This document shows, one piece after another, positions 1 through 64,000 of a DNA stretch of 64,000 bases. The notes beneath the pieces were generated by a model. That model ran no database searches. It was not told the origin of the DNA and was given only the letters and a program-made list of their open reading frames with translations. Position numbers and translations under genes: made by a program. Numbering within the stretch: the first letter of the stretch is position 1; each line of letters opens with the position of its first letter. The stretch lies in contig CAYPFM010000002.1 in assembly GCA_964410185.1 (NCBI GenBank), positions 134,047 through 198,046 of the forward strand, read 5' to 3'. The DNA comes from an uncultured Candidatus Saccharibacteria bacterium. GTDB taxonomy: Bacteria > Patescibacteriota > Saccharimonadia > Saccharimonadales > JAUPVS01.

Positions 1-70
1 AATCCACCGCCTCCAGGTTGCGGTCTGAGGCGGGGTTTGGGAAACCCGAATGAATCGACACATCAGTCAT
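1..70 (-). CDS. 5' end (partial, runs off window) of a LexA/UmuD-like S24 peptidase family protein
   Basis: ATG at 70..68 opens MTDVSIHSGFPNPASDRNLEAVD...; the SGFPNPA-D motif resembles the N-terminal GFPSPA(A/D)D motif of UmuD-type S24 peptidases. It is absent from the ORF track because it is truncated. Confidence 0.35.
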   Translation of the reverse strand, partial: MTDVSIHSGFPNPASDRNLEAVD

Positions 71-83
71 GGTATTAGTATAC

Positions 84-133
84 CTTTTTGGTTACGGCTT
101 CGACCTCAAGGGTCTGCAGATGTAACCAAAAAG
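84..133 (+). repeat. Hairpin-repeat family, copy A: perfect 12-bp stem plus conserved apical module
   Basis: Stem 84-95 (ctttttggttac) pairs perfectly with 122-133 (gtaaccaaaaag). The loop 96-121 is ggcttcGACCtcaagGGTCtgcagat, the same module as the reverse complement of the loops at 206-230 and 31761-31784. Confidence 0.8.
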
Positions 134-179
134 CCATCCTAATACCACACCTGAGCCGCCTATTTCTGTCGCCCGGAAA

Positions 180-256
180 GTAAACCTCGTTGCTACTTTT
201 ATTGCATCTGCAGGCCGTAAGGCCGAAGCCGCAATAAAAGTAGCAACGAGGTTTAC
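180..256 (-). repeat. Hairpin-repeat family, copy B: perfect 26-bp stem plus conserved apical module; overlaps the stop codon of the response-regulator gene
   Basis: 180-205 is the exact reverse complement of 231-256. The loop read on the minus strand is ggcttcGGCCttacGGCCtgcagat. The TAA stop of CDS 253..657 lies inside the right arm. Confidence 0.85.
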
Positions 257-657
257 CGGATGCTGTCAAGGATGTTGACCAACTGGCGGGGGGTGATTTC
301 GGCTTTGATGATGTAGCCGTCGGCCTGGTGTTCGATGGCCTCGCGGGTCTCTTCTTTTTGTTCGAGGTTGGTGGTAATGATAATTTTGGCTTTGAGCGGT
401 GGCGTTTGACTGGGGTCACGGAGGCGCTTGAGTACCTCGGTACCAACCATGTTGGGGACCATTAAATCGAGCAAGATAATGTCGTATTGGTTGGTTTGAG
501 CTTCTTTGAGGCCTTCGAGGCCGTCGACCACCACTTTAATTTGGTAGCCGGCTTTATTGAGGGCCCGGGCGTAGAGTTCGCCAATAAAAAACTCGTCTTC
601 GACGCAGAGTACTTTACGGCCGGTTCGAGCTGGTTGAGAAGTTTTGTCTTGATCCAC
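253..657 (-). CDS. Response regulator, receiver domain only (CheY-like)
   Basis: 134 aa; KVLCVEDE...DIILLDLMVPNMVGTEVLKRLR has the receiver-domain acidic pocket and phospho-acceptor Asp context. It sits directly downstream of a histidine kinase. Confidence 0.85.
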   Translation of the reverse strand: MDQDKTSQPARTGRKVLCVEDEFFIGELYARALNKAGYQIKVVVDGLEGLKEAQTNQYDIILLDLMVPNMVGTEVLKRLRDPSQTPPLKAKIIITTNLEQKEETREAIEHQADGYIIKAEITPRQLVNILDSIR

Positions 658-666
658 GATTTCCTC

Positions 667-2211
667 TTATCTTCTGTATAACGAGTGATTTTTGATCCAC
701 CCGTGGGCGTTGCGGGTAATGCCCTTATTATTGCTGTCTTTCAGATTTCCTGCAAGCGAGGCGTAGGGTTGCACGGTAAAGCTGACACTTGTGCCCTGGC
801 CTTCTCTGGACTTAATCCAGATGTTACCGCCCTGGGCTTTGACCAGTGACAAACAGAGGTAGAGGCCCAAGCCGGTGCCTCCGATGCGGGCTTGGTTATG
901 GTGGTTGCGATGGAACTTCTCGAACAGGCTGGGGATGACGCTGGCCGGGATGCCAACACCCTGATCGGTGACAGTGGTTTCGACCATATTATCGGTGGTG
1001 AGACGAGCATGAATGGTGACGACCTTGCCCTGGCCATTGCCGCTGTATTTAATGGCGTTGTCGAGGAGGTTGTTCAGTACCTCAATGACACTGATTTTGT
1101 CGACACCAACTTTGGGCACATTGGCGTCGACGGCGTACTTGATGGTGACACCCTTAATGCGCGCCGCTAGGCTGAGGTTTTCGGCAGCGCTTTTGACGAC
1201 ACTGGCCCAGTCTTCCTCTGCTAGTTTGAGGGCGAGCTGCCCTTCTTGGATACGTGCCACATTGAGAATATTGCCCACAAAGGCGGTTAACTGCTGAGCC
1301 GAGGCTTCCATGCGATCCATGAAGCTATTCATTTCGGGGTCGAGCTTGCCGGCCAGTTCATCTTCAAATATCTCTATATAGCCACGCAGCGCCGTCAATG
1401 GCGTCCGGAGTTCGTGGACCGCGAGGGCGATGAAGTCGAGGCCTTGGTCATCACCGTTGTAACGGTCAGTTTGGTCAAAAATCGTCAGAAGCATCTCGAT
1501 GCCGGAGGGGTCGTCTTTGCTATAGGCAGCGGCCATATCGAATTGCTTGAGCGTGGTTTGGTCGGCCAATTTGAGGCGGACGTGCTGCCAAGCATGACTA
1601 TCTTTAGCTTTGTTGGCGCGGCAGTCTTGCAGCCAGGCATCGAGCGTGTTCTCTTCTGAAAATGACAGATCAAAGACCGAGTACAGATTCTTTTGGAGCA
1701 CGTCGGCCGACTTCAGCCCCAAGTAGCGGAGGCCGGCTTGGTTGGCGAAGGTTATAACTTGATCCTTATTGACCGCAAAAACTGGCAGCGGCAGATCGTC
1801 GGCCATCTGCGTGGTCACACTTGGTTTCTGACTTTGGGGGCTACTGCCATTGGAGGTTTCGCTGGTGCTGGCCAGTTGGTAGACCTGTAGTGCCAAGGTG
1901 GTGACCAGCTCCTGGCCAATTTTATTCTTCTCCAGGTTTGGTGGCGCGGTGCTGCTATGCCCCGGTGTGACGTGAAGGATGGCGCGCCAGACAATATCAA
2001 GGGGTTTGAGCGAATAGTCGGCTAAGATAAGCGAAACAATCCAGACTGCCACCAGGCCAGTGACAAGGAGGAGGATGCTAATAATGTTGTCGTGGTTGGG
2101 ATACATCCGACGAACCATCCAAGAACCACCGACCATGATAAAGACGGTTAGGCCACCAAGTAGAAAGATGTAACTTTGGACTTGGCGTTTGAGCTTGTCG
2201 AAATTATCCAT
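667..2211 (-). CDS. Sensor histidine kinase (2 TM, PAS-like, HisKA, HATPase_c)
   Basis: 514 aa; H-box LAVHELRTPLTALRGYIE, N-box NLLDNAIKY, G-boxes DQGVGI and GGTGLGLYL; N-terminal hydrophobic helices. Confidence 0.9.
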   Translation of the reverse strand: MDNFDKLKRQVQSYIFLLGGLTVFIMVGGSWMVRRMYPNHDNIISILLLVTGLVAVWIVSLILADYSLKPLDIVWRAILHVTPGHSSTAPPNLEKNKIGQELVTTLALQVYQLASTSETSNGSSPQSQKPSVTTQMADDLPLPVFAVNKDQVITFANQAGLRYLGLKSADVLQKNLYSVFDLSFSEENTLDAWLQDCRANKAKDSHAWQHVRLKLADQTTLKQFDMAAAYSKDDPSGIEMLLTIFDQTDRYNGDDQGLDFIALAVHELRTPLTALRGYIEIFEDELAGKLDPEMNSFMDRMEASAQQLTAFVGNILNVARIQEGQLALKLAEEDWASVVKSAAENLSLAARIKGVTIKYAVDANVPKVGVDKISVIEVLNNLLDNAIKYSGNGQGKVVTIHARLTTDNMVETTVTDQGVGIPASVIPSLFEKFHRNHHNQARIGGTGLGLYLCLSLVKAQGGNIWIKSREGQGTSVSFTVQPYASLAGNLKDSNNKGITRNAHGWIKNHSLYRR

Positions 2212-2217
2212 ACGCTC

Positions 2218-3468
2218 CTACGGTTTATAGACTACGGCACCAGTGATGTTCACCAGGCTAATCCAGGTTTGTCCAGGGTTTAACTTGAGGGTATTGCCGT
2301 TACTATCTTTAAAAACGAACTGACTGGTGCGACTGTCTTTGGTCCATGTTCCTTGAGCGACGGCACCATCTTGGAAGACGTACATCGTGCCCGTACCGGT
2401 GGTCGTGTAGCTGTTGTGTGTACCGTCACTTTCCAGGGCGCTGGGAGTAACGAGGGCGATTACGACCTTGGGCGATAACTGGGCGCCAGACTTTTCGTCA
2501 GTATGAATTTTGCCACCTTCGCTGCGTTTGTAGCTATTGGTTGCAGCATCGTAGTCGTAGTGTGGGTTGTACAGATAGCTGGAAATCGCAAAATCAATGC
2601 TGGTAGCAGTTGGTGTGGCAACCTTGGCCTCGGGCTTGCGGACAAAACCAGTGAAGGTACTGCTGGTATAGCCCTTGGACTGGGCCAGCTTGTAGAGTTC
2701 GTCGATGCTGGAATAGACGTTGTGCGGTGCATAGCGCTGCGTAACACGATGGTAGGCGCTGGCGTTGGCGAACTGGTCGAGGTCTTTGACGTGCAGTTCC
2801 TTAATTTGAGCCAAAGCCGCGGGGCTACCACCGACATGGGCATACGAGGCATCGAACGGAAGTAGCCAGTCGAGATAGTACGGCCGTGAGCTGCGTATTG
2901 GGCCAATGTAGCCGGGCTGAGCCTCCTGGAAGAGCGCCAGGAAGCGCGTAATACCACCCTCGGCCACCGCTTCGTAGACAACACCGGCTTCGAGCAGGCC
3001 TGATTGTGGTCGGGCATCAGGACTGTTTTCGATCATAACCCCGGTAACGGCTCGTTTGTTCATCTCGGGCGGAACTTGTAACCCGGTCAGATTGGAGGGT
3101 TCGGTGGTTGGCTTAGTCTCGACCACAGCGGTTTTCTTAACAACTACGACTGCTTTTGGCTTGTGGGTCTGCTTGTAGGCGTAGACTCCCCCACCAATCA
3201 AGGCTAGCAGTAAGACCACCAAGAGGCCGGTAAATAATCGTTTCTTGCGCTTTGACCACGCTGTTGGCCAGATGTGAAACTTACGCTGCTTCTTGGGCGC
3301 CGCAGGTTTAGCTGGCTTGGGGGGCTTTGGCTCAATCGCTGGTTCTACTGGCTCCACTGTTGGCGTGGGTGGTTCAACGGGGGTTTGAACTGGTTCGCTT
3401 GGGAGCTCGGGCATCTTTTTATTTTTGGAGCCTTTTTTGGGCGCCGCAAAGTCGTTAATCATAAGCAA
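2218..3468 (-). CDS. DUF3048-family secreted/membrane-anchored protein (YerB-like)
   Basis: 416 aa; Pro/Lys-rich N-terminus, one TM, then GVMIENSPDARPQSGL..GITRFLALFQ, typical of DUF3048. Confidence 0.6.
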   Translation of the reverse strand: MLMINDFAAPKKGSKNKKMPELPSEPVQTPVEPPTPTVEPVEPAIEPKPPKPAKPAAPKKQRKFHIWPTAWSKRKKRLFTGLLVVLLLALIGGGVYAYKQTHKPKAVVVVKKTAVVETKPTTEPSNLTGLQVPPEMNKRAVTGVMIENSPDARPQSGLLEAGVVYEAVAEGGITRFLALFQEAQPGYIGPIRSSRPYYLDWLLPFDASYAHVGGSPAALAQIKELHVKDLDQFANASAYHRVTQRYAPHNVYSSIDELYKLAQSKGYTSSTFTGFVRKPEAKVATPTATSIDFAISSYLYNPHYDYDAATNSYKRSEGGKIHTDEKSGAQLSPKVVIALVTPSALESDGTHNSYTTTGTGTMYVFQDGAVAQGTWTKDSRTSQFVFKDSNGNTLKLNPGQTWISLVNITGAVVYKP

Positions 3469-3545
3469 TATTGTAGCAGGTGGGCCTCTGTTTCTAAAGC
3501 CCTTGCCCCACAGACCGCCCAGAGGAAAGAGGCCTTTTGGTGCTG

Positions 3546-4961
3546 TTAGAGTTGGGCGATGGAGCGGGCGAGCCGCTGGAGGGAGGCTTCTTTGCCAAGA
3601 ACGTGCAGTGTTTCGGCCAGGCCGGGGCTGGCAGGCGCCCAGGTGGTGGCGATGCGAATCAGGCTAAATAGGGTGCCCGGCTTCTGGCCGGTGGTTTCGA
3701 GTAGTTGGTTGAGCCGCTCCTGGAGGTCCCCAACCCCAAAGTCGCTTTGTTCCAAGGTGGTTTGGGCTTGCTCGAGTAAGGTCTTGAGTTGGCTATGGTC
3801 GAGTTTTTTGAGCTGCTTGTTGCCATCGATAAGCTCCATGTTGACCGGTAGCTCGGTGAAGAAGAAGTTGGTCAAGGCTGGCAGCTCAGCAAAGTATTTA
3901 AGCCGTTCCTGGGTGAGGCCCAACACGGCTTTTTTATAGTCTTCGGGAGCATCGGCGGCTTCGGCTGGCCAAAAGTCAGCGACTTTTTGGTAGAGGTCGT
4001 CCAACGGCAGTTCACGAATAAAGGAGCCATTAACCCAAAGTAAGCGGCGCTCGTCAAAGGCGGCGCCAGATTTGCCAACCCTGTCGAGACTAAACTTCTG
4101 AATTAACTCGTCGCGGGTAAAGACTTCTTGCTCGGTGCCATCGTTCCACCCCAGGGTGGCAATAAAGCTGACCAAGGCATCTGGTAGGTAGCCATCGCGG
4201 ATATAGTCTAAAACATCTTTGGCACCATCGCGTTTGCTGAGTTTTTTGTTACCGCCTTCGCCCAAGATATGCGGCATGGTGGCCAGAATTGGCCGTTCCA
4301 ACCCCAGCGCTTCATACAGGTTTAAGTAGTTCGGTGTGCTGGCCAAAAATTCCTGCCCGCGGATGACGTGGGTGATGTTCATTTCGGCGTCATCAACGAT
4401 GTGGGCGAAGTTGTAGGTCGGGTAGCCGTCGGACTTGATAAGGATAAAGTCGTCTTGGGCTTCGGGTCCGGCGTGCAGGTCGCCCATGACGGCGTCGTGC
4501 CACTCCCACTTCTGGGGGTTGGTTTTAAAGCGAAGTGGCGTCGTGCCATCCCAGGCAGGTGGGTTTTCGGGCCGGTGATTACGGTACAAAAATGGTTTCT
4601 TGTCTTTTTGGGCCTGCTCGCGGAAGGCTTGCACTTCGGCTGGGGTGTAGGGGTCGGCATAGGCATGACCGTCGGCAATTAACTGCTCGGCGTAGGCCTT
4701 ATAGACATCGAGGTGTTCGCTCTGGCGGATTGGCCCCTCATCAAAATCTAAACCGAGCGCCAAGAGGCTATCAACAATATGCTGGGCTGCCCCTTCAACC
4801 TCGCGGGCTTTGTCAGTATCTTCAAGCCGCAAAATGAACTGTCCCCCACCCTGTCGGGCTAGTAGCCAGGCAAACAAGGCGGTGCGAATGCCGCCCACAT
4901 GCAGGTAGCCAGTTGGGCTGGGAGCAAAACGGGTGCGTGGAGGGGTTGGGTTGGGAATCAT
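3546..4961 (-). CDS. gltX: Glutamate--tRNA ligase
   Basis: 471 aa; RTRFAPSPTGYLHVGGIRTALF (HIGH region) and KLSKRDG (KMSKS-like). Confidence 0.95.
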   Translation of the reverse strand: MIPNPTPPRTRFAPSPTGYLHVGGIRTALFAWLLARQGGGQFILRLEDTDKAREVEGAAQHIVDSLLALGLDFDEGPIRQSEHLDVYKAYAEQLIADGHAYADPYTPAEVQAFREQAQKDKKPFLYRNHRPENPPAWDGTTPLRFKTNPQKWEWHDAVMGDLHAGPEAQDDFILIKSDGYPTYNFAHIVDDAEMNITHVIRGQEFLASTPNYLNLYEALGLERPILATMPHILGEGGNKKLSKRDGAKDVLDYIRDGYLPDALVSFIATLGWNDGTEQEVFTRDELIQKFSLDRVGKSGAAFDERRLLWVNGSFIRELPLDDLYQKVADFWPAEAADAPEDYKKAVLGLTQERLKYFAELPALTNFFFTELPVNMELIDGNKQLKKLDHSQLKTLLEQAQTTLEQSDFGVGDLQERLNQLLETTGQKPGTLFSLIRIATTWAPASPGLAETLHVLGKEASLQRLARSIAQL

Positions 4962-5017
4962 GATTTACCTATTGTAACAGATAACGAGCGAGCTAAAGGC
5001 TATCGCTAGGCGGAAGC

Positions 5018-6118
5018 CTAGAGGCTATCGGCGATGCTGACGACTTGATCGCTACTCAGGCCAGCATTGCCGGTGACCTGATAAAGGACGCCACCATTGA
5101 CCCAGGCAGCGTTGGCGCCACCGTTGTAGAGATAGATGGTTTTACCCTTATCGAGCAGGGCGACAGGTGAATCATTGGATTTGAAGAAGTTAAAACGTAG
5201 CGAATCACTGGTCCAGTTGGAGGGCTGCTGGCTGACGGTATAGGTTCGGTTGTCGGTGTGCGACCGGAAGCTAACGGTGATATTGCCTGGTGTCGCTTTG
5301 ATAGGGCTACTCATACCAAAACCCCCCGGCGTATAAGCGGGCAAAGTGCCATGGAAGCCAGCGCGGCTACCAGCGATATACATCGAAATATTTGGTGCGC
5401 TCTGGTAAGCCACAAACCCGGACAGCAAAATAATCACCAAGCTAACGGTGGCGATACTGAGGGCGCGGTTACTGACACCGAGCTTCTTGGCAGCTCGATG
5501 ATGCAGTTTGGGTACCTTTGGTCGGCTTTGTTGGTGACTCTGGGCGGTTTCGAGAGCTTTATTAAAGGAGGCTTCACTACTTGACGGGCTTTGTTTTGGT
5601 GACGCTGAAGCGGCGTGAATGGGTGGCTCGCTGGCTGCAGGAGCTTTGGGGTGTGGCTGAACGGGCAGATGTTCAACTTTTTTATCGACTTTATCAGCCT
5701 CGGCCTGATTTTTACTTGTCGTGCCAAAACGACTAATTGCAGCGCTTTTGGCGACTTTCTGGGCGCGTTGTTGGCGTTCGTTCAGTTGGCTGGTTGGCAG
5801 TGATGGTTTGCTGGGTTTGGGTGCGTCGGCTTTTGTGGTGGTTGCAGTTACTGGTGTGGCAGCCGGCTTTTTGACGACGTGGCGCATCAAGGTCTGAGCG
5901 TGCTGTGGTTTGCGAGTGGCGGCTTGGGGCTTGGTAACGGGACGCGAGGTGGTTTTTTTAGCGGTCGCATGGCTGGGTGGACGGAAGAAGCCATCCATCG
6001 AAGCACCTGTTTTTGGTGTGGCAGCTTTGGTTGTTTTGGTTGCTGCTTGAACCATGGCCCCAGTCGAGGCGTCGTATAGTTTTCCGTTTAGTTCGATGGT
6101 TGTTTTTGGTTGGCCCAC
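5018..6118 (-). CDS. Hypothetical membrane-anchored protein with long low-complexity K/A/T/P-rich N-terminal region
   Basis: 366 aa intact ORF with a single TM (ALSIATVSLVIILLSGFVAY) followed by a globular C-terminal domain. No motif recognised. Confidence 0.5.
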   Translation of the reverse strand: MGQPKTTIELNGKLYDASTGAMVQAATKTTKAATPKTGASMDGFFRPPSHATAKKTTSRPVTKPQAATRKPQHAQTLMRHVVKKPAATPVTATTTKADAPKPSKPSLPTSQLNERQQRAQKVAKSAAISRFGTTSKNQAEADKVDKKVEHLPVQPHPKAPAASEPPIHAASASPKQSPSSSEASFNKALETAQSHQQSRPKVPKLHHRAAKKLGVSNRALSIATVSLVIILLSGFVAYQSAPNISMYIAGSRAGFHGTLPAYTPGGFGMSSPIKATPGNITVSFRSHTDNRTYTVSQQPSNWTSDSLRFNFFKSNDSPVALLDKGKTIYLYNGGANAAWVNGGVLYQVTGNAGLSSDQVVSIADSL

Positions 6119-6257
6119 GCGTTTTTCCCTACTGAATACTGGTCGGTTGTTACCCTGATAGTATGTATCTTACCGCCTGAAACCAGTTGCCGCAAGCGGT
6201 TTACAGCTTCCCAAGAGATTTTAGGGGTGACCAGACGTAGCAGACGTGCTAAATTGA

Positions 6258-7760
6258 TTGGGCAACGTATACACTTCTATGGACTTTTTAAACCCAACAA
6301 AAAAACGTGCCCAAAAAATTCAGCTAATCGTCGGCTATATCCTGATTGCTATTGCTATCGGCCTCGTAACGGCCATCCTAGTATTTCAGTCGTACGGGTA
6401 TGATCTAGACCGCAAAACCGGTGCTATTATCCAAAACGGCTTACTAGTAGTGGCCGCACAGCCAAAGCCAGCTGATATTTATTTGAACGGCAAACAGTAT
6501 AAGTCCCAATCTGATGCCAAGCTGGTCTTGCCGTCTGACATCTATAAGCTTGAATTGAAAAACAACGGTTACCGCGACTGGAGTCGTACGGTTAGTCTGG
6601 CTGGTGGCAGTATAGAACGATTTGTCTACCCATTCTTGTGGCCGCAGAATCTGACTGCTAAAACCCAGAAGACCTATGCTGCCGCACCAACTTTGGCCAC
6701 ACAGAGCCCTGACCGCCACTGGATGCTCATCCAGCAGCCGGGTCAGGTTGGCGTGTTTGACCAATATGATGCGAACGACAGTAAAAAGCCCGTCACGGTG
6801 GTTACCTTGCCGCCTACAGTTCTGCCGGCCGGTACTGGTCATCAATTATCGGTGGTAGAGTGGTCAACCGACAATCGACACGTTTTACTACAGGATGACT
6901 ACAGCGCGGGCCGCCAGTTTATCGTGCTGGATCGAGATACACCGACTTCTTCTTACAACGTGACGACGGCACTCAAGATAAACCCCTCGGAAGTTACGCT
7001 CAAAGATAAGCACTTCGACCAACTGTACGTCTACGACCAGGCCACCCACAAGCTTGATCTCGGTGATGTGAGAGATAGTACCGTTAAGCCAATTCTCACC
7101 AATGTCTTGGCCTTTAAGTCGCACGGTAGCGAACTCATCATGTACGCCAGCGACGAGGGCGCTACCGCCGGGAAAACCCGAATTATGATCAAGGACGGCG
7201 ATGGTTCATACCCCTTGCGCGAAGTCTCAGCCGGTTCAAAATATTTGATGGATTTGGCGCAGTATAGTGGGCACTGGTACGTCGGCGCCGGTGCCGCTGT
7301 TGATAATAAAGTGTACGTCTACAAAGACCCGCTCGATAAACTCAAACAAACCAAACCACAGCCAGTGGTGGCGGAGAGTGTGCTGCGCGTAACGGGTCCG
7401 GGCTGGATTGATTTCTCGGCCAACGCCCAGTCGCTGGCCATCCAGGGTGGCTCGCAGTTTAGCGTTTATGATGCCGAGAACCAACGAACCTACAAGTATG
7501 ATTTACAGCTACCAGTCGATACCGCCGCACCGAACGCCGAATGGATGGACGGTAACCGCCTGATCGTTAACAGTGCCGGCAAAATGGTGGTCGTGGACTT
7601 TGACGGCACCAACATGCAAACCCTATCAGCTAATCAGCCGGGCCTTTCACCCTTCTTCGATCGCCAATACAAACTGCTTTATAACATTGCTCCGGCGACA
7701 ACACCGGCTGGCAGCTTTAACCTCAATCGAGTCAACCTGCTGGTTGGCCAAAACAACTAG
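6258..7760 (+). CDS. PEGA-domain membrane protein (start probably ATG 6279)
   Basis: N-terminal TM, then ADIYLNGKQYKSQSDAKLVLPSDIYKLELKNNGYRDWSRTVSL (PEGA-like), then a beta-propeller-like region. Confidence 0.6.
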   Translation: MGNVYTSMDFLNPTKKRAQKIQLIVGYILIAIAIGLVTAILVFQSYGYDLDRKTGAIIQNGLLVVAAQPKPADIYLNGKQYKSQSDAKLVLPSDIYKLELKNNGYRDWSRTVSLAGGSIERFVYPFLWPQNLTAKTQKTYAAAPTLATQSPDRHWMLIQQPGQVGVFDQYDANDSKKPVTVVTLPPTVLPAGTGHQLSVVEWSTDNRHVLLQDDYSAGRQFIVLDRDTPTSSYNVTTALKINPSEVTLKDKHFDQLYVYDQATHKLDLGDVRDSTVKPILTNVLAFKSHGSELIMYASDEGATAGKTRIMIKDGDGSYPLREVSAGSKYLMDLAQYSGHWYVGAGAAVDNKVYVYKDPLDKLKQTKPQPVVAESVLRVTGPGWIDFSANAQSLAIQGGSQFSVYDAENQRTYKYDLQLPVDTAAPNAEWMDGNRLIVNSAGKMVVVDFDGTNMQTLSANQPGLSPFFDRQYKLLYNIAPATTPAGSFNLNRVNLLVGQNN

Positions 7761-8936
7761 CTAGTTCGTAAACCAACCGGTGATATGCTGCCAAAGCGTT
7801 GGTGCCTGGCTCGGGATGGTGGACGGTGTGTTATTGCTTTTAACAGCGGTACTGGCGCTGTTAGCGCTAGGATTGGGTGAGATCTGTTCACCAATCACCA
7901 CAAGGCGATTCAGTGAGGTGCCTGGTGGGTCACACGTGATTAAGGTAGCCGTCGCCGGCTTGTCGGTCGGCCCAAGCACCGAAACATCGTTTGGCTTAAC
8001 AACTTTACGGTCGTAGACGCGGTAGACATACCGTTTGCCGTTTTTAGTGAGCGTAAAGGTATCGCCAATCTGTAGCCGGTTTAGCAAGACAAAAGCGAAC
8101 TTATACTTCCCTTTGTTGAGAATATTATTACTGGAGTGGCCAAAAATGACGGTATTCCCCTGCTCTCCCGGCGATGACGTAGTGGAGTAATGAACCACAC
8201 CGTTTTCGAGCGAGTTTTGAATGGCGCTTTCGTCGATACTGTTTTGGTCGTATATGACAGGAATTTGGACGTTAATCTTGGGAATGATCACTTCGTTGGC
8301 ATTGCTGCTGGGTTGACTGCCATCGGCAATAATCGGGGTGTTACTGACAGTACGACTCGGGGTGATGAAGGGCGCGATGATCCGTTCGTTAAAGAACCCA
8401 AACAACATAATCATAATGGCAATGGAACCAATGCCGAGCCCAAATAATATCGACTGAAAGTGATGTTTGGCCTTGAGTTTACTACGGCTGTCGACGTGGC
8501 GCAGCAACTGCTTTTTGACCTGCCCGACCGTCCGCTGACTGGTTTTTTTATGGTGTGGCGCCGGCATTTCTTGAGGAGCCTCTTTGGCTTGTTTGGCCTT
8601 GGCGCTCTCGCTGTAGAACTCTTCCCAGACCTGGTGTTTCTCGTCATCTGGCAGGCCAAGATAGTACTGGTGCCAAGCCGTTTGAATCTCTGGCAAACTT
8701 TTACCGGAGTGACTTAGTTCGTACATGAACTTTTGATGTTTCGAACGATGACTGAGTCGAGCAACCTCGCGCTCTTCGTCTAGGGCATTTGGTTCATGAT
8801 GCTCCTTGGCCTCCTGAACGTACAAGGAGCTGATTTTTTGACGAATAACTTCTGCGGCCAATTCACCGGACGTGTCGTCAGACCCTTGGTTGGAGGGGTC
8901 GGCGTGCGCGGATTGAGGATTTGCTTCGTTCGTCAT
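7761..8936 (-). CDS. Sortase-family transpeptidase with long N-terminal cytoplasmic extension
   Basis: 391 aa; TVIFGHSS, ...TLITCDPPGT (catalytic TLxTC) and a TM helix before the catalytic domain. Confidence 0.85.
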   Translation of the reverse strand: MTNEANPQSAHADPSNQGSDDTSGELAAEVIRQKISSLYVQEAKEHHEPNALDEEREVARLSHRSKHQKFMYELSHSGKSLPEIQTAWHQYYLGLPDDEKHQVWEEFYSESAKAKQAKEAPQEMPAPHHKKTSQRTVGQVKKQLLRHVDSRSKLKAKHHFQSILFGLGIGSIAIMIMLFGFFNERIIAPFITPSRTVSNTPIIADGSQPSSNANEVIIPKINVQIPVIYDQNSIDESAIQNSLENGVVHYSTTSSPGEQGNTVIFGHSSNNILNKGKYKFAFVLLNRLQIGDTFTLTKNGKRYVYRVYDRKVVKPNDVSVLGPTDKPATATLITCDPPGTSLNRLVVIGEQISPNPSANSASTAVKSNNTPSTIPSQAPTLWQHITGWFTN

Positions 8937-9032
8937 ACTCTATGTAATAAGCGTATGCTCAATTATAACAGGTTCTGACCTCTTTAGCGCCCCTTTGGGC
9001 TGGCGTCATTTTGTAGTACAATAGTCGCGCAG

Positions 9033-9119
9033 GCCGCAGTGGTGGAATTGGTAGACACGCCGGACTCAAAATCCTGTGAGCGCAAGCTCGTGACGGTTCA
9101 AGTCCGTCCTGCGGCACCA
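9033..9119 (+). tRNA. tRNA-Leu (anticodon CAA), class II with long variable arm, CCA encoded
   Basis: Acceptor GCCGCAG/CTGCGGC, anticodon loop CTCAAAA, variable arm GAGCgcaaGCTC, T-arm GACGGttcaagtCCGTC, discriminator A plus CCA; 87 nt. Confidence 0.95.
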
Positions 9120-9133
9120 GCTAGAATGAAAAC

Positions 9134-9156
9134 AACCGCCTTTAGGTGGTTTTTTA
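9134..9156 (+). terminator. Rho-independent terminator after tRNA-Leu
   Basis: AACCGCC-ttta-GGTGGTT (7 bp including one G-U) followed by TTTTATT. Confidence 0.7.
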
Positions 9157-9236
9157 TTCTAGGCTTGATACTTCAAGCACTGACTTGAACCGTGACCGCG
9201 AAGCGGCAGTGGTTTGGCGCGAGTTAACCTACATAG

Positions 9237-9382
9237 GTTTTCGCCTGCTATGGTTTTTGGAGCATGACTTAACGAGTTTTTAAGAATTCAGATTAACTAA
9301 GTTAAGAACATTCTGAAGTTATTTAATCTGAATTCTTACCTTTTGGTTAAATGGTGCTCCAAAATTCATAGCACGCAAAAAC
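9237..9382. repeat. 146-nt AT-rich imperfect palindrome (60-nt arms, 26-nt centre), MITE/foldback-like or long-hairpin RNA
   Basis: Arm 9237-9296 matches the reverse complement of 9323-9382 at 47/60 positions by my alignment. The inner 16 nt (taagaattcagattaa / ttaatctgaattctta) are perfect. Confidence 0.75.
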
Positions 9383-9389
9383 GGAGTAT

Positions 9390-10208
9390 CTAAAGGTTCG
9401 GTTGGCCGTATGCCTGCTCATGTACGGCCGTAGTCAGCGCCTCCAAGGGTTTGCCAGGATTCTGCAGCCACCAGACTACGGCGTGGCTGGCGGTCTTGAG
9501 TCGCCAACTCTTTTGCTCGCCAACATGGGTAGTAATCACCTGCCCGCCACTGGCGACGATGATATTTTCGTGATGATAACTAATGATATTGCAGGTGTGC
9601 TCGGCGGTGAACTCGTGCAGCCACTGAACATACTGGGCCAACCCAAAACTAAAGTTTAGGGCGGTCTCGAGTGGAGCTTTACGGCTCAACTTTTGCAGCT
9701 GGGCCAGGCTTAGGACCAAGGTTGTGCCCGGGCGATCCAGGATTGACTTGGGTTGAGCATAAAAGTAGTCGATGGCATCTTTGGTGATGACCATTGGCCG
9801 GTTGGTCTTGGTGGTGAAATTTTCGATGGTAATGGCGGTTTCGCTGTTACGACCCAGGTCCCCAGCCAATAAAATGGCGTCTGACCACTGTGACCATTCC
9901 AGCCAAGTAGCGATGGCTTGTTGGTTGAAGCTGCCGCTTGGCGTGCTGGGAGCGTACTCGCCGTTCTCTAGAATGCGACCAACCGTTTTTTGCAGGGCGT
10001 TTGGCAATAAGACTTTGGCGACACCAATACCGGCCTTCAAGGCTTCTTGATAGGCGCTAGCTGGCGCCGAAAAACCATACAAGTTGCCACCAATAATAAG
10101 CAGCTTACCGGCGTGCTGCTTGTTTTCGGGTCGGGCCCAAACTAAGTCTGGGAAGAGTGGCTTGTCCGGACTTTGCTTTTGCCAGTATTGGAGGTCGGAC
10201 GGGTTCAT
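9390..10208 (-). CDS. NAD(P)H-hydrate dehydratase-like carbohydrate kinase (YjeF C-terminal family)
   Basis: 272 aa; GKLLIIGGNLYGFSAPASAYQEALKAGIGVAKVLLP and AILLAGDLGRNSET match the YjeF_C pattern G(K)vliiGGs..y.GA..la..aAlr.GaG and GPGlG. Confidence 0.6.
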   Translation of the reverse strand: MNPSDLQYWQKQSPDKPLFPDLVWARPENKQHAGKLLIIGGNLYGFSAPASAYQEALKAGIGVAKVLLPNALQKTVGRILENGEYAPSTPSGSFNQQAIATWLEWSQWSDAILLAGDLGRNSETAITIENFTTKTNRPMVITKDAIDYFYAQPKSILDRPGTTLVLSLAQLQKLSRKAPLETALNFSFGLAQYVQWLHEFTAEHTCNIISYHHENIIVASGGQVITTHVGEQKSWRLKTASHAVVWWLQNPGKPLEALTTAVHEQAYGQPNL

Positions 10209-10231
10209 AGTCTCATTCTAGCACCGAGCAC

Positions 10232-10933
10232 CTAATGGCTCAGGTGGGCATGGGCTTCTTCGGGTACGCGGATGGTAGTCACAAAGGCGCCGAGTCCAAG
10301 TAGCACGAGGCGTGGCATGTTCCTGCTACCGAGTTCACGATTGGCGATGGTGGCAGCTCGATCGAGCTGTGCTAGTTGGCGGGCGCGGGCGAAGCCGACG
10401 GGAATGTCATGGGAAATATCTCGGAGCGGCCGGTTTGCCTTAGGTACATTATTGGGGTTGAGCTTTCTGGTGATGGCGACCTTTTCGGCAAGCACCTGCC
10501 CGGCGGCGGGTGCATTGCGGGGCGCTGGCACGTCTGACCCTTTAATGACCAGGCGGCAAAAGTTTCCGCGTCGAATAGTGTCAAAAAATAATGACGGTAC
10601 CGTCACCGGTTCATAGGCGCTTGGTGGCAAAACTTCTTCATCAATCACCTGCTGGCGAAAATGCTCAACCAGTTCATCTGGCGATAGGCGTTTATCGTAA
10701 CCTTCGATAACGCCGTGGCTTGTGGCGCTAGCTAGTTCGTTGCCAGGGACGTAATTGAGGCCGGTCTGCCAATTCATAACCAAGCCCGGCACATCTGCGA
10801 ACAAATGGGCGATTTCAATGGTTGAACCAACATCAAGAGGCCGACCTAAACTGACGTCTTGGTAGGCCCGCTTCTGTTCATTATCAAGGGGTCGAAAAGT
10901 AACTTCACTCATAGATAAAGTACTATAACACAA
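10232..10933 (-). CDS. Hypothetical protein
   Basis: 233-aa intact ORF packed tightly between xth and the yjeF-like gene. No motif recognised. Confidence 0.45.
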   Translation of the reverse strand: MCYSTLSMSEVTFRPLDNEQKRAYQDVSLGRPLDVGSTIEIAHLFADVPGLVMNWQTGLNYVPGNELASATSHGVIEGYDKRLSPDELVEHFRQQVIDEEVLPPSAYEPVTVPSLFFDTIRRGNFCRLVIKGSDVPAPRNAPAAGQVLAEKVAITRKLNPNNVPKANRPLRDISHDIPVGFARARQLAQLDRAATIANRELGSRNMPRLVLLGLGAFVTTIRVPEEAHAHLSH

Positions 10934-10938
10934 ACCAG

Positions 10939-11736
10939 CTAAATGTCGAGGGTGATACTTACCGGACAGTGGTCCGATCCCATCACATCTTTGTGAATGG
11001 CGGCAGCTGTAACATGCGGCTTGAGGCTGGCCGAAACCAAAACGTAGTCGATGCGCCAGCCAACGTTGCGCTCACGGGCGTTGGCCCAGTGGCTCCACCA
11101 GCTGTAATGGCCGTTGCCCTTTTCAAAAATCCGTAGGGTGTCAACAAAGCCAGCGTCCAGGAAGTTCTGGAAGCCCTGGCGCTCTTCGTCGGTAAAGCCC
11201 TTCTTGCCACGGTTGGGTTTAGGGTTGGCCAGATCGTCTTCGGTGTGAGCGACGTTCAGGTCGCCACAAAACACCACTGGCTTGGTTTTTTCGAGCTGTT
11301 GGCAGTACTCCAAAAAGGCCGGATCCCAGTGCTTCTCGCGCAGCGGCAAGCGGCTTAGGTCGTCTTTGGCGTTGGGGGTATAGACGGTGACCACAAAGAA
11401 TTTTTCATACTCGGCGGCGATGACTCTTCCCTCTTTATTGGGGTCGCCGTAGCCATCTTCCATCTGATATTTCTTCATGATGTCTTCGGGCAGACTGTGT
11501 ATGACGCGCAGCGGCTCGGTTTTACTAAAGATGGCTGTGCCGCTGTAACCCTTCTTCTCGGCCGAGTTGAAGTACTGATGATAGCCCGGTGTTTCCAGCT
11601 CGATTTGGTCGGGCTGGGCCTTGGTTTCTTGCAGACAGACAATGTCGGGCTGCTCTTTGGCAAAGAATGGACTAATGGTGTCCTTTTTGATGACGGCGCG
11701 GATGCCGTTGACGTTCCAGGAATAGATTTTAATCAT
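10939..11736 (-). CDS. xth: Exodeoxyribonuclease III (AP endonuclease)
   Basis: 265 aa; IYSWNVNGIRA, DIVCLQETK, ...GSDHCPV C-terminal motif. Confidence 0.95.
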   Translation of the reverse strand: MIKIYSWNVNGIRAVIKKDTISPFFAKEQPDIVCLQETKAQPDQIELETPGYHQYFNSAEKKGYSGTAIFSKTEPLRVIHSLPEDIMKKYQMEDGYGDPNKEGRVIAAEYEKFFVVTVYTPNAKDDLSRLPLREKHWDPAFLEYCQQLEKTKPVVFCGDLNVAHTEDDLANPKPNRGKKGFTDEERQGFQNFLDAGFVDTLRIFEKGNGHYSWWSHWANARERNVGWRIDYVLVSASLKPHVTAAAIHKDVMGSDHCPVSITLDI

Positions 11737-11769
11737 AGCTATAGTTTACCTGATTATCTGCTAAACTTA

Positions 11770-12489
11770 ATGGTAATGAGTGCAACATACCAGCGAGTCC
11801 TCCTTAAGCTGTCCGGCGAACAGCTAGCTGGCAAGTTCGATAGCGGCATCGACCCGGCCATCGCCAAGTACTTTGCCGAAGAAGTTAAGAAAGCCACCGC
11901 GACTGGCTGCCAAGTGGTGGTCGTGGTTGGTGGTGGCAATATGGTACGAGGTGTCGAAGTGGCTGGTCACGGTATCCGCCGCGTCACGGCCGACCACATG
12001 GGCATGCTCAGCGGTATGATTAACTCCATGGCCGTCACCGATATTTTTGAAGCCAACGGCATTAAAACGCGCTGCCTGAGCAATATCTTTGCCGATCAAG
12101 TGGCCGAAAACTACTCCTTCCGTCGTGCCGACAAGCACCTCCAGGAAGGTCGCGTGGTGGTAGTGGCTGGCGGTATTGGCCGCCCTTACTTCACGCACGA
12201 CACCGCCGCGATTAATGTGGCCCTGGAACTTGACTGCGATGCCGTCCTAAAAGCCACCAAGGTGGACGGTGTTTATGACAAGGATCCAAAGCAGCACACT
12301 GATGCCAAAAAGTTCGTTACGCTGGGCTATCAGGAGGCTATGGAGAGTGTCACCATCAAGGTTATGGATAAGGCGGCTATGGGGCTTGCCATGGAACAGA
12401 ACATGCCGTTTGTCGTCTATGACGCTATGACACCTGATAATCTTTGCAAAGTTGTGCAGGGCGAACAGGTCGGCACAACTATTAGTTAG
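11770..12489 (+). CDS. pyrH: UMP kinase
   Basis: MVMSATYQRVLLKLSGEQLAG...VVVVGGGNMVRG...KATKVDGVYDKDP. The track ORF start at 11497 is an antisense-to-xth extension; ATG 11770 gives a typical 239 aa. Confidence 0.93.
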   Translation: MVMSATYQRVLLKLSGEQLAGKFDSGIDPAIAKYFAEEVKKATATGCQVVVVVGGGNMVRGVEVAGHGIRRVTADHMGMLSGMINSMAVTDIFEANGIKTRCLSNIFADQVAENYSFRRADKHLQEGRVVVVAGGIGRPYFTHDTAAINVALELDCDAVLKATKVDGVYDKDPKQHTDAKKFVTLGYQEAMESVTIKVMDKAAMGLAMEQNMPFVVYDAMTPDNLCKVVQGEQVGTTIS

Positions 12490-13946
12490 CGTGATGCCAA
12501 CCGCTTCTTTGGTCGCAGCATCTCCTTCTCGTGCAGAATAATCCAGGCCTCGGCTCCCAGGCAGCCAATAACCATCAACGACGTTAAGCCGATTATTGTC
12601 CAGATTACTGACGTGAGGCTGAAGTGCTTATCGAGCACCTTGACCTGAGTATTTTTAGACAACCCTAAGACTGCTGTCGCCTTGTCTGCGCCCGCCGTGG
12701 GCTGCCCGGTGGCTTGCGTTTTGCTGGTGGCGCCTGTTTTGGCGGTTGGACTTGCGGTGGGAGAGGTTGTTTTGGCGGCTGCACCCGTGCTTGTCGTGCC
12801 AGCTGTCGCTGCCGGGCTATTGGTGGCTGCTGCAACTGGCGAACCGGCCAGCTTGACCTGAACCATGCGCAAATCACCCGTGTAGACTCCAGTGGGCTGG
12901 TAGTAGGTAATAAACATCGACCGCCCTGTGCTATCGAGCTCGGGGTGAAGCGTGGCGGCATAGTCACTGGCTCCAGCAGCCGGTGTGTTGAGCTTCATAA
13001 GCTGAACAGCGTCACTCCATGGCCCTTCGGGTGAAGTCGCGGTGCGGTACTGAATGGTATTCGTAAAGGCTGGAGAATATACGGCCACATAACGCTGGAT
13101 AAAGGCATTCCACTGAACTGAAAAGCCCGCGGTTGAGCCATCGATAACCGATTTGGCCGAACCAATACTTCCCCATCCGCTGCCACTCCAGGCCTGGTAT
13201 GACCCGCGCTGACTGGCCTGGCTGACCGGCGCTTTGACGACCTTGCAAGGATTAACCGAAACATTGGTAATGCTACAACCGTATAGGTAGACGGTTGAAC
13301 CCTGCACTACGGCGGTTCCAAATAGTGGGTCGGTGCCGCTAAATAGCAGGCCAGAATCTCGGACCGCCACATTACTACCCGCAGTTAAGCGAGCGGTACC
13401 AATGCCAATCTGCTCGTAGTTGAGGCCATCGTGCACAATAAGTTTAAGGTAGTAGATGAGCACCGTCTGGCTATCGATCGGCACCACAGACGTTGGCCAT
13501 AACGCATATCGGTTGTTGGCCTTGCCACTGGCTTGGTTATAGGCAAGTTCCTCGGCCGTATACGGAATCAATTGGTAAGGTGATGTGTGGCTATCAACCG
13601 GCGTGGCGACATTGAGTGGGCTGGCTAAGGTCGCGGTGCCGCTGGTTGCCGAACGCCAGTAGGCCGACCCCAGCGTGGCCAGGTCGTTTGATTGGTAGAG
13701 CGTGTCGCCAAAGGTCCACAGAACCTTGCCTCCCAGCAGGCCTGAGGCACCACCATCGCGCGTGGTGATGCTGGCCGGGTTATTGATTTTACCAATGTCA
13801 TTAATCGAAGCAATGTTCAACGAATAGGACGCAAAGGTATGCCCGGCTACGAATAAGTATCCCAAGCCAAGCCAGAGGGTGGCGACGCCAACTAACAGGG
13901 CAATCCGTATCCGTTTTTTTGTGTTGATTCGTTTTTGTTTTGGCAT
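12486..13946 (-). CDS. Membrane-anchored secreted beta-propeller protein, DUF4185-like (possible glycoside hydrolase)
   Basis: 486 aa; N-terminal TM, GGKVLWTFGDT motif, ALWPTSVVP, T/A-rich linker and a C-terminal TM. The resemblance to DUF4185 is by motif only. Confidence 0.45.
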   Translation of the reverse strand: MPKQKRINTKKRIRIALLVGVATLWLGLGYLFVAGHTFASYSLNIASINDIGKINNPASITTRDGGASGLLGGKVLWTFGDTLYQSNDLATLGSAYWRSATSGTATLASPLNVATPVDSHTSPYQLIPYTAEELAYNQASGKANNRYALWPTSVVPIDSQTVLIYYLKLIVHDGLNYEQIGIGTARLTAGSNVAVRDSGLLFSGTDPLFGTAVVQGSTVYLYGCSITNVSVNPCKVVKAPVSQASQRGSYQAWSGSGWGSIGSAKSVIDGSTAGFSVQWNAFIQRYVAVYSPAFTNTIQYRTATSPEGPWSDAVQLMKLNTPAAGASDYAATLHPELDSTGRSMFITYYQPTGVYTGDLRMVQVKLAGSPVAAATNSPAATAGTTSTGAAAKTTSPTASPTAKTGATSKTQATGQPTAGADKATAVLGLSKNTQVKVLDKHFSLTSVIWTIIGLTSLMVIGCLGAEAWIILHEKEMLRPKKRLASR

Positions 13947-14213
13947 GTGTGTTGTATCAGGCGGGCGAAAGAATCCAGCGCACTACTTCGTCACGGAGGA
14001 GGTAAATCTCGAACCAGTGTTCCATGCCCTTGGTAATTGTCTGAGCCATTAACGGGTATTATAACCGTAACCCTGGTTTTCTACCACCAGTGACCGTAGC
14101 TAATCTTATCGGCCTAAACAGCAGTTTACTAAGCACTAGCACAATCTACTAAAATTGACCAAAGAACAACTAAGTGGTACCCTTTAGAAAATTAATGGTT
14201 TAGAGGGGTTATT

Positions 14214-14963
14214 ATGAAGAAGTTCAAATTAGTTCTGGCAGTTGCCTTGTTCGCCGTATTTATCAGTGTGCCTGCTGTGGTGGCTCCGCGTGTGCATGCC
14301 GAGCCGACAGATCTGTTGTGTAGTTTTTATGATGGTGAGTTCCCAAGCGACACTACCAAAGGCTGTGACTTGGTCGTGACCAAGCAGGTCAGTATTAATG
14401 GTGGTGCCTTTGTTGATGCCGACACCGCCGAGGCAGCTGCTCAAGCACATGTTGGCGACAGCGTTCAGTGGAAGATTGTCGTCACTGATAATAGCGACCA
14501 AGGTAATACACCTTTCGGTATCGTAACCGTACATGACGTACTGCCAGCTGGCGTAACGGCAGGCTCGTCTGTTGCTTCGACAGGTACCTACACTGCTGGT
14601 GACTGGGTGTTCACGCTCGGCGAAAATCTACCAGCTACCCTGATTCTTAACAGCACCGCCGCAACCCCAGGGCTTGTAAAGAACACGGCCGCTTTTTCTG
14701 ACTACAACCCAGACAACTGTGATGGACCTTGTGTCGATCCTCCATTCTTTGACGCTGAAAACGACAACAACACGAACGACGCTTTTGTGAACATCGTAGC
14801 TGTTCCAGTTCCAGCCGTTGTTACTCCAGCCGCGCCTACCCTCGTCAATACTGGCGTCAACCCACTGGCTGCCATGATGGTTGCCTTTGTCTTGGGTGCC
14901 GCTGCCATCGTTGTTTTCAACTACGACAAGGTTAAAGCCGAACTGGCTAAGTTTCGCGGCTAA
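14214..14963 (+). CDS. Surface protein (DUF11-like repeat domain) with C-terminal sortase sorting signal LVNTG + TM + basic tail
   Basis: Signal peptide; VTKQVSINGG...GDSVQWKIVVTDNS...TVHDVLPAGV; C-terminus PTLVNTGVNPLAAMMVAFVLGAAAIVVFNYDKVKAELAKFRG. GAGGGG SD lies upstream. Confidence 0.75.
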   Translation: MKKFKLVLAVALFAVFISVPAVVAPRVHAEPTDLLCSFYDGEFPSDTTKGCDLVVTKQVSINGGAFVDADTAEAAAQAHVGDSVQWKIVVTDNSDQGNTPFGIVTVHDVLPAGVTAGSSVASTGTYTAGDWVFTLGENLPATLILNSTAATPGLVKNTAAFSDYNPDNCDGPCVDPPFFDAENDNNTNDAFVNIVAVPVPAVVTPAAPTLVNTGVNPLAAMMVAFVLGAAAIVVFNYDKVKAELAKFRG

Positions 14964-14969
14964 GTCCCC

Positions 14970-15086
14970 CTAGCCTCTTAGCTGGTCAATAAAAGCGTTG
15001 TCGATGTGGGTTCGTACAAACACGAGCAGGCCAACGCTTAAGACCAGTAGTATGCAAAGGATGATGAAGCGAGTTTTCTCGGACAT
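14970..15086 (-). CDS. Possible 38-aa hydrophobic micro-protein coupled to sortase (TAAATG junction)
   Basis: My translation: MSEKTRFIILCILLVLSVGLLVFVRTHIDNAFIDQLRG. The ATG follows the sortase stop immediately. Too short for the ORF track. Confidence 0.25.
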   Translation of the reverse strand: MSEKTRFIILCILLVLSVGLLVFVRTHIDNAFIDQLRG

Positions 15087-15749
15087 TTAATGAGCCTCCT
15101 TGGTTGCTTGCAGATCGGCGACAATGACCAGTCGCTCAGTAAACGACCAGAACGGGGTGCAGGTGTAGAGCGTCAGCTGGGCGTTTGACGTATTATTCTC
15201 GACGGCGACGTCGGTTGCGGGTACTACCTTTGTCGTTCGTACCACGTAGTCATATTCGCGCCCTTGCCAATACACGATGATGTTGTCACCAACCGAAACT
15301 TTATCAAGATCATAAAAAACCGAGGGGCTGGTATAGGTGTATCGGTGTCCCACCAGGACGGTATTGCCGCCATTCGGTGGTGTTGAGGTCTTGGGACGAG
15401 CCCAGACGCCCTTATTCACGGTATAGGGGCTGGTGCCTTGCAGGATGGCTTGGTTGAGCACTAACTTAGGTATGACCAAACGATTATCTTGCGGCATGCC
15501 CTGCCGGGTGGCCTGTGGCGCGCTACTAGTAGCCGCCAGTTTACTTTGATATGGTAGCCCGGCACTGTGGTCGTGGCTCTGACGCCACAGATAGTTGAGT
15601 CGTGGCACTAACGGCAACCCAAAAATGTAGCCATTGATGAGCAATATCACCACCAGCAAACCAATGTTTATTTGGCGCAGCGATGGCTTGGTGAGCCGGC
15701 TTGTCGGCCGTTTTGGGGTTGATTTCTTTTTAGTGCTCATTACCGGCAT
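15087..15749 (-). CDS. Sortase-family transpeptidase
   Basis: 220 aa; N-terminal basic tail plus TM, TVLVGHRY, LTLYTCTP (TLxTC). Confidence 0.85.
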   Translation of the reverse strand: MPVMSTKKKSTPKRPTSRLTKPSLRQINIGLLVVILLINGYIFGLPLVPRLNYLWRQSHDHSAGLPYQSKLAATSSAPQATRQGMPQDNRLVIPKLVLNQAILQGTSPYTVNKGVWARPKTSTPPNGGNTVLVGHRYTYTSPSVFYDLDKVSVGDNIIVYWQGREYDYVVRTTKVVPATDVAVENNTSNAQLTLYTCTPFWSFTERLVIVADLQATKEAH

Positions 15750-15828
15750 TATAGCAGCCAGCCCCTGTTATTTAATGGGAATTTAATAATGCTTGCCAGA
15801 TTTGGTGCGGCTTGCGTAGAATGGCGGC

Positions 15829-16383
15829 ATGACCGAGGAGCGATTCAACCAATTCGAGAAGGCCGTGCTCAATTCCCTAAAGGAAGTGGGCGCCAAGATG
15901 TCATCGCTGGAGCATCACTTTGGTAAGGTTGAAGAACGCATCGGCAGGCTCGAAGAGCGCATGGACGCATTGGAGTCACGTATGGATAAGCTGGAGTCGC
16001 GTATAGATAGGTTAGAATCGCGTATGGACGGGCTAGAGTCACGTATGGATAGGCTGGAATCCAGCTTGTTGGCTACCAAGGCCGTCGTCGAGGATCTTGT
16101 CACTCGGGTTGGTGTTGTCGAAGAGCTGACAGCAGAAATCCCGGCCATGAATCGGCGTTTGGCTCGGCTCGACAGGCGAACCAAAAACATCGAGGTGGGC
16201 CTAAAGATTACGCAAGTCGCGGTGCATGATTTATCGCTCGACAGTAAAAAGCACAATAAAGACATTGAATTTTTGATGAAAGAAAATATACAGCAGAGTC
16301 AGCACATCTCGGCGCTCATCAAACAAGAGGAGCACCACGACAACCGGATTGCAATTTTGTTTGAGCGGTTGGCGGCGGCTTAA
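15829..16383 (+). CDS. Coiled-coil protein with tandem LESRMDx heptads
   Basis: 184 aa; VEERIGR LEERMDA LESRMDK LESRIDR LESRMDG LESRMDR LESSLLA. Confidence 0.6.
   Translation: MTEERFNQFEKAVLNSLKEVGAKMSSLEHHFGKVEERIGRLEERMDALESRMDKLESRIDRLESRMDGLESRMDRLESSLLATKAVVEDLVTRVGVVEELTAEIPAMNRRLARLDRRTKNIEVGLKITQVAVHDLSLDSKKHNKDIEFLMKENIQQSQHISALIKQEEHHDNRIAILFERLAAA
15928..16074 (+). repeat. Seven tandem 21-nt units (in-frame heptad repeat) inside CDS 15829..16383
   Basis: Units start at 15928, 15949, 15970, 15991, 16012, 16033 and 16054. The central five encode LE(E/S)R(M/I)Dx. Confidence 0.85.
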
Positions 16384-16499
16384 GCTCTGGTGTGAGCGGG
16401 ATGAACGCTGCGCTACTCCCTGCGTCGCTTTCTCGGAATAAATTCCTGCGAGAGCTCCTGGGGATCGAACCTGGCTCGAGTCCCGATTCTTCTGTGAGA

Positions 16500-16531
16500 A
16501 GAGAAAAGGCCACGACTTGATAGCCGTGACC
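16500..16531 (-). terminator. Rho-independent terminator after tRNA-Ser
   Basis: Minus-strand RNA reads GGUCACG-gcuaucaagu-CGUGGCC followed by UUUUCUCUUCUC. The stem has a G-U on the minus strand but a C-A mismatch on the plus strand, which supports minus-strand function. Confidence 0.75.
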
Positions 16532-16541
16532 TTCTCTCTCC

Positions 16542-16631
16542 TGGCGGAGAGAGCGGGATTCGAACCCGCGATACGGTTGCCCGCATACACGCTTTCCAAG
16601 CGTGCTCCTTCAGCCACTCGGACACCTCTCC
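16542..16631 (-). tRNA. tRNA-Ser (anticodon GGA), class II, CCA encoded
   Basis: Reverse complement is ggagaggtgtccgagtggctgaaggagcacgcTTGGAAAgcgtg...gcgggttcgaatcccgctctctccgcca; anticodon stem CACGC/GCGTG, loop TTGGAAA; 90 nt. Confidence 0.95.
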
Positions 16632-16636
16632 TCGTC

Positions 16637-16758
16637 AGAAGTGAGATTCATTCTCCGCCAATACCCAGAGGTATTGGCTTCCGAACTCTACTCACTTCTT
16701 CCTCTAGCTTTTCCAAACAGTCGAGGCGAATGAATCGCCTCCTTGGTTTGGAAAAGCT
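16637..16758. promoter_or_regulatory. Two nested hairpins in the tRNA-Ser / ABC-transporter divergent intergenic region
   Basis: Hairpin 1: 16637-45/16691-99 (9 bp) enclosing 16657-64/16671-78 (8 bp). Hairpin 2: 16706-18/16746-58 (13 bp) enclosing 16723-29/16735-41 (7 bp). In addition, 16645-53 is the exact complement of 16728-36. Confidence 0.5.
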
Positions 16759-16836
16759 GCTTGCCAAAACACTCAGTGACAATATTCCCCATTATACTTG
16801 ATGAATCGGCAAAGAACAGCGTAAACTATAGACTAC

Positions 16837-17709
16837 ATGCCTATCATTGATATTAAAGACGTCAGTAAACTGTACGGCTTTGGCGATGCTACTACCGTAG
16901 CGCTCGACGAGGTTAGTTTAAGTGTTGATCGTGGCGAATTTGTCGCCGTCATGGGTCCCAGCGGGTCGGGAAAATCGACTCTCATGAACCTGATTGGCTT
17001 GCTCGATCGTCCAACTCATGGCGAGTACATGTTGAGTGGTCGGTCGGTCGCTCGTTTGCGACCGAATCAACGCTCCAAGGTGCGCCGCGATAAAATTGGC
17101 TTCATCTTTCAGTCCTTTAATCTCATTCCACGCCTTTCGGCGATCGAGAACGTGGCTTTGCCGCTTGCCTATCGTGGTATGTCGCAGAGTCGCCGGCTCA
17201 AGCAGGCCAGCGTTTTGTTGGAACGGGTTGGTTTGCAGGATCGTGAGTATTATCAGCCCCACCAACTGAGTGGTGGCCAAACCCAGCAAGTTGCTATTGC
17301 TCGCGCTCTTATAACGAACCCAGACATTATTATTGCTGATGAGCCGACCGGAAACCTGGACAGCGCCTCCAGCCGTTTAGTGATGGAGTTGTTGAGTGAA
17401 ATTCACAGTAGCGGCCACACTATTATTATGGTGACGCACAACCCCGAACTCACGCGCTACGCCAACCGTGTCGTTTATATGCAGGATGGTGTGATTGTGC
17501 ACGACGAAGTGACTGAAGTGGGCGAAGTTCCGGCCCGCGCCCGTCGCCTTATCTACGATTTGCCAAAGACCACAACTGAAGAAGATGACCTAGCCGGCGT
17601 GTCAGCCCTGATGACAGCCATCCCAGCCAAAGACCCTAAACCAAAGAAGAAGCCGGTCAAGCGCAAAAAACGTAAGCCAACCACCAAAACGCGGAGTAAG
17701 AAGTCATGA
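16837..17709 (+). CDS. ABC transporter ATP-binding protein (MacB/LolD-type) with Lys-rich C-terminal tail
   Basis: Walker [10 protein letters not shown], signature [15 protein letters not shown], Walker B IIIADEPT. The C-terminus is [23 protein letters not shown]. Confidence 0.92.
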
Positions 17710-18923
17710 GTAACGGAAACGTCCGGATGGCTTTTAGCTCCCTGCGCCGCTCTCGTGCCCGCAGTTTATTGACCATGTTCGGTATTATCATTGGTGTTAC
17801 AGCCGTGGTTGTGACCATTAGTATCGGGGCTGGCGTAAAGCGTCAGATGAAAGATCAGCTCAACCAACTGGGGAGTGATGTCATAACCATACAACCGGCC
17901 AGCAACACCAAGAATAGTAGCTATCTGCCCGCTACTGGTGTTTTCTCGGGCTTGGGAGCCAGTCCGCTAACCCAGGCAGACCTGACAGCTGCTACACAGA
18001 CCAGCGGTGTTGTTACAGCCGTCCCACTTGGTGTTGGTAGCGGTTTTGCAACGGTTGATGGTGCCAAAGTTGATGGCGGTACCGTCATTGCGACGACCGA
18101 AAACCTACCCAAGATTCTCAAGCAAGACATCGAATTCGGGGTCTTCTTCAACAGCCAAGAACTCAACAGCCATGTTGTAGTGATTGGTCGGAGCGTGGCC
18201 GAGCAACTCTTCCAGGAAAATGCTCCGATTGGTCGCACGATTAGTATTCGCGGACAGGACTTTATTGTCAGGGGCGTGTTTAAAGAATTTGGTGGCAACC
18301 CATTGTCGCTCGGTGCTGACTTGAATAAAGCAGTTTTTGTTCCCTTCCCAGTTGCCGCCAGCTTGTCGGATGGCAGTGTGCCGATTGCTCAGATTTTTGC
18401 CCAGACCGAAGGCGATTCTATCGCCACCACGAGCGAGGCCTTAAAAAAGAATCTCACCACCGCCCACGCTGGCCAGCAGGACTTTGTGGTTCTCACCAGA
18501 GATCAAGCCCTGGCTGCTAATGCCAAGAGTGTTAATGTCATCACTCAGCTGATTGCTGGCATCGCTGCCCTGTCTTTGTTGGTTGGCGGCATCGGTATCA
18601 TCAATATTATGCTGGTATCTGTCACCGAGCGGACGCGTGAAATTGGTATTCGTAAGGCTATTGGTGCCACCAACCGGCAGATTTTGAATCAGTTCCTCAT
18701 CGAGGCCGCGACGTTAAGTGGAGTGGGTTGTGTGATTGGTGTGCTCTTGGCTCTACTCAGTATTTTCTTAATCCGAGTTGGCACTAGCCTGCATCCAGTT
18801 ATTACGGTTCCGGTCATCGTCATCGCTCCCCTGGTCGCTTGGACGGTTGGGGTGATTTTTGGAGTCGCGCCGGCCGTTAAGGCAGCCCGCAAAGACCCCA
18901 TCGACGCGCTCCGCTACGAGTAG
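17706..18923 (+). CDS. ABC transporter permease, FtsX/MacB family
   Basis: 405 aa; N-terminal TM, a periplasmic MacB_PCD-like domain, and a C-terminal FtsX 3-TM module (ERTREIGIRKAIGAT). A 4-nt overlap joins it to the ATPase gene. Confidence 0.9.
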   Translation: MSNGNVRMAFSSLRRSRARSLLTMFGIIIGVTAVVVTISIGAGVKRQMKDQLNQLGSDVITIQPASNTKNSSYLPATGVFSGLGASPLTQADLTAATQTSGVVTAVPLGVGSGFATVDGAKVDGGTVIATTENLPKILKQDIEFGVFFNSQELNSHVVVIGRSVAEQLFQENAPIGRTISIRGQDFIVRGVFKEFGGNPLSLGADLNKAVFVPFPVAASLSDGSVPIAQIFAQTEGDSIATTSEALKKNLTTAHAGQQDFVVLTRDQALAANAKSVNVITQLIAGIAALSLLVGGIGIINIMLVSVTERTREIGIRKAIGATNRQILNQFLIEAATLSGVGCVIGVLLALLSIFLIRVGTSLHPVITVPVIVIAPLVAWTVGVIFGVAPAVKAARKDPIDALRYE

Positions 18924-19526
18924 TTAGAAGAAGCGGCGAACTGCTTCGGTGGCGGCGGCACCCAGACCAATTTCGAGGATGATGCCACCAATGCCAATGG
19001 CCAGTCCGACGATGTACACAATGACGTCTTCGAGGATAAGCCCCAAGGCAATACCGACGACGCCCATCGATGGCAAGGTGTCGAGACCAGAGAATGGTGG
19101 TGATACAAAGGCTCCAATAGTGAGCACCAGTACCGTCAACCCGACTAAGCGCAAGTACTGTCGCTGGGCTAGTAATCCACTCATGCGTGGCCGCGAATGT
19201 TTTTCGAGCCAGCGAATCTTCTTAATTAGATAAGGAATGCCACGACCAGTAATCGACTTGCCCAGTTTGCGGTGTAGCCAGCGTTTGGGCAGCCAAATCG
19301 TGCGGCGGCCGATGATGAGCTCCAAGCACAACAGCATGACGATAACTTCAAAGACATGGGTGATGCCACCGGTTGGAATCGGCAACGCCGGAATGGCCAT
19401 CAGAATCAGGAATACTAATGCGAAACTCTTTTCGCCGCTCACGCTAATCAGCCCGGCAATCGTTTTCGGCTTGCGGCTGTGGAGCCAGGCTTCGAGCTCG
19501 TCACTAAATGCGACTGGTTTGGTCAT
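18924..19526 (-). CDS. ExoD-family membrane protein (exopolysaccharide synthesis ExoD)
   Basis: 200 aa; SGEKSFALVFLILMAIPALPIPTGGITHVFE is typical of the ExoD family; multiple TM helices. Confidence 0.65.
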   Translation of the reverse strand: MTKPVAFSDELEAWLHSRKPKTIAGLISVSGEKSFALVFLILMAIPALPIPTGGITHVFEVIVMLLCLELIIGRRTIWLPKRWLHRKLGKSITGRGIPYLIKKIRWLEKHSRPRMSGLLAQRQYLRLVGLTVLVLTIGAFVSPPFSGLDTLPSMGVVGIALGLILEDVIVYIVGLAIGIGGIILEIGLGAAATEAVRRFF

Positions 19527-19542
19527 AGTCTTATTGTAGCGG

Positions 19543-20733
19543 TTATTGCTCTTGGGAGCGACCGCAGATGGGACAGGATTCTTCTTCTGTCATCAGCGCC
19601 AACCATCGTTGGGTGGCCGGCCACCATGGTTGGTAGTCTTTGTAGGCCACAAAGTCGGCTGCTTCGCGCAACCACCAACCAACTCGCCCGTAGATGCGCA
19701 GCTTACCCCACACCACTGACGCCCATCCTGGGCCGGTCGGCGTGACGTAGACTGGTAAACGTGGACGATACACCTGTGGGTCGCGACCATTGGCGCGACG
19801 CATCAAGTTGTGGGCGACAAACAAGGCGTTGTGTAAGGCTGTTTGGGCAACACCACTGTACTTGGTTTCGGCATTGTCACCAAGCACGTAGATGTCGTGT
19901 TCGGCCTGCAGGTATTGGTCGACCTGTACCTTGTGGTGATCGGTCATCGTAAAGCCGTTATCCTGGAAGAAGCTGTTGCAGGCGACGCCGGCCGTCCAAA
20001 CCACGGTGTGGCTATAGACCGGTTGTCCGTTAATAATGAGCGCATCGGCATTTTCGGCTTCAACCTTTTGGTTGGTATGAATGGCCACGCCTAGTTTGCG
20101 GAGGTGTCGGGCGGTGGCTCGGGCGACATCCTTGGGCATACGCGGCAAGATGCGCGGGGCGGCCTCGATGAGCTCAACGTGGATGGCACGATGTTTAACG
20201 CCGTGCGCTTTCATCAGCTGCTTGAGGTACTGCGGCAAAACGCCGGCTAGCTCCACGCCGGTTGGTCCAGCCCCCACAATGAGGTAATGAGCATCGGGTT
20301 TATGGTCGGTGCGTAGTTGGTCATGTAAATGCTGCTTCAGCCGCTCGGCCTCGGCGAGTGACTTGATGCCGTAGGCAAACTCTTGCAGGCCCGGAATGCC
20401 AAAGAAGTTGGTGGTCATGCCGAGGGCTAAAATCAGGCTGTCATATTTGATGGTGCCAGCCCCCTTGGTGAGGATTTCTTTTGATTCCCGCCGTAAGTGC
20501 GTGGCGCGAGCCTTGATAAAAGTAATGTCGTGATTGGCTAATAACTCGGAAAGCGGGATTTCGGAAACACGCCCGGCCCCACCGGTGGCAGTGTGGTAGA
20601 GCGACGGGTAATAACGGAAGTTATCTTCATCAGAAATTAAGGTGACGTCGAAGCGCTGGTCGGTGCTCAACTCGAGAGCAGCCTTGACCCCGCCGAAGCC
20701 GCCGCCAACAATTACAATCTGTTGTTTCATCAT
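19543..20733 (-). CDS. ndh: Type II NADH dehydrogenase-like FAD/NAD(P)-dependent oxidoreductase (NDH-2)
   Basis: 396 aa; IVIVGGGFGGVKAA (FAD GxGxxG), a second LIVGAGPTGVELAG (NAD) and VLGDNA. Confidence 0.8.
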   Translation of the reverse strand: MMKQQIVIVGGGFGGVKAALELSTDQRFDVTLISDEDNFRYYPSLYHTATGGAGRVSEIPLSELLANHDITFIKARATHLRRESKEILTKGAGTIKYDSLILALGMTTNFFGIPGLQEFAYGIKSLAEAERLKQHLHDQLRTDHKPDAHYLIVGAGPTGVELAGVLPQYLKQLMKAHGVKHRAIHVELIEAAPRILPRMPKDVARATARHLRKLGVAIHTNQKVEAENADALIINGQPVYSHTVVWTAGVACNSFFQDNGFTMTDHHKVQVDQYLQAEHDIYVLGDNAETKYSGVAQTALHNALFVAHNLMRRANGRDPQVYRPRLPVYVTPTGPGWASVVWGKLRIYGRVGWWLREAADFVAYKDYQPWWPATQRWLALMTEEESCPICGRSQEQ

Positions 20734-20775
20734 TTGGGTTTATTATACGCAAAAAAACAGGTAAGCTAAAGCGTA

Positions 20776-22428
20776 ATGGAAGAATTAATTCAAAAACTCA
20801 AACAACTTGGCTTTAGTGGCGAAACCGAGATGACCAGCGAAATTCTGGAGGCGTACAGTCACGACGCCTCAATGTTCGAAATGAAACCAAAGGCCGTGGT
20901 AGTGCCACGTAGTGCCCAAGATGTCGAAAAATTAGTCAGCTTGGTAGCCCAAGAAAAGAAGCATCACCCCGATCTTTCGGTCACGGCTCGTAGTGCGGGT
21001 ACCGATATGTCAGGCGGTGCCATCAATGATTCGATTATCGTCGACTTCAACAAACACTTCGGCAAAATTGAGTCTGTCACGGCGACGTCGGCACATGTTC
21101 AACCGGGTGTTTTCTACCGTGATTTCGAGCCCGCCACCTTTAAGCACGGCGCCCTCTTGCCTTCCTTCCCGGCGAGTCGTGAACTTTGTACGGTTGGTGG
21201 CATGGTCAGCAACAACTCAGGCGGCGAAAAGTCGTTAGAGTACGGCAAAACCGAAGACTTTGTTACCGAGCTGAAAGTTGTTTTTGCCGATGGCAATGAG
21301 TACACTGTTAAGCCACTGAACCGCCGTGAACTGGTCAAGAAGATGGCGCAAAAGGACTTCGAGGGCAGCCTATATAAGCAAACCTTTGAACTGATCGAAA
21401 AGCACTACGACGAAATTAAAGCTGCCAAACCGCAGGTCAGTAAGAATGCGACGGGCTACAACCTCTGGGATGTCTGGGACCGCGAGACCGGCATCTTTGA
21501 CCTCACCAAGCTCATCGTTGGCTCGCAGGGCACGCTGTGTCTGGTAACCGACATTCACTTCCGTCTTGTTCCCAAAACCGACTTTAGCGGCGTCTTGGTA
21601 TGCTTCATGAAGAACACCGACCAACTGGGTGACATTATCAATACCGTGATGGCACACAAGCCGGCCACCTTTGAATCGTTTGACAACTACACGCTGCAGC
21701 TGTCGATGAAGTTCTTCTTGTACTTCCACAAAACGCTGGGTTGGGCCAAGCTGGCCAAGCTGGGCATTCAGCTCATCCCCGATGCGTTAGTTCTTCTGAA
21801 GGGTATCCCCAAGCTGATTTTGCTGGTTGAATTTACCGGCGCCAGTCAACAAGAAGTCGACGACAAGATTCGAGCCATGCACGCCGAGCTGAAGCCGTAC
21901 AAGTTGCAAGCACTGGAGGACGATGATACCGAAGCCAAGGCTTGGAAGTTCCGGATTATGCGCCGCGAAAGCTTCAACCTGCTTCGCAAAAAAGTTAAAG
22001 ACAAGCACACGGCGCCATTTATTGATGACCTGGTCGTTCCCCCTCCCTATCTGCCTGAATTCCTGCCAAAACTCCGCCAGATTATTAACAAGTACAAGTT
22101 GATGGCGACGGTGGCAGGCCACATGGGTGATGGCAACTTCCATGTTATTCCCCTAATGAAGCTGGAAGATCCCAAAGAACGCGCCAAACTGACTCCAGCC
22201 ATGAAAGAGGTCAACGAGCTGGTATTGAAGTATCACGGCTCACTGTCTGGTGAGCATAATGATGGGCTGGTTCGGGGGCCATGGTTAGGCCGAATGTATG
22301 GGCCAAAGGTGTTGCAACTCTTTAAAGATACCAAAAACATTTTTGACGCTGATAACATCTTTAATCCGCACAAAAAGACCGACGCCAACTGGGATTACAG
22401 CTACAAACACATTCGCGACCACTTCTAG
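20776..22428 (+). CDS. FAD-binding oxidase (GlcD / D-lactate dehydrogenase-like, FAD_binding_4 + FAD-oxidase_C)
   Basis: 550 aa; VVVPRSAQDVEKLV, ARSAGTDMSGG, ...GHMGDGNFHV...GSLSGEHNDG. Confidence 0.75.
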   Translation: MEELIQKLKQLGFSGETEMTSEILEAYSHDASMFEMKPKAVVVPRSAQDVEKLVSLVAQEKKHHPDLSVTARSAGTDMSGGAINDSIIVDFNKHFGKIESVTATSAHVQPGVFYRDFEPATFKHGALLPSFPASRELCTVGGMVSNNSGGEKSLEYGKTEDFVTELKVVFADGNEYTVKPLNRRELVKKMAQKDFEGSLYKQTFELIEKHYDEIKAAKPQVSKNATGYNLWDVWDRETGIFDLTKLIVGSQGTLCLVTDIHFRLVPKTDFSGVLVCFMKNTDQLGDIINTVMAHKPATFESFDNYTLQLSMKFFLYFHKTLGWAKLAKLGIQLIPDALVLLKGIPKLILLVEFTGASQQEVDDKIRAMHAELKPYKLQALEDDDTEAKAWKFRIMRRESFNLLRKKVKDKHTAPFIDDLVVPPPYLPEFLPKLRQIINKYKLMATVAGHMGDGNFHVIPLMKLEDPKERAKLTPAMKEVNELVLKYHGSLSGEHNDGLVRGPWLGRMYGPKVLQLFKDTKNIFDADNIFNPHKKTDANWDYSYKHIRDHF

Positions 22429-22431
22429 CGA

Positions 22432-22881
22432 TTATGGGGTGACCGTAAAGGTCGACTGAATCTCGTCGTTTTTATGATCGTGAACCAAGAAGTCCTTGCC
22501 CGTTTGCGATAGGTTGATGGTGAATGACTGCTCCTTGCTGAGCACCTTGGTTTCGATGCCGTCATAAGGCGTGTGGGAGTCGTGTTTGCCAAAAGCGATT
22601 AGCCGGATGGCATCATCGCGGTTAGTTATGGTGAGAAGGTCGCATTGGTGAGCCTCAATGTGCTGCGGAGTAGCCTGGTCGTTTTCGATGTAGATCGTAT
22701 AATTGGTGGGATTAGCTTTGTTGCATTTTTGGCTGGCTTCCTTGCCGGCATAAAGTTGCTGTTGGGCAACGCGACTGGCCAGCAGGGCGGTAGCGGTGGC
22801 AACCAAAATAATAATCACAATGGTGGTTGGGCTTAAACTTTTGCGCTTACTGTGTTGTGGCTGTTGGGGTTCTTCTGTCAT
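22432..22881 (-). CDS. Membrane-anchored cupredoxin-like domain protein (paralog of CyoD C-terminal extension)
   Basis: 149 aa; one TM, then C-x-N..Y.I.I...ATPQHIEAHQCDLLTITNRDD..IAFG...LSQTG...FTVTP. The pattern aligns with residues ~125-220 of the upstream CDS. A 4-nt overlap places it in the cyo operon. Confidence 0.55.
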   Translation of the reverse strand: MTEEPQQPQHSKRKSLSPTTIVIIILVATATALLASRVAQQQLYAGKEASQKCNKANPTNYTIYIENDQATPQHIEAHQCDLLTITNRDDAIRLIAFGKHDSHTPYDGIETKVLSKEQSFTINLSQTGKDFLVHDHKNDEIQSTFTVTP

Positions 22882-23549
22882 CTCGCTGTTACCGTGAATT
22901 TGGCGATTGCCTTGGTGTTAAGTGGATTATAGTACGAATAGGTGCCGGTCTGATTGAGCGTCACCGTCTCGCTTTTACCTTTACGGATGGTGATGGTGGC
23001 CTGACCCGCGTAGGTGGTTGGGCTAGCGGGCGTACCAAACGTAATCTGGTGGCTGACACTATCCTGGTTGGTAAACGAAATTGTATCACAAAGTTCGGCC
23101 TGAATCTGCATGGGGCTGACAACACTGCCCAGCATGATTACCTGATGATTGGCCTTCGTGCCTTGGCAGGCACCCGTCTTGTTGCCTTCGACCTGCGGAA
23201 TGGCCTCGCCCTCGGCTAGCTGTTTGGCGGTGTCGGCTGGTGGCAGCATATTGTAGTGCAAGTGGCTCATGATGAACAAGGAGCCCCCGACCACAAAGGC
23301 AATAATGGCCACGGTGCCGGCAAAGAAAGCGACGTTATACAGCGGTTTTGGCCCCCTACCAAGGTGCAAGAAGTAGTAGACTTGTATTAGCACCTGCACT
23401 GTTGCGAGCCCAACAATAACGGCCAACAGATTTGTGGCCGTCGTCGATTTGTGCACTACCATGTAGTACGAAGCGGTCGTTAATAACAGACATAATACAA
23501 AGCCAGTAATATACGACCACACACTGGTTTCGGCAGGTTTACGGCTCAT
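22878..23549 (-). CDS. cyoD: Cytochrome o ubiquinol oxidase subunit IV (CyoD) fused to a C-terminal cupredoxin-like domain
   Basis: 223 aa, about twice the normal CyoD length. The N-terminal 3-TM CyoD region is YITGFVLCLLLT...QVLIQVYYFLHL. The C-terminal ~100 aa reads PMQIQAELCDTISFTNQDSVSHQITFG...LNQTG...FTVTAR. Confidence 0.75.
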   Translation of the reverse strand: MSRKPAETSVWSYITGFVLCLLLTTASYYMVVHKSTTATNLLAVIVGLATVQVLIQVYYFLHLGRGPKPLYNVAFFAGTVAIIAFVVGGSLFIMSHLHYNMLPPADTAKQLAEGEAIPQVEGNKTGACQGTKANHQVIMLGSVVSPMQIQAELCDTISFTNQDSVSHQITFGTPASPTTYAGQATITIRKGKSETVTLNQTGTYSYYNPLNTKAIAKFTVTAR

Positions 23550-24133
23550 ATAAAGGCCCTCAGATAAACAATAGTAAAGATAAAGATCCAGACGATGTCT
23601 AAGAAGTGCCAGTACAGGCTCAGTAGCCCGAGTTTACGCATCATCGATGGTGTGAGGCCTCGTTTGATGAGGAAGAAGAGGACGACCGCCATCCAGAGCA
23701 AGCCCAGGATGATGTGTAGCCCGTGGGTCCCAACCAGAACAAAGAACGACGACAAGAAGGCGCTGCTGCTCAGGGTGTGCCCTTCCCTTGCTAACTGCGC
23801 GAACTCAGTCAGCTCCATGCTCAAAAAGGCGAGGCCGAGCAAGAAAGTGACGCTAAACCAGGCCACAACCTGCTGTTTGTTGCCACGGCGGGCGGCAATC
23901 ATGGCCAGTCCGCAGGTAAAACTGCTGGTTAGCAATAGATAGGTCTCGGTCAATGCCAAGGGCAGACTAAATAGTTCGCGCCCAGACGGCCCACCGGCAG
24001 TGCTGTCGTGCAAAACGGCGTAGACAGCGAACAGGACGGCAAACATCAATAAATCGGTCATCAGGTACACCCAAAAGCCAAACATGGAACGTTCGTTGGC
24101 AGCGGCCTCGTGGTCTGCGACTAGTTTGCTCAT
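23546..24133 (-). CDS. cyoC: Cytochrome o ubiquinol oxidase subunit III
   Basis: Start MSKLVADHE at 24133 forms an ATGA overlap with the cyoB stop. FGFWVYLMTDLLMFAVLF and LYWHFLDIVWIFIF are typical subunit III helices. Confidence 0.9.
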   Translation of the reverse strand: MSKLVADHEAAANERSMFGFWVYLMTDLLMFAVLFAVYAVLHDSTAGGPSGRELFSLPLALTETYLLLTSSFTCGLAMIAARRGNKQQVVAWFSVTFLLGLAFLSMELTEFAQLAREGHTLSSSAFLSSFFVLVGTHGLHIILGLLWMAVVLFFLIKRGLTPSMMRKLGLLSLYWHFLDIVWIFIFTIVYLRAFI

Positions 24134-26217
24134 AATTCTCGCCACCTTCTGTGCTTGATGACACCAAACGCCCAACTAATCACGGTGCTGATGAATTCAC
24201 GCAGCCCCATATCGTGGTCACTATCCGGTTTGGCGGCGGCTTGGCGGAGCTGATCCTTTTTGATGCGAGCATTCTCGAGTTTCTCAACCTCGGCTGCCGT
24301 TAGGGTGTACTCAGTATCCTCGTTAAAAGTCCGGGCGATCACGCAAATAACAATTCCCAGAGCAGCGACAATAACCAGCCAGAGGATATTCCAAACAGCG
24401 CCAAAGCCAAACAAGAAGGCAAAGCCGGCGATGTATATGCCGGTGGCGATGTTCTTGGGCATGTGGATGTCCTCGTAGACTGGTTTGGTAATTCCCTGCT
24501 GCTTCATCTCCAAAAAGGCGTCACGGCTGCTTACCTGCGGGATGGTGACAAAGTTATAGAATGGCACTGGTGACGGTGTCGCCCATTCCAGAGAACGTCC
24601 ATCCCATGGGTCGCCGGTGGTGTCGGCCAGCTGGCGTTTTTGCATGAAGCTAGCGATAATCTGCACAAGTTGCAGAACCACCCCAGCCATAATGAGGATG
24701 CCGCCGCAAAGGGCGACGATAAAGAAAGCTCGCCAGCTGGTAGCGTCGTAATGATCCAGCCGTCGTGTTGCGCCCATGATTCCCAGTATGTACAGCGGGC
24801 CAAAGGCCATCCAAAAGCCAATCACCCAGCACCAAAAGGCGTAACGGCCGATTCGCTCGTTTAAGCGGAAGCCGGCGATCTTAGGGAACCAGTATGAAAT
24901 GCCGGCTAAAATCCCCCACAGAACACCACCAATCACCATGGTGTGGAAGTGTGCTACCAAGAAGAGGCTGTTGTGGAGTTGAAAATCAGCCGGTGGTTGA
25001 GCCAGCATCACGCCAGTCATACCGCCAACGGCGAAGGTGCCCACAAAGCCCAGGAACCACAGCATCGGCGTGGTGAACCGTATTCTTCCCTTGTAGAGGG
25101 TGGCGATCCAGTTAAATACCAGCACACTGGTTGGGATGGCGATTACCATGGTCATCAGGCCAAAAAAGGCGTTCACGTCGGCGCCAGCACCCATGGTAAA
25201 GAAGTGATGCAACCAAACCGACAAAGCAAAGAACGACACGCCAATCATGCCCAGGACGGCCGAGGTGTAACTGGCGATGCGTTTGCCGCTGAAGGTCGAG
25301 ACGACTTCGGAGAAGATACCAAAGGCTGGCAACATCAAGATGTAAACCTCGGGGTGACCCCACATCCAGATTAGGTTGGTGTACATCATGGCGTTACCAC
25401 CCGCGGTGGTGGTAAAGAAGTGGGTGCCCAAGGTACGGTCGAAGGTTAATAAGAACAAGGTGGCGGTTAAGAGCGGAAACACACAGACGGCCATAACCAT
25501 GCTGCACAACGAGCCCCACGTAAAGAGCGGCATCATGCGGAGCTTCATGCCAGGGGCGCGCATCTTAAAGATGGTAACGATAAAGTTAATTGCACCCAGG
25601 GTGGTACCGATGCCCGAAATCTGTAGCGCCCAGACCATGTAGTCAACACCGACACCAGGGCTAAACTCCCTGCCCGACAGTGGCGCCACGCCCAGCCAAC
25701 CGGTAGCGGCGTACTTACCACCAAAGATAAAGAACACATTGACCATAATTACGCCGGCAACATACAGCCAGAAGCCTAAGGTATTCAAAAAGGGCGAAGC
25801 CAAGTCGCGGGCACCAATTTGTAGCGGGACGATGTAGTTGATGAGCCCAAACACAAAGCCCATGGCCACAAAAAAGACCATGATGTTACCGTGGGCGGTA
25901 AAGAGTTGCTGGAAGTGATCGGCCGACAAAAAGCCGTGCGCCGATCCGGCGGAAAGTGATTGCTGTAGCCAGATCATGATGGCGTCAAGGCCGCCGCGCA
26001 ACAGCATGAAGCCAGCGACGATAAAGTACATAATGCCAATCTTCTTGGGGTCAACCGTGGTTAGCCACTCTTTCCAGAGCCACTTCCATCGCTTCAGGTA
26101 GGTTAAGACAAAGACTAAAAAGAGGCCGGAACCAATAAAGAAGACTGCTCCACCGATAGTGAACCACTCGTGTGGCAGCGATTCCCAGGTTAAATTACCA
26201 ACCAGCAATTCTTTCAT
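24130..26217 (-). CDS. cyoB: Cytochrome o ubiquinol oxidase subunit I (heme-copper oxidase)
   Basis: 695 aa; WMWGHPEVYILMLPAFG and HHFFTMGAG...FLVAHFH are heme/CuB ligand contexts. Confidence 0.95.
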   Translation of the reverse strand: MKELLVGNLTWESLPHEWFTIGGAVFFIGSGLFLVFVLTYLKRWKWLWKEWLTTVDPKKIGIMYFIVAGFMLLRGGLDAIMIWLQQSLSAGSAHGFLSADHFQQLFTAHGNIMVFFVAMGFVFGLINYIVPLQIGARDLASPFLNTLGFWLYVAGVIMVNVFFIFGGKYAATGWLGVAPLSGREFSPGVGVDYMVWALQISGIGTTLGAINFIVTIFKMRAPGMKLRMMPLFTWGSLCSMVMAVCVFPLLTATLFLLTFDRTLGTHFFTTTAGGNAMMYTNLIWMWGHPEVYILMLPAFGIFSEVVSTFSGKRIASYTSAVLGMIGVSFFALSVWLHHFFTMGAGADVNAFFGLMTMVIAIPTSVLVFNWIATLYKGRIRFTTPMLWFLGFVGTFAVGGMTGVMLAQPPADFQLHNSLFLVAHFHTMVIGGVLWGILAGISYWFPKIAGFRLNERIGRYAFWCWVIGFWMAFGPLYILGIMGATRRLDHYDATSWRAFFIVALCGGILIMAGVVLQLVQIIASFMQKRQLADTTGDPWDGRSLEWATPSPVPFYNFVTIPQVSSRDAFLEMKQQGITKPVYEDIHMPKNIATGIYIAGFAFLFGFGAVWNILWLVIVAALGIVICVIARTFNEDTEYTLTAAEVEKLENARIKKDQLRQAAAKPDSDHDMGLREFISTVISWAFGVIKHRRWREL

Positions 26218-27161
26218 TATTGTCCCTCTGTTTCGGATTCGGTGTGATGGCTGTGACCATCCCCATACTTCACAAGCACTGTATCATAGAGTCCGGCCGG
26301 GGCGGTAGAGTAAAACGCTACCGGATTGTTTTCGCTTGGGGTGAGCAGTGTTTTGTAGGCGGCGAAGTCCAGTGGATTGGCTGAGTGTTTAACATCCTGC
26401 ACCCAATTATCGAAGTCTTCTTGCGAGCCCACCCGAGTAGTGAACTTCATGTTGGCAAAGCCCTCACCGTTAATTTCGGCGGCTTGCCCGGTGTAATCAC
26501 CATTGGTATCGGCCATCAAGTTGAGCTGGTTGGAATGTCCTGTCATGGCATAGAGTTGCCCGCCAAGATGTGGAATCCAGAAAGAGTTCATGGGCGCCTC
26601 GTCGGCAGTGAGGTTGAAGTGTACTGGTGTATCGGCCGGGATTTCTACAAAATTAACAGTAGCGATGTTTTGCTCTGGATAGATAAACAGCCACTTCCAG
26701 CGCAAGGCGATGACCTGGATGGTGAGCGGCTTGGTGTCGGAAGAAATTGCCTTGTGGGGGTCAAGCTTGTGGGTCGCTGGAATCATCACCGAAGCGAGAA
26801 GTAGCAAGACAATACATGGAATCACCCATAAACTAAAGGCCGAGAATTTACCCTGCCCTACTTTGGTGTCGCGCTTGGCGTGTTCGTTTGATGCTCGATA
26901 TTTCCAGGCAAAAAAGTACAGCATGGAGAGGGTTGGGATGGCCACTGCTAGTAAGATGCCCACAACCGTAATAATAAGGCGTGCTTGCTGATCGGCGATT
27001 AATCCCTTGGGGTTGAGTAAGACTACATCCTTGCCGCGCAGCAGCACTACCATCAGGAGCGCGAGTGCGGACAGTCCCAAAACTATTACTCGTGCAGATG
27101 TACCCTGACGCGACGGTTTGTGCCGTTTCATTACCATAACCTCATTACTACCATCATACAC
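26217..27161 (-). CDS. cyoA: Ubiquinol oxidase subunit II (no CuA ligands); start possibly 27131
   Basis: 314 aa; two TM, then a cupredoxin domain NSFWIPHLGGQLYAMTGHSNQLNL...AEINGEGFANMKF, which lacks the CxExCGxxHxxM CuA motif as quinol oxidases do. Confidence 0.88.
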   Translation of the reverse strand: MYDGSNEVMVMKRHKPSRQGTSARVIVLGLSALALLMVVLLRGKDVVLLNPKGLIADQQARLIITVVGILLAVAIPTLSMLYFFAWKYRASNEHAKRDTKVGQGKFSAFSLWVIPCIVLLLLASVMIPATHKLDPHKAISSDTKPLTIQVIALRWKWLFIYPEQNIATVNFVEIPADTPVHFNLTADEAPMNSFWIPHLGGQLYAMTGHSNQLNLMADTNGDYTGQAAEINGEGFANMKFTTRVGSQEDFDNWVQDVKHSANPLDFAAYKTLLTPSENNPVAFYSTAPAGLYDTVLVKYGDGHSHHTESETEGQ

Positions 27162-27247
27162 CCAAAGGCCTTATGGTAACTAGACTATAATCGGTCAACC
27201 TTGCTGGACGCCCCATGGCTTTTAGCTTATGCTAGCACTACACTCGT

Positions 27248-28117
27248 GTGATAGGATTGCAATTGCTAAAAAAATACTACGACCTCACCAAACCCGGCAT
27301 TATCTACGGCAACGTCCTGAACGCCACCGCCGGGTTTTTATTGGCTTCACGCTATCACATCAATCTGTTATTGTTGGCAACTACCCTGCTTGGCACTTCG
27401 TTGGTGGTGGCATCAGGCTGTGTCTTTAATAACTATCTAGATCGCAACATCGACAAAAAGATGTCCCGTACCAAGCAGCGTGCGCTGGTAATCAAGAGTA
27501 TATCGGTACGGAATGCGCTGATTTTTGCTACTGTTCTGGGTATTCTTGGGTTTACGGTGTTGGCGGTGTTCACCAACTGGCTAGTGGTATTGATTGGTCT
27601 GATTGGTTTTGTGGATTATGTGATTGTCTATGCCTACGCCAAGCGGCATTCGGTGCACGGCACGCTGGTGGGCAGTATCTCGGGCGCGGTGCCCATCCTC
27701 GCCGGTTATTGCGCGGCCAGTGGACAGTTGGACGGCGCGGCCGTGATTGCCTTCTTGCTGCTGGCGGCTTGGCAGATGCCCCACTTTTACGGTATTGCCA
27801 TGTATCGCTACAACGACTACAAACGAGCCGGCCTGCCGGTGATGCCAGTGGCTCGTGGCATGCTAGCAACCAAACTCCAGACCCTCATTTACATTGTGAT
27901 CTTTATGGCCATCGCCAGCCTACTCACCATCTACCATTACACCGGCTACTGCTACTTGGTTGTTATGTTGCTGGTCGGCTTGGCCTGGTTTGTTAAGGGG
28001 GTCCGTTTGTTCAACATCAAGGATGACAAGCTGTGGGGTCGCAAAATGTTCCTATTCTCTTTAATTGTGGTGCTGGTGATGGCAGTGATGCTATCGCTTG
28101 GTGCGCGACTTCCCTGA
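27248..28117 (+). CDS. cyoE: Protoheme IX farnesyltransferase (heme O synthase)
   Basis: 289 aa (GTG start); LTKPGIIYGNVLNATAGFLLA and NNYLDRNIDKKMSRTKQRAL (UbiA-type Asp-rich motif). Confidence 0.9.
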   Translation: MIGLQLLKKYYDLTKPGIIYGNVLNATAGFLLASRYHINLLLLATTLLGTSLVVASGCVFNNYLDRNIDKKMSRTKQRALVIKSISVRNALIFATVLGILGFTVLAVFTNWLVVLIGLIGFVDYVIVYAYAKRHSVHGTLVGSISGAVPILAGYCAASGQLDGAAVIAFLLLAAWQMPHFYGIAMYRYNDYKRAGLPVMPVARGMLATKLQTLIYIVIFMAIASLLTIYHYTGYCYLVVMLLVGLAWFVKGVRLFNIKDDKLWGRKMFLFSLIVVLVMAVMLSLGARLP

Positions 28118-30289
28118 TTTCCGGCTTGGTTTTGCGGGTGGGGTTGGCTCATCTTCGGCAGCGCCGTCAATGTGCAGCTTAGGCAGCCAGTTGAGCCATC
28201 GTGGGAACCACCAGTTGGCCTTACCAAGTAATTCCATACTAGAAGGTACTAAGATCATTCGAACGATGCTGGCGTCCAACAGGACGGCCACAGCCAGGCC
28301 CAAACCAAATTCTTTAATGATGCGGTTGTCGTTCAGTACAAAACTAGCAAAGACGGTTACCATAATCGCCGCCGCGGCAGTGATCACGCGCGCCGTGTAG
28401 TTGAGACCATCGGCCACGGCGGTGGCGTTATCGCCGGTGCGATCATATTCTTCTTTAATGCGCGACAGCAAAAAGACCTCGTAGTCCATCGACAGGCCAA
28501 ACAGAATGGCGAACATAATCATTGGCACAAAGCTCTCGATGGGACCGGTGTGCCCGAGGCCGAGCAAGCTCGACCCGTAACCCCACTGGAATACGGCCAC
28601 TAAAACACCATAGGCCGCACCAATCGAGAGTAGATTCATAATAACGGCCTTGAGTGGTACCAGGACGGAGCGGAAAACAACTAATAAAAGGATGAAGCTG
28701 AGTACCAAGACGATGCCAATAAATAGCGGCAGGCGGCTTTGGAGGAGGTCGGCCAGGTCATCGAAACTGGCGGTAATACCGCCAACGTGCACGTTGGCCG
28801 GTGCTACCTGGCGGATTGACTTTATCAACTGGCTGGTGGCTTGGTCTTGTGGCGAGGTAGTAGGAATGACTTGCATGACTGCGGCTGTCATTTGTTGGTT
28901 GGGCACGGCTGGCGAGACCGATTGTACGCCCGGCATAGCCGCTAACTTGGCCTTGAACTCGGTGAGCTCGGCCATACTTTGATTGGCTTGCCCGGCTGGT
29001 AGCTCGGCCACTAGCAACAGTGGACCGTTGGCACCAACGCCAAAGCCCTGCCCGATTAAGTCGTAGGCTCGGCGGGTGGTATCGCTGGTGGGACGACTAC
29101 TGGCATCGGACGAACCCAGCCGCATTGAAAACAACGGTATGGTCAGGATGAGCAAAAAGCCGAGGCTGAGCACCATGGCCGGCCACGGATTGCGCTGCAG
29201 GAACCGACTCCAACGATACCAGACGCTGTGCTCCTTGGTTTTGGTCTTGCCAAAATGCGGCAGTCGCAAACTGTCGATCTTGAGGCCAACAAAGCCCAGA
29301 ATGGCTGGCAACAAGGTGATCGAAGCCAGCATGGTTATGAGGACAACCGTGGCCGAGCCAATCCCCATACCACTAATAAAGCTGACGCCGATCAGCACCA
29401 TACCAAGCAACGAAATCACCACGGTTGTGCCAGCAAACAGCACCGACCGACCGGCTGTATCAATGGCCTTCACGACAGCCTGTTCGGGGTCACGTCCTTC
29501 CTCGAGGTTCTGGCGGTAACGCGTCACAATAAACAGCGCGTAATCAATTCCCACCCCGATGCCAATCATGCTGGCCAGCTCGATGGTAATGTCTGGCAAG
29601 GCAATAAAGTGCGACAGCAGCTTCACAAAGGCTACGCCAATGCCGATACCGAACAAGGCCATGGTAATTGGTAGTCCCATTGCTAACACCGAACCAAAGC
29701 TAATTAACAGGATGAAGATAGCCGCAATAATACCGTACAGCTCGCTGTTACCCGGCTTCATTTGCGTTTGGAAGATGTCGCCACCGAGTTCGATCTCGAC
29801 TCCCTTGATTTGGTTACTGGCGACAATGTCACGGATCTGCTTGACGCTGCTCTGCGGTATCGCCTCCCCCGACTGGTCGAATTGAATCTGGGCATAGGCG
29901 ATTTGCCCATCTCGACTGACCTGCTGCGCCCCGGCCGGCGTAAACGGACTGACAATGCCAGAGACATGCGGCACCTTGAGAACCTCGGCAAAGATGTAAT
30001 CCATGTCCATTTGGATGTTCATATCGGTAGCGCCGGTAGGCACTTTAAAGACGATCTGCCCGGTGCCGCCCGCCAAAGCTGGGAAACGTTGCTGGAGAAT
30101 GTCGACCGCCTGCTGCGAGTCGGTCTTACTGGTGCGGAACTGGCTACTAAAGTTATCACCGTAGTGCGTCGCGGCAAAGTTAATGCCCACCAGTATAGCG
30201 ACCCAGATGGCCAAAACGATCCAACGGTGACGATACGAAGTACGAGCCAGCTTTTTTAACATATTAGTTTCATAATAGCAGAAAGCCAT
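28091..30289 (-). CDS. MMPL-family (RND superfamily) transporter
   Basis: 732 aa; duplicated 6-TM modules with GIGVDYALFIVTRYRQNL and GLSMDYEVFLLSRIKEEY motifs. Confidence 0.9.
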   Translation of the reverse strand: MAFCYYETNMLKKLARTSYRHRWIVLAIWVAILVGINFAATHYGDNFSSQFRTSKTDSQQAVDILQQRFPALAGGTGQIVFKVPTGATDMNIQMDMDYIFAEVLKVPHVSGIVSPFTPAGAQQVSRDGQIAYAQIQFDQSGEAIPQSSVKQIRDIVASNQIKGVEIELGGDIFQTQMKPGNSELYGIIAAIFILLISFGSVLAMGLPITMALFGIGIGVAFVKLLSHFIALPDITIELASMIGIGVGIDYALFIVTRYRQNLEEGRDPEQAVVKAIDTAGRSVLFAGTTVVISLLGMVLIGVSFISGMGIGSATVVLITMLASITLLPAILGFVGLKIDSLRLPHFGKTKTKEHSVWYRWSRFLQRNPWPAMVLSLGFLLILTIPLFSMRLGSSDASSRPTSDTTRRAYDLIGQGFGVGANGPLLLVAELPAGQANQSMAELTEFKAKLAAMPGVQSVSPAVPNQQMTAAVMQVIPTTSPQDQATSQLIKSIRQVAPANVHVGGITASFDDLADLLQSRLPLFIGIVLVLSFILLLVVFRSVLVPLKAVIMNLLSIGAAYGVLVAVFQWGYGSSLLGLGHTGPIESFVPMIMFAILFGLSMDYEVFLLSRIKEEYDRTGDNATAVADGLNYTARVITAAAAIMVTVFASFVLNDNRIIKEFGLGLAVAVLLDASIVRMILVPSSMELLGKANWWFPRWLNWLPKLHIDGAAEDEPTPPAKPSRKSGKSRTKR

Positions 30290-30330
30290 GCGTAGTAGCC
30301 CCGGCAGAGTTAATTAAAAGTTAATAATAA

Positions 30331-30603
30331 TTGCTATGTATGGTTGAGGACTCTAAAATACTAAGCATGAACAGCATGGAGCGAGTTGAATTCTTACTTG
30401 AAGACATGAACGGGAAGTTCGACTTCTTAGTCGAAGCCGTTAGCATTCTTCAGAAAGATGTGGCAGAGATGAAACCGCTCGTTGCCCGAATTCCACACAT
30501 TGAGCAAACTCTGGACGAAGCCGTTAGAACATCAGGCCTGCATAGCCGCCAGCTCACTAATCACGAAGCCAGAATTATGACGCTCGAGAAAAGAGTCGCT
30601 TGA
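30331..30603 (+). CDS. Small coiled-coil hypothetical protein (start uncertain); C-terminal similarity to CDS 15829..16383
   Basis: ~80-90 aa; VAEMKPLVARIPHIEQTLDEAVRTSGLHSRQLTNHEARIMTLE compares with TAEIPAMNRRLARLDRRTKNIEVGLKITQVAVHDLSLDSKKHNKDIEFL. Confidence 0.45.
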   Translation: MLCMVEDSKILSMNSMERVEFLLEDMNGKFDFLVEAVSILQKDVAEMKPLVARIPHIEQTLDEAVRTSGLHSRQLTNHEARIMTLEKRVA

Positions 30604-31187
30604 ACAAGCCCATTATCGTCGATAGAACTCAACCAAACTCGTATATAACGGCGTTGATGAAGTACCTTCAGTCAGGGTCCCTGCTAGACTTGGGTGCTGG
30701 GCATGGTCGCCATGCAATCTATTTTGCACAACAGGGTTTTGTTGTTACCGCAGCCGAGCCAGTTACAGAGTATTGTGACGAAATCATAAACAAGGCCACA
30801 CACGCCAATGTAGTTGTTCAAGTCATCCAGGACGACATCAAATCCTTTCCTGTTGACGCAAAGTTTGATGCCGTCGTTTGTGCCATGGTTCTTCACTTCT
30901 TAGAGTACCAAGAAGCAAAGCAAGCTGTTACCAAGATGCAAAACCTGACGAACACAGGCGGTTGCAATGTTATTTCCGCCTACACCAGTAAAAATACCGG
31001 TGACTTTATGAAGGGTAATCCCTATGGTAGCCAGAAATACCTGCTCAAGCCGGGCGAACTAAAGGAGCAATACAAAGACTGGGAGATTCTAGAGTACTCC
31101 GAAGCCTGGACGCCTCCCGGGATTATCAATCTGGGCGACGTGCCAACCAGCTACCACAAGGTTAATATGATTGCCCGTAAACCCTAG
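30600..31187 (+). CDS. Class I SAM-dependent methyltransferase (TehB-like)
   Basis: 195 aa; LLDLGAGHGRHAIYFAQQGFVVTAAEP (motif I) and FDAVVCAMVLHFL. Confidence 0.8.
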   Translation: MNKPIIVDRTQPNSYITALMKYLQSGSLLDLGAGHGRHAIYFAQQGFVVTAAEPVTEYCDEIINKATHANVVVQVIQDDIKSFPVDAKFDAVVCAMVLHFLEYQEAKQAVTKMQNLTNTGGCNVISAYTSKNTGDFMKGNPYGSQKYLLKPGELKEQYKDWEILEYSEAWTPPGIINLGDVPTSYHKVNMIARKP

Positions 31188-31693
31188 TTATTTGTCTGTA
31201 AAGCCGTCATGATGTGATCGTATTCGGCTTGAGTGGTAAGTTCGTCTGCTTTCAGGCTGGCAGTATCACGCCAAACATATTCACTGACCTCATCGTTGGG
31301 GGCAAAATCACGATGAGCGAGCCTAGCACGCATAATCACGCCGACCAGCTGTCTTTCGTTACCCTCTTGCTTATGAAAGATAAGTCGACTGCCACCATAA
31401 CTAAAAGCGCCGTATTCCGAAGGCTTCATACCAAGCTCCTCTTGAATTTCTCGTTGCAAAGCTTCTTCTAGGGTTTCTCCCATATCCACAAAGCCGCCGG
31501 GCAAGTTCAGTTTGCCCTTTTCGGGTTCTTGGTTTCTTCGTCCCAGTAAGATCTTGCCATGATTATCTACAAACAGCGCATCGATTACCGGGATAGGATT
31601 AGCATAGTGATGGCGCCTGCAACCTGGGCAAAACCAAACAAGCCTTTCCTGGCGAACCTGAAGCTTAGTCCCGCAACCTGGGCAATAGTCCAT
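31184..31693 (-). CDS. NUDIX hydrolase with N-terminal zinc ribbon (NudC-like)
   Basis: 169 aa; CPGCGTKL...CPGCRRHHY, then the Nudix box GGFVDMGETLEEALQREIQEELG. Confidence 0.85.
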   Translation of the reverse strand: MDYCPGCGTKLQVRQERLVWFCPGCRRHHYANPIPVIDALFVDNHGKILLGRRNQEPEKGKLNLPGGFVDMGETLEEALQREIQEELGMKPSEYGAFSYGGSRLIFHKQEGNERQLVGVIMRARLAHRDFAPNDEVSEYVWRDTASLKADELTTQAEYDHIMTALQTNN

Positions 31694-31735
31694 TCCCCAA
31701 GTATAGCAAATTCAGCCCGGGACTTGCCCGCTGCT

Positions 31736-31809
31736 GGTTTTGTATGAAGCTAAGCATTGCATCTGCAGGCCGCAGGCCGAAGCCGCAATGCGAAGCTTTG
31801 TACAAAACC
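31736..31809 (-). repeat. Hairpin-repeat family, copy C: 25-nt arms (21 paired) plus conserved apical module; abuts stop codon of CDS 31809..
   Basis: Arms 31736-60 / 31785-809. The loop on the minus strand is ggcttcGGCCtgcGGCCtgcagat. The loop and 5 closing bp (attgc/gcaat) are near-identical to copy B, but the rest of the stem is unrelated. Confidence 0.8.
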
Positions 31810-32057
31810 TAGCAAGCAGGCCGAGTACCAACTAACATCCACTCATCATTCTCATTCCTCAACCGGTACGTCGTTGTCCCATCGGTCATGTCGAACAAGC
31901 GGACGACGCGTTCGCCACTCTTTACCAAGTACTGAAAGCCATCCTTAAAAGTGCAGCGAGTGGTGCCAAACTCAATTTCTCGAGGGAAGCTGCGGAACTC
32001 GCGGCCACGGTGAAAGCTGAAAGAAGTAACGTTAACGATGCTATTGATTAATTCCAT
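31809..32057 (-). CDS. Hypothetical 82-aa protein (in-frame ORF continues upstream to 32552)
   Basis: ATG 32057 is preceded by AGGAG at an 8-nt spacing: MELINSIVNVTSFSFHRGREF... The longer 247-aa frame has no other ATG and overlaps the start of the CHASE gene. Confidence 0.45.
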   Translation of the reverse strand: MELINSIVNVTSFSFHRGREFRSFPREIEFGTTRCTFKDGFQYLVKSGERVVRLFDMTDGTTTYRLRNENDEWMLVGTRPAC

Positions 32058-32381
32058 ATCTAAACTCCTGTAATATTCTTGATAATTATTAAGAACAGTT
32101 AACGGGTTTTGGAGTGGAGTTGCCTGGCTAAAAGCAGTCACCGTTTTGACGACTTTTGTAGCACCGAGGAAACTAATTTGTTTAGATATGAGGCGCCCAG
32201 GGACGATTAGATGACTAAAGGTTTGGTTGCCGAATGTAAGTCTGTACGGAGGAAGTCCAACAAGTTGGCCAGCCCGCACATGACTATCCACAGTATAGTC
32301 CAACCATAAGCACTTGAGAACCCCAAAATGCTTAACGTTTGCTATAATATGTAAAGATACTAACACTAACCAAAGATACCT

Positions 32382-33488
32382 GTGGAAACAAGACTGCTCC
32401 GCCCCAAATTCAAGTTGCTCAGCATTGTATCTTTTTTGATATTGATTGCCATTGCCATTGGTACGCTGTGGCTGAGCCAGGTTGCAGCCAGTGCGGTACG
32501 ACAAAAGAATGCTAACCAGTTTGCTTGGGATAGTCACATTATCAGTAATCACCTCCAGAACAACCTTGAGGGGTACAGCAACGCACTGTATGGTGGCCGG
32601 GCCTTTATTCTGAACAGTAATGTTGTGACATCTGCCGAGTGGACTGGTTATTACCGCAATCAGGACATCTTCAACCGGTTAAACGGTCTTAACAGCATCT
32701 CCTATATCCAGCTCGTACCGGCGGCAAGCGTTGACCAGTTTGTGGCTCAAAAGCGGCAGCAACCGGAAATTGGCCCCAGCTATACGGTCAGCCCGGCTGG
32801 TAGCCGTGGAGTTTATGCCTTGGGAGCGTTGGCGGTTGGCGCGACCGATAACCTCAAGCCGAATGGTTTCGATGTCTACTCAACTCCTGATAGGCGCGCC
32901 GTCTATCAGTTGGCTCAAGATACTGGTTTACCGGCTGCTTCCGGCGAAACAAACTTTACTGATGGCAATAAGGGAATGTTCATCGCCCTGGCACTTAATC
33001 GCGAAGGTGCGACGGCTGGGTACGTGGTTGCGGCGGTACACAGCAACAATTTCTTCTCGACGGTTATCGACGAGACGACTCTTGGAGTGGTGAGCGCCAG
33101 GGTGATTGATGTCACCGACTCCAAAAAGCCCAACATGCTCTATTCGACCGCTAAATGGAATGATCATTCCAACGGCATGAGCCGAACGGACAAGATCACC
33201 TTTGCGGGCCGTCAGTGGAAGGTTGAATATCAGGCGCCCAAGAACTACACCCACCATTTGATCTCTACAGTCCTTCCCTATGTTGTTTTGTTCTGTGGGC
33301 TACTGTTGATATCATCACTAGGAATGATGTTCTACATCTTCTTCAAGACTGTGCCAATCTCGAAGCTACAGTTTGCACCAGGCGAAGAAAAGGGCAAGCC
33401 CCACTCTGGCGTGAAGACCAAGTCAACCGCCAAAGCCAGCGATCCGCACCACATTGTGGTGACCACCAATGTCGATCTTGACCCCTAG
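32382..33488 (+). CDS. CHASE-domain membrane protein without recognisable output domain
   Basis: 368 aa (GTG start); TM, then a periplasmic region FAWDSHIISNHLQNNLEGYSNALYGGRAFILNSNVVTSAEWTGYY...SISYIQLVP (CHASE-like), a second TM and a short K-rich tail. Confidence 0.55.
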   Translation: METRLLRPKFKLLSIVSFLILIAIAIGTLWLSQVAASAVRQKNANQFAWDSHIISNHLQNNLEGYSNALYGGRAFILNSNVVTSAEWTGYYRNQDIFNRLNGLNSISYIQLVPAASVDQFVAQKRQQPEIGPSYTVSPAGSRGVYALGALAVGATDNLKPNGFDVYSTPDRRAVYQLAQDTGLPAASGETNFTDGNKGMFIALALNREGATAGYVVAAVHSNNFFSTVIDETTLGVVSARVIDVTDSKKPNMLYSTAKWNDHSNGMSRTDKITFAGRQWKVEYQAPKNYTHHLISTVLPYVVLFCGLLLISSLGMMFYIFFKTVPISKLQFAPGEEKGKPHSGVKTKSTAKASDPHHIVVTTNVDLDP

Positions 33489-33489
33489 G

Positions 33490-34203
33490 CTATAAGAGCA
33501 GTAATGCGCCAATGGCGACAATGGCAATCAAGAAGATGCCGCTGGCAGCCATGTTGACAGCTTGATTGATGGTTGGTGAAACGACCGGCGTGGTTACGTC
33601 AAGAAGCTTGGCGATTGGCTCAATGAAGGTGCCTTCAAAAACATGCTGGCTGTCACCTTGGCCGGCTTCGCTAACTCCAGCAGGTAATGAGTCTCGCGCA
33701 GTGGAGCCGAACAGCTCGTTGAGCAGTTCCTGCTCCTGGCTGATGGGTTTTGCTGGCTTGGTGCCTGGTATTACAGGTGTCGGTAAGTCGACGTAGACGG
33801 TCACGCTCGGTGAACTTGGACCGGCCTGATCGAAGGCATCGTAGTTGAAGCTAGTCAGGACATTCTTGCCCGAAACGAGCGTGATGTTGGCCGTAAAGGT
33901 CGAATCGGGCGCGCAGGTCACCGAACCGGCCAAGATGCCATTATCAAAGATGCGGACGAGCAGATCAGCCCCACAGCGGCCTATGACGACTAATGGCGTG
34001 GTGCTACGGTGGATCCCATCCTGCGGCTGGTCAATGATGGCCGCTTCGGTTGGGACGGTCGGCAAAACCAGGGCGGTTACGTTCACATTCCCGCTCTGCG
34101 TAATCACGACGGCGTGAGCCTTTGGTGTGGGCAGGCAGCCCACAATGGTAATCAGCAACCCTACGGCCAGAAAGCCGCGCGCGAGAAGTTTGGCCCTACC
34201 CAT
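33490..34203 (-). CDS. Secreted Ig-like-domain protein with C-terminal TM anchor
   Basis: 237 aa; signal peptide ...PKAHA, a beta-rich segment with a Cys pair (GRCGADLLVRIF..SVTCAP), and a C-terminal hydrophobic helix. Confidence 0.5.
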   Translation of the reverse strand: MGRAKLLARGFLAVGLLITIVGCLPTPKAHAVVITQSGNVNVTALVLPTVPTEAAIIDQPQDGIHRSTTPLVVIGRCGADLLVRIFDNGILAGSVTCAPDSTFTANITLVSGKNVLTSFNYDAFDQAGPSSPSVTVYVDLPTPVIPGTKPAKPISQEQELLNELFGSTARDSLPAGVSEAGQGDSQHVFEGTFIEPIAKLLDVTTPVVSPTINQAVNMAASGIFLIAIVAIGALLLL

Positions 34204-34217
34204 CGTTTTCAGTGAAA

Positions 34218-35219
34218 CTATTGTTCTTTAGGTTTACTGTTCGCTTTTCGGACAACTCGCCGATTGTAGCGCTTGAGGAGCCGTCTGAAGATGAGGATAA
34301 AGAGGACGGCGAAGATAACGGCAAAAGCAATTAACTTGATTGGGATAATCCAAAAGGTCGTGTCGCCAATCAGCACGCCACCAGTTGTGCCGTAGCCAGC
34401 TTCAACATGCGCAGTGTAGCGTCCAAACAGGAACTTCTTATCAAAGGTTTGGTCGTAGCGTCGGGTTCCGCCTGGCAAAACGTTCTTGATGTTGCTGCCA
34501 AATGGGTATGAACCAACCGTCTTACCAAAAGTATCTTTAATGGTCATTGTGCCAACGGGCTTAACGTGTACGTTGCCGGTGTTGCTGACCTGGGTAACGA
34601 TATTGACTGGTCCGCTCGCAAAAAGCCCGCCGCGCTTGCCTTTTTGCTCGGTGAACATATCTTTGACCGTAAGCTTCTCGGTAATATTACCGGCCACACG
34701 CGCCAGTAACAAGGTTCCAACGCTAGCATTCAAAGTAACCTGGGCTTGCCCCTTAGGCGACACACCACTAAAGCGGATAACCCCGTAGTGACCACCAGAC
34801 TCAGCATTGGCGGGCACATTCACGGCCACGGTAATGGTTTGACTCTGTTTTGGTTGGAGCGTCAGTGGCGCAATCGGCCCGACCCAGCTACGTAACGAGT
34901 AGGTACCCTCAGGCGCACTTGTGTCGGTAAGAATCTTGGGGTTGCCGGAATCGTCGGCCGATACGAAATCATTAGTTGTAGCGGTAACCTCAAGCGGATT
35001 AACGGTAACGTTGGTAATGGTGAGCTTGAGTGTGTAGTTGCCGCCCTTTTCGCTGTTCAGATCGACAATAACGGGTGAAACCTGTAGACCTTGTGAGGTA
35101 TCGGCAGCATGTGCGATGCCCGTGCTGAGCATCGGGATGATTGCCACCGAAAAGATCGCGACGACTGCCAGTAATATGTTTGCAATGCGTTTGTGCACGC
35201 TTCCTCCTAATATACCCAT
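34218..35219 (-). CDS. DUF916/DUF3324-like cell-surface protein (WxL-locus accessory type)
   Basis: 333 aa; signal peptide, LQVSPVIVDLNSEKGGNYTLKLTITNVT, a C-terminal TM and a basic tail FRRLLKRYNRR. Confidence 0.55.
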   Translation of the reverse strand: MGILGGSVHKRIANILLAVVAIFSVAIIPMLSTGIAHAADTSQGLQVSPVIVDLNSEKGGNYTLKLTITNVTVNPLEVTATTNDFVSADDSGNPKILTDTSAPEGTYSLRSWVGPIAPLTLQPKQSQTITVAVNVPANAESGGHYGVIRFSGVSPKGQAQVTLNASVGTLLLARVAGNITEKLTVKDMFTEQKGKRGGLFASGPVNIVTQVSNTGNVHVKPVGTMTIKDTFGKTVGSYPFGSNIKNVLPGGTRRYDQTFDKKFLFGRYTAHVEAGYGTTGGVLIGDTTFWIIPIKLIAFAVIFAVLFILIFRRLLKRYNRRVVRKANSKPKEQ

Positions 35220-35258
35220 ATTAACTGGAATTATAGCACAGAGCCCAGGAGCAAAGAA

Positions 35259-36281
35259 CTAGAATGTTGCGGTTGCAATGTAAGTTAGTGCGGTTGAGTA
35301 TGCACCAGCCTTTTGGGTGGCGCTGATGTTAGCGATGTAGCTCGTTGTGTAGGTGTTCGAGTTCGTTGAGCTGGCTGCAGAGGCGACGGTGTCACCAGTG
35401 ACGAAACGGAACTGGTTGGTGGTGTTGTAGTTTGAGTTTACGGTACCTGAACCGGCTCCTGATACGGCCGCACCAACGCTCGGCGTGGTGTTAGCTAGTA
35501 GGTTAATGCCAAACTGACTGGTACCTTGAGAAGATGCGGTTTGTGAGGCCAGTGCTGGGATAGTGTTGGCACCTGAAGTCAAAGTTGTACCATTAACCGT
35601 AATGGCGTAGCCGGTGCCACCGTTGGTTGCAGCAGTCATGGTTGATGTGCCGCTACCTGTAGTACCAGTAGTCAGTGTTCCAAGACCAACGGTTGCGCTA
35701 GCCAGGGTGAAGGTCAGTGTTTCATCAACGCTTGCGGTGACGGTGATTTGACCAGCTGTCGAAGCGGCAACAACACCAGTGTCAATAGGGGTAGTCCAGG
35801 TTGCGTCAGAATAGGTTGTTAAGCGGAGGAAGAAGGTTGAGTTGCTGGCACTTGGGTTGGTGACGGTAGCAAAAGATACGGTCTGTGCACCGGTTGGTGC
35901 AGCAACGTTACCTGATTTTGCAATCTTCAATGCAGTTGCGTTCGTAGTAACCGTCCAACCTGAGGCATCACCGAGGTTGACTGGCTGCGATGGCACGGTT
36001 GCACTTGATCCAGAGAAACCACTGGCGCTACCAGCTTGCGTACAAGTACCAGAGGCGGTATCACAAGCTTGGGCCTGGAAGGACTTAATGACAGTGCTGG
36101 ATGGGACGGTAAAGTCGAAGGTATAGGTTGTAGAGGCCGAAGCGACCGACGAACCAATAGTTACTTTACGTCCAGTAATAGGTAGCGCCGATACAGTGCT
36201 GGTGTAAGCCATGAGACTGACTGTAAATAGCATCATGAACGCGGTTAGCGTGTAACTTAGTTTTTGTAGGTACTTCTTCAT
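35259..36281 (-). CDS. Secreted S/T/A-rich WxL-like surface protein
   Basis: Start MKKYLQKL at 36281 with a GGGAG SD; signal peptide; DASGWTVTT and C-terminal KAGAYSTALTYIATATF resemble the two WxL-type motifs. Confidence 0.5.
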   Translation of the reverse strand: MKKYLQKLSYTLTAFMMLFTVSLMAYTSTVSALPITGRKVTIGSSVASASTTYTFDFTVPSSTVIKSFQAQACDTASGTCTQAGSASGFSGSSATVPSQPVNLGDASGWTVTTNATALKIAKSGNVAAPTGAQTVSFATVTNPSASNSTFFLRLTTYSDATWTTPIDTGVVAASTAGQITVTASVDETLTFTLASATVGLGTLTTGTTGSGTSTMTAATNGGTGYAITVNGTTLTSGANTIPALASQTASSQGTSQFGINLLANTTPSVGAAVSGAGSGTVNSNYNTTNQFRFVTGDTVASAASSTNSNTYTTSYIANISATQKAGAYSTALTYIATATF

Positions 36282-36334
36282 ATTACTCCCAATTATCTGT
36301 TGTTTATACATAAGCATAGTGTAACATAAGTGGC

Positions 36335-36901
36335 ATGAGAGCAAATACTAAATTGGGACGAGTGGCTATATTATTGATAGTATTGACCGCAAACCTGTGG
36401 ATAAATTGCCTCTCCCCTTCGGTTGCCGTCGCCCAGCCTTTTGGCACCGGCAAGTATGGCGCGAATGTTCCCTACGGCTCGGCCACCAGTCTTACCATAA
36501 GTACCAGCGGAAATGTTGCAATTTCGATAACACCTACCGACTCAGGCACCTTGGGCACGGCTACGAATAACGTGACGATCACTTCAACCGACGTGGTTGG
36601 GTATCAGCTGTATATTAATTCGTTGTCTAGCACTAATATGTCGAACGGCGCCTATAATATTCCGGCCAGCGGCAATGTGGTGGCTGGATCGCTGGCGGTT
36701 GACACCTGGGGCTATAACACCGACGCCAGCAGCAACTTCGTTGGTATGACCACCAGCCAAGTATTAATCAAGAATGCCACCGGTCCGTTTAGCTCGGGCG
36801 ACGTCACAGCTGTTACCTATGGTGTCAAAGTAGATAACGCCAAGCCCGCCGGCAACTACTCTACTACTGTTGTTTACACTGCCGTGCCGCAGACTATGTA
36901 G
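36335..36901 (+). CDS. Secreted WxL-like surface protein (small paralog)
   Basis: 188 aa; signal peptide; LAVDTWGYNTD and C-terminal KPAGNYSTTVVYTAVPQTM parallel the motifs of CDS 35259..36281. Confidence 0.5.
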   Translation: MRANTKLGRVAILLIVLTANLWINCLSPSVAVAQPFGTGKYGANVPYGSATSLTISTSGNVAISITPTDSGTLGTATNNVTITSTDVVGYQLYINSLSSTNMSNGAYNIPASGNVVAGSLAVDTWGYNTDASSNFVGMTTSQVLIKNATGPFSSGDVTAVTYGVKVDNAKPAGNYSTTVVYTAVPQTM

Positions 36902-37793
36902 ACTTGCGGTTCTTGATTTTGTCCAGTGGTTTGCTGCGCCAGAAACGAATAATCAGCACGATCAAGCCAAGCAAAAAGACAACCACGACGCCCAGGAACC
37001 ACAGTGGTAGATAGATGATGTTGTGCGAGATGTGGTTGACACCCCCCTGTGGCGGCGAGTAATCGGCTGTGACCTTATAGACGCCCGGGCTACGCGGCAA
37101 AAACACCTCAGTGCTAAGCTGACGAACGGTTCCTGGCAAAACAAATCCCTGTAATTGAGTGACATACTTCCCCTCTCCGGGCAGCGGCCAGCGCTGTACA
37201 TAAAAGCCAACTCGTGACTGAAAGTGGGTATTGCCACCGTTATCGATGCGCACGTGAGCGATAAAGCTGGGCTTAGAAGTAAGGTGTGGCACGTCAAAGC
37301 TGAGCAGCTGACTGGTTTTGGTGACCTTGCCATTCACTTGCAGGTAGACCAATGAAGCGATCCGACGGATCTCGGTAATCCTCTGATTGCCAGCCGGTGG
37401 CGCTAAGCTGGTGATAAGCGCCAGGTACTTCCCGCCCGGAGCCGCATTAGTCGGAATGACAATGGTGTACTTGGCGACCTTGGTTTGCTTGGGCGCCAGA
37501 TCAATGACCGGTTCGGCGTATTGCACCCAGCTGGTGGCGTCATTACTGCCAAACGAATAGCGGTAGTCTTCCCCAGTAGTTTTAAACGTCTCGGTACTTA
37601 GTAGAACTTGCTGCGGGCTGTCAGTGTAATTGGTTAGCGTGAGGCTGCCGTCAGTGATGGTACCTGGGTTTTGGACGGGGTATGAACGGAGCGGCGTTAC
37701 CTGCAGGCCAGTCGGTGCTTTGGCCTGTGCCGTTAACGGCGCTACCAAAAGTAACGCTGTAACAATGCCGGTTGCCCACAACCCCCGCTTCAT
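36894..37793 (-). CDS. DUF916/DUF3324-like cell-surface protein (second copy)
   Basis: 299 aa; signal peptide ...LTAQA, LQVTPLRSYPVQNPGTITDGSLTLTNYT, and a C-terminal TM plus basic tail. Confidence 0.55.
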   Translation of the reverse strand: MKRGLWATGIVTALLLVAPLTAQAKAPTGLQVTPLRSYPVQNPGTITDGSLTLTNYTDSPQQVLLSTETFKTTGEDYRYSFGSNDATSWVQYAEPVIDLAPKQTKVAKYTIVIPTNAAPGGKYLALITSLAPPAGNQRITEIRRIASLVYLQVNGKVTKTSQLLSFDVPHLTSKPSFIAHVRIDNGGNTHFQSRVGFYVQRWPLPGEGKYVTQLQGFVLPGTVRQLSTEVFLPRSPGVYKVTADYSPPQGGVNHISHNIIYLPLWFLGVVVVFLLGLIVLIIRFWRSKPLDKIKNRKST

Positions 37794-37799
37794 GCTCGG

Positions 37800-38459
37800 C
37801 TAACCTCGCTTAATCAAGGTGACTGAAATGTCGGTAACAACGTTGATGTAATGCTGAATAGCAAAAGCACGCGCCTCTTCGCTGCGGTTTTGCCAGTTGG
37901 GGGTAATTGAGTAGCCGTAGCTAAAATCAAAGTCGCAACTTACTGGGTAGTGGTCAAGCTTGTTATCGATGCGCCACTGTTTGTTGACATACAGAAAACT
38001 AGCTTCGCTGATGGCACGTTGGTGGGTTGGATCCTGCCAAGCCCGCATACTGCTGTAGTAAGGACAGACGATGGTGGCAAAGCCCTTAATTGGAATGTTG
38101 GGGTTATTCGGATCAAACTCGGCTGGTTTGAGAATGCGGTAGATTTCGTCAAAGAACTGGAAGAATGGATCGTGACGGCTGTCACCATGTGGAATGTGTT
38201 CCACGAAGTTGCTGCATTCAATCTCATCTACTGAATTGTCTTTGAATTGCTTCCAAGGAAATTTCATCAAGTCCTGTACGTATGTGGTTGACTTGGTTTT
38301 AACAATGTCTACACCCTGGAATCCTTCCGGCACATTGTCGCCACCGCCAAGTGATAGCTTCAATATCGGAAGTTCCTTTGGGGTGCGCTTAACGGGCGCC
38401 CTTTTATCATTTAGTGCTTTAGTCTTTAAAGTCTTCTTGACTGGTTTTTTGGTTGGCAT
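37800..38459 (-). CDS. Class I SAM-dependent methyltransferase-like protein with Lys-rich N-terminus
   Basis: Start MPTKKPVKK at 38459 with an AGGGAG SD. LSLGGGDNVPEGFQGVDIV (motif I-like) and VDEIECSNFVEHIP (motif II/III-like). Confidence 0.55.
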   Translation of the reverse strand: MPTKKPVKKTLKTKALNDKRAPVKRTPKELPILKLSLGGGDNVPEGFQGVDIVKTKSTTYVQDLMKFPWKQFKDNSVDEIECSNFVEHIPHGDSRHDPFFQFFDEIYRILKPAEFDPNNPNIPIKGFATIVCPYYSSMRAWQDPTHQRAISEASFLYVNKQWRIDNKLDHYPVSCDFDFSYGYSITPNWQNRSEEARAFAIQHYINVVTDISVTLIKRG

Positions 38460-38482
38460 AATTTCTCCCTTAATCTTCCCGT

Positions 38483-39211
38483 TTACCACATTATCTGTGT
38501 AGCTGCATCATAGTGACCGACTTTAACCCGCGAATCACAGGCCACTTTGTAGCCCATATCGCGTGCCTTTTGGAAAAACCACAGATCTTGCGTCATCATT
38601 TGAGTGCCACCACCAGGAACGACTTCTTGCTTGGTTTTAAACCAGTGTCCGTAGTCAAAGCGCTTGTCTTTGAGCATTTCCATGCGGAAAAGCGTGAAAC
38701 CCATTCCCAGGCCGTTGCAGGGCGTAATGGTATCTGGCGGCGGGACCTGTGGGATGAAATTCATTGGCATGACTTCAGGGTTGCCATAGCACATTGGCTG
38801 CCCGGTCTCGCCTTTAGTCCAGTAGAGACCACCAACTGCGTCATAGTCATCAATTGACTCGTATAGTTTCATGAGGCCATCGGCTGGTGGAGCGTTGTCT
38901 TCTTCAAGGGTTAGGATGAACTTGAACTTACTCAGTTCGGGGTTTTCGAGGATCATTTTAATAACGCTATTATAGGCTTCGCCGACTTCCATGCCCTCCA
39001 TAAAGATGGGCCCAATAACTTTCTGATTCATTGGTTTAATCAGACCCTGCCAGTTCTGGACGATGCGTGCCGAAATCATACCCCGGGTTGGGCAGACAAT
39101 AATGGTTGACAAGTCGCGATAACTTTTGGCCTTTTCGAGACGGTCAACGTAGTCGCTGGCGTTATGGATACCAGTATCATTAGGTACTAAAATCTGTGGT
39201 TTTGTCATCAT
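38483..39211 (-). CDS. Putative GT-A fold glycosyltransferase
   Basis: 242 aa; STIIVCPTRG, FILTLEEDN (DxD-like acidic motif), GLGMGFTLFRMEMLK and TQDLWFFQKARDMGYKV. The assignment is by pattern only. Confidence 0.45.
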   Translation of the reverse strand: MMTKPQILVPNDTGIHNASDYVDRLEKAKSYRDLSTIIVCPTRGMISARIVQNWQGLIKPMNQKVIGPIFMEGMEVGEAYNSVIKMILENPELSKFKFILTLEEDNAPPADGLMKLYESIDDYDAVGGLYWTKGETGQPMCYGNPEVMPMNFIPQVPPPDTITPCNGLGMGFTLFRMEMLKDKRFDYGHWFKTKQEVVPGGGTQMMTQDLWFFQKARDMGYKVACDSRVKVGHYDAATQIMW

Positions 39212-39292
39212 CCCTCAATAAGTATTAACAGTTCAGAACCATTATAGCCGCAACAAGCATCAAACCCCAAGCATAAGGGGAAGAACGAGGAC

Positions 39293-41395
39293 CTAGAAGG
39301 TTCCCGAGTAGCGGTTATTAAGAATCATATGCGGCATAAAAATGGCTGTGGCGTTGTTGCGGTTAACAGCGTTTGAAGCGATAGTAGCCGGCATGCTTGA
39401 CCGGGTGGCAGTAAACATGGCGTTCCAGTAGTTACCGTGCGCTAACGAGGTGTTGGTTGCTACGGTCGTGCCAATACTGCCACTCCGTTGGAGTGAGTGC
39501 ATAAAGTTCTGGCCGATGTACGACATGGGTGGCCCATAGTTGGAAGAGTTGAAGATAACCCCCACAACGTAGTCGTTACCAGAGGAAAAATTAGGGGCAC
39601 TTGACCATTGGCTGGACACGAACGACAGCCAGCGCGGGCCATGATAGTTGGCGGTATTACTGGTAGCAGCCGTAAAACCCCAGGTTGTTGTTGCCGAGTT
39701 GATAAGAGTCAGCCGAGTACTTTCGTCGAGATAGATACCCAGGCTGACGGTAATGCTATGCGAGCTGCTAAGAGATGTTGCCGTCATGTTGGCTGTCATA
39801 TTAAGTAAGAAAGTATTGGCAGTTATGTCATGGCCAAATTCATTGTTTTCTTGATTGAACCGTTGCAGCATCAGTGTGCGATGGGCAGTTGCCAGCGAGG
39901 CCGAAGTACCGCGATCCATATTCTGATAGAAGTCGAGGACATTGCCACCACCACCAGCAGGTGCTGAAGCGGTAACCGTAGAGCCGGTCAGCCCCATGGT
40001 TATGTTGCCCGACCCGTTGGAGTTACCGGCCCAGAGAATTGGCATGGTGCTATCGGCGGTCGAGTTGGTGAATTGTGCGGAGTTGTATCCGTCAGCCGCA
40101 CCACCGCCTGCAGGAACGGAAATGACGACACTGCCGTTGCTGGCGCCAACCGAGGCAATGCCAGCCCCTGCAAACGACAATGACCGGGCATCAACGGTGG
40201 CTGATGTACTCTGGGTCGTATTACTGTTGGCATACAAGCCAACTGTCTGGTTGCTCTGCGCTGCCACCGATACGGAGATTGAGTTGGAAGCAATCGTGCC
40301 CGAAGCATTGGTGCCATTAAAGCCAGCCGTGGCTTGCACATAGTTGGTGCTGGCGTTAGAGCCGAGGTAGGAAGTGTTGACGCTGCCCGAGATATTCTGG
40401 CCGTTAAAACTCCAACTGACACCGTTGGCGTTTACAAAGCTGGCCGTTCCACTAGTGATGCTGTTGTTGCTACCAGAAAGAACCACGCCAGCTCCACCGG
40501 CGCCACCAGAAATCGTGACGGCGTTACCGTTCTGTGACAGCGTAATGTTGTTGCCACCGGCCAAAGACAACGTGCCGGAACTAATCTGAGCCATGACACC
40601 AGCAGTGTTACCGCTGAGTGTAACGTTGTGGAGGTTCTGGGTTTGGACGGTTTGGTTAGCGGCCGAAATAGTGATGGTTGAGGCGTTGTTGCCGACGGTG
40701 ACATTATTGCCACCAGAAATCGACACAGCGCCCTGGGTGCCGTTGACGGTCATGAGGTTCTGGGTTTGGACGGTTTGGTTAGCGGCCGAAACAGTGATGG
40801 TGTTCCCTCCAGCCCCGGTTGATTGGCTCAGGGTGACGTTGTTGCCACCAGCAAAAACTATCTGGTTACTGGCCGTGCCGCTGGTTCCAACGCTGTTGCC
40901 AATGTTGCTGACGCCGCCACGGAACATGTTCGGGCCGCTGATGCTAACAGTTTGCCAAGAGCCAAACAAGGCGTCGGTACCGGTGGCGTTAGACAGGGTA
41001 ATGTTGTTGCCGCCGGCAAGGTAGAGGCTTTTGTTGGCCAGAAAATTACCATCACCAGAGGTGTTGCCGCCCGACATGCCGGCACTTAAGGCGTATAGGC
41101 TAGGAGCATTTACCGAAATAGTATTGGAGCTTTGCGATACGTAGAGGTTGTTGAAGTAAAAACGAGCTTCGTTGGAGCTAATGGTGTTTAGGGTACCAAA
41201 GGTAAGGTTGCCGCTCACGCCGATAGTCGGCGCCATACCGGAAACGGTAATGGCGTTTCCGTTCTGGGATAGCGTAATATTGTTGCCGCCAGCCAGCGTT
41301 ACGGTACCAGTAGAGGCTAGCGCACCGGCACCAGCGGTGTTGCCGCCGATGGTCGCGTTAATTCGCCCTCCGTTTAGCCCAGGTGTGTATGCCAT
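39293..41395 (-). CDS. 700-aa G/N/S/T-rich repeat protein (beta-helix/fibre-like), no signal peptide
   Basis: Recurrent (L/F)AGGNN(I/V)TLSQ..GN.(I/V)T(V/I)S(G/A) and SAANQTVQTQNL units, plus a distinct ~230-aa C-terminal domain. I count about 33 N-x-S/T tripeptides by eye. Confidence 0.6.
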   Translation of the reverse strand: MAYTPGLNGGRINATIGGNTAGAGALASTGTVTLAGGNNITLSQNGNAITVSGMAPTIGVSGNLTFGTLNTISSNEARFYFNNLYVSQSSNTISVNAPSLYALSAGMSGGNTSGDGNFLANKSLYLAGGNNITLSNATGTDALFGSWQTVSISGPNMFRGGVSNIGNSVGTSGTASNQIVFAGGNNVTLSQSTGAGGNTITVSAANQTVQTQNLMTVNGTQGAVSISGGNNVTVGNNASTITISAANQTVQTQNLHNVTLSGNTAGVMAQISSGTLSLAGGNNITLSQNGNAVTISGGAGGAGVVLSGSNNSITSGTASFVNANGVSWSFNGQNISGSVNTSYLGSNASTNYVQATAGFNGTNASGTIASNSISVSVAAQSNQTVGLYANSNTTQSTSATVDARSLSFAGAGIASVGASNGSVVISVPAGGGAADGYNSAQFTNSTADSTMPILWAGNSNGSGNITMGLTGSTVTASAPAGGGGNVLDFYQNMDRGTSASLATAHRTLMLQRFNQENNEFGHDITANTFLLNMTANMTATSLSSSHSITVSLGIYLDESTRLTLINSATTTWGFTAATSNTANYHGPRWLSFVSSQWSSAPNFSSGNDYVVGVIFNSSNYGPPMSYIGQNFMHSLQRSGSIGTTVATNTSLAHGNYWNAMFTATRSSMPATIASNAVNRNNATAIFMPHMILNNRYSGTF

Positions 41396-41397
41396 AT

Positions 41398-42105
41398 CTA
41401 GATAATATACCAGTTACTGCCGTCGGAGACGACTGTTGCCGACGTGTATTGTAGATCTAAGGTGTGTGAGGTAGCACCGTCAATGGTATCGCCACCGGAA
41501 CGAGCGATGGTGACCGTGTTGCCGCTGGCGTCCTTGCGCTTGACGTAAAAACGATAGCCCGGCGAGCCAGAAGCTGCCGGCAGCGTGATGGTGACGTTGT
41601 TGCTGCTGGCGTCCGCAATGATAACCGTATCGGTGTTAGTGATGGTATAGCTGGTGCCAGTCTTGGTAGAGGTTGCGTAGATACCCTGCCCCCAGCTTGG
41701 TAGGCCGCTCGCGACAGTAAGAACTTGGCCAGTTCCACCTATCCCTAAACGCACAAAATAACCACTGGCATCGCGGTAGTAGATATCACCGGTGGCTCCA
41801 GAGGTGTCGTCAAAAGCCGCTAACACCTTGCGGGTGGTGCTGGTGGTTTGGGTGACGTAAAAACGATCAGTTAAGAATTCAATCGCGCCGGCTTCAGGCG
41901 CAGTCATGAGGCTACCAGAGGTCAGTTTAATTGGTGCCGTTCCGGCGGCAGTCGTACCGGCGCGAACGGTTATCTTTTGGTGACCTCCGTTAACGGCATT
42001 ATCGGTGCCATCATCGTAATGTTCCTTTTTGAGGTACTGATTAATGATGTCACCCCAGGCGCCATCATCGCTGTTTACAATCGGTAATCGTTGGGGGGTA
42101 GGCAT
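41398..42105 (-). CDS. Phage tail-fibre-like protein
   Basis: 235 aa; LPIVNSDDGAWGDIINQYL, GDIYYRDASGYFVRLGIGGTGQVLTVASGLPSWG, and C-terminal VTITLPAASGSPGYRFYVKRKDASGNTVTIARSGGDTIDG...SDGSNWYI. These patterns recur in caudoviral minor tail/fibre proteins. Confidence 0.5.
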   Translation of the reverse strand: MPTPQRLPIVNSDDGAWGDIINQYLKKEHYDDGTDNAVNGGHQKITVRAGTTAAGTAPIKLTSGSLMTAPEAGAIEFLTDRFYVTQTTSTTRKVLAAFDDTSGATGDIYYRDASGYFVRLGIGGTGQVLTVASGLPSWGQGIYATSTKTGTSYTITNTDTVIIADASSNNVTITLPAASGSPGYRFYVKRKDASGNTVTIARSGGDTIDGATSHTLDLQYTSATVVSDGSNWYII

Positions 42106-42111
42106 AGGCGC

Positions 42112-42330
42112 TTAGACCCCGAACTTTCCGCCACCCCAGCGGGTACCGGTGGCCTTATGCGATGACTGATTCTGTGACTGTAACAAGTGCTCCATAACCT
42201 TGGTGATACCGAACAACGCCAAGAACATTAAACCGACATGCTGTAAGAACTCCTTACGGCTTAGCGGCTTATTGAGGATGTGTTGCAGGGGGTTTTGTTT
42301 CGCCATACAGAGCTGCTCGTTCCAATTCAC
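42112..42330 (-). CDS. Small single-TM protein with Tat-signal-like SRKEFLQ motif (start uncertain: GTG 42330 or ATG 42306)
   Basis: LSRKEFLQHVGLMFLALFGITKV, then QSQNQSSHKATGTRWGGGKFGV. It is the first gene of the fibre-like operon. Confidence 0.4.
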   Translation of the reverse strand: MNWNEQLCMAKQNPLQHILNKPLSRKEFLQHVGLMFLALFGITKVMEHLLQSQNQSSHKATGTRWGGGKFGV

Positions 42331-42389
42331 AAATTACTGCTTATAGTTATAACAAATTTTACCGCTAAAGGCTATATTATTGAAAACTA

Positions 42390-42983
42390 CTATTTGCCGT
42401 AACGTTCAGAGGCAGTTTGCCAGTTGGCGATGTGCCACCAGGCGGCCACATAATCGGCTCGATTATAGGTATAATCGAGGTAGTAAGCATGCTCCCAGAC
42501 ATCGAGACCCAAAATCGGTTCGGGCTGGCCAAAATTGATCGGCGTGTCTTGGTTTGGCGTGGTCGTGATAGACAGGTCTGGCATCAGCCAAGCCCAACCA
42601 GCTCCAAAGATACCTAACGATGTCTTGGTAAACTCATCCATATAGGCTTGAAAGGAGCCGTATTTGGCCACAATGTCTTCGGCCAATTTGCCGGTTGGTT
42701 CGCCGCCATTATCGGGTGTCAAAAATTGCCAAAACAGCGAGTGGTTGTAGTGTCCGCCACCGAAGTTACGGAGAGCGTTGCGGACGTGCTCGGGAGCTGC
42801 GTCCAGGTTGCTTAATAATTCAACAATTGATTTGTCTTTTAGTTCCGGTGCCTGGTCAATGGTGGCATTGAGTTTATCAACGTAAATTTGGTGATGTTTG
42901 GTATGATGCATCTCCATGATGGCCTTGCTGACATACTTGCCGAGGGCATCGTATTCAAAATCGAGGGCTGGTAACGTAAACAT
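42390..42983 (-). CDS. sodA: Fe/Mn superoxide dismutase
   Basis: MFTLPALDFEYDAL...HHTKHHQIYV...DVWEHAYYLDY. ATG 42983 is preferred over the track start 43019 (TTG). Confidence 0.93.
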   Translation of the reverse strand: MFTLPALDFEYDALGKYVSKAIMEMHHTKHHQIYVDKLNATIDQAPELKDKSIVELLSNLDAAPEHVRNALRNFGGGHYNHSLFWQFLTPDNGGEPTGKLAEDIVAKYGSFQAYMDEFTKTSLGIFGAGWAWLMPDLSITTTPNQDTPINFGQPEPILGLDVWEHAYYLDYTYNRADYVAAWWHIANWQTASERYGK

Positions 42984-43015
42984 GAGCTTAGTGTAGTGCT
43001 TGGGTTCGGGCGGTG

Positions 43016-43147
43016 TCAAACCAGCTGATGCTTAAGCTTGCGCCAGCGGCGGGCTTGCAGTCGGGCGGCGCGCTGCTGCCACTCCGGTTGGACGTCTTCG
43101 TAATCATCCTTGAAGCTTTCATAGTTGCGAGGTGTAATTTTGACCAT
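43016..43147 (-). CDS. Possible 43-aa basic micro-protein
   Basis: ATG 43147 is preceded by GGGAGA: MVKITPRNYESFKDDYEDVQPEWQQRAARLQARRWRKLKHQLV. Confidence 0.3.
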   Translation of the reverse strand: MVKITPRNYESFKDDYEDVQPEWQQRAARLQARRWRKLKHQLV

Positions 43148-43242
43148 ATCGTTCTCCCATCTGCTATTTACATACCTAGCATAGTTGATAAACATAACCA
43201 GGACTGCGAGATATCCCACAGGCACTTTGTGATATTAATCAC

Positions 43243-43884
43243 TTAGATTAAACGAGCTTGCAGTTTGGCCAGATCTTTGATGAGAATGCCCTGTCGACTA
43301 GCACTTACCAAGTCTTCGGCGATGAGCTTGCGCATCTCGCGGTTGATGGTCTCACGACTGAGACCGGTATGGGTTGCGAGCTCACTTTCGTTCATCTTCA
43401 CAAAGCAGCCGTTTTTGGTGCGATTTTCGCCCAGTCGGTTGGCTTGCAGGATGAGCTCGTAGAGGACTCGTTGCTCGGCGGTGCTCCCCATCAGGCGGAC
43501 CATTCGGCCCAGAATGCCACTCGTGCCTTTGTAGACACGGCTCAGGAGGTCGTACATGACATCCGGATTCTCCTTAATAAAGGCGACCACCGCTTTGGGG
43601 GGCGCAGCCTGGTAGCTCAGGGGTGTTATGGATTCAAAGAAGTGCGGGTTGGGCGTCTTATTAATCGCCCATGACATCGGGAAAAAACTACCGGCTCGGA
43701 ACCGGTTAACGACAATTTCGTCACCCCGCGCAGAAACGCTGTATTCGCGAACTTCGCCTTCCAAAAGATGGTAGACGTGCTCCGGATCTTCGTTAGCCAG
43801 AATGAGCAACTGCCCCTTACGTGCCTGTTGCGTTGGGTAGCCACTGAAGAAGCGATTAATTTTGCCTGAAACAGTGCTTGTCAC
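43243..43884 (-). CDS. Crp/Fnr-family transcriptional regulator
   Basis: 213 aa; a cNMP-binding-like beta-barrel, then the HTH ESELATHTGLSRETINREMRKL. Confidence 0.85.
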   Translation of the reverse strand: MTSTVSGKINRFFSGYPTQQARKGQLLILANEDPEHVYHLLEGEVREYSVSARGDEIVVNRFRAGSFFPMSWAINKTPNPHFFESITPLSYQAAPPKAVVAFIKENPDVMYDLLSRVYKGTSGILGRMVRLMGSTAEQRVLYELILQANRLGENRTKNGCFVKMNESELATHTGLSRETINREMRKLIAEDLVSASRQGILIKDLAKLQARLI

Positions 43885-44013
43885 GTCTTGACTATACTGT
43901 TTTTTAGGGATGAATCAAAGCCAAGAACGTGGCTTTCACCAAGAACTACTTATGAAAGAAAGCATCGAAAAAGTCAATATACTTCACGCTGGCTTTGTCT
44001 TACAATAGCCGTA

Positions 44014-44679
44014 ATGCGAAAAGGAACAAAAATTGCCATTGTTTGCACGGGTTTTTTGTTGTTTACCGTTGCGGTAGTGGGCTACGGTTTTTGGCGAGCC
44101 AGCCGAAAGCCACAGGCAAAAATTGTCGTCCCGGCGCCTACCAGCTCGACGGCCGGTACCCTGCAGGCCGCCAGTAATTCGGGCACTTCTTTGAGTGTTG
44201 GCAATAATACCGGTTTGGGTGGCGGTACCGAAATTAGCAGCTCCGCTAATCAGCAAACTGGAACTTCAAGCTCCAGCAAGCCGGCCACCTCATCCACCGC
44301 CGGTCCGGAAAGCTTTGGTCAGTACGAGCAGTATAAAGACAGTAAAACGACGCTCTACTCCGACTTGCAGGTCGGTACTGGCGCGGAACTTGTGGCTGGC
44401 AAAAAAGCCGCCGTTATTTACAAGGTCTGGTTAACCAACGGTACGCTGGTTGACGAGAGTAAACTGGACAAGCCTGGCGGTAAGCTGCAGCCCTTCGTCT
44501 TTACGCTTGGTGATCACTCGGTTATCCCCGGCTGGGAGCAAGGTGTTTTTGGCATGAAAGTAAATGGCGTCCGCCGTATGATTATTCCGGCTGCTCTGGC
44601 CTACGGTGCGCAAGGTCAGAGCGGCGTCCCGCCGAACTCCATGCTCATTATTGATGTTCAGTTATTGCAAGTTCAGTAA
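44014..44679 (+). CDS. Membrane-anchored FKBP-type peptidyl-prolyl isomerase
   Basis: Start MRKGTKIAIV at 44014; TM; a low-complexity linker; VIYKVWLTNGTLVDES...FTLGDHSVIPGWEQGVFGMKVNGVRRMIIPAALAYG. Confidence 0.88.
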   Translation: MRKGTKIAIVCTGFLLFTVAVVGYGFWRASRKPQAKIVVPAPTSSTAGTLQAASNSGTSLSVGNNTGLGGGTEISSSANQQTGTSSSSKPATSSTAGPESFGQYEQYKDSKTTLYSDLQVGTGAELVAGKKAAVIYKVWLTNGTLVDESKLDKPGGKLQPFVFTLGDHSVIPGWEQGVFGMKVNGVRRMIIPAALAYGAQGQSGVPPNSMLIIDVQLLQVQ

Positions 44680-44680
44680 C

Positions 44681-45463
44681 CTAGAACCAGTACTGTTTGG
44701 CGAAGAGACCGACCGTAACCAGCAAACCGATTATTACGACGATTCGGCGGATGACTTTGGTTGGTAACTTGGTGCTGTAGGCGGCACCAAACCAGCCGCC
44801 AAGGACGCTACCAACCAACAAGGCTGGTAACACCGACCAAGCGATCAGTCCGATGTGCACAAAGTACAGCACGGTCGTAAAGCTAATGGCGGTTCCGATG
44901 AGGTTTTTGAGCCCACTCATCTGATAGATATTGGTTAACTCGCTGAGCCCCAAAAAGGCCAGCATAATGATTCCAAGGCCAGCCCCAAAGTAACCGCCAT
45001 AGACCGCCAAAACGAACATGCAGATAAAAATGATCGAAAAAAACACGCCATGAAAACGCTTTTCTAACTTTTTGGCTTTGCGTGAGTAGAGCCATTTGTG
45101 TAGTGCCGGCTGGAACGCCAATAGGACGGTGGCCGACAACATGAACCAGGGCACGATATATTCGAAAGTACGGTCGGTGGTGCGGCCAAGCATGACTGCG
45201 CCGAGCATCCCGCCCAGCACGGCTGGTATGAGTAGTAAGTAGTATCGGCGCGGAAGCTTTGCAAGGTATTTTCGGTAGCCAAAGGCCGAACTGGCTTGAC
45301 CAGGACAGGTTACAAAACTAAAGGTGGCATTGGCGCTAATCGGCGGGATTCCAAGGCTCAGGAGTAACGGATAAAGCAACAACGCTCCCCCACCCGCGAC
45401 GGCGTTGACCATGCCAGCCACAAAGCCAAACAAAAACAGGGTACCAAGGTGGAGCGCATTCAT
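44681..45463 (-). CDS. TauE/SafE-family anion exporter permease
   Basis: 260 aa; 7-8 TM; FLFGFVAGMVNAVAGGGALLLYPLL is typical of TauE. Confidence 0.75.
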   Translation of the reverse strand: MNALHLGTLFLFGFVAGMVNAVAGGGALLLYPLLLSLGIPPISANATFSFVTCPGQASSAFGYRKYLAKLPRRYYLLLIPAVLGGMLGAVMLGRTTDRTFEYIVPWFMLSATVLLAFQPALHKWLYSRKAKKLEKRFHGVFFSIIFICMFVLAVYGGYFGAGLGIIMLAFLGLSELTNIYQMSGLKNLIGTAISFTTVLYFVHIGLIAWSVLPALLVGSVLGGWFGAAYSTKLPTKVIRRIVVIIGLLVTVGLFAKQYWF

Positions 45464-45522
45464 CAGTTAAGCATAACAAATATCGGACCGACCACCGAGA
45501 AAATTGGCCGAGCCCTGGCTTG

Positions 45523-45789
45523 TTAGGCTGTTTGCTTGGTACGGTGCATGCAGCCTACCCAGCAACACGGTCGCCGCTTGCCGGTGAGCAGTTCTTGGGG
45601 TACGCGTTCCACGTGGTTCTTGCGTGTCTCTGGCTTTTTGCAGGTCTCAACCCAGCAAATCCACTCATTTCTAGCCAGAGGCGTAATATCTTCCCATAGC
45701 TCCTGGGCTTGTTCGTCCGCCATAAGCGCGGCACGTAAGTCGGCCGGGATTTTGTGGACCACGCCTTGGGACAATTGTTGCGTTTTCAT
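45523..45789 (-). CDS. YdeI/OmpD-associated family protein
   Basis: 88 aa; IPADLRAAL...ELWEDITPLARNEWICWVETCKKPETRKNHVER matches the OmdA/YdeI C-terminal pattern. Confidence 0.65.
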   Translation of the reverse strand: MKTQQLSQGVVHKIPADLRAALMADEQAQELWEDITPLARNEWICWVETCKKPETRKNHVERVPQELLTGKRRPCCWVGCMHRTKQTA

Positions 45790-45797
45790 ATGCGGAA

Positions 45798-46655
45798 TTA
45801 TAGCAAATAGACGTACAGCAAGGCCATCGTCACCACAAAGCCGGCGAACCAGTTAATCTTGATGAAGCGCTTCCAGGCGGCGTTAGAGGTGGCAGCGTCC
45901 TTTTCGGTAACACTAATATATGGCCAAATGTTAGCGATGTAGCAAAGATTGACCGCTCCAACGATCAGCCCTAACCAGCCAAAGTACAGCATGATCAGGC
46001 CAGATGCGGCGTACAGGACGGCCGCAAAGCGGACCGTTTGTTTGGCGCCAATGACGGTCGCAATTGAACCAATGCCAGCGGCCTTATCGGACGTGATGTC
46101 CTGAACAGCGCCAAAGGCGTGACTGGCCATTCCCCACAAAAAGAACGACCCGACCATGACGGCATAGGCTGGTTGATAATGACTAAACGTCAGTGCGTAG
46201 ACCAGCGGCCCAACAAAGTGGATGCTGGAGGTCATCGAGTCGATAAACGGCCGTTCTTTAAAGCGCAGTTTGGGCAGGCTGTAGGCGAGTACCATGAACA
46301 TTACAAAGGCCAGCACGGCCGAGCCGACGGCCGTGCTTTGGGCGAACAAAAATATCAAGAATGGTATACACAGCGACACCGAAGCCACCAAGGTAAGCTT
46401 GTGGGTCGACTTGGCCAGCTTAGCGCCCTCTACCCCGCCCTTGCGCGGATTGAGCATATCCGACTCGTAGTCAAAGACGTCATTCACACCGTACATCAAC
46501 AGGTTATACGGAATTAAGAAGAAGACGGTGCCAACGACAAGGGTGGCATCGACCGTTCGGGTGGTCATAAAATAGCCGCCGGCAAACGGGTAGGCCGTAT
46601 TGATCCACGATATCGGCCGTGACGTTACGAAGAGATATTTAATCTTTGTTAGCAT
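45798..46655 (-). CDS. crtEb: UbiA-family prenyltransferase, lycopene elongase-like (CrtEb/LyeJ type)
   Basis: 285 aa; NDVFDYESDMLNPRKGG Asp-rich motif; multi-TM. It is the last gene of the crt operon and overlaps the cyclase subunit gene by 17 nt. Confidence 0.7.
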   Translation of the reverse strand: MLTKIKYLFVTSRPISWINTAYPFAGGYFMTTRTVDATLVVGTVFFLIPYNLLMYGVNDVFDYESDMLNPRKGGVEGAKLAKSTHKLTLVASVSLCIPFLIFLFAQSTAVGSAVLAFVMFMVLAYSLPKLRFKERPFIDSMTSSIHFVGPLVYALTFSHYQPAYAVMVGSFFLWGMASHAFGAVQDITSDKAAGIGSIATVIGAKQTVRFAAVLYAASGLIMLYFGWLGLIVGAVNLCYIANIWPYISVTEKDAATSNAAWKRFIKINWFAGFVVTMALLYVYLL

Positions 46656-46929
46656 AGCGTTTCCATAAATATGGTATCAGAACTACCGCGGCCAGCGTGT
46701 AAGCAAAATCTTCGATTGGTGCCCGGCCGACGTAGAAACCAATAATTTTGAGGCTATCGTAGGCGACGATGTGTGTGCCGACAATCAAGCTATCAAAGAC
46801 GGCCGTCATCATGAGTAAAACTGCCAGGATGGTTACAATTGGTCGCCAGGCCAGCTTTTGCGGCCACAGCAGACAGACCAAGCCAAGCCCGGCCAGTACG
46901 GCGACATCAAGCGCGATATAGGTGAACAC
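46639..46929 (-). CDS. crtYf: Lycopene cyclase-domain small subunit (heterodimeric carotenoid cyclase)
   Basis: 96 aa, 3 TM, ...APIEDFAYTLAAVVLIPYL (the PxE(E/D) motif of the cyclase domain). Confidence 0.7.
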   Translation of the reverse strand: MFTYIALDVAVLAGLGLVCLLWPQKLAWRPIVTILAVLLMMTAVFDSLIVGTHIVAYDSLKIIGFYVGRAPIEDFAYTLAAVVLIPYLWKRYANKD

Positions 46930-47221
46930 AGCCCCTCCAGAGTAATAATGTCACGTAGGTGAACATGGATAAGAAGAATAGTTCCTCGAGCGGCACGCGT
47001 GGCAGCAGCATGACATGCAAGGCGTATGGTGAGTTGCCTGGGAAGAATATCTTGAGCGCCACCCCCAGGATGTCCCAGACCAAGAAGAACCCCACCGCCG
47101 TGGCCAGGGTTTTGGCGGTTCGTTGCCAGTCGTAGAAAAAGGCTAGCCGCAGGCGCCAATCAGCCACCAGCAATATTGCGATTACCGCCAGCAAACTGCC
47201 TAGATAGGCGTAGTGCATCAT
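46907..47221 (-). CDS. crtYe: Lycopene cyclase-domain small subunit (heterodimeric carotenoid cyclase)
   Basis: 104 aa, 3 TM, ...LLPRVPLEELFFLSMFTYVTLL (PxEE motif). Confidence 0.7.
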   Translation of the reverse strand: MMHYAYLGSLLAVIAILLVADWRLRLAFFYDWQRTAKTLATAVGFFLVWDILGVALKIFFPGNSPYALHVMLLPRVPLEELFFLSMFTYVTLLLWRGCVHLYRA

Positions 47222-48729
47222 AGCGGTTGTATTCCCCCCAGTGGGCCGCTGGTTTTGTCACCAACCAGGCGTTTGTAGACCAGTTCGGCGCCAATTAGGC
47301 ACATCGGGATGCCAATGCCTGGCACAGTGCTCGCTCCGACGTAGTACAAGTTCTTCACTTTCTTGCTCTTGTTGCGGGGGCGGAAGACGGCGCTTTGGCG
47401 CAGGGTGTGCGACAGGCCCAGGGCGGTTCCCTGCCAAGCATTAAAATCATGGCTAAATTCAGATGGACCGTAGGTGCGCTTAAAGACGATCCGTTTGGCC
47501 AGGTCGGGCGTGTTGCTCATCTGGGCAATCTGTTCAATATATTGATCGGCGAGTTTGTCGAGCCCCGCTTTGCCGAGCTTTTCGACGGCTGGCCCGGGCA
47601 CCAACACGAACATATTTTCGTAACCTTTTGGTGCTACCGACGGATCAGTTTTGCTGGGCACGCAGACGTACAGCGACGCTGGCTCCGGCCATTCCTGCTT
47701 GTCAAAAATCTGACTAAAGCTGGTCTGCCACTGATCGCTAAAGAACAGGTTGTGGTGCTCAAAGCCTTTCAGCTCACCCTTAACGCCCAAGTACAACAAG
47801 ACGGCCGACGGCCCGTTGGTGCGTTTTTGCCAGTATTGTTCGGGGTAGGTTTGTAGGTGTTTAGGAAGCAACTGAGTTTCAGTAAAATGTAGGTCGGCGT
47901 TGGACACAACCAAGTCGGCCATAACCTTGCTGCCATTGGCGAGTTTAATGCCAGTAGCCACCCCTGCTTTGGTGATAATCTGGGTGGTTGGGCTATTGTA
48001 GTGGTACTGAACGCCCAGTTTTGTACCAATCTTGACCAACGACTCAATAATCTTGTATAGCCCGCCCTGCGGGTAGTAGACGCCTTGGCTAAAGTCGAGG
48101 TGACTCATTAAAGAATAAATGGCTGGTGCCTTGAACGGCGAGGTACCCAAAAAGACGGCGTGGTATTCCATGACCTTTTGTAGCTTAGGATTGGTAATCG
48201 AGGCTTCGACATTTTGGTGCAAGGTCTTTTTAGCCATAGCCAACATCTTGGGGCCAGCCGCAAGGACTTCTTTGGCCACAACGTTTTTGGGCGACGTAAA
48301 GTTGTTATACAAAAAGTAGCGAGTGGCGATATTGTAGATTTGCTGCGACTTGGTGAGGTAGTCGTCCAAGGCCTGTCCACTGCCCTTTTGGATGGACTCA
48401 AAGGTCTGGCGGTCGTGCTTTAGGTTACCCTGGATGGCTAGCGTGGTGCCATCCTGGTAGGTAATTTTGTAACCCGGCTTAAGACGAATTAAATCAAGTT
48501 GTTGCGTGACGTCCTCACCCAGCAGTCGGTAGTATTGTTCAAACACTTCGGGCATAAGGTACCACGACGGGCCGGTATCAAACCGAAACCCCCGGGCGTC
48601 AAAACGCCCGGCCCGCCCGCCCGGCTGACTATTCTTTTCATACACGCTTACTTGCAGCCCGGCTTTGGCCAGAATGTTTGCTAAGGCCAGACCACCAACG
48701 CCGGCACCAATAATAACGGCCGTCTTCAC
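47218..48729 (-). CDS. crtI: Phytoene desaturase
   Basis: 503 aa (GTG start, GTGA overlap with crtB); VIIGAGVGGLALA dinucleotide fold; C-terminal YYVGASTVPGIGIPMCLIGAE. Confidence 0.92.
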   Translation of the reverse strand: MKTAVIIGAGVGGLALANILAKAGLQVSVYEKNSQPGGRAGRFDARGFRFDTGPSWYLMPEVFEQYYRLLGEDVTQQLDLIRLKPGYKITYQDGTTLAIQGNLKHDRQTFESIQKGSGQALDDYLTKSQQIYNIATRYFLYNNFTSPKNVVAKEVLAAGPKMLAMAKKTLHQNVEASITNPKLQKVMEYHAVFLGTSPFKAPAIYSLMSHLDFSQGVYYPQGGLYKIIESLVKIGTKLGVQYHYNSPTTQIITKAGVATGIKLANGSKVMADLVVSNADLHFTETQLLPKHLQTYPEQYWQKRTNGPSAVLLYLGVKGELKGFEHHNLFFSDQWQTSFSQIFDKQEWPEPASLYVCVPSKTDPSVAPKGYENMFVLVPGPAVEKLGKAGLDKLADQYIEQIAQMSNTPDLAKRIVFKRTYGPSEFSHDFNAWQGTALGLSHTLRQSAVFRPRNKSKKVKNLYYVGASTVPGIGIPMCLIGAELVYKRLVGDKTSGPLGGIQPL

Positions 48730-49541
48730 ACCGACCCCGGCTTGGTCAGGAGTAGTAATTTGTACGAGTTCTTGATGCGCACCCGCTTGGTTTTAATCAC
48801 GTCGATCGGCGTGTCCTTGAGCTTAGTCAGTAAGGCGGTGTAATAGCGATAGCTGGCAGTGACGGCTCGGCGGGCACCGGGTGGGAGTTGGCGAATGGCC
48901 GGAACGGCGGCGGCAAAATCGGCCTCGATATCTGTAATGATGGCCGCTTTTTGCTTTTCATCAAGACCCTCAAACGTCACGCCCGGAAAGTAGCAGCGGC
49001 CCAACTCTTTGTAGTCTTCGGCGATGTCACGCAAAAAGTTTACCTTTTGGTAGGCGGCTCCCAATTTACTGGCGCCATCTTTTAGAGAGTCGTAACGCGC
49101 ATCGTCACCATTACAAAATACCCGCAAGCACATTAAGCCAACCACTTCGGCGGAACCGTAAATGTAGGCCTGGTATTGGCTGGCCGTAAAGGACTTTTTA
49201 GTCAGGTCGGTCCGCATACTGGCAAAGAATGGTTTGAGCAATGCTTGGGTGATACCAAATTGGCGGGCGGTGGCTTGGAAGGCGTGCACGATGGGGTTGG
49301 CGCTGTAGCCTCGTTCCATGGCGCGGTAGGTTTCGGCTTCAAGCTCATTGAGCATGGCCTCGGCATGTGGCCCGTGGTAGGTGTCAACAATCTCGTCGGC
49401 AATCCGGGTTAAGCCGTAAATGTCGTAGATGTGCTGGCGGATGGATTTGCTGAAGAGCCGACTAGCCAGGCCAAATGAACTGGAGTAGGCGTTGGTAAAC
49501 AGACGACTACCAGCCCGAGAGGTGGATAAGTACAAGTCCAT
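48726..49541 (-). CDS. crtB: Phytoene synthase
   Basis: Start MDLYLSTSRAGS at 49541 (TAATG junction with crtE); SSSFGLASRLF, YGLTRIADEIVD, YQKVNFLRDIAEDY. Confidence 0.9.
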   Translation of the reverse strand: MDLYLSTSRAGSRLFTNAYSSSFGLASRLFSKSIRQHIYDIYGLTRIADEIVDTYHGPHAEAMLNELEAETYRAMERGYSANPIVHAFQATARQFGITQALLKPFFASMRTDLTKKSFTASQYQAYIYGSAEVVGLMCLRVFCNGDDARYDSLKDGASKLGAAYQKVNFLRDIAEDYKELGRCYFPGVTFEGLDEKQKAAIITDIEADFAAAVPAIRQLPPGARRAVTASYRYYTALLTKLKDTPIDVIKTKRVRIKNSYKLLLLTKPGSV

Positions 49542-50632
49542 TACTTGACTCGCTTGGTGGCCTTTTGGATGATCTGGCGGAAGGCGTCCTTGGCGGCGTC
49601 GGACATAGCCAGACACTCGAGCATGCTGGTGGCTTGAGCGGCGTACAGCTCGATTTGGGCTAGGCAGTCAGCTTTGGCCCCGCAGCGTTCCAAGATGGCC
49701 TGAACCTGCTTGGCTTGCGTTTGGGTAACCTTGGGGTTGCCTAGCAGCTTTTGTAGCTTGGCCAAATCGGCCTTGTTGGCTCGGGCAATCGCCTGCTCCA
49801 TTAAGTAGGTGCGCTTGCCCTCGCGAATGTCGCCGACAGTGGTTTTGCCGGTAACTTTGGAGTCACCGTAAATACCAAGTAGATCATCGGCCAGCTGGAA
49901 GGCGATGCCCAAAGCAATGCCCATCTCTTCAATCAGGCCAACATCTGGCTTGCCAGCATTAGCCAGTAGCGCGCCAGTGACCATCGGGCCGACAAAGGAG
50001 TATCGTGCCGTTTTGAGGTCGGCAATTTTGAGTGCTTTCCCGCTTCCCCAGGCTAGTAAAGAAGACTCGGTGTCGAGTAGTTCGCCACCACCAACCAAAA
50101 AGATCGATTCGCCCAGCTTTGCCGTGGCTTGGGCTTTTTGCGCGTCATTGAGCTGGCTGCTGGCGATGAGCTGGTAGGCGCCAGACAGCAAAAGATCACC
50201 CGCCAAGATGGCGGCGCTGTTACCAAAATGCTCGGCGTTACGGCCAGCCCCCCGCTTGCTATACGACTTCTTCATCAGCCCGGCCACATTGTCCTGGCCA
50301 TAGCGAACATAGTCTTTATCAATAATGTCGTCGTGTATCAGCAAGCTAACATGCAGTAGTTCCTGCGCGGCCGCCACTGGTAAAACTTGCTCGTAGTCGG
50401 CGCCGCCATAGGCAAGATAGGTCAGTACCAAGAAATACGGGCGCAGCCGTTTACCACCGACCATTGCCAGCGACTCCATGGCCCGCCACAGATCGCCATA
50501 TTGCTCGTCCAGCTGATCGCTGTGGGTGACATTGTCAGCAAAGTACTTCGCCAAGAAGTCGCCTACATCTTGTTTGACGCGATCTTGGCTGAGAATTAGG
50601 TCACGTACATCGGGTGTATTGGCTTGACTCAT
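49541..50632 (-). CDS. crtE: Polyprenyl (geranylgeranyl) diphosphate synthase
   Basis: 363 aa; FARM LLIHDDIIDKD and SARM FQLADDLLG. Confidence 0.88.
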   Translation of the reverse strand: MSQANTPDVRDLILSQDRVKQDVGDFLAKYFADNVTHSDQLDEQYGDLWRAMESLAMVGGKRLRPYFLVLTYLAYGGADYEQVLPVAAAQELLHVSLLIHDDIIDKDYVRYGQDNVAGLMKKSYSKRGAGRNAEHFGNSAAILAGDLLLSGAYQLIASSQLNDAQKAQATAKLGESIFLVGGGELLDTESSLLAWGSGKALKIADLKTARYSFVGPMVTGALLANAGKPDVGLIEEMGIALGIAFQLADDLLGIYGDSKVTGKTTVGDIREGKRTYLMEQAIARANKADLAKLQKLLGNPKVTQTQAKQVQAILERCGAKADCLAQIELYAAQATSMLECLAMSDAAKDAFRQIIQKATKRVK

Positions 50633-50887
50633 CTGTTTTATTATAGCAAAAAACGGCCGCTAATCACTCCTCATGCCCTGGCTTTGTATTAGCTAGAGCT
50701 GCCAGGCTTGCGGCACCGAACGGCGCTACTCGGTTACCCAAGCCGCTGATAATTTTCGACCGCTTATCGAAGACATCAAGCTAGTAGCGTTCAAAAACTA
50801 GGGCTATTGTTGAGATACCTGGACAAAAACCACTGTAAGTTGTTAAAATAATGGTTACGGTTACACAACAAAAAAAAGGAACTCAAA

Positions 50888-51604
50888 ATGATGAAAAGAA
50901 AAATTGTAGTCAGCCTGGTGGCAATGCTCTTTGCCTTAGGCCTATTTAGCGTGCCGGTCTTGGCCAGGGACGGTACGAGCGGAAGTGACGATAATACCAC
51001 AACCACACAAGCAGCTACCACTGCACCCGATGACTCAACAACTCAAACGACCACGCACGAGAACTCAAGCGACACAACGAAGACTGAGCGGCAGAAACAA
51101 GTAACCAAAGTTGAGCAAGAAGCTGACGACAAAGCCAAATCTACTCAAGAAGATGGTCTTGAAACCGAGGCCAAGCTAGAAGTTGCCTCCTTGCTCAAAG
51201 TTCATGATAAGCACACTGACTCCGATCGACAAAAGGCCTGCCAAGCGGCTGAACAAGGCCTTGAAACCAAGCTGGGTGGTCTGGCAACCAATAGTACTAG
51301 CTTTCAGACCAAAATCGACACTGCCCTTAATCTAGCTATCGGCTACCAAAAAGATCAAAACGTTACCGTTGCTAACTTCGACCAGCTTGTCGCTGCTGCA
51401 CAGGCGGCCAAAGCCAAGGCTGCTGCCTCGGTAACTGTGCTGAATGGCCTGAGCCCAAACCTGGACTGTAGTCAGAATACGGTGGCAACCAACCTTGCTA
51501 AATTCAAGGTGGCAACCAAGCAAGCCAAAACGGACTTGCTGGCCTACAAAGAAGCTGTTAAGGCTGTCTTACGAGCCTTAGAAGACGCAAAGGCGGGCAA
51601 CTAA
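50888..51604 (+). CDS. Secreted alpha-helical hypothetical protein
   Basis: 238 aa; signal peptide ...VLARDG, a T/D-rich stretch, then coiled-coil-like A/K/E-rich sequence. Confidence 0.5.
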   Translation: MMKRKIVVSLVAMLFALGLFSVPVLARDGTSGSDDNTTTTQAATTAPDDSTTQTTTHENSSDTTKTERQKQVTKVEQEADDKAKSTQEDGLETEAKLEVASLLKVHDKHTDSDRQKACQAAEQGLETKLGGLATNSTSFQTKIDTALNLAIGYQKDQNVTVANFDQLVAAAQAAKAKAAASVTVLNGLSPNLDCSQNTVATNLAKFKVATKQAKTDLLAYKEAVKAVLRALEDAKAGN

Positions 51605-51605
51605 G

Positions 51606-51875
51606 ATGAAACGTAGTAACAACCAACATGGCTTCGCCGCACTCGAATTAATTTTAATCGCAGTTGTCGTTGTCTTCATCGGTTTTATCAGCGTAAAAGT
51701 GTTCAAAAAGCCAACTGCGACTAAGACGACTGTCGTTTCCTCTCAGGTCACCATGCCCACCAAGATTCAGTCCAAGGCTGACGTGAGCCAGTCCATCAAA
51801 GCACTCGACGCGGCACCAATCGACAGCAAGCTAGACCCAAACCAACTTAATGGCAGTATCAACTCGCTCCTGTAA
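51606..51875 (+). CDS. Type IV pilin-like protein (prepilin-type N-terminal signal)
   Basis: 89 aa; MKRSNNQHG|FAALELILIAVVVVFIGF shows G/F cleavage context with Glu at +5 and a hydrophobic helix. Confidence 0.6.
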   Translation: MKRSNNQHGFAALELILIAVVVVFIGFISVKVFKKPTATKTTVVSSQVTMPTKIQSKADVSQSIKALDAAPIDSKLDPNQLNGSINSLL

Positions 51876-51935
51876 GTGACCCGCCACAATGGTTGGCGTA
51901 CTACCCGCAGATTGAAGCACTTATCAAGCAGTAGT

Positions 51936-53069
51936 CTAGTCTTTAAAAAGGATGTCTTCCCAGAGTTGTGGTGGGGTTAATGGTGCCGTGGCTGGCGGCC
52001 CAGTGATGTGCGACTGGCCAACGACTGGCCAGGCTACGGGGTTAACTTTGGACTGACGAGTGACGACTGCCTCTTTGGTGATATTAAATGAAGTAAGGTC
52101 TTGGGCGATGGTAACCGGCCCATCGTACTGCTCGCGCATTTCGTCGAAGGCTGGTCGCACGGTGTCGTGGTCGACAGCAAAGTGCCACATAACGGACATG
52201 CGGGCACCGGATTGTTTAAAGATTTTGCCGGCCATGGCGGGGCTGGTGTGAACGCCATTAACAATTTGCTCGGCAAAGGCCACCGGTACGCTGGCTTTTA
52301 CAGCGTACGTACTGGCTGTTGGGAAGGTTTCGTGTATGAGTAAATCGGCACCCTTGGCGGCTTCAATAACTGTAGTGCAAGGCCTGGTATCGCCAGAAAA
52401 TACGACGCTGCGACCGGCGTATTCTAGCTTGTAGCCGACGGCACCAAAATGTAAGTGAATTACTGGGAAAGAAGTTATTTTTACTCCGTTACGCTCATAA
52501 ACCACCTCAGTTTTATCGTATGGTACTTCGGTGGTTATGGTGTGGGCACCCGATTGGCCGGGGTGGCCCGCCATCGATTCGGTGTCCCAGGCAAAAGCTT
52601 CCTCGAGGTGTTGCGCAAAGTGTTTTGTACCATACTTTTGGTTGTCGCTGGCTGGACCCCAAATCTCTACGGGGTCCCGACGTCCAGCCTTGGCGCTGCT
52701 CCATATTAATGTCGGTACATCACCAATGTGATCGGCGTGTAGGTGGGTAATAAACAGCTTGGTCGTAGAGGTTACGGGCAATTCGAGGGCGTTAAAGTTG
52801 GCTAGGGCTCCAGAACCGAGGTCAAAGAAGAACATATCTTTTTCTTGATTACCGACTTCAATAAGGATAGAGGCGGATGACTGGCCAATTTTGACGAAGG
52901 GATCGCCACTACCCAAGACGGTGACCCGAATTTCTTCAGGTGCTAATGGCTCAGACTTATGAATGAGCTCGCTCGGGTATTCTTGCCCCGGTTCCCCAAC
53001 GACGGGCGTCGGTGTCAGCGGCTGGGTACTGCCCTCGATTGCGAGCCTGGTTGTTGCGTCAATCTTCAT
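51936..53069 (-). CDS. MBL-fold metallo-hydrolase
   Basis: 377 aa; LFITHLHADHIGD (HxHxDH motif), downstream FSGDT and HETF. Confidence 0.8.
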   Translation of the reverse strand: MKIDATTRLAIEGSTQPLTPTPVVGEPGQEYPSELIHKSEPLAPEEIRVTVLGSGDPFVKIGQSSASILIEVGNQEKDMFFFDLGSGALANFNALELPVTSTTKLFITHLHADHIGDVPTLIWSSAKAGRRDPVEIWGPASDNQKYGTKHFAQHLEEAFAWDTESMAGHPGQSGAHTITTEVPYDKTEVVYERNGVKITSFPVIHLHFGAVGYKLEYAGRSVVFSGDTRPCTTVIEAAKGADLLIHETFPTASTYAVKASVPVAFAEQIVNGVHTSPAMAGKIFKQSGARMSVMWHFAVDHDTVRPAFDEMREQYDGPVTIAQDLTSFNITKEAVVTRQSKVNPVAWPVVGQSHITGPPATAPLTPPQLWEDILFKD

Positions 53070-53159
53070 AATTTGTGCCTCCCTTTTGGAATACGTTTAG
53101 CCACTATATCCATAGTAGCATTTTGGCCTAGTTAAGCACCTAAACAAATGTTGGTTGTA

Positions 53160-54371
53160 CTAAAACAGCTTGGAGTATTCAGCCGCCGGCACCAGTAGCA
53201 TCGCCCGCAGCTGAATCATGCCGTCTAGCTCAAGCAGTTCGCTGGGGTATTGCGGCATCTTGTCGACTGTTCCCTGCAAGGTGCTCAGTACTCTTTTGGT
53301 GAAAACTGGATCCTGGTTGAGGTCAGCTATTTTGAGTAAGTTTCTGAAGAAAATGGCGTCGAACGCGGGGTTATGGAGCAAGGCTCCCTGGTTGAGCCGA
53401 TCGAGGGCCAGGTTAGAAAAGTCTACGGCGGTTTGCAAGGAGTACTTGTCGGGCATTAGCTGGCTCATGTCAGCCATTGCACCTGCGGCAACCCCCTGGA
53501 CATAGGTGTATTTACTGGTGTCGTAGGTTTGATCAGCGCGCATATTGTCATGGAAGACGCCCACCGCTTGATCCTTGCGTTCAAGCATCCAACTGAAGAT
53601 TTCCTCAATCTTGGGTAAGTAGGCCGGGTTGCCGGTGTGTTGATATAAGGCCGCACCCAACTGTACGGCCGGAGCATTAGAAACCATTGCCCTGCTGTGA
53701 TTTTTGGCGTCAAGCCATTGGACCTGCCAGAAGATACCACCTTGTTGCTTGTCCCATTCCTGGTAGGCTAAGTCGAATATTTGCTCGGCTCGTTTGAGCT
53801 GGTTCGGGTCTCCATCGGCATTATAGGCTTGGATATGAATCAAGCCCATCCACAGATTGTCGTCAACATAGCGTTCAGGTTTGCCAAAGTTCGTGCTGTT
53901 GATGCTTGCGTTGTAGCCTGGCTGGTTGGTGCCCGCGCCATCATCCCAATAGCTATCAGTTGCGCCAAGGCTAGACCTAAATTTAGCCCCATACTCTGCT
54001 TCATGCCCAGGTGTCAGTGAGACGATGTGCAGAGCCGATAGAGCCTGGGAATGTGCCCAAACCTGCGCATAGTCGCCGGTTGTCTCGTTCATGAATAGGC
54101 CATTGCCGACTTCGTACTCCTCAAGGTATTCAAAGGAAGTTGGATCCGGTGCTTCGCCAAGAACGTGCTCGATGTTAGCCTGTGCGAGTTGGCCGTAGGC
54201 AGCAAGCCGCTCAGCATTAAACATCCCCGTAGCTAAAAGCCCGGACATGCCAAGTGCGGCTACTTTAAGCGGCCATCGTCGCTTGGTGTTAGCCTCTACT
54301 GCTGCCACTTCCGCAAGACCGGTCTCGACAGGTGGCTGCGCGAACTCCACGCTCGTTTCTGAAAGGGCCAT
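53160..54371 (-). CDS. Glycoside hydrolase family 76-like (alpha-1,6-mannanase fold), membrane/secretion-anchored
   Basis: 403 aa; RYVDDNLWMGLIHIQAY (adjacent Asp-Asp), QQGGIFWQVQW, SNAPAVQLGAALYQHTGNPAYL; N-terminal KRRWPLKVAALGMSGLLATGMF. Confidence 0.65.
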   Translation of the reverse strand: MALSETSVEFAQPPVETGLAEVAAVEANTKRRWPLKVAALGMSGLLATGMFNAERLAAYGQLAQANIEHVLGEAPDPTSFEYLEEYEVGNGLFMNETTGDYAQVWAHSQALSALHIVSLTPGHEAEYGAKFRSSLGATDSYWDDGAGTNQPGYNASINSTNFGKPERYVDDNLWMGLIHIQAYNADGDPNQLKRAEQIFDLAYQEWDKQQGGIFWQVQWLDAKNHSRAMVSNAPAVQLGAALYQHTGNPAYLPKIEEIFSWMLERKDQAVGVFHDNMRADQTYDTSKYTYVQGVAAGAMADMSQLMPDKYSLQTAVDFSNLALDRLNQGALLHNPAFDAIFFRNLLKIADLNQDPVFTKRVLSTLQGTVDKMPQYPSELLELDGMIQLRAMLLVPAAEYSKLF

Positions 54372-54433
54372 GTAGGCATCTTAGTAGGGTGATATCTATC
54401 ACACAAGTATTAAATGCGGAGGGTTCCTGCTCA

Positions 54434-55039
54434 CTACATTATTGGTTTGCCAAAAAGATTAAAAACGCGCGAGCAGTAAACTCCAGTGTTCATTTTGGCT
54501 GGATCGGGGCTGCTAAAGGCGGTGGTATTGCCGAACATGCACTCAACTTTGCCAATTTGCTTTTGGTAGGTGGCGTCGGACTGATAGTCGATGCCGTCGT
54601 TCAGGCTGCTAACAAGCTTCACTAAGGAAGTGTAGGGCTGCCCATCATTGGAGTACTCCCCTTGCCAGCCGTTGGTTTGCAGGAGGGCCTGGAGCTTGGC
54701 GGCGTTCGCTGCTAGAGCCTGCTTTTCCGCGCTACCCGTAGGAATATCCCGGCTAAGATTATCCGTGTAACTACAGAACACTTGTATCTTGAAGCCACTG
54801 GCGAACACGGTGTGACAGCCGGTCCCAGCTATAACGGGCTGAGAATCTTGGTAGCCCAGCAACTTCAGCGGATCTTGCAGTTTACGAGCTTCGTTTTGGT
54901 ACGTTATTTGGGCGGAATTGCCATACACTGCTTCGACTGCACGCGGCGCAACGGTCATCCGCAGCCAGCCTCTTGAGAGGTATAGAATTGCGCAAGAAAG
55001 AAGCACGGTAGAAAGGATCAACAGCAGGTTTTTCTTCAT
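54434..55039 (-). CDS. Hypothetical secreted protein
   Basis: Start MKKNLLLILSTVLLSCAILYLS (signal/anchor). No motif recognised. Confidence 0.45.
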   Translation of the reverse strand: MKKNLLLILSTVLLSCAILYLSRGWLRMTVAPRAVEAVYGNSAQITYQNEARKLQDPLKLLGYQDSQPVIAGTGCHTVFASGFKIQVFCSYTDNLSRDIPTGSAEKQALAANAAKLQALLQTNGWQGEYSNDGQPYTSLVKLVSSLNDGIDYQSDATYQKQIGKVECMFGNTTAFSSPDPAKMNTGVYCSRVFNLFGKPIM

Positions 55040-55228
55040 TTTGTTATTGTAGCAAGAAGGACCTCGAATTGGTCTCATATTTTGTTAACTCGGGATGACC
55101 GCTATGACAGCTTCTGCATCAAGGAATCTCATACGGCTTGTTGTTCTTGAATAATACAGGCCAGAATTTCGGACATATATAAACAGGCATCTGTAAAACG
55201 AGGTTCACCGCAGTGCCGGTGCTGCGAG

Positions 55229-55774
55229 CTATTCAATCGAGCGCAGTAGGTAGAGCCAATAACTATACATTGATGTCAGCCTGCCAAAGTGCAAAACATA
55301 GTGCTTTCTAACCGACCGCTTGACATGCCGCAGCGGCAACAAGAACAGCAATTGGGCCTCATCATCCTGGGGCTTAAATTCAGTATCCTCGGGGATCTGT
55401 GCGGAGTAGGAATAAATAAAGGCCTTCATGTAGTACTTGCGGCCATGTTTTTTGTAGCTATGGTTGAACTTCATTTTGCCAACAAATTTTAGGTCTCCTG
55501 CAGACAGGACTATGCCGGTCTCTTCCTTGGTTTCACGAATAATTGCTTGTTCGGGTGTCTCTCCAGCTTTTACACTGCCACCGACGGACACTTCGATTTC
55601 ACCGGGATGATAATCTAATCGATCACTGCGTTTTTGCATGACGATCTTTTTTGAGGGTGTATATAAGATTACATGAACGCCCCGTGTCCAAAGTCCATTC
55701 TGCCTAACTTCATCATATGTTGCAGTTTTGTGTAATGGGTTTTCGTCTTTATCGAGAATGTCCAGTATATCCAT
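55229..55774 (-). CDS. NUDIX hydrolase
   Basis: 181 aa; Nudix box GGSVKAGETPEQAIIRETKEETGI. Confidence 0.85.
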   Translation of the reverse strand: MDILDILDKDENPLHKTATYDEVRQNGLWTRGVHVILYTPSKKIVMQKRSDRLDYHPGEIEVSVGGSVKAGETPEQAIIRETKEETGIVLSAGDLKFVGKMKFNHSYKKHGRKYYMKAFIYSYSAQIPEDTEFKPQDDEAQLLFLLPLRHVKRSVRKHYVLHFGRLTSMYSYWLYLLRSIE

Positions 55775-55856
55775 CTAGAACATCATAACAAACAACTTGA
55801 GGAGGAGTCTTATGTATTGGTTATGTTTGGCTCTCGCTAGTGGGTGTACTTCGGAA

Positions 55857-56372
55857 CTATGGAAGCGATACTTCGGCTGTGTCTTTGACCGCAGTTCCGT
55901 CAAATTCAATAATACTTACTCTGTCTAAGTTGCCATTAATAGAAAAGTTCTGACCGATTTGTTCAACGAGCGCGGTCATTTCTCTTTTGCTGCCGGAGCC
56001 AATTGTAAGATGGGGTATGAATGGTATGTCAGATCGCAATTCACTTTCTAGAGCACCTTGGTATAACACGTCGTGCAGCTGTTTGACTTCATTGAATCCA
56101 TTCGATGGGACGAGAAAGGCATGAAACAGGTCTTTTGAATCGTTTCCAACGACCTTTGTTGAATCAAGGATGATGGGAAATGAGCTAAAGGCAGTCAGGC
56201 TGTTTTGAACGTGTTCAATAAACTCATTCTGACTCAACTTTTCAGTGCCAAAAACTAGTGTGACATGAGGCTTGACTAGGTCAAATTGCTGGTCATGCTT
56301 CTTGCGAATACTTTGAAGCCAGTCATAGTCGGGTTCGCTCAGATTTGGATACGCAATTACTAAGTAGGCCAT
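55857..56372 (-). CDS. 2H phosphoesterase superfamily protein (LigT / 2'-5' RNA ligase-like)
   Basis: 171 aa; two HxTx motifs (PHVTLVF and PHLTIGS). Confidence 0.75.
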   Translation of the reverse strand: MAYLVIAYPNLSEPDYDWLQSIRKKHDQQFDLVKPHVTLVFGTEKLSQNEFIEHVQNSLTAFSSFPIILDSTKVVGNDSKDLFHAFLVPSNGFNEVKQLHDVLYQGALESELRSDIPFIPHLTIGSGSKREMTALVEQIGQNFSINGNLDRVSIIEFDGTAVKDTAEVSLP

Positions 56373-56427
56373 TGCTTAATCATAGCAAAACAGTTCAAAA
56401 ATCGTCCGCTACGGGTAACCCAAAATA

Positions 56428-56453
56428 TTAACGGAGATTTTCATCTCTGTTAA
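56428..56453 (-). terminator. Possible terminator hairpin downstream of the tRNA-Asn-derived fragment
   Basis: ttaacggaga-ttttca-tctctgttaa (10-bp arms). On the minus strand it is followed by UAUUUU but has one A-C mismatch. Confidence 0.35.
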
Positions 56454-56477
56454 TCCAGTTCGAGATTTGGCTCCCGG

Positions 56478-56610
56478 GGCCGGGTAACCACCTGGCTGCA
56501 GCCATGCTCGGAATGAATTCCTGTGCGTGGCCTTGCCGACCGCACCGACAACCTCCTGCCAGCAAGCTGTCAGGGTTGTCTTGATTCAAGTCCATCCCAG
56601 AAATCAAAAT
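56478..56610 (-). pseudogene. tRNA-Asn-derived fragment: duplicated 3' acceptor end and variable/T-stem segment separated by a 66-nt insert
   Basis: 15-nt atttggctcccgggg at 56475-89 equals 56653-67. 12-nt accgacaacctc at 56554-65 equals 56678-89. No 5' half is present. Confidence 0.5.
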
Positions 56611-56655
56611 GTCCAGCAATGACACTGCGGTCATTTCTGGACATTTGGCTCCCGG
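56611..56655 (-). terminator. Rho-independent terminator immediately after tRNA-Asn
   Basis: Minus RNA: AAUGUCCAG-A-AAUGAC-cgcagu-GUCAUU-G-CUGGACAUU followed by UUGAUUU. Confidence 0.75.
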
Positions 56656-56730
56656 GGTCGGATTCGAACCGACAACCTCGAAGTTAACAGCTTCTTGCTC
56701 CACCATTGAGCTACCCGGGATTATTTAATT
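56656..56730 (-). tRNA. tRNA-Asn (anticodon GTT), CCA encoded
   Basis: Reverse complement is tcccgggtagctcaatggtggagcaagaagCTGTTAActtcgaggttgtcggttcgaatccgaccccgggagcca. The full cloverleaf fits; 75 nt. Confidence 0.95.
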
Positions 56731-56791
56731 GTGTAAAGGACTCGCTTATTCTAGCGATTTACTCTGTAAATGTAAATATGAAGTCGTGTTA

Positions 56792-57661
56792 TTAGGCTTG
56801 GGCAGCCGTGAGGGCGACTGCGTAGTCGAGGGTTCGGATTTGGGCAGCCTGGATTTCGGCTTCGGTGGCGTTGGGACCCATCCGTTGACGAACAACCTCA
56901 TTGCCGGCAATGAGCTGACCCAGTGCGTCGGCGGTCTCTTGGTTGGACAGGTCGATTGGCAGAGCGGCTTCGGGTTGTTTTACGGTGATAGTGCTGGTGG
57001 TGGTCGGTGCTTCAAATACGGTCGTGGCTGTGGTTGGGGCTTGGGTAATCGGTTGGGTATCGCCGCTGCCGCCTTGTGTGGCCAGCGCCCCGCCCATGAG
57101 CGCCAGGCCAGCTAGGGCGACGGCGCCAACTGCTTTACGCACCGGCATTGTCGAGCTATGGAGTCGTTCACTAAACCGTTCACGAAAGCGTGCAAAGCGA
57201 CTCTGTTGTTGCGGTTGCTGATAGCGCTGATGCGGTGTCTGACTGTATCTGTTGACGATTTCTTGCAGGCCGGCGTTGAAGGCGTCGATATCGACTTCCA
57301 CGGATGGCTTTGTTTTGGTGGTAAATTCGGGGAAAAGGTATCCGCTGATCTCGACGTTGGCCTTTTTGATTGGCGTCAACGGCGGCAGGTAGTCACCAAA
57401 AATCACTGCGGATTCGGAATCCCCCGCGTCCTGCGTAATGACTGCTCCCTTACCGCGAAGATCAATATCAAGCTCAATACCGGCGCCGTGCAGCGCGCGC
57501 AAGGCAGCGGCTTGTTGTGCGTTGTTGAGGCGGTGTTCGGCCAGCTTGGCTTCCCTGTCGGCCTGAACCTGCGACTGGTTACGTGCAACCAGTTTATCCA
57601 ATTCGTTCTCACCAAATTGTTCGGGGTTATCGATCATAAGCATTTCCCGATATAATAACAC
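56792..57661 (-). CDS. Hypothetical protein with one TM segment
   Basis: 289-aa intact ORF; central hydrophobic AVGAVALAGLALMGGALA. No motif recognised. Confidence 0.45.
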   Translation of the reverse strand: MLLYREMLMIDNPEQFGENELDKLVARNQSQVQADREAKLAEHRLNNAQQAAALRALHGAGIELDIDLRGKGAVITQDAGDSESAVIFGDYLPPLTPIKKANVEISGYLFPEFTTKTKPSVEVDIDAFNAGLQEIVNRYSQTPHQRYQQPQQQSRFARFRERFSERLHSSTMPVRKAVGAVALAGLALMGGALATQGGSGDTQPITQAPTTATTVFEAPTTTSTITVKQPEAALPIDLSNQETADALGQLIAGNEVVRQRMGPNATEAEIQAAQIRTLDYAVALTAAQA

Positions 57662-57698
57662 AGAACAAGCACAAGCGCAAACTAATTTCGGTGGTCAA

Positions 57699-58151
57699 TT
57701 AGCTATCCAACTGTCGGATCGATCGTTTTTCGTCACGCTGTTTGAGCGCCTGGCGTTTGTCGTAGTTTTTCTTACCTTTACCAATAGCAATGCGTAGTTT
57801 AATATAGCGTCCACGCGTTAGGACTTCGGTGGGAACTATGGTGCGACCCTGGTCTTTGGCGGCCATGAGGGCGCTGATTTCGCGCTTTTTGGCGAGCAGC
57901 TTGCGGCTGCGTACTTGCTCGTTTTCGTCCAGGCTGACCCCTGGTACGCTGGTGATGGTGGCGTTAACCAGCCACAATTCACCGTCCTTAACATTTACAA
58001 ATGAACCCCGTAAATGACCGTGCCCCATTCTGAGGGCTTTGGTCTCGCGACCATTCAGAACCATGCCCACCACAAAATCATCGCCAAGCTCGTAATCAAA
58101 GCGGGCGCGACGATTCTGAATTTTGCCGGTGGCTGGCTTTTTCTTCTTCAT
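57699..58151 (-). CDS. smpB: SsrA-binding protein
   Basis: 150 aa; NRRARFDYELGDDFVVGMVLNGRETKALR...LLAKKREI. Confidence 0.93.
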   Translation of the reverse strand: MKKKKPATGKIQNRRARFDYELGDDFVVGMVLNGRETKALRMGHGHLRGSFVNVKDGELWLVNATITSVPGVSLDENEQVRSRKLLAKKREISALMAAKDQGRTIVPTEVLTRGRYIKLRIAIGKGKKNYDKRQALKQRDEKRSIRQLDS

Positions 58152-58175
58152 GCCAGTATTGTACCGGATAACTGC

Positions 58176-59372
58176 TTATAATTCTCGGTAAGTGTTGGCG
58201 TTTTGGTTCTTTTTAACGGCATCTTTGACGACATTCCAGAGCCGATCATCGTGACCGGTAGTTTTACGCCAGTACCACCACTCGGCGCCCCACAGGTCGA
58301 TAGTTTTTAGGCCGGTGGCTTCGGCGAAATCAATCCGGTCTTTTAAGCGTTCTGGGCTAAGAGACTTATCTTGTTCGCTGACTGGAGCGGTGAGCATGTT
58401 GTAGCCTTCAGGCAGCCATGGTTCGGCTTGTAGCTCGTGAATGATCATGTCGTTGCCGTTGACGATTTTGCCGGCTCCAGCCAAGAAGGCGTAGAACCAG
58501 GCTGGGAAAGGAAATTCGTAGTAGCGACGGGTCAAGGTTTTGTCCCAGACGCGTTTGTAGACAGAGACGCCAGAAATATCTGGTTTGGGCGCGTAAATTG
58601 GAATACCAATCGCGTTGTTGCTGCGACTGACCACGACTGGATGGTTGGGGTCGGCTTGCTTGACGAAATTGTACTCGTCGACCAGGCGTTCGCGAGTAAA
58701 GTCAGGACAAATGCCAAAGACCTTTAAGAAATACTCGTTTTCGAGCTGATACGATTCGAGGGCCGGACTGTCTTTATAGCGCTCAATCACCTTGCCCATG
58801 GCCACTTTGAGGTCTTGTGACCACTGGTCTTTGGGTGTTTGAGCGGCCCAATCGGGCATATGACACTCTGGCCAGCGTGGTTGCCGCAAGCCCAGCGCCA
58901 ACGACACCTTGGTTTTGCTGGCCTCAGCCATCTTGAACTGCCAGTCGAGCTCATCAAAGTTGAAGTTGCCTTTGGTGGGTTCGATATCGTTCCAGTAGCT
59001 GACTAGCCGAATGTGGCGTAACCCGGCGTCGTAGATAAGGGCATGCAAGGTATCTTGCGGATCCAAACCATAGTACCGGGCGTATTCTGGTATGAAGGTA
59101 GCGCCGAGCTGAATTGGTTGGTTCTGGTGTGTGTAGATGTACCAGCGGGCAATACCATACATAACACCGGTAAAAAACATAATGATAGCAATCAGGATGG
59201 CAAGGATTTTTTGCCAGATACGGAGTTGATGCCACCAAAAGCTGGGCTTCAGGACTGCCAACTTCTCGAAATGGTGCAATAGCCGGGTGCGATAACGGGC
59301 TTCGTTGGCACCCCACTGTCGCCGGTAAAACGGTCGATTAGATTTGGTTTTCGGTTTCTTCTTAGTTGACAT
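58176..59372 (-). CDS. Membrane-anchored TIM-barrel glycoside hydrolase-like protein (GH5/cellulase-like)
   Basis: 398 aa; TM; IRLVSYWNDIEPTKGNFNFDELDW and YQLENEYF (an NE acid/base-type motif). Confidence 0.5.
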   Translation of the reverse strand: MSTKKKPKTKSNRPFYRRQWGANEARYRTRLLHHFEKLAVLKPSFWWHQLRIWQKILAILIAIIMFFTGVMYGIARWYIYTHQNQPIQLGATFIPEYARYYGLDPQDTLHALIYDAGLRHIRLVSYWNDIEPTKGNFNFDELDWQFKMAEASKTKVSLALGLRQPRWPECHMPDWAAQTPKDQWSQDLKVAMGKVIERYKDSPALESYQLENEYFLKVFGICPDFTRERLVDEYNFVKQADPNHPVVVSRSNNAIGIPIYAPKPDISGVSVYKRVWDKTLTRRYYEFPFPAWFYAFLAGAGKIVNGNDMIIHELQAEPWLPEGYNMLTAPVSEQDKSLSPERLKDRIDFAEATGLKTIDLWGAEWWYWRKTTGHDDRLWNVVKDAVKKNQNANTYREL

Positions 59373-59470
59373 TTACCATAAGCCTTATAGCTCAGTAGTA
59401 TAACAGATTGGGCTACTGAGCACTATGGCTAGTGCGCTGGCCGCGCTTTCTGTTAAAATGGAGGTAACGA

Positions 59471-60331
59471 ATGAATAAATCAACTCTCCGAGTTTCGGTA
59501 TTCGTACCAGCGCATAACGAGGCAAAGTATATCGGCTCCTGCATAGATTCTTTGCTACGCCAAAGCGTTCCACCGTATGAGATTATTGTTGTCGACAATG
59601 GGTCGACCGATGATACGGCAAAAATCGTCTCTTCGTATGGCTCGGTTAAGCTGATTAAAGAGAAGAAGCCAGGCATCCTGGCAGCTCGTACGACCGGTTT
59701 TAACAGTGGTAAGGGAGATATAATCGCCCGACTTGACGCCGACTGCAAGGCCGATACCGACTGGATTGAACAAATCCAGCACAATTTTACCGAACATCCT
59801 CGCCTCGCCGCCGTTAGTGGACCGTTTTACTACTACGACATGCCGGCCCAGCAGTTTGGTCAGGCCATCGAAGCCTTTGTGCGCGGTGAGCTCGACCGAT
59901 TCTCCAAAAATGCCCAGTTCTTGGCCGGTGCCAACATGGCCATTCGGCGTAGTGCCTGGTTAGCGGTGGCGCCAAAACTCTGTCAGGACAAAACCATTCA
60001 CGAAGACCTGGATATCGCCATTCACTTGCAGCGGCTTCACTACTCAATTCGCTTTGACCCCCAGATGGTGGTTGGCACTTCCCTGCGCATCGTCGAGTCG
60101 AGCACTAAAACCCTGCACAGCTACCTCAAGGTTTACGAACACACCTACAACAGCCATGGCGTCCACAGCGTCTTACTAAAGGTCCCGATCATGGTCTACT
60201 TCCCACTAGCGCCAATTTTTAAGGTGGTGCGTCGTGTCTATAACCCAGTTACGAAGCGCTTGTCGCTTAAGCGCCTACTGTTCAGTACCGAAGTCGAAGA
60301 GCCAGTGCACAAACGGCGTCAAGTCGTCTAA
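59471..60331 (+). CDS. Glycosyltransferase family 2
   Basis: 286 aa; VSVFVPAHNEAKYIGSCIDSLLRQ, IIVVDNGSTDDT, ARLDADC. Confidence 0.88.
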   Translation: MNKSTLRVSVFVPAHNEAKYIGSCIDSLLRQSVPPYEIIVVDNGSTDDTAKIVSSYGSVKLIKEKKPGILAARTTGFNSGKGDIIARLDADCKADTDWIEQIQHNFTEHPRLAAVSGPFYYYDMPAQQFGQAIEAFVRGELDRFSKNAQFLAGANMAIRRSAWLAVAPKLCQDKTIHEDLDIAIHLQRLHYSIRFDPQMVVGTSLRIVESSTKTLHSYLKVYEHTYNSHGVHSVLLKVPIMVYFPLAPIFKVVRRVYNPVTKRLSLKRLLFSTEVEEPVHKRRQVV

Positions 60332-60882
60332 TTGGCGTTATTGGAGGTGTAGCCGCCGTACTTGTTGGCGGTCGGAGTGCAACTGCCCCACAGTCCTAGG
60401 TTTTGAGACTGCGCTTGTTTTTGATACCCCTTAAACTCCTCTAGCCTGGTAAACGGAAAACTGACGTAGGCAAAGCCGTAACCCTGTTTAATAATCTCGG
60501 CATTAATCAGCCGGCCGTCCGGAGTGTAGACATAGCGCAACAAGCGATTATAGCGGTCTCGGTTGGTATTGGTGGGGTCTTGCTCGAGCCGGACCGGATT
60601 GCTGCCAATCTGTTGTTTGGTAAATGCCGCCGCCGCGACCCCAAAACATTGCACTTGCTTGCGCGGGTCGTGGGTTTCGGGCGTATCGACACCAATCAAG
60701 CGCACCTTTTCTTTGGTGCCATTCATGTCGACTTCGATAGTGTCGCCGTCGATAAATTGTTTGACACTGTAGTAGCCGGGGGGTGTGGCTGGCTGCATCT
60801 TTTGTAGGTATTTTGCCGCTAACGGTATTATTGCCGCAATTAACAGCGTCACAACCAATCCAATTAGTTTCTTTTGGCTCAT
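60328..60882 (-). CDS. Thermonuclease (staphylococcal nuclease-like), membrane-anchored
   Basis: 184 aa; GDTIEVDMNGTKEKVRLIGVDTPET and RLLRYVY. Confidence 0.85.
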   Translation of the reverse strand: MSQKKLIGLVVTLLIAAIIPLAAKYLQKMQPATPPGYYSVKQFIDGDTIEVDMNGTKEKVRLIGVDTPETHDPRKQVQCFGVAAAAFTKQQIGSNPVRLEQDPTNTNRDRYNRLLRYVYTPDGRLINAEIIKQGYGFAYVSFPFTRLEEFKGYQKQAQSQNLGLWGSCTPTANKYGGYTSNNAN

Positions 60883-60898
60883 ACTACTAGTTTACGAG

Positions 60899-61408
60899 CT
60901 ACTTATTAAAAAGTAATGAACGAATGTAGTCTTGATTGATTTTGGTGCCGTCAATAATGATTGGTTTCTCATCTTCTGTTGGAGGTTCGATGATATCGGC
61001 AATACGATCGAACATCTCACTGGCGGTTTCGTTCTGTGGTACCAGATGGGCACGGTTTTCGTTGACCGCCCGCTCTTTGGCTAAAGTCTTAGGGGTTTGC
61101 ACCCACAACAAAACTGGTTCGGCGCCGGTGCGACGACAGATGTCGTATTTTTCTTGTCGGTGTTGGCGGCGGTTGAGGTTGGCATCATAGACAACATCTT
61201 TGCCTTCGGTAAGTAGCTCTTCGGTCGTCTGGTTGAGCTTTCGGTACAACAGCTCGTGTTCGGCAGGACTAAAGACCGGCTTAGGGGCGATTTCTAAACG
61301 CATTTTGTCGGATGAGATATGGACCGCGTCAGTCAACTGTTGGATAACCTGGGCGGCGGTGGTTTTGCCGGCACCGGGGTACCCCATCATCAGGTAGAGT
61401 TTTGGCAT
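60899..61408 (-). CDS. P-loop kinase-like ATP-binding protein (AAA_33 / zeta-toxin-like fold)
   Basis: 169 aa; Walker A GYPGAGKTT. Confidence 0.65.
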   Translation of the reverse strand: MPKLYLMMGYPGAGKTTAAQVIQQLTDAVHISSDKMRLEIAPKPVFSPAEHELLYRKLNQTTEELLTEGKDVVYDANLNRRQHRQEKYDICRRTGAEPVLLWVQTPKTLAKERAVNENRAHLVPQNETASEMFDRIADIIEPPTEDEKPIIIDGTKINQDYIRSLLFNK

Positions 61409-61433
61409 GTCTTAAGATTACGCCCCCAACTCA

Positions 61434-62153
61434 TTGACCGCAAGAAGAATTGAACAAAAGCTCAAAAAGTGGTATTATAAGCGTATGAAAGTTGGCGGTT
61501 TATCCCTCGAAGGAAATCCTCGGTTCGATCCGTATCACCTATTTGTAAGCTCGGTGCCATATATGATTGATGGGGCCCGTTTTGCGGCAGGTAACGAAGC
61601 CCATTCCTATCGAAACTTCTTGGTCGGGGCAGCCGTATTTGCCCTACAACCAGCTACCCAAGAAACGGATGTCTTTTTTAGCGGTAACCTTAAGGCGAGT
61701 CGTGGTAAGGAAAAAGTTTGTGCCGAAAAGAAAGCACTCAACAAGGCGCAAAAAGCCGGCTTTACTCGTGTGCTTGGCATTGCGGTGGTAGCCACAACTG
61801 ATCGCGCCAAAATCGAAGAAGTCACGCATATGCCAACGGCTACCCTCCATCCGTGCGATGATTGCTTGACCATGTTCGAGGGTCACTCGCAAGTACGCGA
61901 TGACACGCTGGTTGTGACGGCTGGGATTGACGTTGATATTTACGAGGTTCATACCCACAAAGAGTTGCACGATATAGCGGTGAATAATGAGTTTCCGGCC
62001 ACAGAACAGGTCTATCGTGGCCTCGATAATTGGCGGCAACGGGTAGATATGTACGACTATATGTTCTATGAGCAACAAAAGCTGGATGGCAGTAAGCGAA
62101 CGCCCTACGCTGAGCTGGCCCGCATTGCCTTGACAGCGCCGCTTCGGGGCTAG
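61434..62153 (+). CDS. Cytidine deaminase-like zinc-binding protein (start uncertain, possibly ATG 61485)
   Basis: SYRNFLVGAAV, VCAEKKAL (CAE zinc/catalytic motif), HPCDDCL (PCxxC). Confidence 0.5.
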   Translation: MTARRIEQKLKKWYYKRMKVGGLSLEGNPRFDPYHLFVSSVPYMIDGARFAAGNEAHSYRNFLVGAAVFALQPATQETDVFFSGNLKASRGKEKVCAEKKALNKAQKAGFTRVLGIAVVATTDRAKIEEVTHMPTATLHPCDDCLTMFEGHSQVRDDTLVVTAGIDVDIYEVHTHKELHDIAVNNEFPATEQVYRGLDNWRQRVDMYDYMFYEQQKLDGSKRTPYAELARIALTAPLRG

Positions 62154-62157
62154 TGAA

Positions 62158-62727
62158 CTAGTAGTCGATACCCTTATTAGCCAAAAACTTGTCGTCGAAG
62201 TGGTGTTTGAGCTTGGTCATGTTGGTAGCGATGTCGACCAACTCGATGAATTCTTCAGGGAAATTGCGGCCCGTTAGGCATAGACTGGTGCCCTTGGCGC
62301 GATCTTTAATGAGCTTTTTCAGCTGCGCCTTGGTAAGGAGTCCGTTATTGACGGCGTTATTGATTTCGTCGCAGACAACCAGCTGGAACTTGCCGCTGGT
62401 GGCGCATTGGTAGGCTTGATCATAGGTTTCTTGGGCGGCTTGCTTATGCTCGGCTTCACTAACCCCTTTGGCGCTAATTTCGCCGGCGTTATAAAAGCCC
62501 TTCCCGCCCTTAAAGAAGTACAGTTTATCACCAAATATGGGTTGAATTTTGGCAATAAAGCGATGTTCGCCAACTTCCCAGTGCTTGATGAATTGAATGA
62601 AGGCCACTGTCCAGTCGGTGCCGAGCGCACGGGTCATCAAACCCATGCTGGCACTGGTCTTCCCTTTACTTTCACCGGTATAGACGATAACTACCGCTTG
62701 TTTTTGTTTAAAATCCTCAAAGGCCAT
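62158..62727 (-). CDS. CobA/CobO/BtuR-family ATP:corrinoid adenosyltransferase-like P-loop protein
   Basis: 189 aa; VIVYTGESKGKTSASMGL, VAFIQFIK, LVVCDEINNAV. Confidence 0.7.
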   Translation of the reverse strand: MAFEDFKQKQAVVIVYTGESKGKTSASMGLMTRALGTDWTVAFIQFIKHWEVGEHRFIAKIQPIFGDKLYFFKGGKGFYNAGEISAKGVSEAEHKQAAQETYDQAYQCATSGKFQLVVCDEINNAVNNGLLTKAQLKKLIKDRAKGTSLCLTGRNFPEEFIELVDIATNMTKLKHHFDDKFLANKGIDY

Positions 62728-62751
62728 GGCGATATTATGCCTGATAACAAC

Positions 62752-63285
62752 TTATTTAAAAAGCTTGTGAACGGTATGTTGACCGTCATCAACCTCGTCG
62801 TCGCTGTAGAAGGCCGCCAAAAAGACGCCCAGTAACTCGGTGCGGTCCAATAGGTCGTCGTAGATGGTATCGAACTTATCTCCAATGAACTCTCGGGCGG
62901 CCGAGAATATCCGGTTAACTTCAGCCTCTTTGGGTAGTGACTGTTGGATGAAGTTGACTGCTTGCGGCCACTTGCCTTCATTTTGTCGAGCGCCTCGCCA
63001 GACGTGGTAGGCTTCGCTCTGCGTTTCGATGTAGGCCGACAGCTCTTCTTTTGAGATCTCTTTGTGAACAGTTGCGAGTAGCTCGGTCAGGAGTACGGAT
63101 TCGGGGGTATGGTTGGTGAGCTGGACGGTATTGAGGGCGGCCGATGGCTCACGGAAGGCCTGGTTAAAAAAGTTATTCTCCAAAAACACCTGCGAATTAA
63201 TAGGCGGCGCTTCGAGGCCGAGATTTTGGAACAATTGCTCGACCGCTGGTTCTTGTGGGGGGTCGTCGCGTTCTCCCATGGTCAT
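62752..63285 (-). CDS. Hypothetical acidic protein
   Basis: 177-aa intact ORF. No motif recognised. Confidence 0.4.
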   Translation of the reverse strand: MTMGERDDPPQEPAVEQLFQNLGLEAPPINSQVFLENNFFNQAFREPSAALNTVQLTNHTPESVLLTELLATVHKEISKEELSAYIETQSEAYHVWRGARQNEGKWPQAVNFIQQSLPKEAEVNRIFSAAREFIGDKFDTIYDDLLDRTELLGVFLAAFYSDDEVDDGQHTVHKLFK

Positions 63286-63287
63286 GA

Positions 63288-63566
63288 TTATTCCGCCGGC
63301 TTTGGTGACCCGGCCGCCAGGGCCGCGTCAATTTTAGGTCGGTCGAAGCCGACAATGATTGTGCCATCAATATCGAGAACTGGGATACCCATCTGGCCGG
63401 ACTTTTGGACAACGGCCTGAGCATTGGCTGGATCTTGCTCGATATCTTTGTCGGTGTAGGTGACGCCAAGCTTGTCGAGATAATCCTTGGCAGCATGGCA
63501 GAAAGCACACCAAGTGGCGCTATATATGGTGATATTTGGTTGGTTGGTTGCGCTAGGTGTAGTCAT
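63288..63566 (-). CDS. Glutaredoxin/NrdH-like thiol-disulfide protein
   Basis: Start MTTPSATNQPNITIYSATWCAFCHAAKDYL (CxxC) ...GIPVLDIDG. The track's longer frame (to 63719) overlaps atpB upstream sequence. Confidence 0.8.
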   Translation of the reverse strand: MTTPSATNQPNITIYSATWCAFCHAAKDYLDKLGVTYTDKDIEQDPANAQAVVQKSGQMGIPVLDIDGTIIVGFDRPKIDAALAAGSPKPAE

Positions 63567-63687
63567 AGTAATTATTATAGCACCTCTTGCAGCACTTAGC
63601 TCACTCCTGTTATACTTGCTGTCAGATGAAGAGACACAACGCCGCCGATACGACGACGACTGTACTGCCCTATGGGGGTCAGTTCTA

Positions 63688-64000
63688 GTGTTTCGCTCGA
63701 TTTTTGCCGCTGCCGACATTCATGTCAGCCTTCGAGCTGAGCCGCTGTTTGACATCGGTCCGCTGCATGTGACGAACTCAATCTTGTACGGCTTCATTTG
63801 TTCGGTGGCTATTGTATTGATGATGGTCTGGGCCAACAAACTGATTACCTTCCGCCCCAAAAAAGGCTTCTTCCGCAACAGTATTGAGTACATGGTGGAG
63901 TTTATTATTAACTTGCTGGAGGGCGCCTTTGGTAGTCGCGAGAAAGCCGCCAAGTTTGCCCCGTATTTTGGGGTTTATTTCATCTTTATTATCTTCTCGA
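63688..64000 (+). CDS. atpB: F0F1 ATP synthase subunit a (partial, runs off window; GTG start provisional)
   Basis: My translation: (V)FRSIFAAADIHVSLRAEPLFDIGPLHVTNSILYGFICSVAIVLMMVW...FRPKKGFFRNSIEYMVEFI. GGGGG lies 9 nt upstream of GTG 63688. It is not in the ORF track. Confidence 0.7.
   Translation, partial: MFRSIFAAADIHVSLRAEPLFDIGPLHVTNSILYGFICSVAIVLMMVWANKLITFRPKKGFFRNSIEYMVEFIINLLEGAFGSREKAAKFAPYFGVYFIFIIFS

Follow-up and report, generated by a model that had tools for sequence, protein, structure and literature searches.

An undescribed family of intergenic hairpins with an invariant asymmetric tip, found in a Saccharibacteria genome and in several other phyla

Three hairpins in the genome of a Saccharibacteria bacterium belong to an undescribed intergenic family that spans several phyla. 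What is new here is the cross-phylum family itself, with its invariant asymmetric tip, which is absent from Rfam 15. The family is multi-copy, its members lie strictly in intergenic DNA or at helix tips, close relatives differ in which copies they carry, and one and the same core recurs in distant phyla. The hairpins could be copies of a non-coding, dispersed palindromic insertion element that has spread horizontally and is similar in kind to REP, MITE and IVS sequences, a reading to which we give a probability of about 45%. Of the explanations considered it fits best because the copies are dispersed and non-coding, are gained and lost, occur as an insertion at an rRNA helix tip, and have an identical core across phyla.

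The window, i.e. the whole stretch of 64,000 nt that was analyzed, harbors copies A, B and C (Table 1), the last being the third copy to which the original prediction alluded. Copies A and B are oppositely oriented, with perfect stems of 12 and 26 bp separated by 46 nt (positions 134-179), exactly as the original prediction had described them. In copy A the complete arms are 33 nt each and 82% complementary. The same prediction placed both hairpins between the stop of the response-regulator gene and the start of the umuD-like gene. It was right about the genes and their strand, the umuD-like identity being confirmed by synteny in relatives. The response-regulator stop codon lies inside an arm of copy B, and the umuD-like start codon lies inside an arm of copy A. 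Copy B begins at that stop codon and has the same orientation as the gene. The copy A arm nearest umuD holds a -10-like TATACT, the ATG and five further umuD-like bases, and the module of copy A is antisense to both flanking genes. On their respective strands the modules read GGCTTCGACCTCAAGGGTCTGCAGAT (copy A, + strand) and GGCTTCGGCCTTACGGCCTGCAGAT (copy B, - strand).

Table 1. Positions in the window of the three hairpins, their apical modules and neighboring features. Scores are those of covariance model R1.
Feature	Position	Strand	Structure or remark	Score (bits)
Copy A hairpin	63-154	+	Perfect inner stem 84-95/122-133; imperfect outer stem 63-83/134-154	
Copy A apical module	96-121	+	GGCTTC / GACC-TCAAG-GGTC / TGCAGAT	52.1
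Copy B hairpin	180-256	-	Perfect 26-bp stem 180-205/231-256	
Copy B apical module	206-230	-	GGCTTC / GGCC-TTAC-GGCC / TGCAGAT	56.8
Copy C hairpin	31736-31809	-	Imperfect arms of ~25 bp	
Copy C apical module	31761-31784	-	GGCTTC / GGCC-TGC-GGCC / TGCAGAT	56.0
umuD-like (Peptidase_S24) gene		-	Start codon 68-70	
Response-regulator gene	253-657	-	Stop codon 253-255	
Small conserved gene	31809-32303	-	Last base of its stop codon is the start of copy C	
Canonical short terminator	9121-9162		Example	

A single module had been recognized at the tips of both hairpins, and this holds throughout the family, where it is always found at the hairpin tip. The stems of A and B, which had been said to have no sequence in common, are unrelated except for a closing YTRC/GYAA that both possess, and folding predicts that each hairpin forms separately, with arms unrelated to those of the other. 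The inner helix of the module is GACC/GGTC in A versus GGCC/GGCC in B. On its 3′ side copy B runs on, on the - strand, into TTTCCGGG, which has only three T, and copy A has no + strand gene upstream of it, its neighbors being on the - strand; the absence of a U-tract after B and of a gene leading into A had both been noted correctly. The last stop-codon base of a small conserved gene is where copy C begins; the other end of the hairpin lies 43 nt upstream of TATACT-N6-ATG, the leaderless-type promoter-like sequence of a NUDIX gene. Copy C is followed by AGCAGCGG, again without a U-tract, and the inner part of its module amounts to a 3-bp helix capped by a C(UGCG)G tetraloop. The arms of all three hairpins agree only in their closing 3-5 bp. 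The lack of U-tracts weakens a terminator role for these window copies.

Within the window the module pattern has 3 matches, against 0.00 expected from 100 shuffles. The hairpins have predicted fold energies of -38 to -56 kcal/mol, and their folding z-scores against shuffled sequence range from -5.5 to -12.6. The covariance-model search proposed in the original prediction, carried out with a model (R1) built from 40 copies, recovers the three window copies at 52-57 bits with the next match at 10 bits, and no degenerate modules are found in the window between 10 and 52 bits. The region is 100% identical in an independent Logan assembly (SRR12404947), and copy C is present in JGI assembly 3300045319 at 99.95% identity. 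Because independent assemblies carry the same sequence, an assembly artefact is ruled out.

Further copies are found in this genome and in others, as had been expected, so that the original prediction survives the refuting conditions it had set for itself. The pattern GGCTTCGNCC-N3-8-GGNCTGCAGAT, with both N positions left free, was scanned over 185,579 genomes, one per species, and the counts given here refer to the matches listed and are lower bounds. Inspection of these matches identified at least 42 hairpin-embedded copies, all at the tips of long hairpins in AT-moderate intergenic DNA. The other 76 are chance matches in high-GC coding sequence without stems. A curated list was used to separate the two groups, since context classifiers based on flank pairing and on MFE were too noisy in high-GC sequence. 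N and N′ are complementary in all 42 listed hairpin copies (GC 30, AU 8, CG 3, UA 1) and in 20 of the 76 listed chance matches. The hairpin copies have loops of 3-6 nt; in the other listed matches most loops measure 5 or 8 nt.

Among the matches listed, carriers include Saccharibacteria, Paceibacterota and other Patescibacteria MAGs, and Clostridia such as Eubacterium sp. UBA3782 (at least nine copies), Frisingicoccus and Anaerostipes. At least seven Alicyclobacillus species, type strains included, and one Treponemataceae MAG (a spirochaete) also carry the module. The tip module, 26 bases, is near-identical across CPR, Clostridia, Alicyclobacillus and the spirochaete. From the outside inwards, an outer stem leads to an asymmetric internal loop (GGCUUC / UGCAGAU, in some copies with one more U), which is followed by a 4-bp helix capped by a small loop. 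The 6/7-nt asymmetric loop is strictly invariant while the inner helix covaries. In an alignment of 40 sequences (A1), which includes the three window copies, the inner-helix cells are 100% paired, the second pair is GC in 27, AU in 9, CG in 3 and UA in 1 with 13 double changes, and the covariation score of the whole tested structure is reached by no shuffle. The compensatory change claimed from copies A and B is therefore borne out both in this alignment and by the N/N′ pairing of the listed copies. Of the loops counted as 3 nt, many are in fact C(UNCG)G tetraloops, and loops read forward are of UNCG type (UUCG, UGCG, UACG). The variants detected with R1 are a change of the fourth pair from C-G to U-A and TGCAGAA replacing TGCAGAT; only four variant modules are found in 275 kb of copy-bearing loci.

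The statement that the motif matches no described family is upheld by Rfam 15, in which no family matches near its gathering score. The window region and a Clostridial copy gave only sub-threshold generic miRNA-hairpin matches, the Alicyclobacillus spacer gave nothing, and in 18 copy-bearing loci only rRNA and tRNA were found. In the papers searched by sequence string, the module matches only primers and unrelated items. Other candidate identities were compared by eye, on both strands, with consensus sequences, namely tandem G.A after a 3-nt bulge for the K-turn, AGUA/GAA for loop E, CCUAAG/UAUGG for the 11-nt receptor and CUGANGA...GAAA for the hammerhead core. K-turn, loop E/sarcin-ricin, the 11-nt receptor, the hammerhead core, the licT/sacY RAT, Cas12a repeat ends and group II domain V do not fit; nor, again by eye, do UAA/GAN, SRP domain IV, the T-arm, anticodon-loop mimicry or the T-box specifier loop. 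A composite of two IS ends was also rejected, as the module halves are not inverted copies of each other.

It might be argued that the hairpins are intrinsic terminators of the usual kind, alike by coincidence or through base composition, or else an artefact. The copies do lie at gene ends, and related copies of a second design (type 2) resemble bidirectional terminators. Nevertheless, this explanation is effectively refuted by the 19 invariant positions common to the listed 42 copies in several phyla, by the expectation of zero matches in the window, by the presence in the same organism of canonical short terminators, and, for an artefact, by the occurrence of the module in three independent assemblies and in cultured Alicyclobacillus type strains. 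For the window copies themselves an intrinsic terminator was rejected: B and C have no U-tract and A is antisense to its neighbors. The original prediction had excluded a simple terminator altogether. The hairpins are indeed more than that, but the exclusion went too far for the family, since many relatives have a terminator-like base. In type 2 this is a CCCCG/CGGGG clamp with A and T runs, on account of which some members may act as terminators. The complete type-2 design is an A-run, CCCCG, an AT-rich stem, TCAAC-module-GTTTC, CGGGG and a T-run, and it recurs in Saccharibacteria.

In relatives the orthologous spacer lacks copies A and B. Relatives keep the gene order DUF3048 - histidine kinase - response regulator - Peptidase_S24 (umuD-like) - IMS polymerase, and the histidine kinase next to the hairpins has homologues that are annotated as Saccharimonadales. 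In L123, L126, L127 and the P0006 locus (66-77% kinase identity) the response-regulator/umuD spacer is 4-39 nt long, with no more than a TACAAT/TATAAT box placed 6-7 nt upstream of the ATG. In L121 and L122 the spacer is 199 nt long and lacks the module, with synteny otherwise kept. No module is found in 78 kb of 15 related loci. The 11 loci obtained from a metagenome scan with the histidine kinase all lack it, and exact-protein look-ups for empty sites returned only the same strain. As the orthologous spacers lack the module, A and B are lineage-specific additions.

A filled and a replaced site can be compared directly in loci L078 and L066, which are ~90% identical over ~6 kb. The module of L078 at 5606-5630, within a 118-nt hairpin, stands opposite an unrelated small hairpin in L066, AAATACTAAAT-TGCCTCGCGG-ATTTAGTATTT, between well conserved flanks. 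There is no evident target duplication and the boundaries are blurred. At another site both loci carry a copy with an identical module, and the middle of both arms differs between them yet pairs.

Cassettes larger than the module recur at unrelated loci of different MAGs. L043 (692-736) and L078 (5596-5640), which have no mutual BLAST match, share CACTGC-module-GCAGTGCTC; copies in UBA3782 share the cassette CATTACGCRAAC-module-TGTTYGCTTTAATG; and L109 and L044 share GGCAAC-module-TGNTTGCCCGCAGG. Entire hairpins of one Paceibacterota MAG (L054, L100, L024) have 84-91% identity along 86-104 nt. The original prediction spoke of a conserved loop on freely varying stems. The recurrent tip of a type that could be recognized stands, but the stems are not entirely free, since 5-20 nt beside the module are also conserved within lineages. 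Conservation peaks at the apex and declines outwards, the outer ends differ between copies, and no defined element ends are seen. What spreads would thus be the module together with an arm segment of varying length.

If the hairpins are insertion elements, the invariant part would be an apical module of 26-34 nt, formed by a two-way junction (5′ strand GGCUUC, 3′ strand UGCAGAU(U)), a 4-bp covarying helix and a 3-6-nt loop. As a first step, the module with 5-20 nt of arm, or in some lineages the whole ~100-nt hairpin, would be copied into intergenic DNA, with a preference for the tips of hairpins already in place, such as those of terminators, rRNA spacers or rRNA helices. The copying would be done by a putative factor that reads the folded module as single-stranded DNA or RNA. 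Template switching between the arms during replication could then keep them complementary, extend them into the flanks and invert the module. A precedent exists in three papers (PMC8604942, PMC13100816, PMC8794818), which report that template switching homogenizes and expands inverted-repeat arms, inverts the spacer and creates and maintains RNA hairpins. Such switching would explain the perfect but unrelated stems and the two module orientations, as well as the concerted change of arms between orthologues and the extension of arms over a stop codon or over a promoter and start. Finally, the transcribed stem-loop may act as a 3′-end hairpin, a terminator or a processing hairpin for a double-strand RNase, which would account for its tolerance where it directly follows a stop codon, lies in an rRNA spacer or lengthens the 23S rRNA in the manner of an IVS. 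Judging from where the copies sit, the transcribed hairpin probably does serve as a 3′-end, terminator or processing structure.

A bolder and more doubtful form of this proposal is a "hairpin-tip invader": a non-coding cassette of ~45-100 nt that a putative structure-specific enzyme, reading the two-way junction, would copy into the apices of DNA or RNA hairpins already in place. It would have spread horizontally among CPR, Firmicutes and spirochaetes, and would supply portable transcript-end or processing hairpins.

Several results count against an insertion element. No transposase, recombinase or HUH domain is found among the 60 ORFs of the window. A candidate vector copy is absent from phage, plasmid and viral collections: a 65-nt Clostridial unit has no BLAST match among plasmids and phages, and viral contigs yield only four chance matches, in high-GC contigs. 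Target-site duplications and defined ends were not seen at the sites compared; a MITE would have such a duplication together with conserved terminal inverted repeats related to an IS family. In addition, decayed modules are rare, which fits purifying selection at the level of the host better than the neutral decay of a selfish repeat. A mobile element of this kind may also be put to use by its host.

All copies are intergenic or at helix tips, and the hairpin often fills the entire spacer. Of 27 copies scored against their flanking ORFs, 25 are found behind the 3′ end of a gene or where two genes converge. The module has the orientation of the gene that precedes it in about 10 copies and is antisense, with both neighbors pointing the same way, in 6. 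Another 9 copies are flanked by convergent genes and 2 by divergent ones (L048, L078). In the CPR the sense orientation predominates, with ~10 co-oriented copies versus 2 anti-oriented. In the Clostridia antisense copies are at least as common, with the reverse orientation at 4 of ~6 unambiguous sites. The CPR sense bias and the frequent UNCG-type loops point to a role at the RNA level, an observation that runs against an insertion element.

Copies in rRNA operons are found in two lineages. The Alicyclobacillus module is found ~30 nt upstream of the 5S gene, within the 23S-5S spacer, or else downstream of 5S, and is always reverse relative to the rRNA. It is present in every rRNA operon examined in cultured strains, and in the complete genome of A. 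fastidiosus it occupies the 23S-5S spacer at all five loci recovered. In A. hesperidum a unit of ~110 nt stands three times in tandem; the modules of two units have diverged, and their loops are GAAA and GAGA (GNRA type) in the rRNA sense. In a Saccharibacteria MAG (L053), a 92-nt module-capped stem-loop replaces ~5 nt at the tip of a helix in domain I of the 23S rRNA, the hairpin of Rfam LSU positions 274-296, with the module at 5420-5445 of L053. A second copy in this MAG lies in the 23S-5S spacer, and both are forward relative to the rRNA.

These positions raise a second explanation that we regard as possible, if less probable. The family could be a host-selected structured RNA module whose tip internal loop is the binding or measuring site of an RNA-binding protein or double-strand RNase. 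The module would set mRNA 3′ ends and the processing of rRNA spacers and IVSs, with copies arising mainly by local evolution rather than transposition. Much of the evidence is in keeping with it. The 13 formally unpaired bases are invariant while the helix covaries, loops are of UNCG type when read forward and of GNRA type in the Alicyclobacillus spacer units, and the type-2 and Clostridial subfamilies have further conserved internal loops beside the module. The rRNA operons of two phyla carry copies, some copies start exactly at stop codons, the CPR copies are biased to the sense strand, and decayed modules are scarce. The difficulty lies in orientation. The transcribed module is forward in the Saccharibacteria rRNA operon and reverse in that of Alicyclobacillus, it is also reverse at most of the unambiguous Clostridial sites and in copy A, and two copies lie between divergent genes. 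The RNAs made from the two orientations are complementary rather than identical, so that one protein could not read both. Nor do mismatches reveal a preferred strand: over all copies, G.T mismatches number 72 and A.C mismatches 96, and the T-run after the hairpin averages 2.5 in one direction vs 2.8 in the other, in stems that MFE folding over-extends. The module is also missing at the orthologous sites and throughout the sequence of close relatives surveyed above, and is therefore not an essential conserved signal. The mixed orientation, the divergent-gene sites and the absence from close relatives speak against a host RNA module as the sole explanation. The same results apply to the structured RNA motif offered in the original prediction: the motif is folded and covarying, but a dedicated structured-RNA gene is difficult to square with its occurrence in both orientations, and in opposite ones inside the rRNA operons of different lineages.

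Orientation that is independent of transcription would be expected of a folded single-stranded-DNA site for recombination or nicking, such as an integron attC, an IS200/IS605 end or a rolling-circle origin, for which any RNA role would be incidental. The variable 3-6-nt loop together with the covarying helix would also suit such a site, since they indicate recognition of a folded strand rather than of duplex DNA, and copies are gained and lost between relatives. We nonetheless consider it improbable. An attC site has conserved R″/R′ boxes at the base of its stem, extrahelical bases and a variable apex, and is found near cassette ORFs and an integrase. The present hairpins show the opposite arrangement, conserved at the apex and variable at the base, and integron attC was rejected on this ground and for the absence of an integrase from the window. 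The modules of A and B lie 84 nt apart in opposite orientation, which is not consistent relative to replication, and the rRNA operons of two lineages likewise carry the module in opposite directions. No integrase or HUH gene is found nearby, among the 60 window ORFs, and cargo between copies is absent.

Still less probable is a REP/BIME (REPIN) family mobilized by a RAYT-type Y1 transposase, an example offered in the original prediction that the results speak against. The family is extragenic, multi-copy and hairpin-forming, and the inverted pair A/B resembles a BIME or a REPIN. REP sequences are lineage-specific, whereas the same core is found here in several phyla. No GTAG-type 5′ tetranucleotide accompanies a conserved palindrome, the conserved part being the apex, and the arms of A, B and C are unrelated. 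Since A and B fold alone and do not pair with each other, a REPIN hairpin or superhairpin formed from the two was also rejected. A REP family would have a cognate RAYT gene in its genome, usually with REPs on either side; a Y1 transposase domain occurs in none of the 60 ORFs in these ~64 kb of the genome. One source (PMC3337134) does state that such elements are non-autonomous and depend on a single-copy transposase encoded elsewhere; another (10.1101/2022.05.22.493013, RAREFAN) describes REPIN-RAYT systems as mostly vertically inherited.

If confirmed, the family would be a cross-phylum group of non-coding hairpins with an invariant asymmetric tip and fast, concerted arms. It could explain the origin of long perfect hairpins behind genes in the very compact genomes of the CPR, and a single element would then connect the hairpins at mRNA ends with those in rRNA spacers and with rRNA intervening sequences. 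The family would also point to a factor that recognizes the folded 13-base junction. Because cultured Alicyclobacillus strains carry the module in their rRNA operons, the question can be addressed by experiment, and the module offers a practical marker for an Rfam-type model.

Precedents for a conserved apical or internal loop on a long stem of free sequence exist in the AGNN-capped hairpins of yeast Rnt1p and in the RNase III sites of phage T7. RNase III enzymes that recognize an apex cut at a fixed distance from the loop; we know of no such enzyme in these bacteria. Like the present hairpins, these substrates lie between genes and in rRNA precursors; unlike them, the module occurs in both transcriptional orientations. 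A further resemblance is to the Correia/CREE, ERIC/IRU, BOX and RUP repeats and the mycobacterial TRITs, which are likewise dispersed, intergenic and able to fold in mRNA, where they serve as terminators, RNase sites or stabilizers. Those repeats are conserved at their terminal inverted repeats or over their full length, each within one genus or family. In the module family, by contrast, conservation is highest at the center and declines outwards.

The hairpins attributed to template switching (PMC8794818, PMC8604942, PMC13100816) are similar in having perfect or concerted arms that reach into the flanks and a spacer found both ways round. Template switching accounts for the arms but not for an identical 26-nt core at unrelated loci and in different phyla. 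Intervening sequences of the 23S rRNA, such as that of Coxiella helix 45 (PMC4990558) and those excised by RNase III (PMC8708148), are sporadic extended stem-loops regarded as selfish insertions, and the L053 hairpin resembles them in replacing the tip of a 23S helix. By its structure the L053 copy alone is such an extra stem-loop. Its site, the domain I hairpin, is not known to coincide with the classical sites at helices 9, 25 and 45, and most copies of the module lie outside rRNA, behind protein genes. A likeness in general habit exists to REP, BIME and REPIN sequences (PMC3337134, PMC3116915), which are also short, non-coding, extragenic hairpins that occur singly or as inverted pairs in many copies, are often transcribed at gene ends, and presumably depend, as the present family would, on a factor encoded elsewhere. 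Among the REP sequences of a lineage, conservation covers the complete palindrome as well as a 5′ tetranucleotide, whereas here the apex alone is conserved, the arms vary and the core crosses phyla.

The element is found in tandem direct pairs at two loci of Eubacterium sp. UBA3782, L071 (6923-7064) and L116 (6970-7107), with the two copies about 95 nt apart. The right arm of the first copy is truncated, which indicates that these pairs arose by partial tandem duplication. At L066, a locus about 90% identical to L078 over about 6 kb, the position that corresponds by orthology to the L078 copy is occupied by a small hairpin. Its loop, TGCCTCGCGGAT, bears a faint likeness to a collapsed module, with GCCTC and GCGGAT in the places of GGCTTC and GCAGAT. 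This hairpin could be a decayed module copy, or the likeness could be due to chance.

The 23S-5S spacer of Alicyclobacillus hesperidum (L090) is built of three roughly 110-nt units in tandem, and every unit has a module-like hairpin along with CGAAGC words that recur. In the rRNA sense, the canonical unit is flanked by tandem G.A/A.G mismatches. The 23S rRNA gene of the Saccharibacteria MAG locus L053 (1961-5769) spans 3.8 kb, compared with 2.9 kb for the model, and therefore contains further insertions besides the 92-nt module hairpin.

The small gene at copy C encodes a protein with no Pfam match and a conserved C-terminus (...F.KG..LR.FP..(M/I)EFG...CTF.DG.QYLV..G..V..LFDMTDG..TYRLR...). 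Its counterpart in the relative L132 is located between the response regulator and umuD. This small gene gives the impression of being mobile or shuffled.

TATACT, TACAAT or TATAAT boxes precede the umuD-like gene, the NUDIX gene and the orthologues of both (L123, L126 and L127, relatives' response-regulator/umuD spacers). These boxes lie 6-7 nt ahead of the ATG, a placement that suggests leaderless transcripts.

Coordinates of the features discussed
Feature	Locus	Position	Strand	Remarks
Promoter-like box and ATG, umuD-like gene	window	68-85	-	
Promoter-like box and ATG, NUDIX gene	window	31691-31712	-	
Small-protein gene	window	31809-32303	-	counterpart in L132 at about 1560-1800
Small hairpin	L066	7745-7790		
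23S-5S spacer	L090	280-640		
AT-rich palindrome, ~150 nt	window	9230-9390		72-nt arms, 78% complementary, 2-nt centre; module absent
Cytochrome oxidase/heme/superoxide dismutase gene set	window	22878-28117 and 42390-43019		
2'-5' RNA ligase/LigT-family gene and AAA_33/zeta-toxin-like kinase gene	window	55857-56372 and 60899-61408		

The AT-rich palindrome is found directly past tRNA-Leu and a canonical short terminator (9121-9162), and may represent another family of long intergenic hairpins. Three more long hairpins in the window (16706-16758, 56607-56650 and 59381-59430) are free of the module: one, with 24-bp arms, neighbours tRNA-Ser, another directly adjoins tRNA-Asn at its 3' end, and the remaining one, of 18 bp, is upstream of a glycosyltransferase gene.

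The LigT-family gene also adjoins tRNA-Asn, with the kinase gene close by, and RNA-repair functions are possible for both. Nine consecutive ORFs of 188-700 aa (33490-42105) have no Pfam match at E<=1e-5. The aerobic gene set comprises COX1, COX2 and a COX4_pro-like protein (cytochrome oxidase subunits), a UbiA-family protein resembling heme O synthase, and also an Fe/Mn superoxide dismutase. Such a set, with cytochrome oxidase and superoxide dismutase, as in this Saccharimonadales fragment, appears to be unusual among CPR bacteria.

Follow-up and report, generated by a model that had tools for sequence, protein, structure and literature searches.

A Saccharibacteria cyo operon from a CPR-specific, lysine-free branch of CyoB, with a putative non-canonical proton supply

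An uncultured Saccharibacteria genome (1.09 Mb, 97.4% complete) carries a cyo module in which subunit I has leucine at the position of the K-channel residue Lys362 of Escherichia coli CyoB, and subunit II has alanine at the position of Glu89. We think it probable, at roughly 60%, that the module encodes a working quinol oxidase from a CPR-specific lysine-free branch of CyoB, with a non-canonical proton supply and borrowed cofactors. The respiratory module itself is already known; judged from the papers that could be searched, what appears to be new is the loss of Lys362 and Glu89 and the fusion of CyoD to a cupredoxin-fold domain. The features found in the window (the whole 64-kb stretch of DNA that was analysed) are as follows.

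19543..20733, minus strand: NDH-2, 396 aa (Pyr_redox_2, 3.7e-47)
20776..22428, plus strand: FAD enzyme resembling GlcD, D-lactate and D-2-hydroxyglutarate dehydrogenases, 550 aa (FAD_binding_4 and FAD-oxidase_C)
22432..22881, minus strand: fifth operon gene, membrane-anchored His-rich cupredoxin-fold protein, 149 aa
22878-23549, minus strand: whole CyoD ORF including the fused domain, 223 aa
22878..23219, minus strand: cupredoxin-fold domain at the CyoD C-terminus, residues ~111-223
23220..23549, minus strand: membrane part of CyoD (subunit IV), three helices (COX4_pro, 1.2e-13)
23546..24175, minus strand: CyoC (subunit III; TIGR02842, 245.7 bits, cutoff 223.75)
24130..26217, minus strand: CyoB (subunit I), Lys-free type, 695 aa (814 bits to E. 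coli CyoB)
25120..25122, minus strand: CTG codon of Leu366, which aligns with the K-channel Lys362 of E. coli
26217..27161, minus strand: CyoA (subunit II), without a CuA site and without the lipobox Cys (COX2 and COX_ARM)
26838..26840, minus strand: codon of Ala108, which aligns with Glu89 of E. coli CyoA, the K-channel entrance
27248..28117, plus strand: heme O synthase (CyoE/CtaB), divergent from cyoA (UbiA family, 5e-58)
42390-43019: SOD, in the same window
43243-43884: Crp/Fnr, in the same window
45798-50632: carotenoid cluster, in the same window

An earlier sequence-only reading had placed in this region a complete cyo operon, a heme O synthase gene divergent from it, an NDH-2 and a GlcD-like flavoenzyme, with SOD, Crp/Fnr and carotenoid genes nearby; all of these are real and lie where it put them. 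It had also described 22432..27161 as cyoABCD. The operon is there, but it is not a four-gene one, as it holds five ORFs, with CyoD fused and 22432-22881 forming a separate gene. Start and stop codons overlap at 26217, 23546-23549 and 22878-22881. The listed start of cyoC is a TTG that overlaps cyoB by 46 nt, and thus the true start may be further downstream. A pair of F-type ATPase genes lies immediately beyond the window edge.

CyoB is clearly similar to its E. coli counterpart (1FFT chain A), although its TIGR02843 score (937 bits) is under the cutoff of 1020. Frameshifts or lost heme/CuB ligands had been named beforehand as signs of a pseudo-operon. Neither was found: the operon ORFs contain no frameshift and no internal stop, and the six His ligands of heme b, heme o3 and CuB are aligned and kept (H106, H284, H333, H334, H419 and H421). 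Tyr288, the residue of the predicted His-Tyr cross-link, was found in all 120 members of the clade to which this CyoB belongs; a cross-link Tyr with a His3 CuB site is the signature of an O2 reductase (PMC11214002). The D-channel residues D135, N124, N142 and E286 are invariant in the clade, as are the metal ligands, the quinol-site residues, and T352, T359 and S299 of the upper K-path. The residues R71, D75, H98 and Q101 of the E. coli quinol site, suggested earlier as a check on quinol type, are all kept (R74, D78, H101 and Q104 in the window CyoB); they do not discriminate between ubiquinol and menaquinol. The lineage has a dN/dS of about 0.05-0.06.

The lower K-channel is different. The segment IPTSVLVFNW is aligned with E. 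coli IPTGVKIFNW, which puts Leu at Lys362; among the 120 Lys-free clade members this position is Leu in 117, Ile in two and Val in one, whereas all 120 sequences of the sister clade have Lys. CyoA (230 bits to E. coli CyoA; TIGR01433 251 bits, under the cutoff of 266) has GKFSAFSLW where E. coli has NKVEAVVW, with Ala108 at Glu89. Of 17 Lys-free operons, 15 have a non-acidic residue at the Glu89 position; E. coli and all five Lys-type CPR operons examined (G027, G038, G012, G018 and G562) have Glu there. Asn365 of CyoB is variable in the Lys-free clade, and the constraint on Glu89 and Asn365 is relaxed only where Lys is lost. Thus, of the canonical K-channel set (Lys362, T359 and subunit II Glu89), only T359 is kept. 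The D-channel lining is also altered, with Gly for S145 and T204 and new polar residues N108, Y125 and S138, and R80 is Trp. The picture of a plain E. coli-like CyoABCD had to be given up on these grounds. The similarities to E. coli bo3 are the four core subunits with heme O synthase, the metal ligands, the quinol site, a subunit II without CuA, and a predicted heme B plus heme O set. Besides the substitutions and the equivalog scores of CyoB and CyoA, the differences are the CyoD fusion, the additional His-rich cupredoxin gene, a CyoA without the lipobox, and the divergent cyoE, which is last in the operon in E. coli.

In the CyoB tree, the Lys-free CPR sequences form one clade (support 1.0), sister to the canonical Lys-type CPR clade (support 0.999). 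Gln forms are basal in the Lys-free clade, and the codons AAG, CAG and CTG fit a path AAG>CAG>CTG. The stem of the Lys-free clade is long; 39 changes are fixed on it, and several of these affect residues that line the D-channel. The Lys-type CyoABCDE of Saccharimonadales and Patescibacteria (for example G027 and G562), named cytochrome o ubiquinol oxidase by NCBI, occurs in similar host genomes. Unlike the Lys-free enzyme, it keeps Lys362, Glu89, Asn365, S145 and S204; its CyoD carries no fused domain, and its genes are ordered as in E. coli. CyoB was found in 191 of 401 Saccharimonadales genomes with conserved neighbours, and the Lys-free lineage, assigned by identity, is represented in about a fifth of the sampled genomes of this order. 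One clade member is labelled Limnocylindrales at NCBI. Lys-type and Leu-type operons share the ndh/glcD neighbourhood and most genomes hold one or the other, which argues that the two have the same physiological role. The linkage with ndh and glcD, previously singled out as notable, is a conserved trait of the lineage and is not peculiar to this genome.

Among solved structures (PDB), the NDH-2 is closest to YjlD of B. subtilis (7e-46) and to the NDH-2 enzymes of C. thermarum and S. aureus. It has Pyr_redox_2 and Pyr_redox domains with both GxGxxG dinucleotide motifs visible, its alignment to YjlD stops at residue 324 of 396, and its gene adjoins the cyo operon in related genomes with either oxidase type. 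The GlcD-like enzyme (FAD_binding_4 1.7e-29, FAD-oxidase_C 1.8e-43) is related to glycolate oxidase, D-LDH, LctD and D2HGDH in the PDB. It is far under every NCBIfam equivalog cutoff (GlcD, YdiJ), the best match being the N-terminal half of YdiJ. Relatives with 64-80% identity also adjoin ndh and cyo, and no Fe-S domain indicating a GlcF-type partner was found in the protein or adjacent to it. This 2-hydroxyacid dehydrogenase probably reduces quinone; of the earlier claim that two candidate quinone reductases stand beside the oxidase, the gene linkage held, and the activity of the GlcD-like enzyme is to be read as probable. The heme O synthase, kept in the operons examined, scores above its cutoffs (NF003348, 351.5 bits against 285; TIGR01473, 271 against 210).

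That the oxidase is quinol-dependent, as first read, is supported: the CuA ligand region of CyoA is GQAAEINGEGFANM, without Cys or His ligands. The whole genome (97.4% complete) gave no match to ALAD or ferrochelatase, to MenB, MqnA/D or a real UbiE, or to a quinone prenyltransferase, and no cytochrome bd. Its only UbiA-family genes are cyoE and one prenyltransferase of the carotenoid cluster. The statement that no quinone gene is visible in the 64 kb is right, although the window does hold a UbiA-family prenyltransferase and a polyprenyl synthase, both members of that cluster. Since biosynthesis markers are absent and the other UbiA-family gene belongs to carotenoid synthesis, the dependence on external heme and quinone, raised as a question from the window, stands after the genome-wide men/ubi and hem inventory. 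An external supply of both cofactors is needed, with the host as its most likely source. Heme A synthase (CtaA) was found neither in this genome nor in four relatives, and thus the cofactor set is presumably heme B plus heme O.

Our preferred explanation is as follows. NDH-2, and probably also the GlcD-like enzyme, would reduce quinone, and the bo3-type heme-copper oxidase would hand the electrons to O2. The cell would only farnesylate acquired heme B to heme O; as it would make neither tetrapyrrole nor quinone, both cofactors must come from outside. In this branch the lower K-pathway (Lys362 and Asn365 of subunit I, Glu89 of subunit II) seems to have been abandoned, while strong purifying selection acts on the quinol site, the upper K-path and the D-channel gate as well as on the metal centres and the cross-link Tyr. 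O2 would still be reduced, with the K-pathway protons arriving by another route. Candidates for the route are the remodelled D-channel (S145G, 204G and the new N108, Y125 and S138) and a lower entry newly formed near helix VII (F311A, G312S). Because the Lys and the Glu of one proton channel are lost, the enzyme probably differs from the textbook bo3. A point against this reading is that no Lys-free A-type oxidase is known to have been characterised biochemically; the other non-Lys variants found all come from uncultured MAGs.

The main rival, which we consider doubtful, is that the main in vivo activity of the enzyme is that of a quinol:H2O2 peroxidase, or else very slow O2 scavenging, because without the K-pathway the O2 cycle could not be sustained in its reductive half; the benefit would then be protection of a fermenter exposed to oxygen, and no energy would be conserved. 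According to the account in PMC7601700, which cites Vygodina 1998, the K362M mutation of R. sphaeroides cytochrome c oxidase abolishes oxidase turnover and leaves peroxidase activity intact, since the half-cycle of the peroxidase reaction relies on the D-channel alone. This counts against our preferred explanation. The mutant resembles the present enzyme in being an A-family oxidase with a hydrophobic residue for the K-channel lysine and an intact D-channel; however, it is a laboratory mutant, whereas the Lys-free state became fixed long ago, together with many co-evolved substitutions. Invariance of the D-channel gate beside a lost lower K-path also suits a peroxidase, as does the presence of SOD in a genome with no match to catalase, rubrerythrin or glutathione peroxidase, although a peroxiredoxin is encoded. 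O2 scavenging was furthermore the earliest published reading (Kantor 2013, as PMC6031116 cites it). However, the invariance of T359, S299 and T352 is unexpected for a dead route, the replacement of the Lys-type by the Leu-type beside NDH-2 points to the same function and a substantial flow of electrons, and a trace substrate would hardly repay the cost of a proton-pumping scaffold of four subunits.

It is improbable that this is an ordinary bo3 oxidase as in E. coli, with a neutral Lys-to-Leu change and an unchanged mechanism. The 814-bit similarity and the identical metal ligands, quinol site and D-channel gate would agree with this, as would the 53 of 150 heme-copper oxidase representatives that are non-Lys at the aligned column, a few of which are truncated, unreliably aligned fragments. 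However, Lys is present in every CyoB of the sister clade and in E. coli, the constraint on Glu89 and Asn365 is lost exactly where Lys is lost, the long stem includes changes in the D-channel lining, and the A-family is defined in the literature by two conserved channels. A decaying or non-functional relic might be suspected from the missing essential residue and from the cofactor biosynthesis genes not found in the genome. This is hardly credible for intact ORFs with a dN/dS of about 0.05, catalytic residues invariant over 120 clade members and a heme O synthase retained in the operons examined. Binning or assembly contamination from another bacterium, which the Limnocylindrales label of one clade member might suggest, is extremely improbable: GC content is even over the window, the operon is on a 240-kb contig, and so many genomes of the same order have CyoB with the same neighbours.

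That the operon is not new, as the sequence-only reading had said, agrees with the literature. A module of NDH-2, cyoABCD and heme O synthase, with an associated oxidoreductase and a 'blue-copper protein', has been described in soil Saccharibacteria such as 'Ca. Teamsevenus rhizospherense' (Starr 2018, PMC6031116; Nicolas 2021, PMC8407418; the module also in Kantor 2013). In PMC6031116 and PMC8407418, the enzyme is regarded as a standard proton-pumping bo3 oxidase, quinone and heme biosynthesis is absent, and scavenging from outside is proposed. Starr 2018 noted a 'discrepancy in the functional residues' without specifying it, and ascribed it to evolutionary distance. In the searchable literature, we found no statement on the Lys362/Glu89 loss, the two CPR clades or the CyoD fusion. 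The published module serves as an argument for some aerobic respiratory capacity in soil Saccharibacteria, an argument that assumes E. coli bo3-like behaviour. The lysine/glutamate pair given up here is the pair whose mutation inactivates model oxidases, the rest of the enzyme being under strong selection. A speculative and rather unlikely proposal is that the oxidases annotated as 'aerobic respiration' in a large proportion of soil and groundwater CPR bacteria are natural A-family enzymes without a K-pathway, working through a rebuilt D-channel only, or as quinol peroxidases or uncoupled O2 scavengers; in the latter case these organisms would not respire in the textbook sense. For bioenergetics, the clade may offer a natural experiment on an A-family oxidase without a K-pathway, with graded Lys, Gln and Leu intermediates. 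For CPR biology, the answer would decide between energy gain from O2 and detoxification only in these symbionts; either way, heme and quinone must be obtained from a partner.

The CyoD-cupredoxin fusion was found in all 12 Leu-type operons and in none of the four Lys-type operons. CyoD is 223 aa long because a domain of about 110 aa is fused to it; it scores 82.8 bits with TIGR02847 (cutoff 81.45), and its AF2 model has three helices followed by a beta domain with weak plastocyanin and Cupredoxin_1 matches. The His motif is gone from this copy, which has FGTPASPTTYAG and YSYYNP, versus FGxHxxxHxxYAG and FHDH in other genera. The 149-aa paralog is encoded by a gene that shares 4 nt with the end of cyoD. 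A TM segment lies at its N-terminus, and the protein also contains a Cys pair and the motifs FGKHDSHTPYDG and VHDH. Its Pfam Cupredoxin_1 match is below the gathering cutoffs; the AF2 model (pLDDT 88) matches amicyanin, plastocyanin and purple cupredoxin in Foldseek with probability 1.0 and TM-scores of 0.6-0.68. The fold is thus that of the type-1 cupredoxins, but the His-Cys-His-Met copper ligands are not present: the C-terminal loop has no Cys and no C-x-H-x-M, with FHDH instead, the Cys pair is elsewhere, and the His-rich motifs are FGxHxxxH and FHDH. The oxidase-linked protein also differs in being membrane-anchored or fused to an oxidase subunit. The fused domain and the His-rich paralog probably bind metal, and the outward-facing CyoD domain and the paralog are probably later accessory additions, confined to Saccharimonadales.

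The genome that carries the window (1.087 Mb in 34 contigs, 97.4% complete, with the window on contig 2) contains the donor-quinone-O2 module proposed in the sequence-only reading, and all of its gene calls were confirmed by ORF listing and profile searches. Near-identical database proteins carry names that assign the genome to Saccharibacteria (Saccharimonadales). SOD, the Crp/Fnr regulator and the carotenoid cluster were also present where that reading had placed them.

Genes of the module, with the fifth operon gene
19543-20733 (-): NDH-2
20776-22428 (+): GlcD-like FAD enzyme
22432-22881: fifth operon gene, 149-aa product, paralog of the CyoD C-terminal domain
22878-23549 (-): CyoD, 223 aa
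23546-24175 (-): CyoC
24130-26217 (-): CyoB
26217-27161 (-): CyoA
27248-28117 (+): heme O synthase (cyoE), divergent

Overlaps of 1-4 nt join neighbouring cyo genes. NDH-2 was assigned because its closest solved relatives are B. subtilis YjlD and the NDH-2 enzymes of C. thermarum and S. aureus; the second flavoprotein falls within the glycolate oxidase / D-lactate / D-2-hydroxyglutarate dehydrogenase family and matches no specific equivalog. A promoter and terminator scan found sites no commoner than in shuffled sequence. At 28091-30289 (-), a gene for an MMPL/MmpL3-like RND transporter runs convergent to cyoE and shares 27 nt with its 3' end. In 20 of the 21 related loci searched no such gene was found beside cyo; only in L046 was there a weak match (26% identity), about 1.5 kb from cyoA.

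Alignment with E. coli CyoB (E. coli numbering is used throughout) showed that all six metal-ligand histidines are kept, together with Y288, E286, D135, N124, N142, T359, S299 and the quinol-site residues R71, D75, H98 and Q101. The K-channel lysine, Lys362, is replaced with leucine (IPTSVLVFNW in the window vs IPTGVKIFNW in E. coli), a loss that was overlooked in the sequence-only reading, and the K-channel entry residue Glu89 of CyoA is replaced with alanine. A sequencing error at Lys362 was rejected, since the leucine codon, CTG at 25120-25122, is two changes from AAG and the replacement is common to all relatives. The 120 closest database proteins have Leu (117), Ile (2) or Val (1) at this position, and a further large CPR clade, with 56-63% identity to the window CyoB, has Lys in 120 of 120 (hereafter Lys-free and Lys-type). 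E. coli and the five Lys-type CPR operons examined all keep Glu89; 15 of 17 Lys-free operons have a non-acidic residue there. Loss of the K-pathway residues is no peculiarity of a single genome. This residue-by-residue check covers 16 fetched operons and 240 database proteins, and genome tallies are by identity.

Lys362 is not universal in A-like oxidases, as the aligned column is non-Lys in 53 of 150 broad representatives; the 50%-identity representatives, none of them a close CyoB, were used as background only. Many of the distant A-like representatives (proteins P0138-P0270) lack the K-channel lysine, with Gln in subunit I+III fusions of about 650-860 aa and Leu, Ile or Val in others. The non-Lys representatives checked by name were all uncultured MAGs (Actinomycetota, Gemmatimonadaceae and Thermoplasmata), none of them in the CyoB family. 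In the literature searched, we found no mention of the loss of Lys362 and Glu89, of two separate CPR clades or of the CyoD fusion described below. A search on the K-channel and Saccharibacteria returned only Starr 2018 (PMC6031116), where K-channel marks appear in a supplementary image and the text mentions only a "discrepancy in the functional residues".

CyoB was matched in 191 of 401 genomes of the order. Of these matches, 70 full-length ones are at least 68% identical to the window CyoB (the Leu-type range), most others are 55-63% identical (the Lys-type range), and a few genomes have both types; two Saccharimonadales genomes with both ranges are G086 (contigs C37 and C62) and G263 (C1 and C60). 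Five unpublished genomes enter these order-wide tallies and nothing else here, four of them in the Leu-type range (G307, G340, G342, G352) and one in the other range (G280). Phylum-wide, a CyoB match was obtained for only 11 of 301 genomes. In the FastTree phylogeny, the Lys-free CPR sequences without exception group in a single clade (support 1.0) that has the Lys-type CPR clade as its sister (0.999), and E. coli-like CyoB lies outside both. The sequence-only reading had looked to such a tree for the donor lineage as well; the sister relationship was recovered, and an outside donor was not, the tree having no non-CPR members beyond E. coli and five unnamed CyoB representatives. Within the Lys-free clade two Gln forms branch first, followed by Leu forms sharing S145G, 204G and F138S. 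The codons at the position (AAA/AAG for Lys, CAG for Gln, CTG/TTG for Leu) fit single-base steps from Lys through Gln to Leu. Both oxidase types adjoin the same ndh and glcD-like genes.

CyoB is clearly under selection. Pairs of cyoB genes from the Lys-free clade give dN/dS values of 0.05-0.06, at a dS close to saturation. The ligand loss or frameshifts that the sequence-only reading had named as signs of a pseudo-operon were not seen, and a pseudo-operon was rejected on three grounds: no stops interrupt the genes, dN/dS is about 0.05, and the catalytic residues do not vary. In the Lys-free clade Asn365 is variable, and T352, T359, S299 and Y288 are essentially invariant. The D-channel keeps its gate residues without exception, and its lining residues are altered: S145 and residue 204, the latter listed among polar D-channel residues in the A. 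baumannii bo3 paper, are changed to Gly, and invariant new polar residues occur at 108, 125 and 138. Six changes are fixed in helix VII. Three further readings are unlikely: a neutral change, a relic operon and contamination.

Two conserved channels are an accepted hallmark of the A-family (PMC11214002). According to the passage of PMC7601700 that cites Vygodina 1998, the K362M change in R. sphaeroides stopped oxidase turnover and left D-channel-dependent peroxidase activity intact. In the main rival reading the enzyme would be biased towards peroxidase activity or be a slow scavenger. In line with such a role, SOD is encoded in the genome and searches for catalase, rubrerythrin and glutathione peroxidase gave no match; however, one peroxiredoxin is present, and we consider this reading doubtful. 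We favour, with a probability of roughly 0.6, a working O2-reducing quinol oxidase in which reductive-phase protons would take a changed route, because the upper K-path is still conserved and because, beside NDH-2, the Leu-type takes the place of the Lys-type in an unchanged gene context.

The last ~110 residues of CyoD and the 149-aa product are paralogs of each other, and both carry a conserved Cys pair. The domain was modelled by AlphaFold (pLDDT 88), and the model matches amicyanin, plastocyanin and a purple cupredoxin with a probability of 1.0, but the Cys/Met ligands of type-1 cupredoxins are missing. Most members have FGxHxxxHxxYxG and FHDH motifs in their place; in the window's genus the His residues are lost in the fused copy and kept in the free membrane-anchored paralog. 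An outward orientation is predicted for both domains from the topology of CyoD and from the paralog's signal-anchor. With the 149-aa protein, a word-index homolog search gave only three matches and a protein atlas search a sole match, a Saccharimonadota cluster. The fusion occurs in 12 of 12 Leu-type and 0 of 4 Lys-type operons of the order. A strict mechanical tie to the lysine loss was rejected: CyoD is plain in five Lys-free operons from other classes of Patescibacteria, and thus the fusion is a later addition and no necessary partner of that loss.

The sequence-only reading saw no quinone or heme biosynthesis gene in the window, and a whole-genome inventory of the 97%-complete draft bore this out: ALAD, ferrochelatase, MenB, MqnA/MqnD, heme A synthase and cytochrome bd were not found, and UbiE gave only marginal generic methyltransferase matches. 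The UbiA family has two members, cyoE and a PRK13105 prenyltransferase; the latter was rejected as MenA/UbiA and is a carotenoid gene, because it lies within a crtE-crtB-crtI-lycopene-cyclase cluster. From these gaps it follows that the organism can do no more than turn heme B taken up from outside into heme O, and that it cannot make a quinone. The same module, pathway gaps and scavenging idea have been described (Starr 2018, PMC6031116; Nicolas 2021, PMC8407418), and the earlier remark that the operon itself is not new was correct. The quinol-site residues, suggested as a marker of ubiquinol versus menaquinol use, are kept and were rejected as uninformative because both clades read R/D/H/Q. 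His98 is invariant throughout the Lys-free clade and variable in the Lys-type CPR clade (proteins P0273-P0392: H 93, Q 15, T 10, M 2).

The carotenoid cluster is complete (45798-50632, -), with genes for a polyprenyl synthase, a phytoene synthase-like protein, a CrtI-type desaturase, a lycopene-cyclase-domain ORF (46907-47221, overlapped by an ORF without family match at 46833-47159) and the PRK13105 prenyltransferase. In layout it may resemble the clusters for C50 carotenoids in Actinobacteria, which are the usual Saccharibacteria hosts. The 1.09-Mb genome has three separate ATP-synt_ab (alpha/beta-type) gene pairs (contig C2:200338-204346, C4:34395-37299 and C1:41493-44564), one of them about 2 kb beyond the window's end. 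An MBL-fold hydrolase at 51936-53069 (-) scores above the NCBIfam cutoff for GntH (388 bits vs 333), the guanitoxin-biosynthesis hydrolase, an unexpected name for a Saccharibacteria gene. This reduced genome also encodes a CHASE-domain sensor protein at 32382-33488 (+), near two sortases (7761-8936 and 15087-15749) and a DUF11 surface protein.

Follow-up and report, generated by a model that had tools for sequence, protein, structure and literature searches.

The hairpin at positions 31736 to 31809 of the window, i.e., the whole 64-kb stretch of DNA analyzed here, begins at the stop codon of a minus-strand gene, and an earlier note on this DNA described it as the third copy (hereafter copy C) of a hairpin module that occurs twice near the start of the window (copies A and B). 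This raises the question of what such a module represents: an element of the 3' untranslated region, a terminator variant, a two-state structure, an ordinary gene-end hairpin, or a small element with a preference for inserting at gene ends. Copy C may well be a dispersed small inserted DNA hairpin, akin to REP elements and MITEs, that carries a structured recognition tip and behaves as a generic gene-end hairpin, a reading which we hold with middling confidence.

Structure of copy C and of its relatives in the window

Read in the orientation of its tip, i.e., on the plus strand, copy C consists of a 25-nt 5' arm (31736-31760; GGTTTTGTATGAAGCTAAGCATTGC), which pairs with a 25-nt 3' arm (31785-31809), and a 24-nt conserved tip (31761-31784). 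The tip is composed of AUCUGCA (31761-31767), an inner hairpin GGCC-GCA-GGCC (31768-31778) with a 3-nt apical loop (GCA), and GAAGCC (31779-31784). The last base of the 3' arm lies inside the stop codon of an 82-aa gene, and the stop-to-tip distance is 24 nt for a stem of 25 bp. The 3-nt apical loop and the outer stem with 21 of 25 positions paired and two 2x2 internal loops had been described previously, and this description is accurate for the minus strand, where the 21 pairs are of the Watson-Crick type. On the plus strand one of the 2x2 loops turns into tandem G.U, such that 23 of the 25 positions are paired (21 Watson-Crick and two G.U pairs) and a single A.A/A.G 2x2 loop is left. The folding energy of positions 31730-31815 was calculated as -47.2 kcal/mol on the plus strand (z = -7.4 versus shuffled sequences) and -42.5 kcal/mol on the minus strand (z = -5.5). 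The sequences 3' of the hairpin, CTAGCAAGC on the plus strand and AGCAGCGGG on the minus strand, hold no U-tract.

Copy B (180-256, plus strand) possesses a perfect 26-bp stem (180-205 with 231-256, 100% complementary) around a tip at 206-230, and this stem covers the TAA (253-255) of a response-regulator gene (253-657, minus strand). Copy A (63-154, minus strand) has 33-nt arms that are 82% complementary and a tip at 96-121, while its 3' arm holds the -10-like box TATACT (77-82) and the start codon ATG (68-70) of the umuD-like gene that comes next; the placement of this ATG is supported by locus L171, which shows the start of the umuD-like gene.

A search with covariance model R1 identified exactly three copies in the window, scoring 58.6 (A), 61.3 (B) and 60.3 bits (C, E = 2.8e-16), with a runner-up match of 15 bits, and copy C is thereby confirmed as the third copy of the module. 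Similarly, the pattern TCTGCAG-N6-20-CGAAGCC was found three times as compared to 0.01 expected occurrences. Neither further copies of the main type nor a second tip type (see below) were found in the window. The stems of the three copies have at most 5 bp in common, located beside the tip; for B and C these are ATTGC/GCAAT, their sole common stem sequence, and both copies have the same orientation and begin at or over stop codons (TAA 253-255 and TAG 31809-31811), all of which is in agreement with the earlier description. The inner helix reads GACC/GGUC in copy A and GGCC/GGCC in copies B and C.

A conserved, folded tip

Model R1 was built from 46 distinct aligned copies, in which the order from 5' to 3' is outer stem, A, UCUGCA, inner hairpin, GAAGCC, outer stem, the leading A being accompanied by an extra A or U in gut and rumen lineages. 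The inner hairpin starts with G, ends with C, and has a helix of 4-7 bp and a free loop of 3-5 nt. The loop nucleotides of the tip are invariant or almost so, and conservation extends beyond the tip for only about 5-12 bp of the adjoining stem. In this alignment the inner helix is paired in 99.5% of cells, with one pair occurring as G-C 31 times and as A-U 13 times, and another as C-G (43), A-U (2) or U-A (1), and the inner-helix covariation on which the earlier note relied thus survives the addition of further copies.

A predicted helix of two pairs (C-G and U-A) is constant throughout the 46-copy set. However, the tip also exists as a second type, AUCC(C)GCA...GAGGAC, found alongside the main one within the same genomes (L014:5180-5233, L026:1775-1862, L174:1160-1262, L176:1150-1270 and L177:1138-1222), and here the U-A pair of the short helix is replaced by C-G, a compensatory change which indicates that the constant core is the 3x2 internal loop, with GCA facing GA, located between two short helices. 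Covariation is thus seen in both of these small helices. The covariation of GACC/GGUC in copy A with GGCC/GGCC in copies B and C, within a single genome, points to a folded single strand, as a duplex binding site would not need it.

The tip belongs to no Rfam 15 family, and the hairpin family is uncatalogued. At the gathering threshold, a search of the whole window against Rfam 15 returned three tRNAs only, while a search around A, B and C with E-values up to 10 returned only generic miRNA-precursor hairpin models far under their thresholds; Rfam also gave no match at the tip in nine other loci, and literature searches, sequence strings included, found nothing relevant to the tip. Several known motifs were compared and dropped. 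A resemblance to the hammerhead core (CUGANGA/GAAA) did not withstand inspection, there being no three-way junction and key bases being different; the K-turn, SRP domain IV, group II domain V and the BHB motif were dropped on their loop sequences, by inspection only; and no convincing counterpart that would make the tip an rRNA internal-loop mimic was seen in Alicyclobacillus 16S or 23S rRNA.

Gene context, promoters and terminators

The 82-aa gene (31809-32057, minus strand) is preceded by AGGAG, starts with the ATG at 32057, and ends with the TAG (31809-31811) that abuts copy C. Competing gene models exist for the interval 31809-32552, i.e., a 247-aa product in the list of open reading frames and a 164-aa product in the public annotation. 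No homologues of the longer versions, including the 164-aa one, were found, and only the 82-aa version is conserved, with an 81-aa orthologue in locus L179 (L179:796-1041; gene calls in the fetched loci are rough open reading frame calls). Judged from this conservation, the true gene ending at 31809 is the 82-aa one, rather than either longer frame; it returned no Pfam hit.

On the other side of copy C, a -10-like TATACT (31700-31705, minus strand) is located 30 nt beyond the hairpin and 6 nt upstream of the ATG of a NUDIX gene (31184-31693). The arrangement of -10 box, 6 nt and ATG recurs in relatives, pointing to a putative promoter, and a simple promoter-consensus scan returned no full promoter in the 31700-31705 region. 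Comparable minus-strand boxes precede the umuD-like gene (TATACT, 77-82) and the DUF3048 gene (TACAAT, 3470-3475). The position of these boxes 6-7 nt before the ATG, with no Shine-Dalgarno sequence and with the same layout in relatives, suggests leaderless mRNAs whose promoters are packed into spacers of 27-30 nt.

Family copies are intergenic, mostly situated straight after a stop codon and often between convergent genes. Among the CPR copies, 13 abut an opposite-strand stop codon only and three a same-strand stop codon only (our own tally), while in Clostridia the orientation of the tip relative to the genes is mixed. Copies C and B and the L176 copy are antisense to the preceding gene, whereas those in the rRNA spacer of Alicyclobacillus and in the priA-def and gltX spacers are in sense orientation, which speaks against a dedicated, strand-specific version of the 3'-UTR role that had been suggested for the module. 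The ratio of G.U to A.C oppositions in the stems (34:21 in CPR and 23:20 in Clostridia) shows no more than a weak strand bias. No protein family recurs beside the copies in 39 loci, where no transposase or other partner was identified, and no integrase was found among the neighbouring genes scanned.

The suggestion that copy C is a terminator variant is likewise not borne out, as it lacks a U-tract and does not conform to the terminator consensus, for which no site was found in 31400-32200 or at copies A and B. Terminator features do occur in some relatives, e.g., L062 and L075, and the stem base in copies of Paceibacterota and some Clostridia is rich in GC and flanked by runs of A and T, resembling a bidirectional terminator.

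Other hairpins and repeats were observed in the window. Positions 9237-9382, directly downstream of a tRNA-Leu gene and its canonical terminator, form a 146-nt AT-rich palindrome with 72-nt arms (78% complementary), a 2-nt centre and no conserved tip. A 24-bp hairpin (83% complementary, 5-nt loop) at 16706-16758 adjoins a tRNA-Ser gene and carries no tip module, from which it follows that long gene-end hairpins also exist without the module. Elsewhere, L105:1-115 and L097:1240-1410, both likely from Saccharibacteria, have, upstream of def, long AT-rich hairpins whose GC-rich structured tips are of another kind; the combination of a structured tip and a long stem may be more widespread in the phylum of Saccharibacteria. 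Finally, positions 40450-41620 hold several short direct-repeat families, e.g., GACAGCGTAATGTTGTTGCCACCGGC in four copies, and a 48-nt pair at 98% identity; the 700-aa open reading frame that contains these repeats (39293-41395) probably encodes a repeat-domain surface protein.

Persistence, gain and loss at orthologous loci

An orthologue of copy C was found in L179, which derives from a metagenome sample that also yielded L176, the kinase of which is 76% identical to that of the window. In L179 the hairpin is located directly after the 81-aa gene in the same orientation and scores 40 bits. Relative to copy C, its 25-bp stem exhibits five compensatory double changes with the tandem G.U and the A.A/A.G loop kept, and the AUCUGCA and GAAGCC loops are unchanged around a remodelled inner hairpin. 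An orthologue with compensatory changes of this kind indicates that copy C is old and has been inherited vertically.

The synteny of gltX and the DUF3048, kinase, response-regulator, umuD-like and dinB-like genes is kept in five relatives. The spacer between the response-regulator and umuD-like genes, which in the window measures about 180 nt and holds B and A, is empty in L177 (27 nt) and L178 (30 nt), where the stop codon is followed by approximately 15-18 nt, TACAAT, 6 nt and the ATG. In L176 this spacer (90 nt) contains one tip hairpin oriented like B, and in L174 (199 nt) it contains unrelated sequence with no tip. The empty spacers of L177 and L178 identify A and B as insertions. The comparison of orthologous regions proposed in the earlier note, in which mobility would leave empty sites, showed such sites for A and B and vertical conservation for copy C itself. 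The proposed insertion-site preference for gene ends fits both the empty spacers of relatives and the location of most copies straight after stop codons.

In the priA-def spacer, one hairpin is common to three Saccharimonadales genomes, and its region is identical but for one flanking base in two genomes whose flanks are 75% identical. In more distant relatives this spacer mostly measures 30-60 nt and has no hairpin, while two carry unrelated long hairpins. Locus L026 has an extra hairpin that is missing from the 90%-identical L029 and is flanked by a 4-nt AGCG direct repeat, the one candidate target-site duplication; other filled and empty pairs are too diverged to define junctions.

Two further copies are located after the NUDIX gene of L179 (L179:2043-2091 and L179:2125-2175), and their tips and proximal 9-12 bp match those of window copies A (GCTTTTTGNTAC...) and B (TTTTATTGC...), at a different locus. 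The recurrence of the tip with 9-12 bp at a non-orthologous site implies that the moving unit seems to be the tip with about 10 bp of stem.

Origin of the long stems

As the stems are unrelated at most loci, transposition of whole hairpins cannot be general. In copy A the distal half of the 3' arm carries TATACT and ATG spaced as in the empty relatives, and this ancestral spacing indicates that the 3' arm is the ancestral sequence and the opposite arm its imperfect inverted copy. The spacer between gltX and the DUF3048 gene carries long hairpins with the second tip type in L174, L176 and L177, while the window has a half-hairpin at this location (3463-3545, minus strand), homologous to the 3' arm of these relatives only, with the tip and 5' arm absent. 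The window spacer fits the gain of a hairpin via inverted duplication of its flank, the alternative being that the tip and one arm have been deleted.

Quasi-palindromes are well established as sites of template switching, a process that can turn an imperfect inverted repeat into a perfect one in a single event. Applied here, it would explain such conversions as well as the perfect 26-bp stem of copy B. With regard to stem arms serving as anti-phage guides, 20-21-nt segments of A and B gave no exact match to viral contigs.

Distribution across bacteria

The window itself is from a Saccharimonadales bacterium, the name borne by homologues of its histidine kinase at 72% identity. In other genomes, 57 matches to the family were found in 39 loci. 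A scan with the exact pattern was performed on one genome per species, and the copy numbers obtained are lower bounds. The tip with palindromic flanks was found in several Saccharimonadales/Saccharibacteria and Paceibacterota MAGs, in Clostridia (Eubacterium sp. UBA3782, with at least 14 tip loci, Frisingicoccus, a Lachnospiraceae MAG and the isolate Anaerostipes butyraticus), in three Spirochaetes MAGs and in six Alicyclobacillus species. Exact-pattern matches in coding sequences of high-GC genomes are due to chance and lack any palindrome. The taxon labels of MAG contigs may include binning errors; presence in at least Bacillota and Patescibacteria is supported by isolates (Alicyclobacillus, Anaerostipes) and multiple independent MAGs. 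No family member was found in 82 other loci, including some 20 priA-def loci that are probably from Saccharibacteria, given that their Def is 55-72% identical to the Saccharimonadales query. The distribution of the family is thus patchy and extends across phyla.

The tip form with the extra A is shared by Clostridia of the gut or rumen, a Spirochaete and a Saccharibacteria MAG; in our reading the tip subtypes track habitat rather than phylogeny, which suggests horizontal transfer. The exact pattern had no match in 2.9 million viral contigs (IMG/VR), and the phage and plasmid collections INPHARED and PLSDB contained no true copies and weak partial matches only.

In the Alicyclobacillus rRNA operons examined, the tip hairpin is located in the 23S-5S spacer and lies on the same strand as the rRNA; for example, the A. 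fastidiosus copy at L021:7759-7835 takes up much of a 154-nt 23S-5S spacer. Rfam confirmed the 23S and 5S context in two A. fastidiosus operons, other matches in this species having the same flanks, and confirmed the adjacent 5S gene in A. sacchari and A. tengchongensis. This hairpin may be an rRNA processing site or a tolerated insertion. In Clostridia, tip hairpins also form tandem arrays, i.e., L079:6039-6360 and L059:4950-5270, with periods of 116 nt and about 90 nt. The middle unit of the L079 array has mismatched arms, each derived from one neighbour, as is expected from unequal crossing-over between tips.

Interpretation and alternatives

If copy C is a mobile hairpin, as we favor, its conserved tip would comprise an A, a short helix (C-G, then U-A), the 3x2 loop (GCA/GA), a mini-hairpin of 4-7 bp and CC, and in folded form would serve as the recognition structure of a putative trans-acting factor that copies or moves the element. 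We presume that single-stranded DNA is the recognized form, given that conserved copies are found pointing both along and against the direction of transcription. The element would land in short intergenic spacers, typically past a stop codon and ahead of the next promoter, its stem would be lengthened as one of the arms is built as, or converted into, an inverted copy of adjacent sequence, and long vertical inheritance with compensatory stem changes would follow. Transcripts crossing it would carry a very stable gene-end hairpin, a putative transcription barrier or 3'-end protector in either orientation.

A different possibility, less likely in our view yet to be taken seriously, is that the hairpin is a cis-acting RNA of the host, i.e., a terminator, insulator or 3'-end stabilizer, whose tip binds a host protein and whose spread and turnover are secondary. 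Such a role would account for copies being positioned straight after stop codons and often between convergent genes, for the GC-rich bases with A- and T-runs in Paceibacterota and Clostridia, and for the A. fructus copy (L077:704-778), in which the tip is the loop of an 18-bp GC-rich stem. It is also favored by the finding that the hairpins are better conserved than their flanks with compensatory stem changes, and by a G.U to A.C ratio of 13:2 in sense-oriented CPR copies (our own tally). Moreover, the tip loops are conserved in place across species, which a purely selfish element would not need and which hints at a role at the level of the host or of RNA. Against this role, the asymmetric tip is fixed in sense orientation to the preceding gene in some conserved copies and in antisense orientation in others, and a single strand-specific RNA function of the tip is thus hard to sustain; furthermore, copies A, B and C have no U-tract and fall outside the terminator consensus, a copy between 23S and 5S rRNA cannot terminate efficiently, and many relatives manage with hairpin-free spacers of 27-30 nt.

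Small self-cleaving ribozymes have a patchy and multicopy distribution, and two covarying helices about a strictly conserved asymmetric loop, present in multiple copies, in tandem arrays and patchily across phyla, would likewise suit a small catalytic or ligand-binding RNA, e.g., a new minimal self-cleaving ribozyme, for which the stem would be a mere scaffold. We regard this as improbable, even though the layout is like that of the twister-sister-like 'lantern' ribozymes (PMC11620745) and the spacer holding the Alicyclobacillus copy has to be processed in the pre-rRNA: the loops are (A)UCUGCA/GAAGCC here as opposed to GCUCAA/GCUAG, no Rfam ribozyme model matches with E-values up to 10, transcription would yield the reverse complement for about half of the copies, and cleavage within the tip of a 3'-end hairpin has no obvious use. 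Still less credible is the two-state element proposed in the earlier note, in which a minus-strand GGC-UUCG-GCC hairpin competes with the GGCC-loop-GGCC helix. This alternative can be drawn for B and C, yet in the partition function its pair probabilities are below 1% (0.0046-0.0076 in C and 0 in B) as compared to 0.96-0.99 for pairing in the inner helix. Neither copy A nor the 13 of 46 family members with GACC/GGUC can form the alternative hairpin, and covariation backs the inner helix only. Chance likeness among ordinary gene-end hairpins can draw on nothing more than the commonness of hairpins after genes, and is practically negligible in view of three occurrences versus 0.01 expected, scores of approximately 60 bits, and the same tip in dozens of loci of other phyla.

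Returning to the mobile hairpin, a more far-reaching version, which we put forward as speculative and rather doubtful, holds that the tip is the recognition hairpin of an undescribed palindrome-seeding mobility mechanism, or else a new RNA motif (ribozyme or protein-binding) of Patescibacteria, Bacillota and Spirochaetota. In palindrome seeding, a single-stranded DNA (or RNA) hairpin of roughly 45-50 nt would insert after stop codons and convert the flanks to an inverted repeat. Known extragenic palindromic repeats conserve the stem, whereas here a 25-nt tip is conserved near letter for letter across phyla and the stems are local, part of them apparently derived from adjacent sequence. If so, this would represent an unrecognized route for the spread and growth of small hairpins in compact genomes, e.g., those of Saccharibacteria, whose short spacers with their promoters and gene ends would be reshaped in the process; under the other option, the tip would be a widespread RNA or DNA recognition motif. 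Cultured carriers, i.e., Alicyclobacillus species and Anaerostipes butyraticus, allow direct tests, and the family is a candidate new entry for Rfam or for repeat annotation.

Comparison with known systems

The conservation of this family at the tip sets it apart from integron attC sites, whose R''/L'' and L'/R' boxes at the stem base have no counterpart here. In the minimal twister-sister-like 'lantern' ribozymes (PMC11620745), too, two helices surround a conserved asymmetric loop, which measures about 6 + 5 nt and includes C-G and U-A pairs as well as an A.G pair. Their loop sequences, GCUCAA/GCUAG as reconstructed from residue numbers in the text of that paper, differ from those of the tip at about half of the positions, and the L1 loop sequence, with its C-A cleavage dinucleotide, is not matched by AUCUGCA/GAAGCC. 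Intrinsic terminators are also located after stop codons and between convergent genes, and some family members have their GC-rich base and A- and T-runs. However, the window copies lack the U-tract, and with stems of 25-33 bp they depart from the 5-12 bp GC-rich stem and short loop of a terminator; terminators, moreover, do not possess a 25-nt tip that is conserved from phylum to phylum, and in one lineage a copy lies inside an rRNA operon.

Quasi-palindrome template switching, in which one arm is copied from the other, fits the perfect stem of copy B and the flank-derived arm of copy A. It is a mutational process rather than an element family, however, and leaves the origin and conservation of the tip unexplained. 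MITEs and similar hairpin-forming bacterial repeats, e.g., ERIC, Correia, RUP and BOX, are small, non-autonomous intergenic insertions with long RNA or DNA hairpins and presence/absence variation, as are the elements described here, but MITEs have conserved terminal inverted repeats, defined target-site duplications and homology over the whole copy, whereas the outer stem ends of this family are not conserved and differ at every locus.

REP/REPIN elements are mobilized by RAYT Y1-HUH transposases; no RAYT gene was seen here, in the 64 kb of genome covered. REP elements conserve their stem together with a 5' GTAG-type head and leave the loop free, while in this family no such head or conserved stem is present, conservation being confined to the tip and stems of 20-35 bp being locus-specific; REP families are furthermore lineage-specific, whereas the tip family crosses phyla. 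In other respects the two are alike, both being short, extragenic, multicopy hairpins that are situated after genes or between convergent genes, in both orientations and in adjacent pairs (here A with B, the L179 pair and the arrays). Like REP elements, for which side effects on termination and mRNA stability have been proposed, the hairpins described here would be recognized as folded single strands and persist vertically over long periods.
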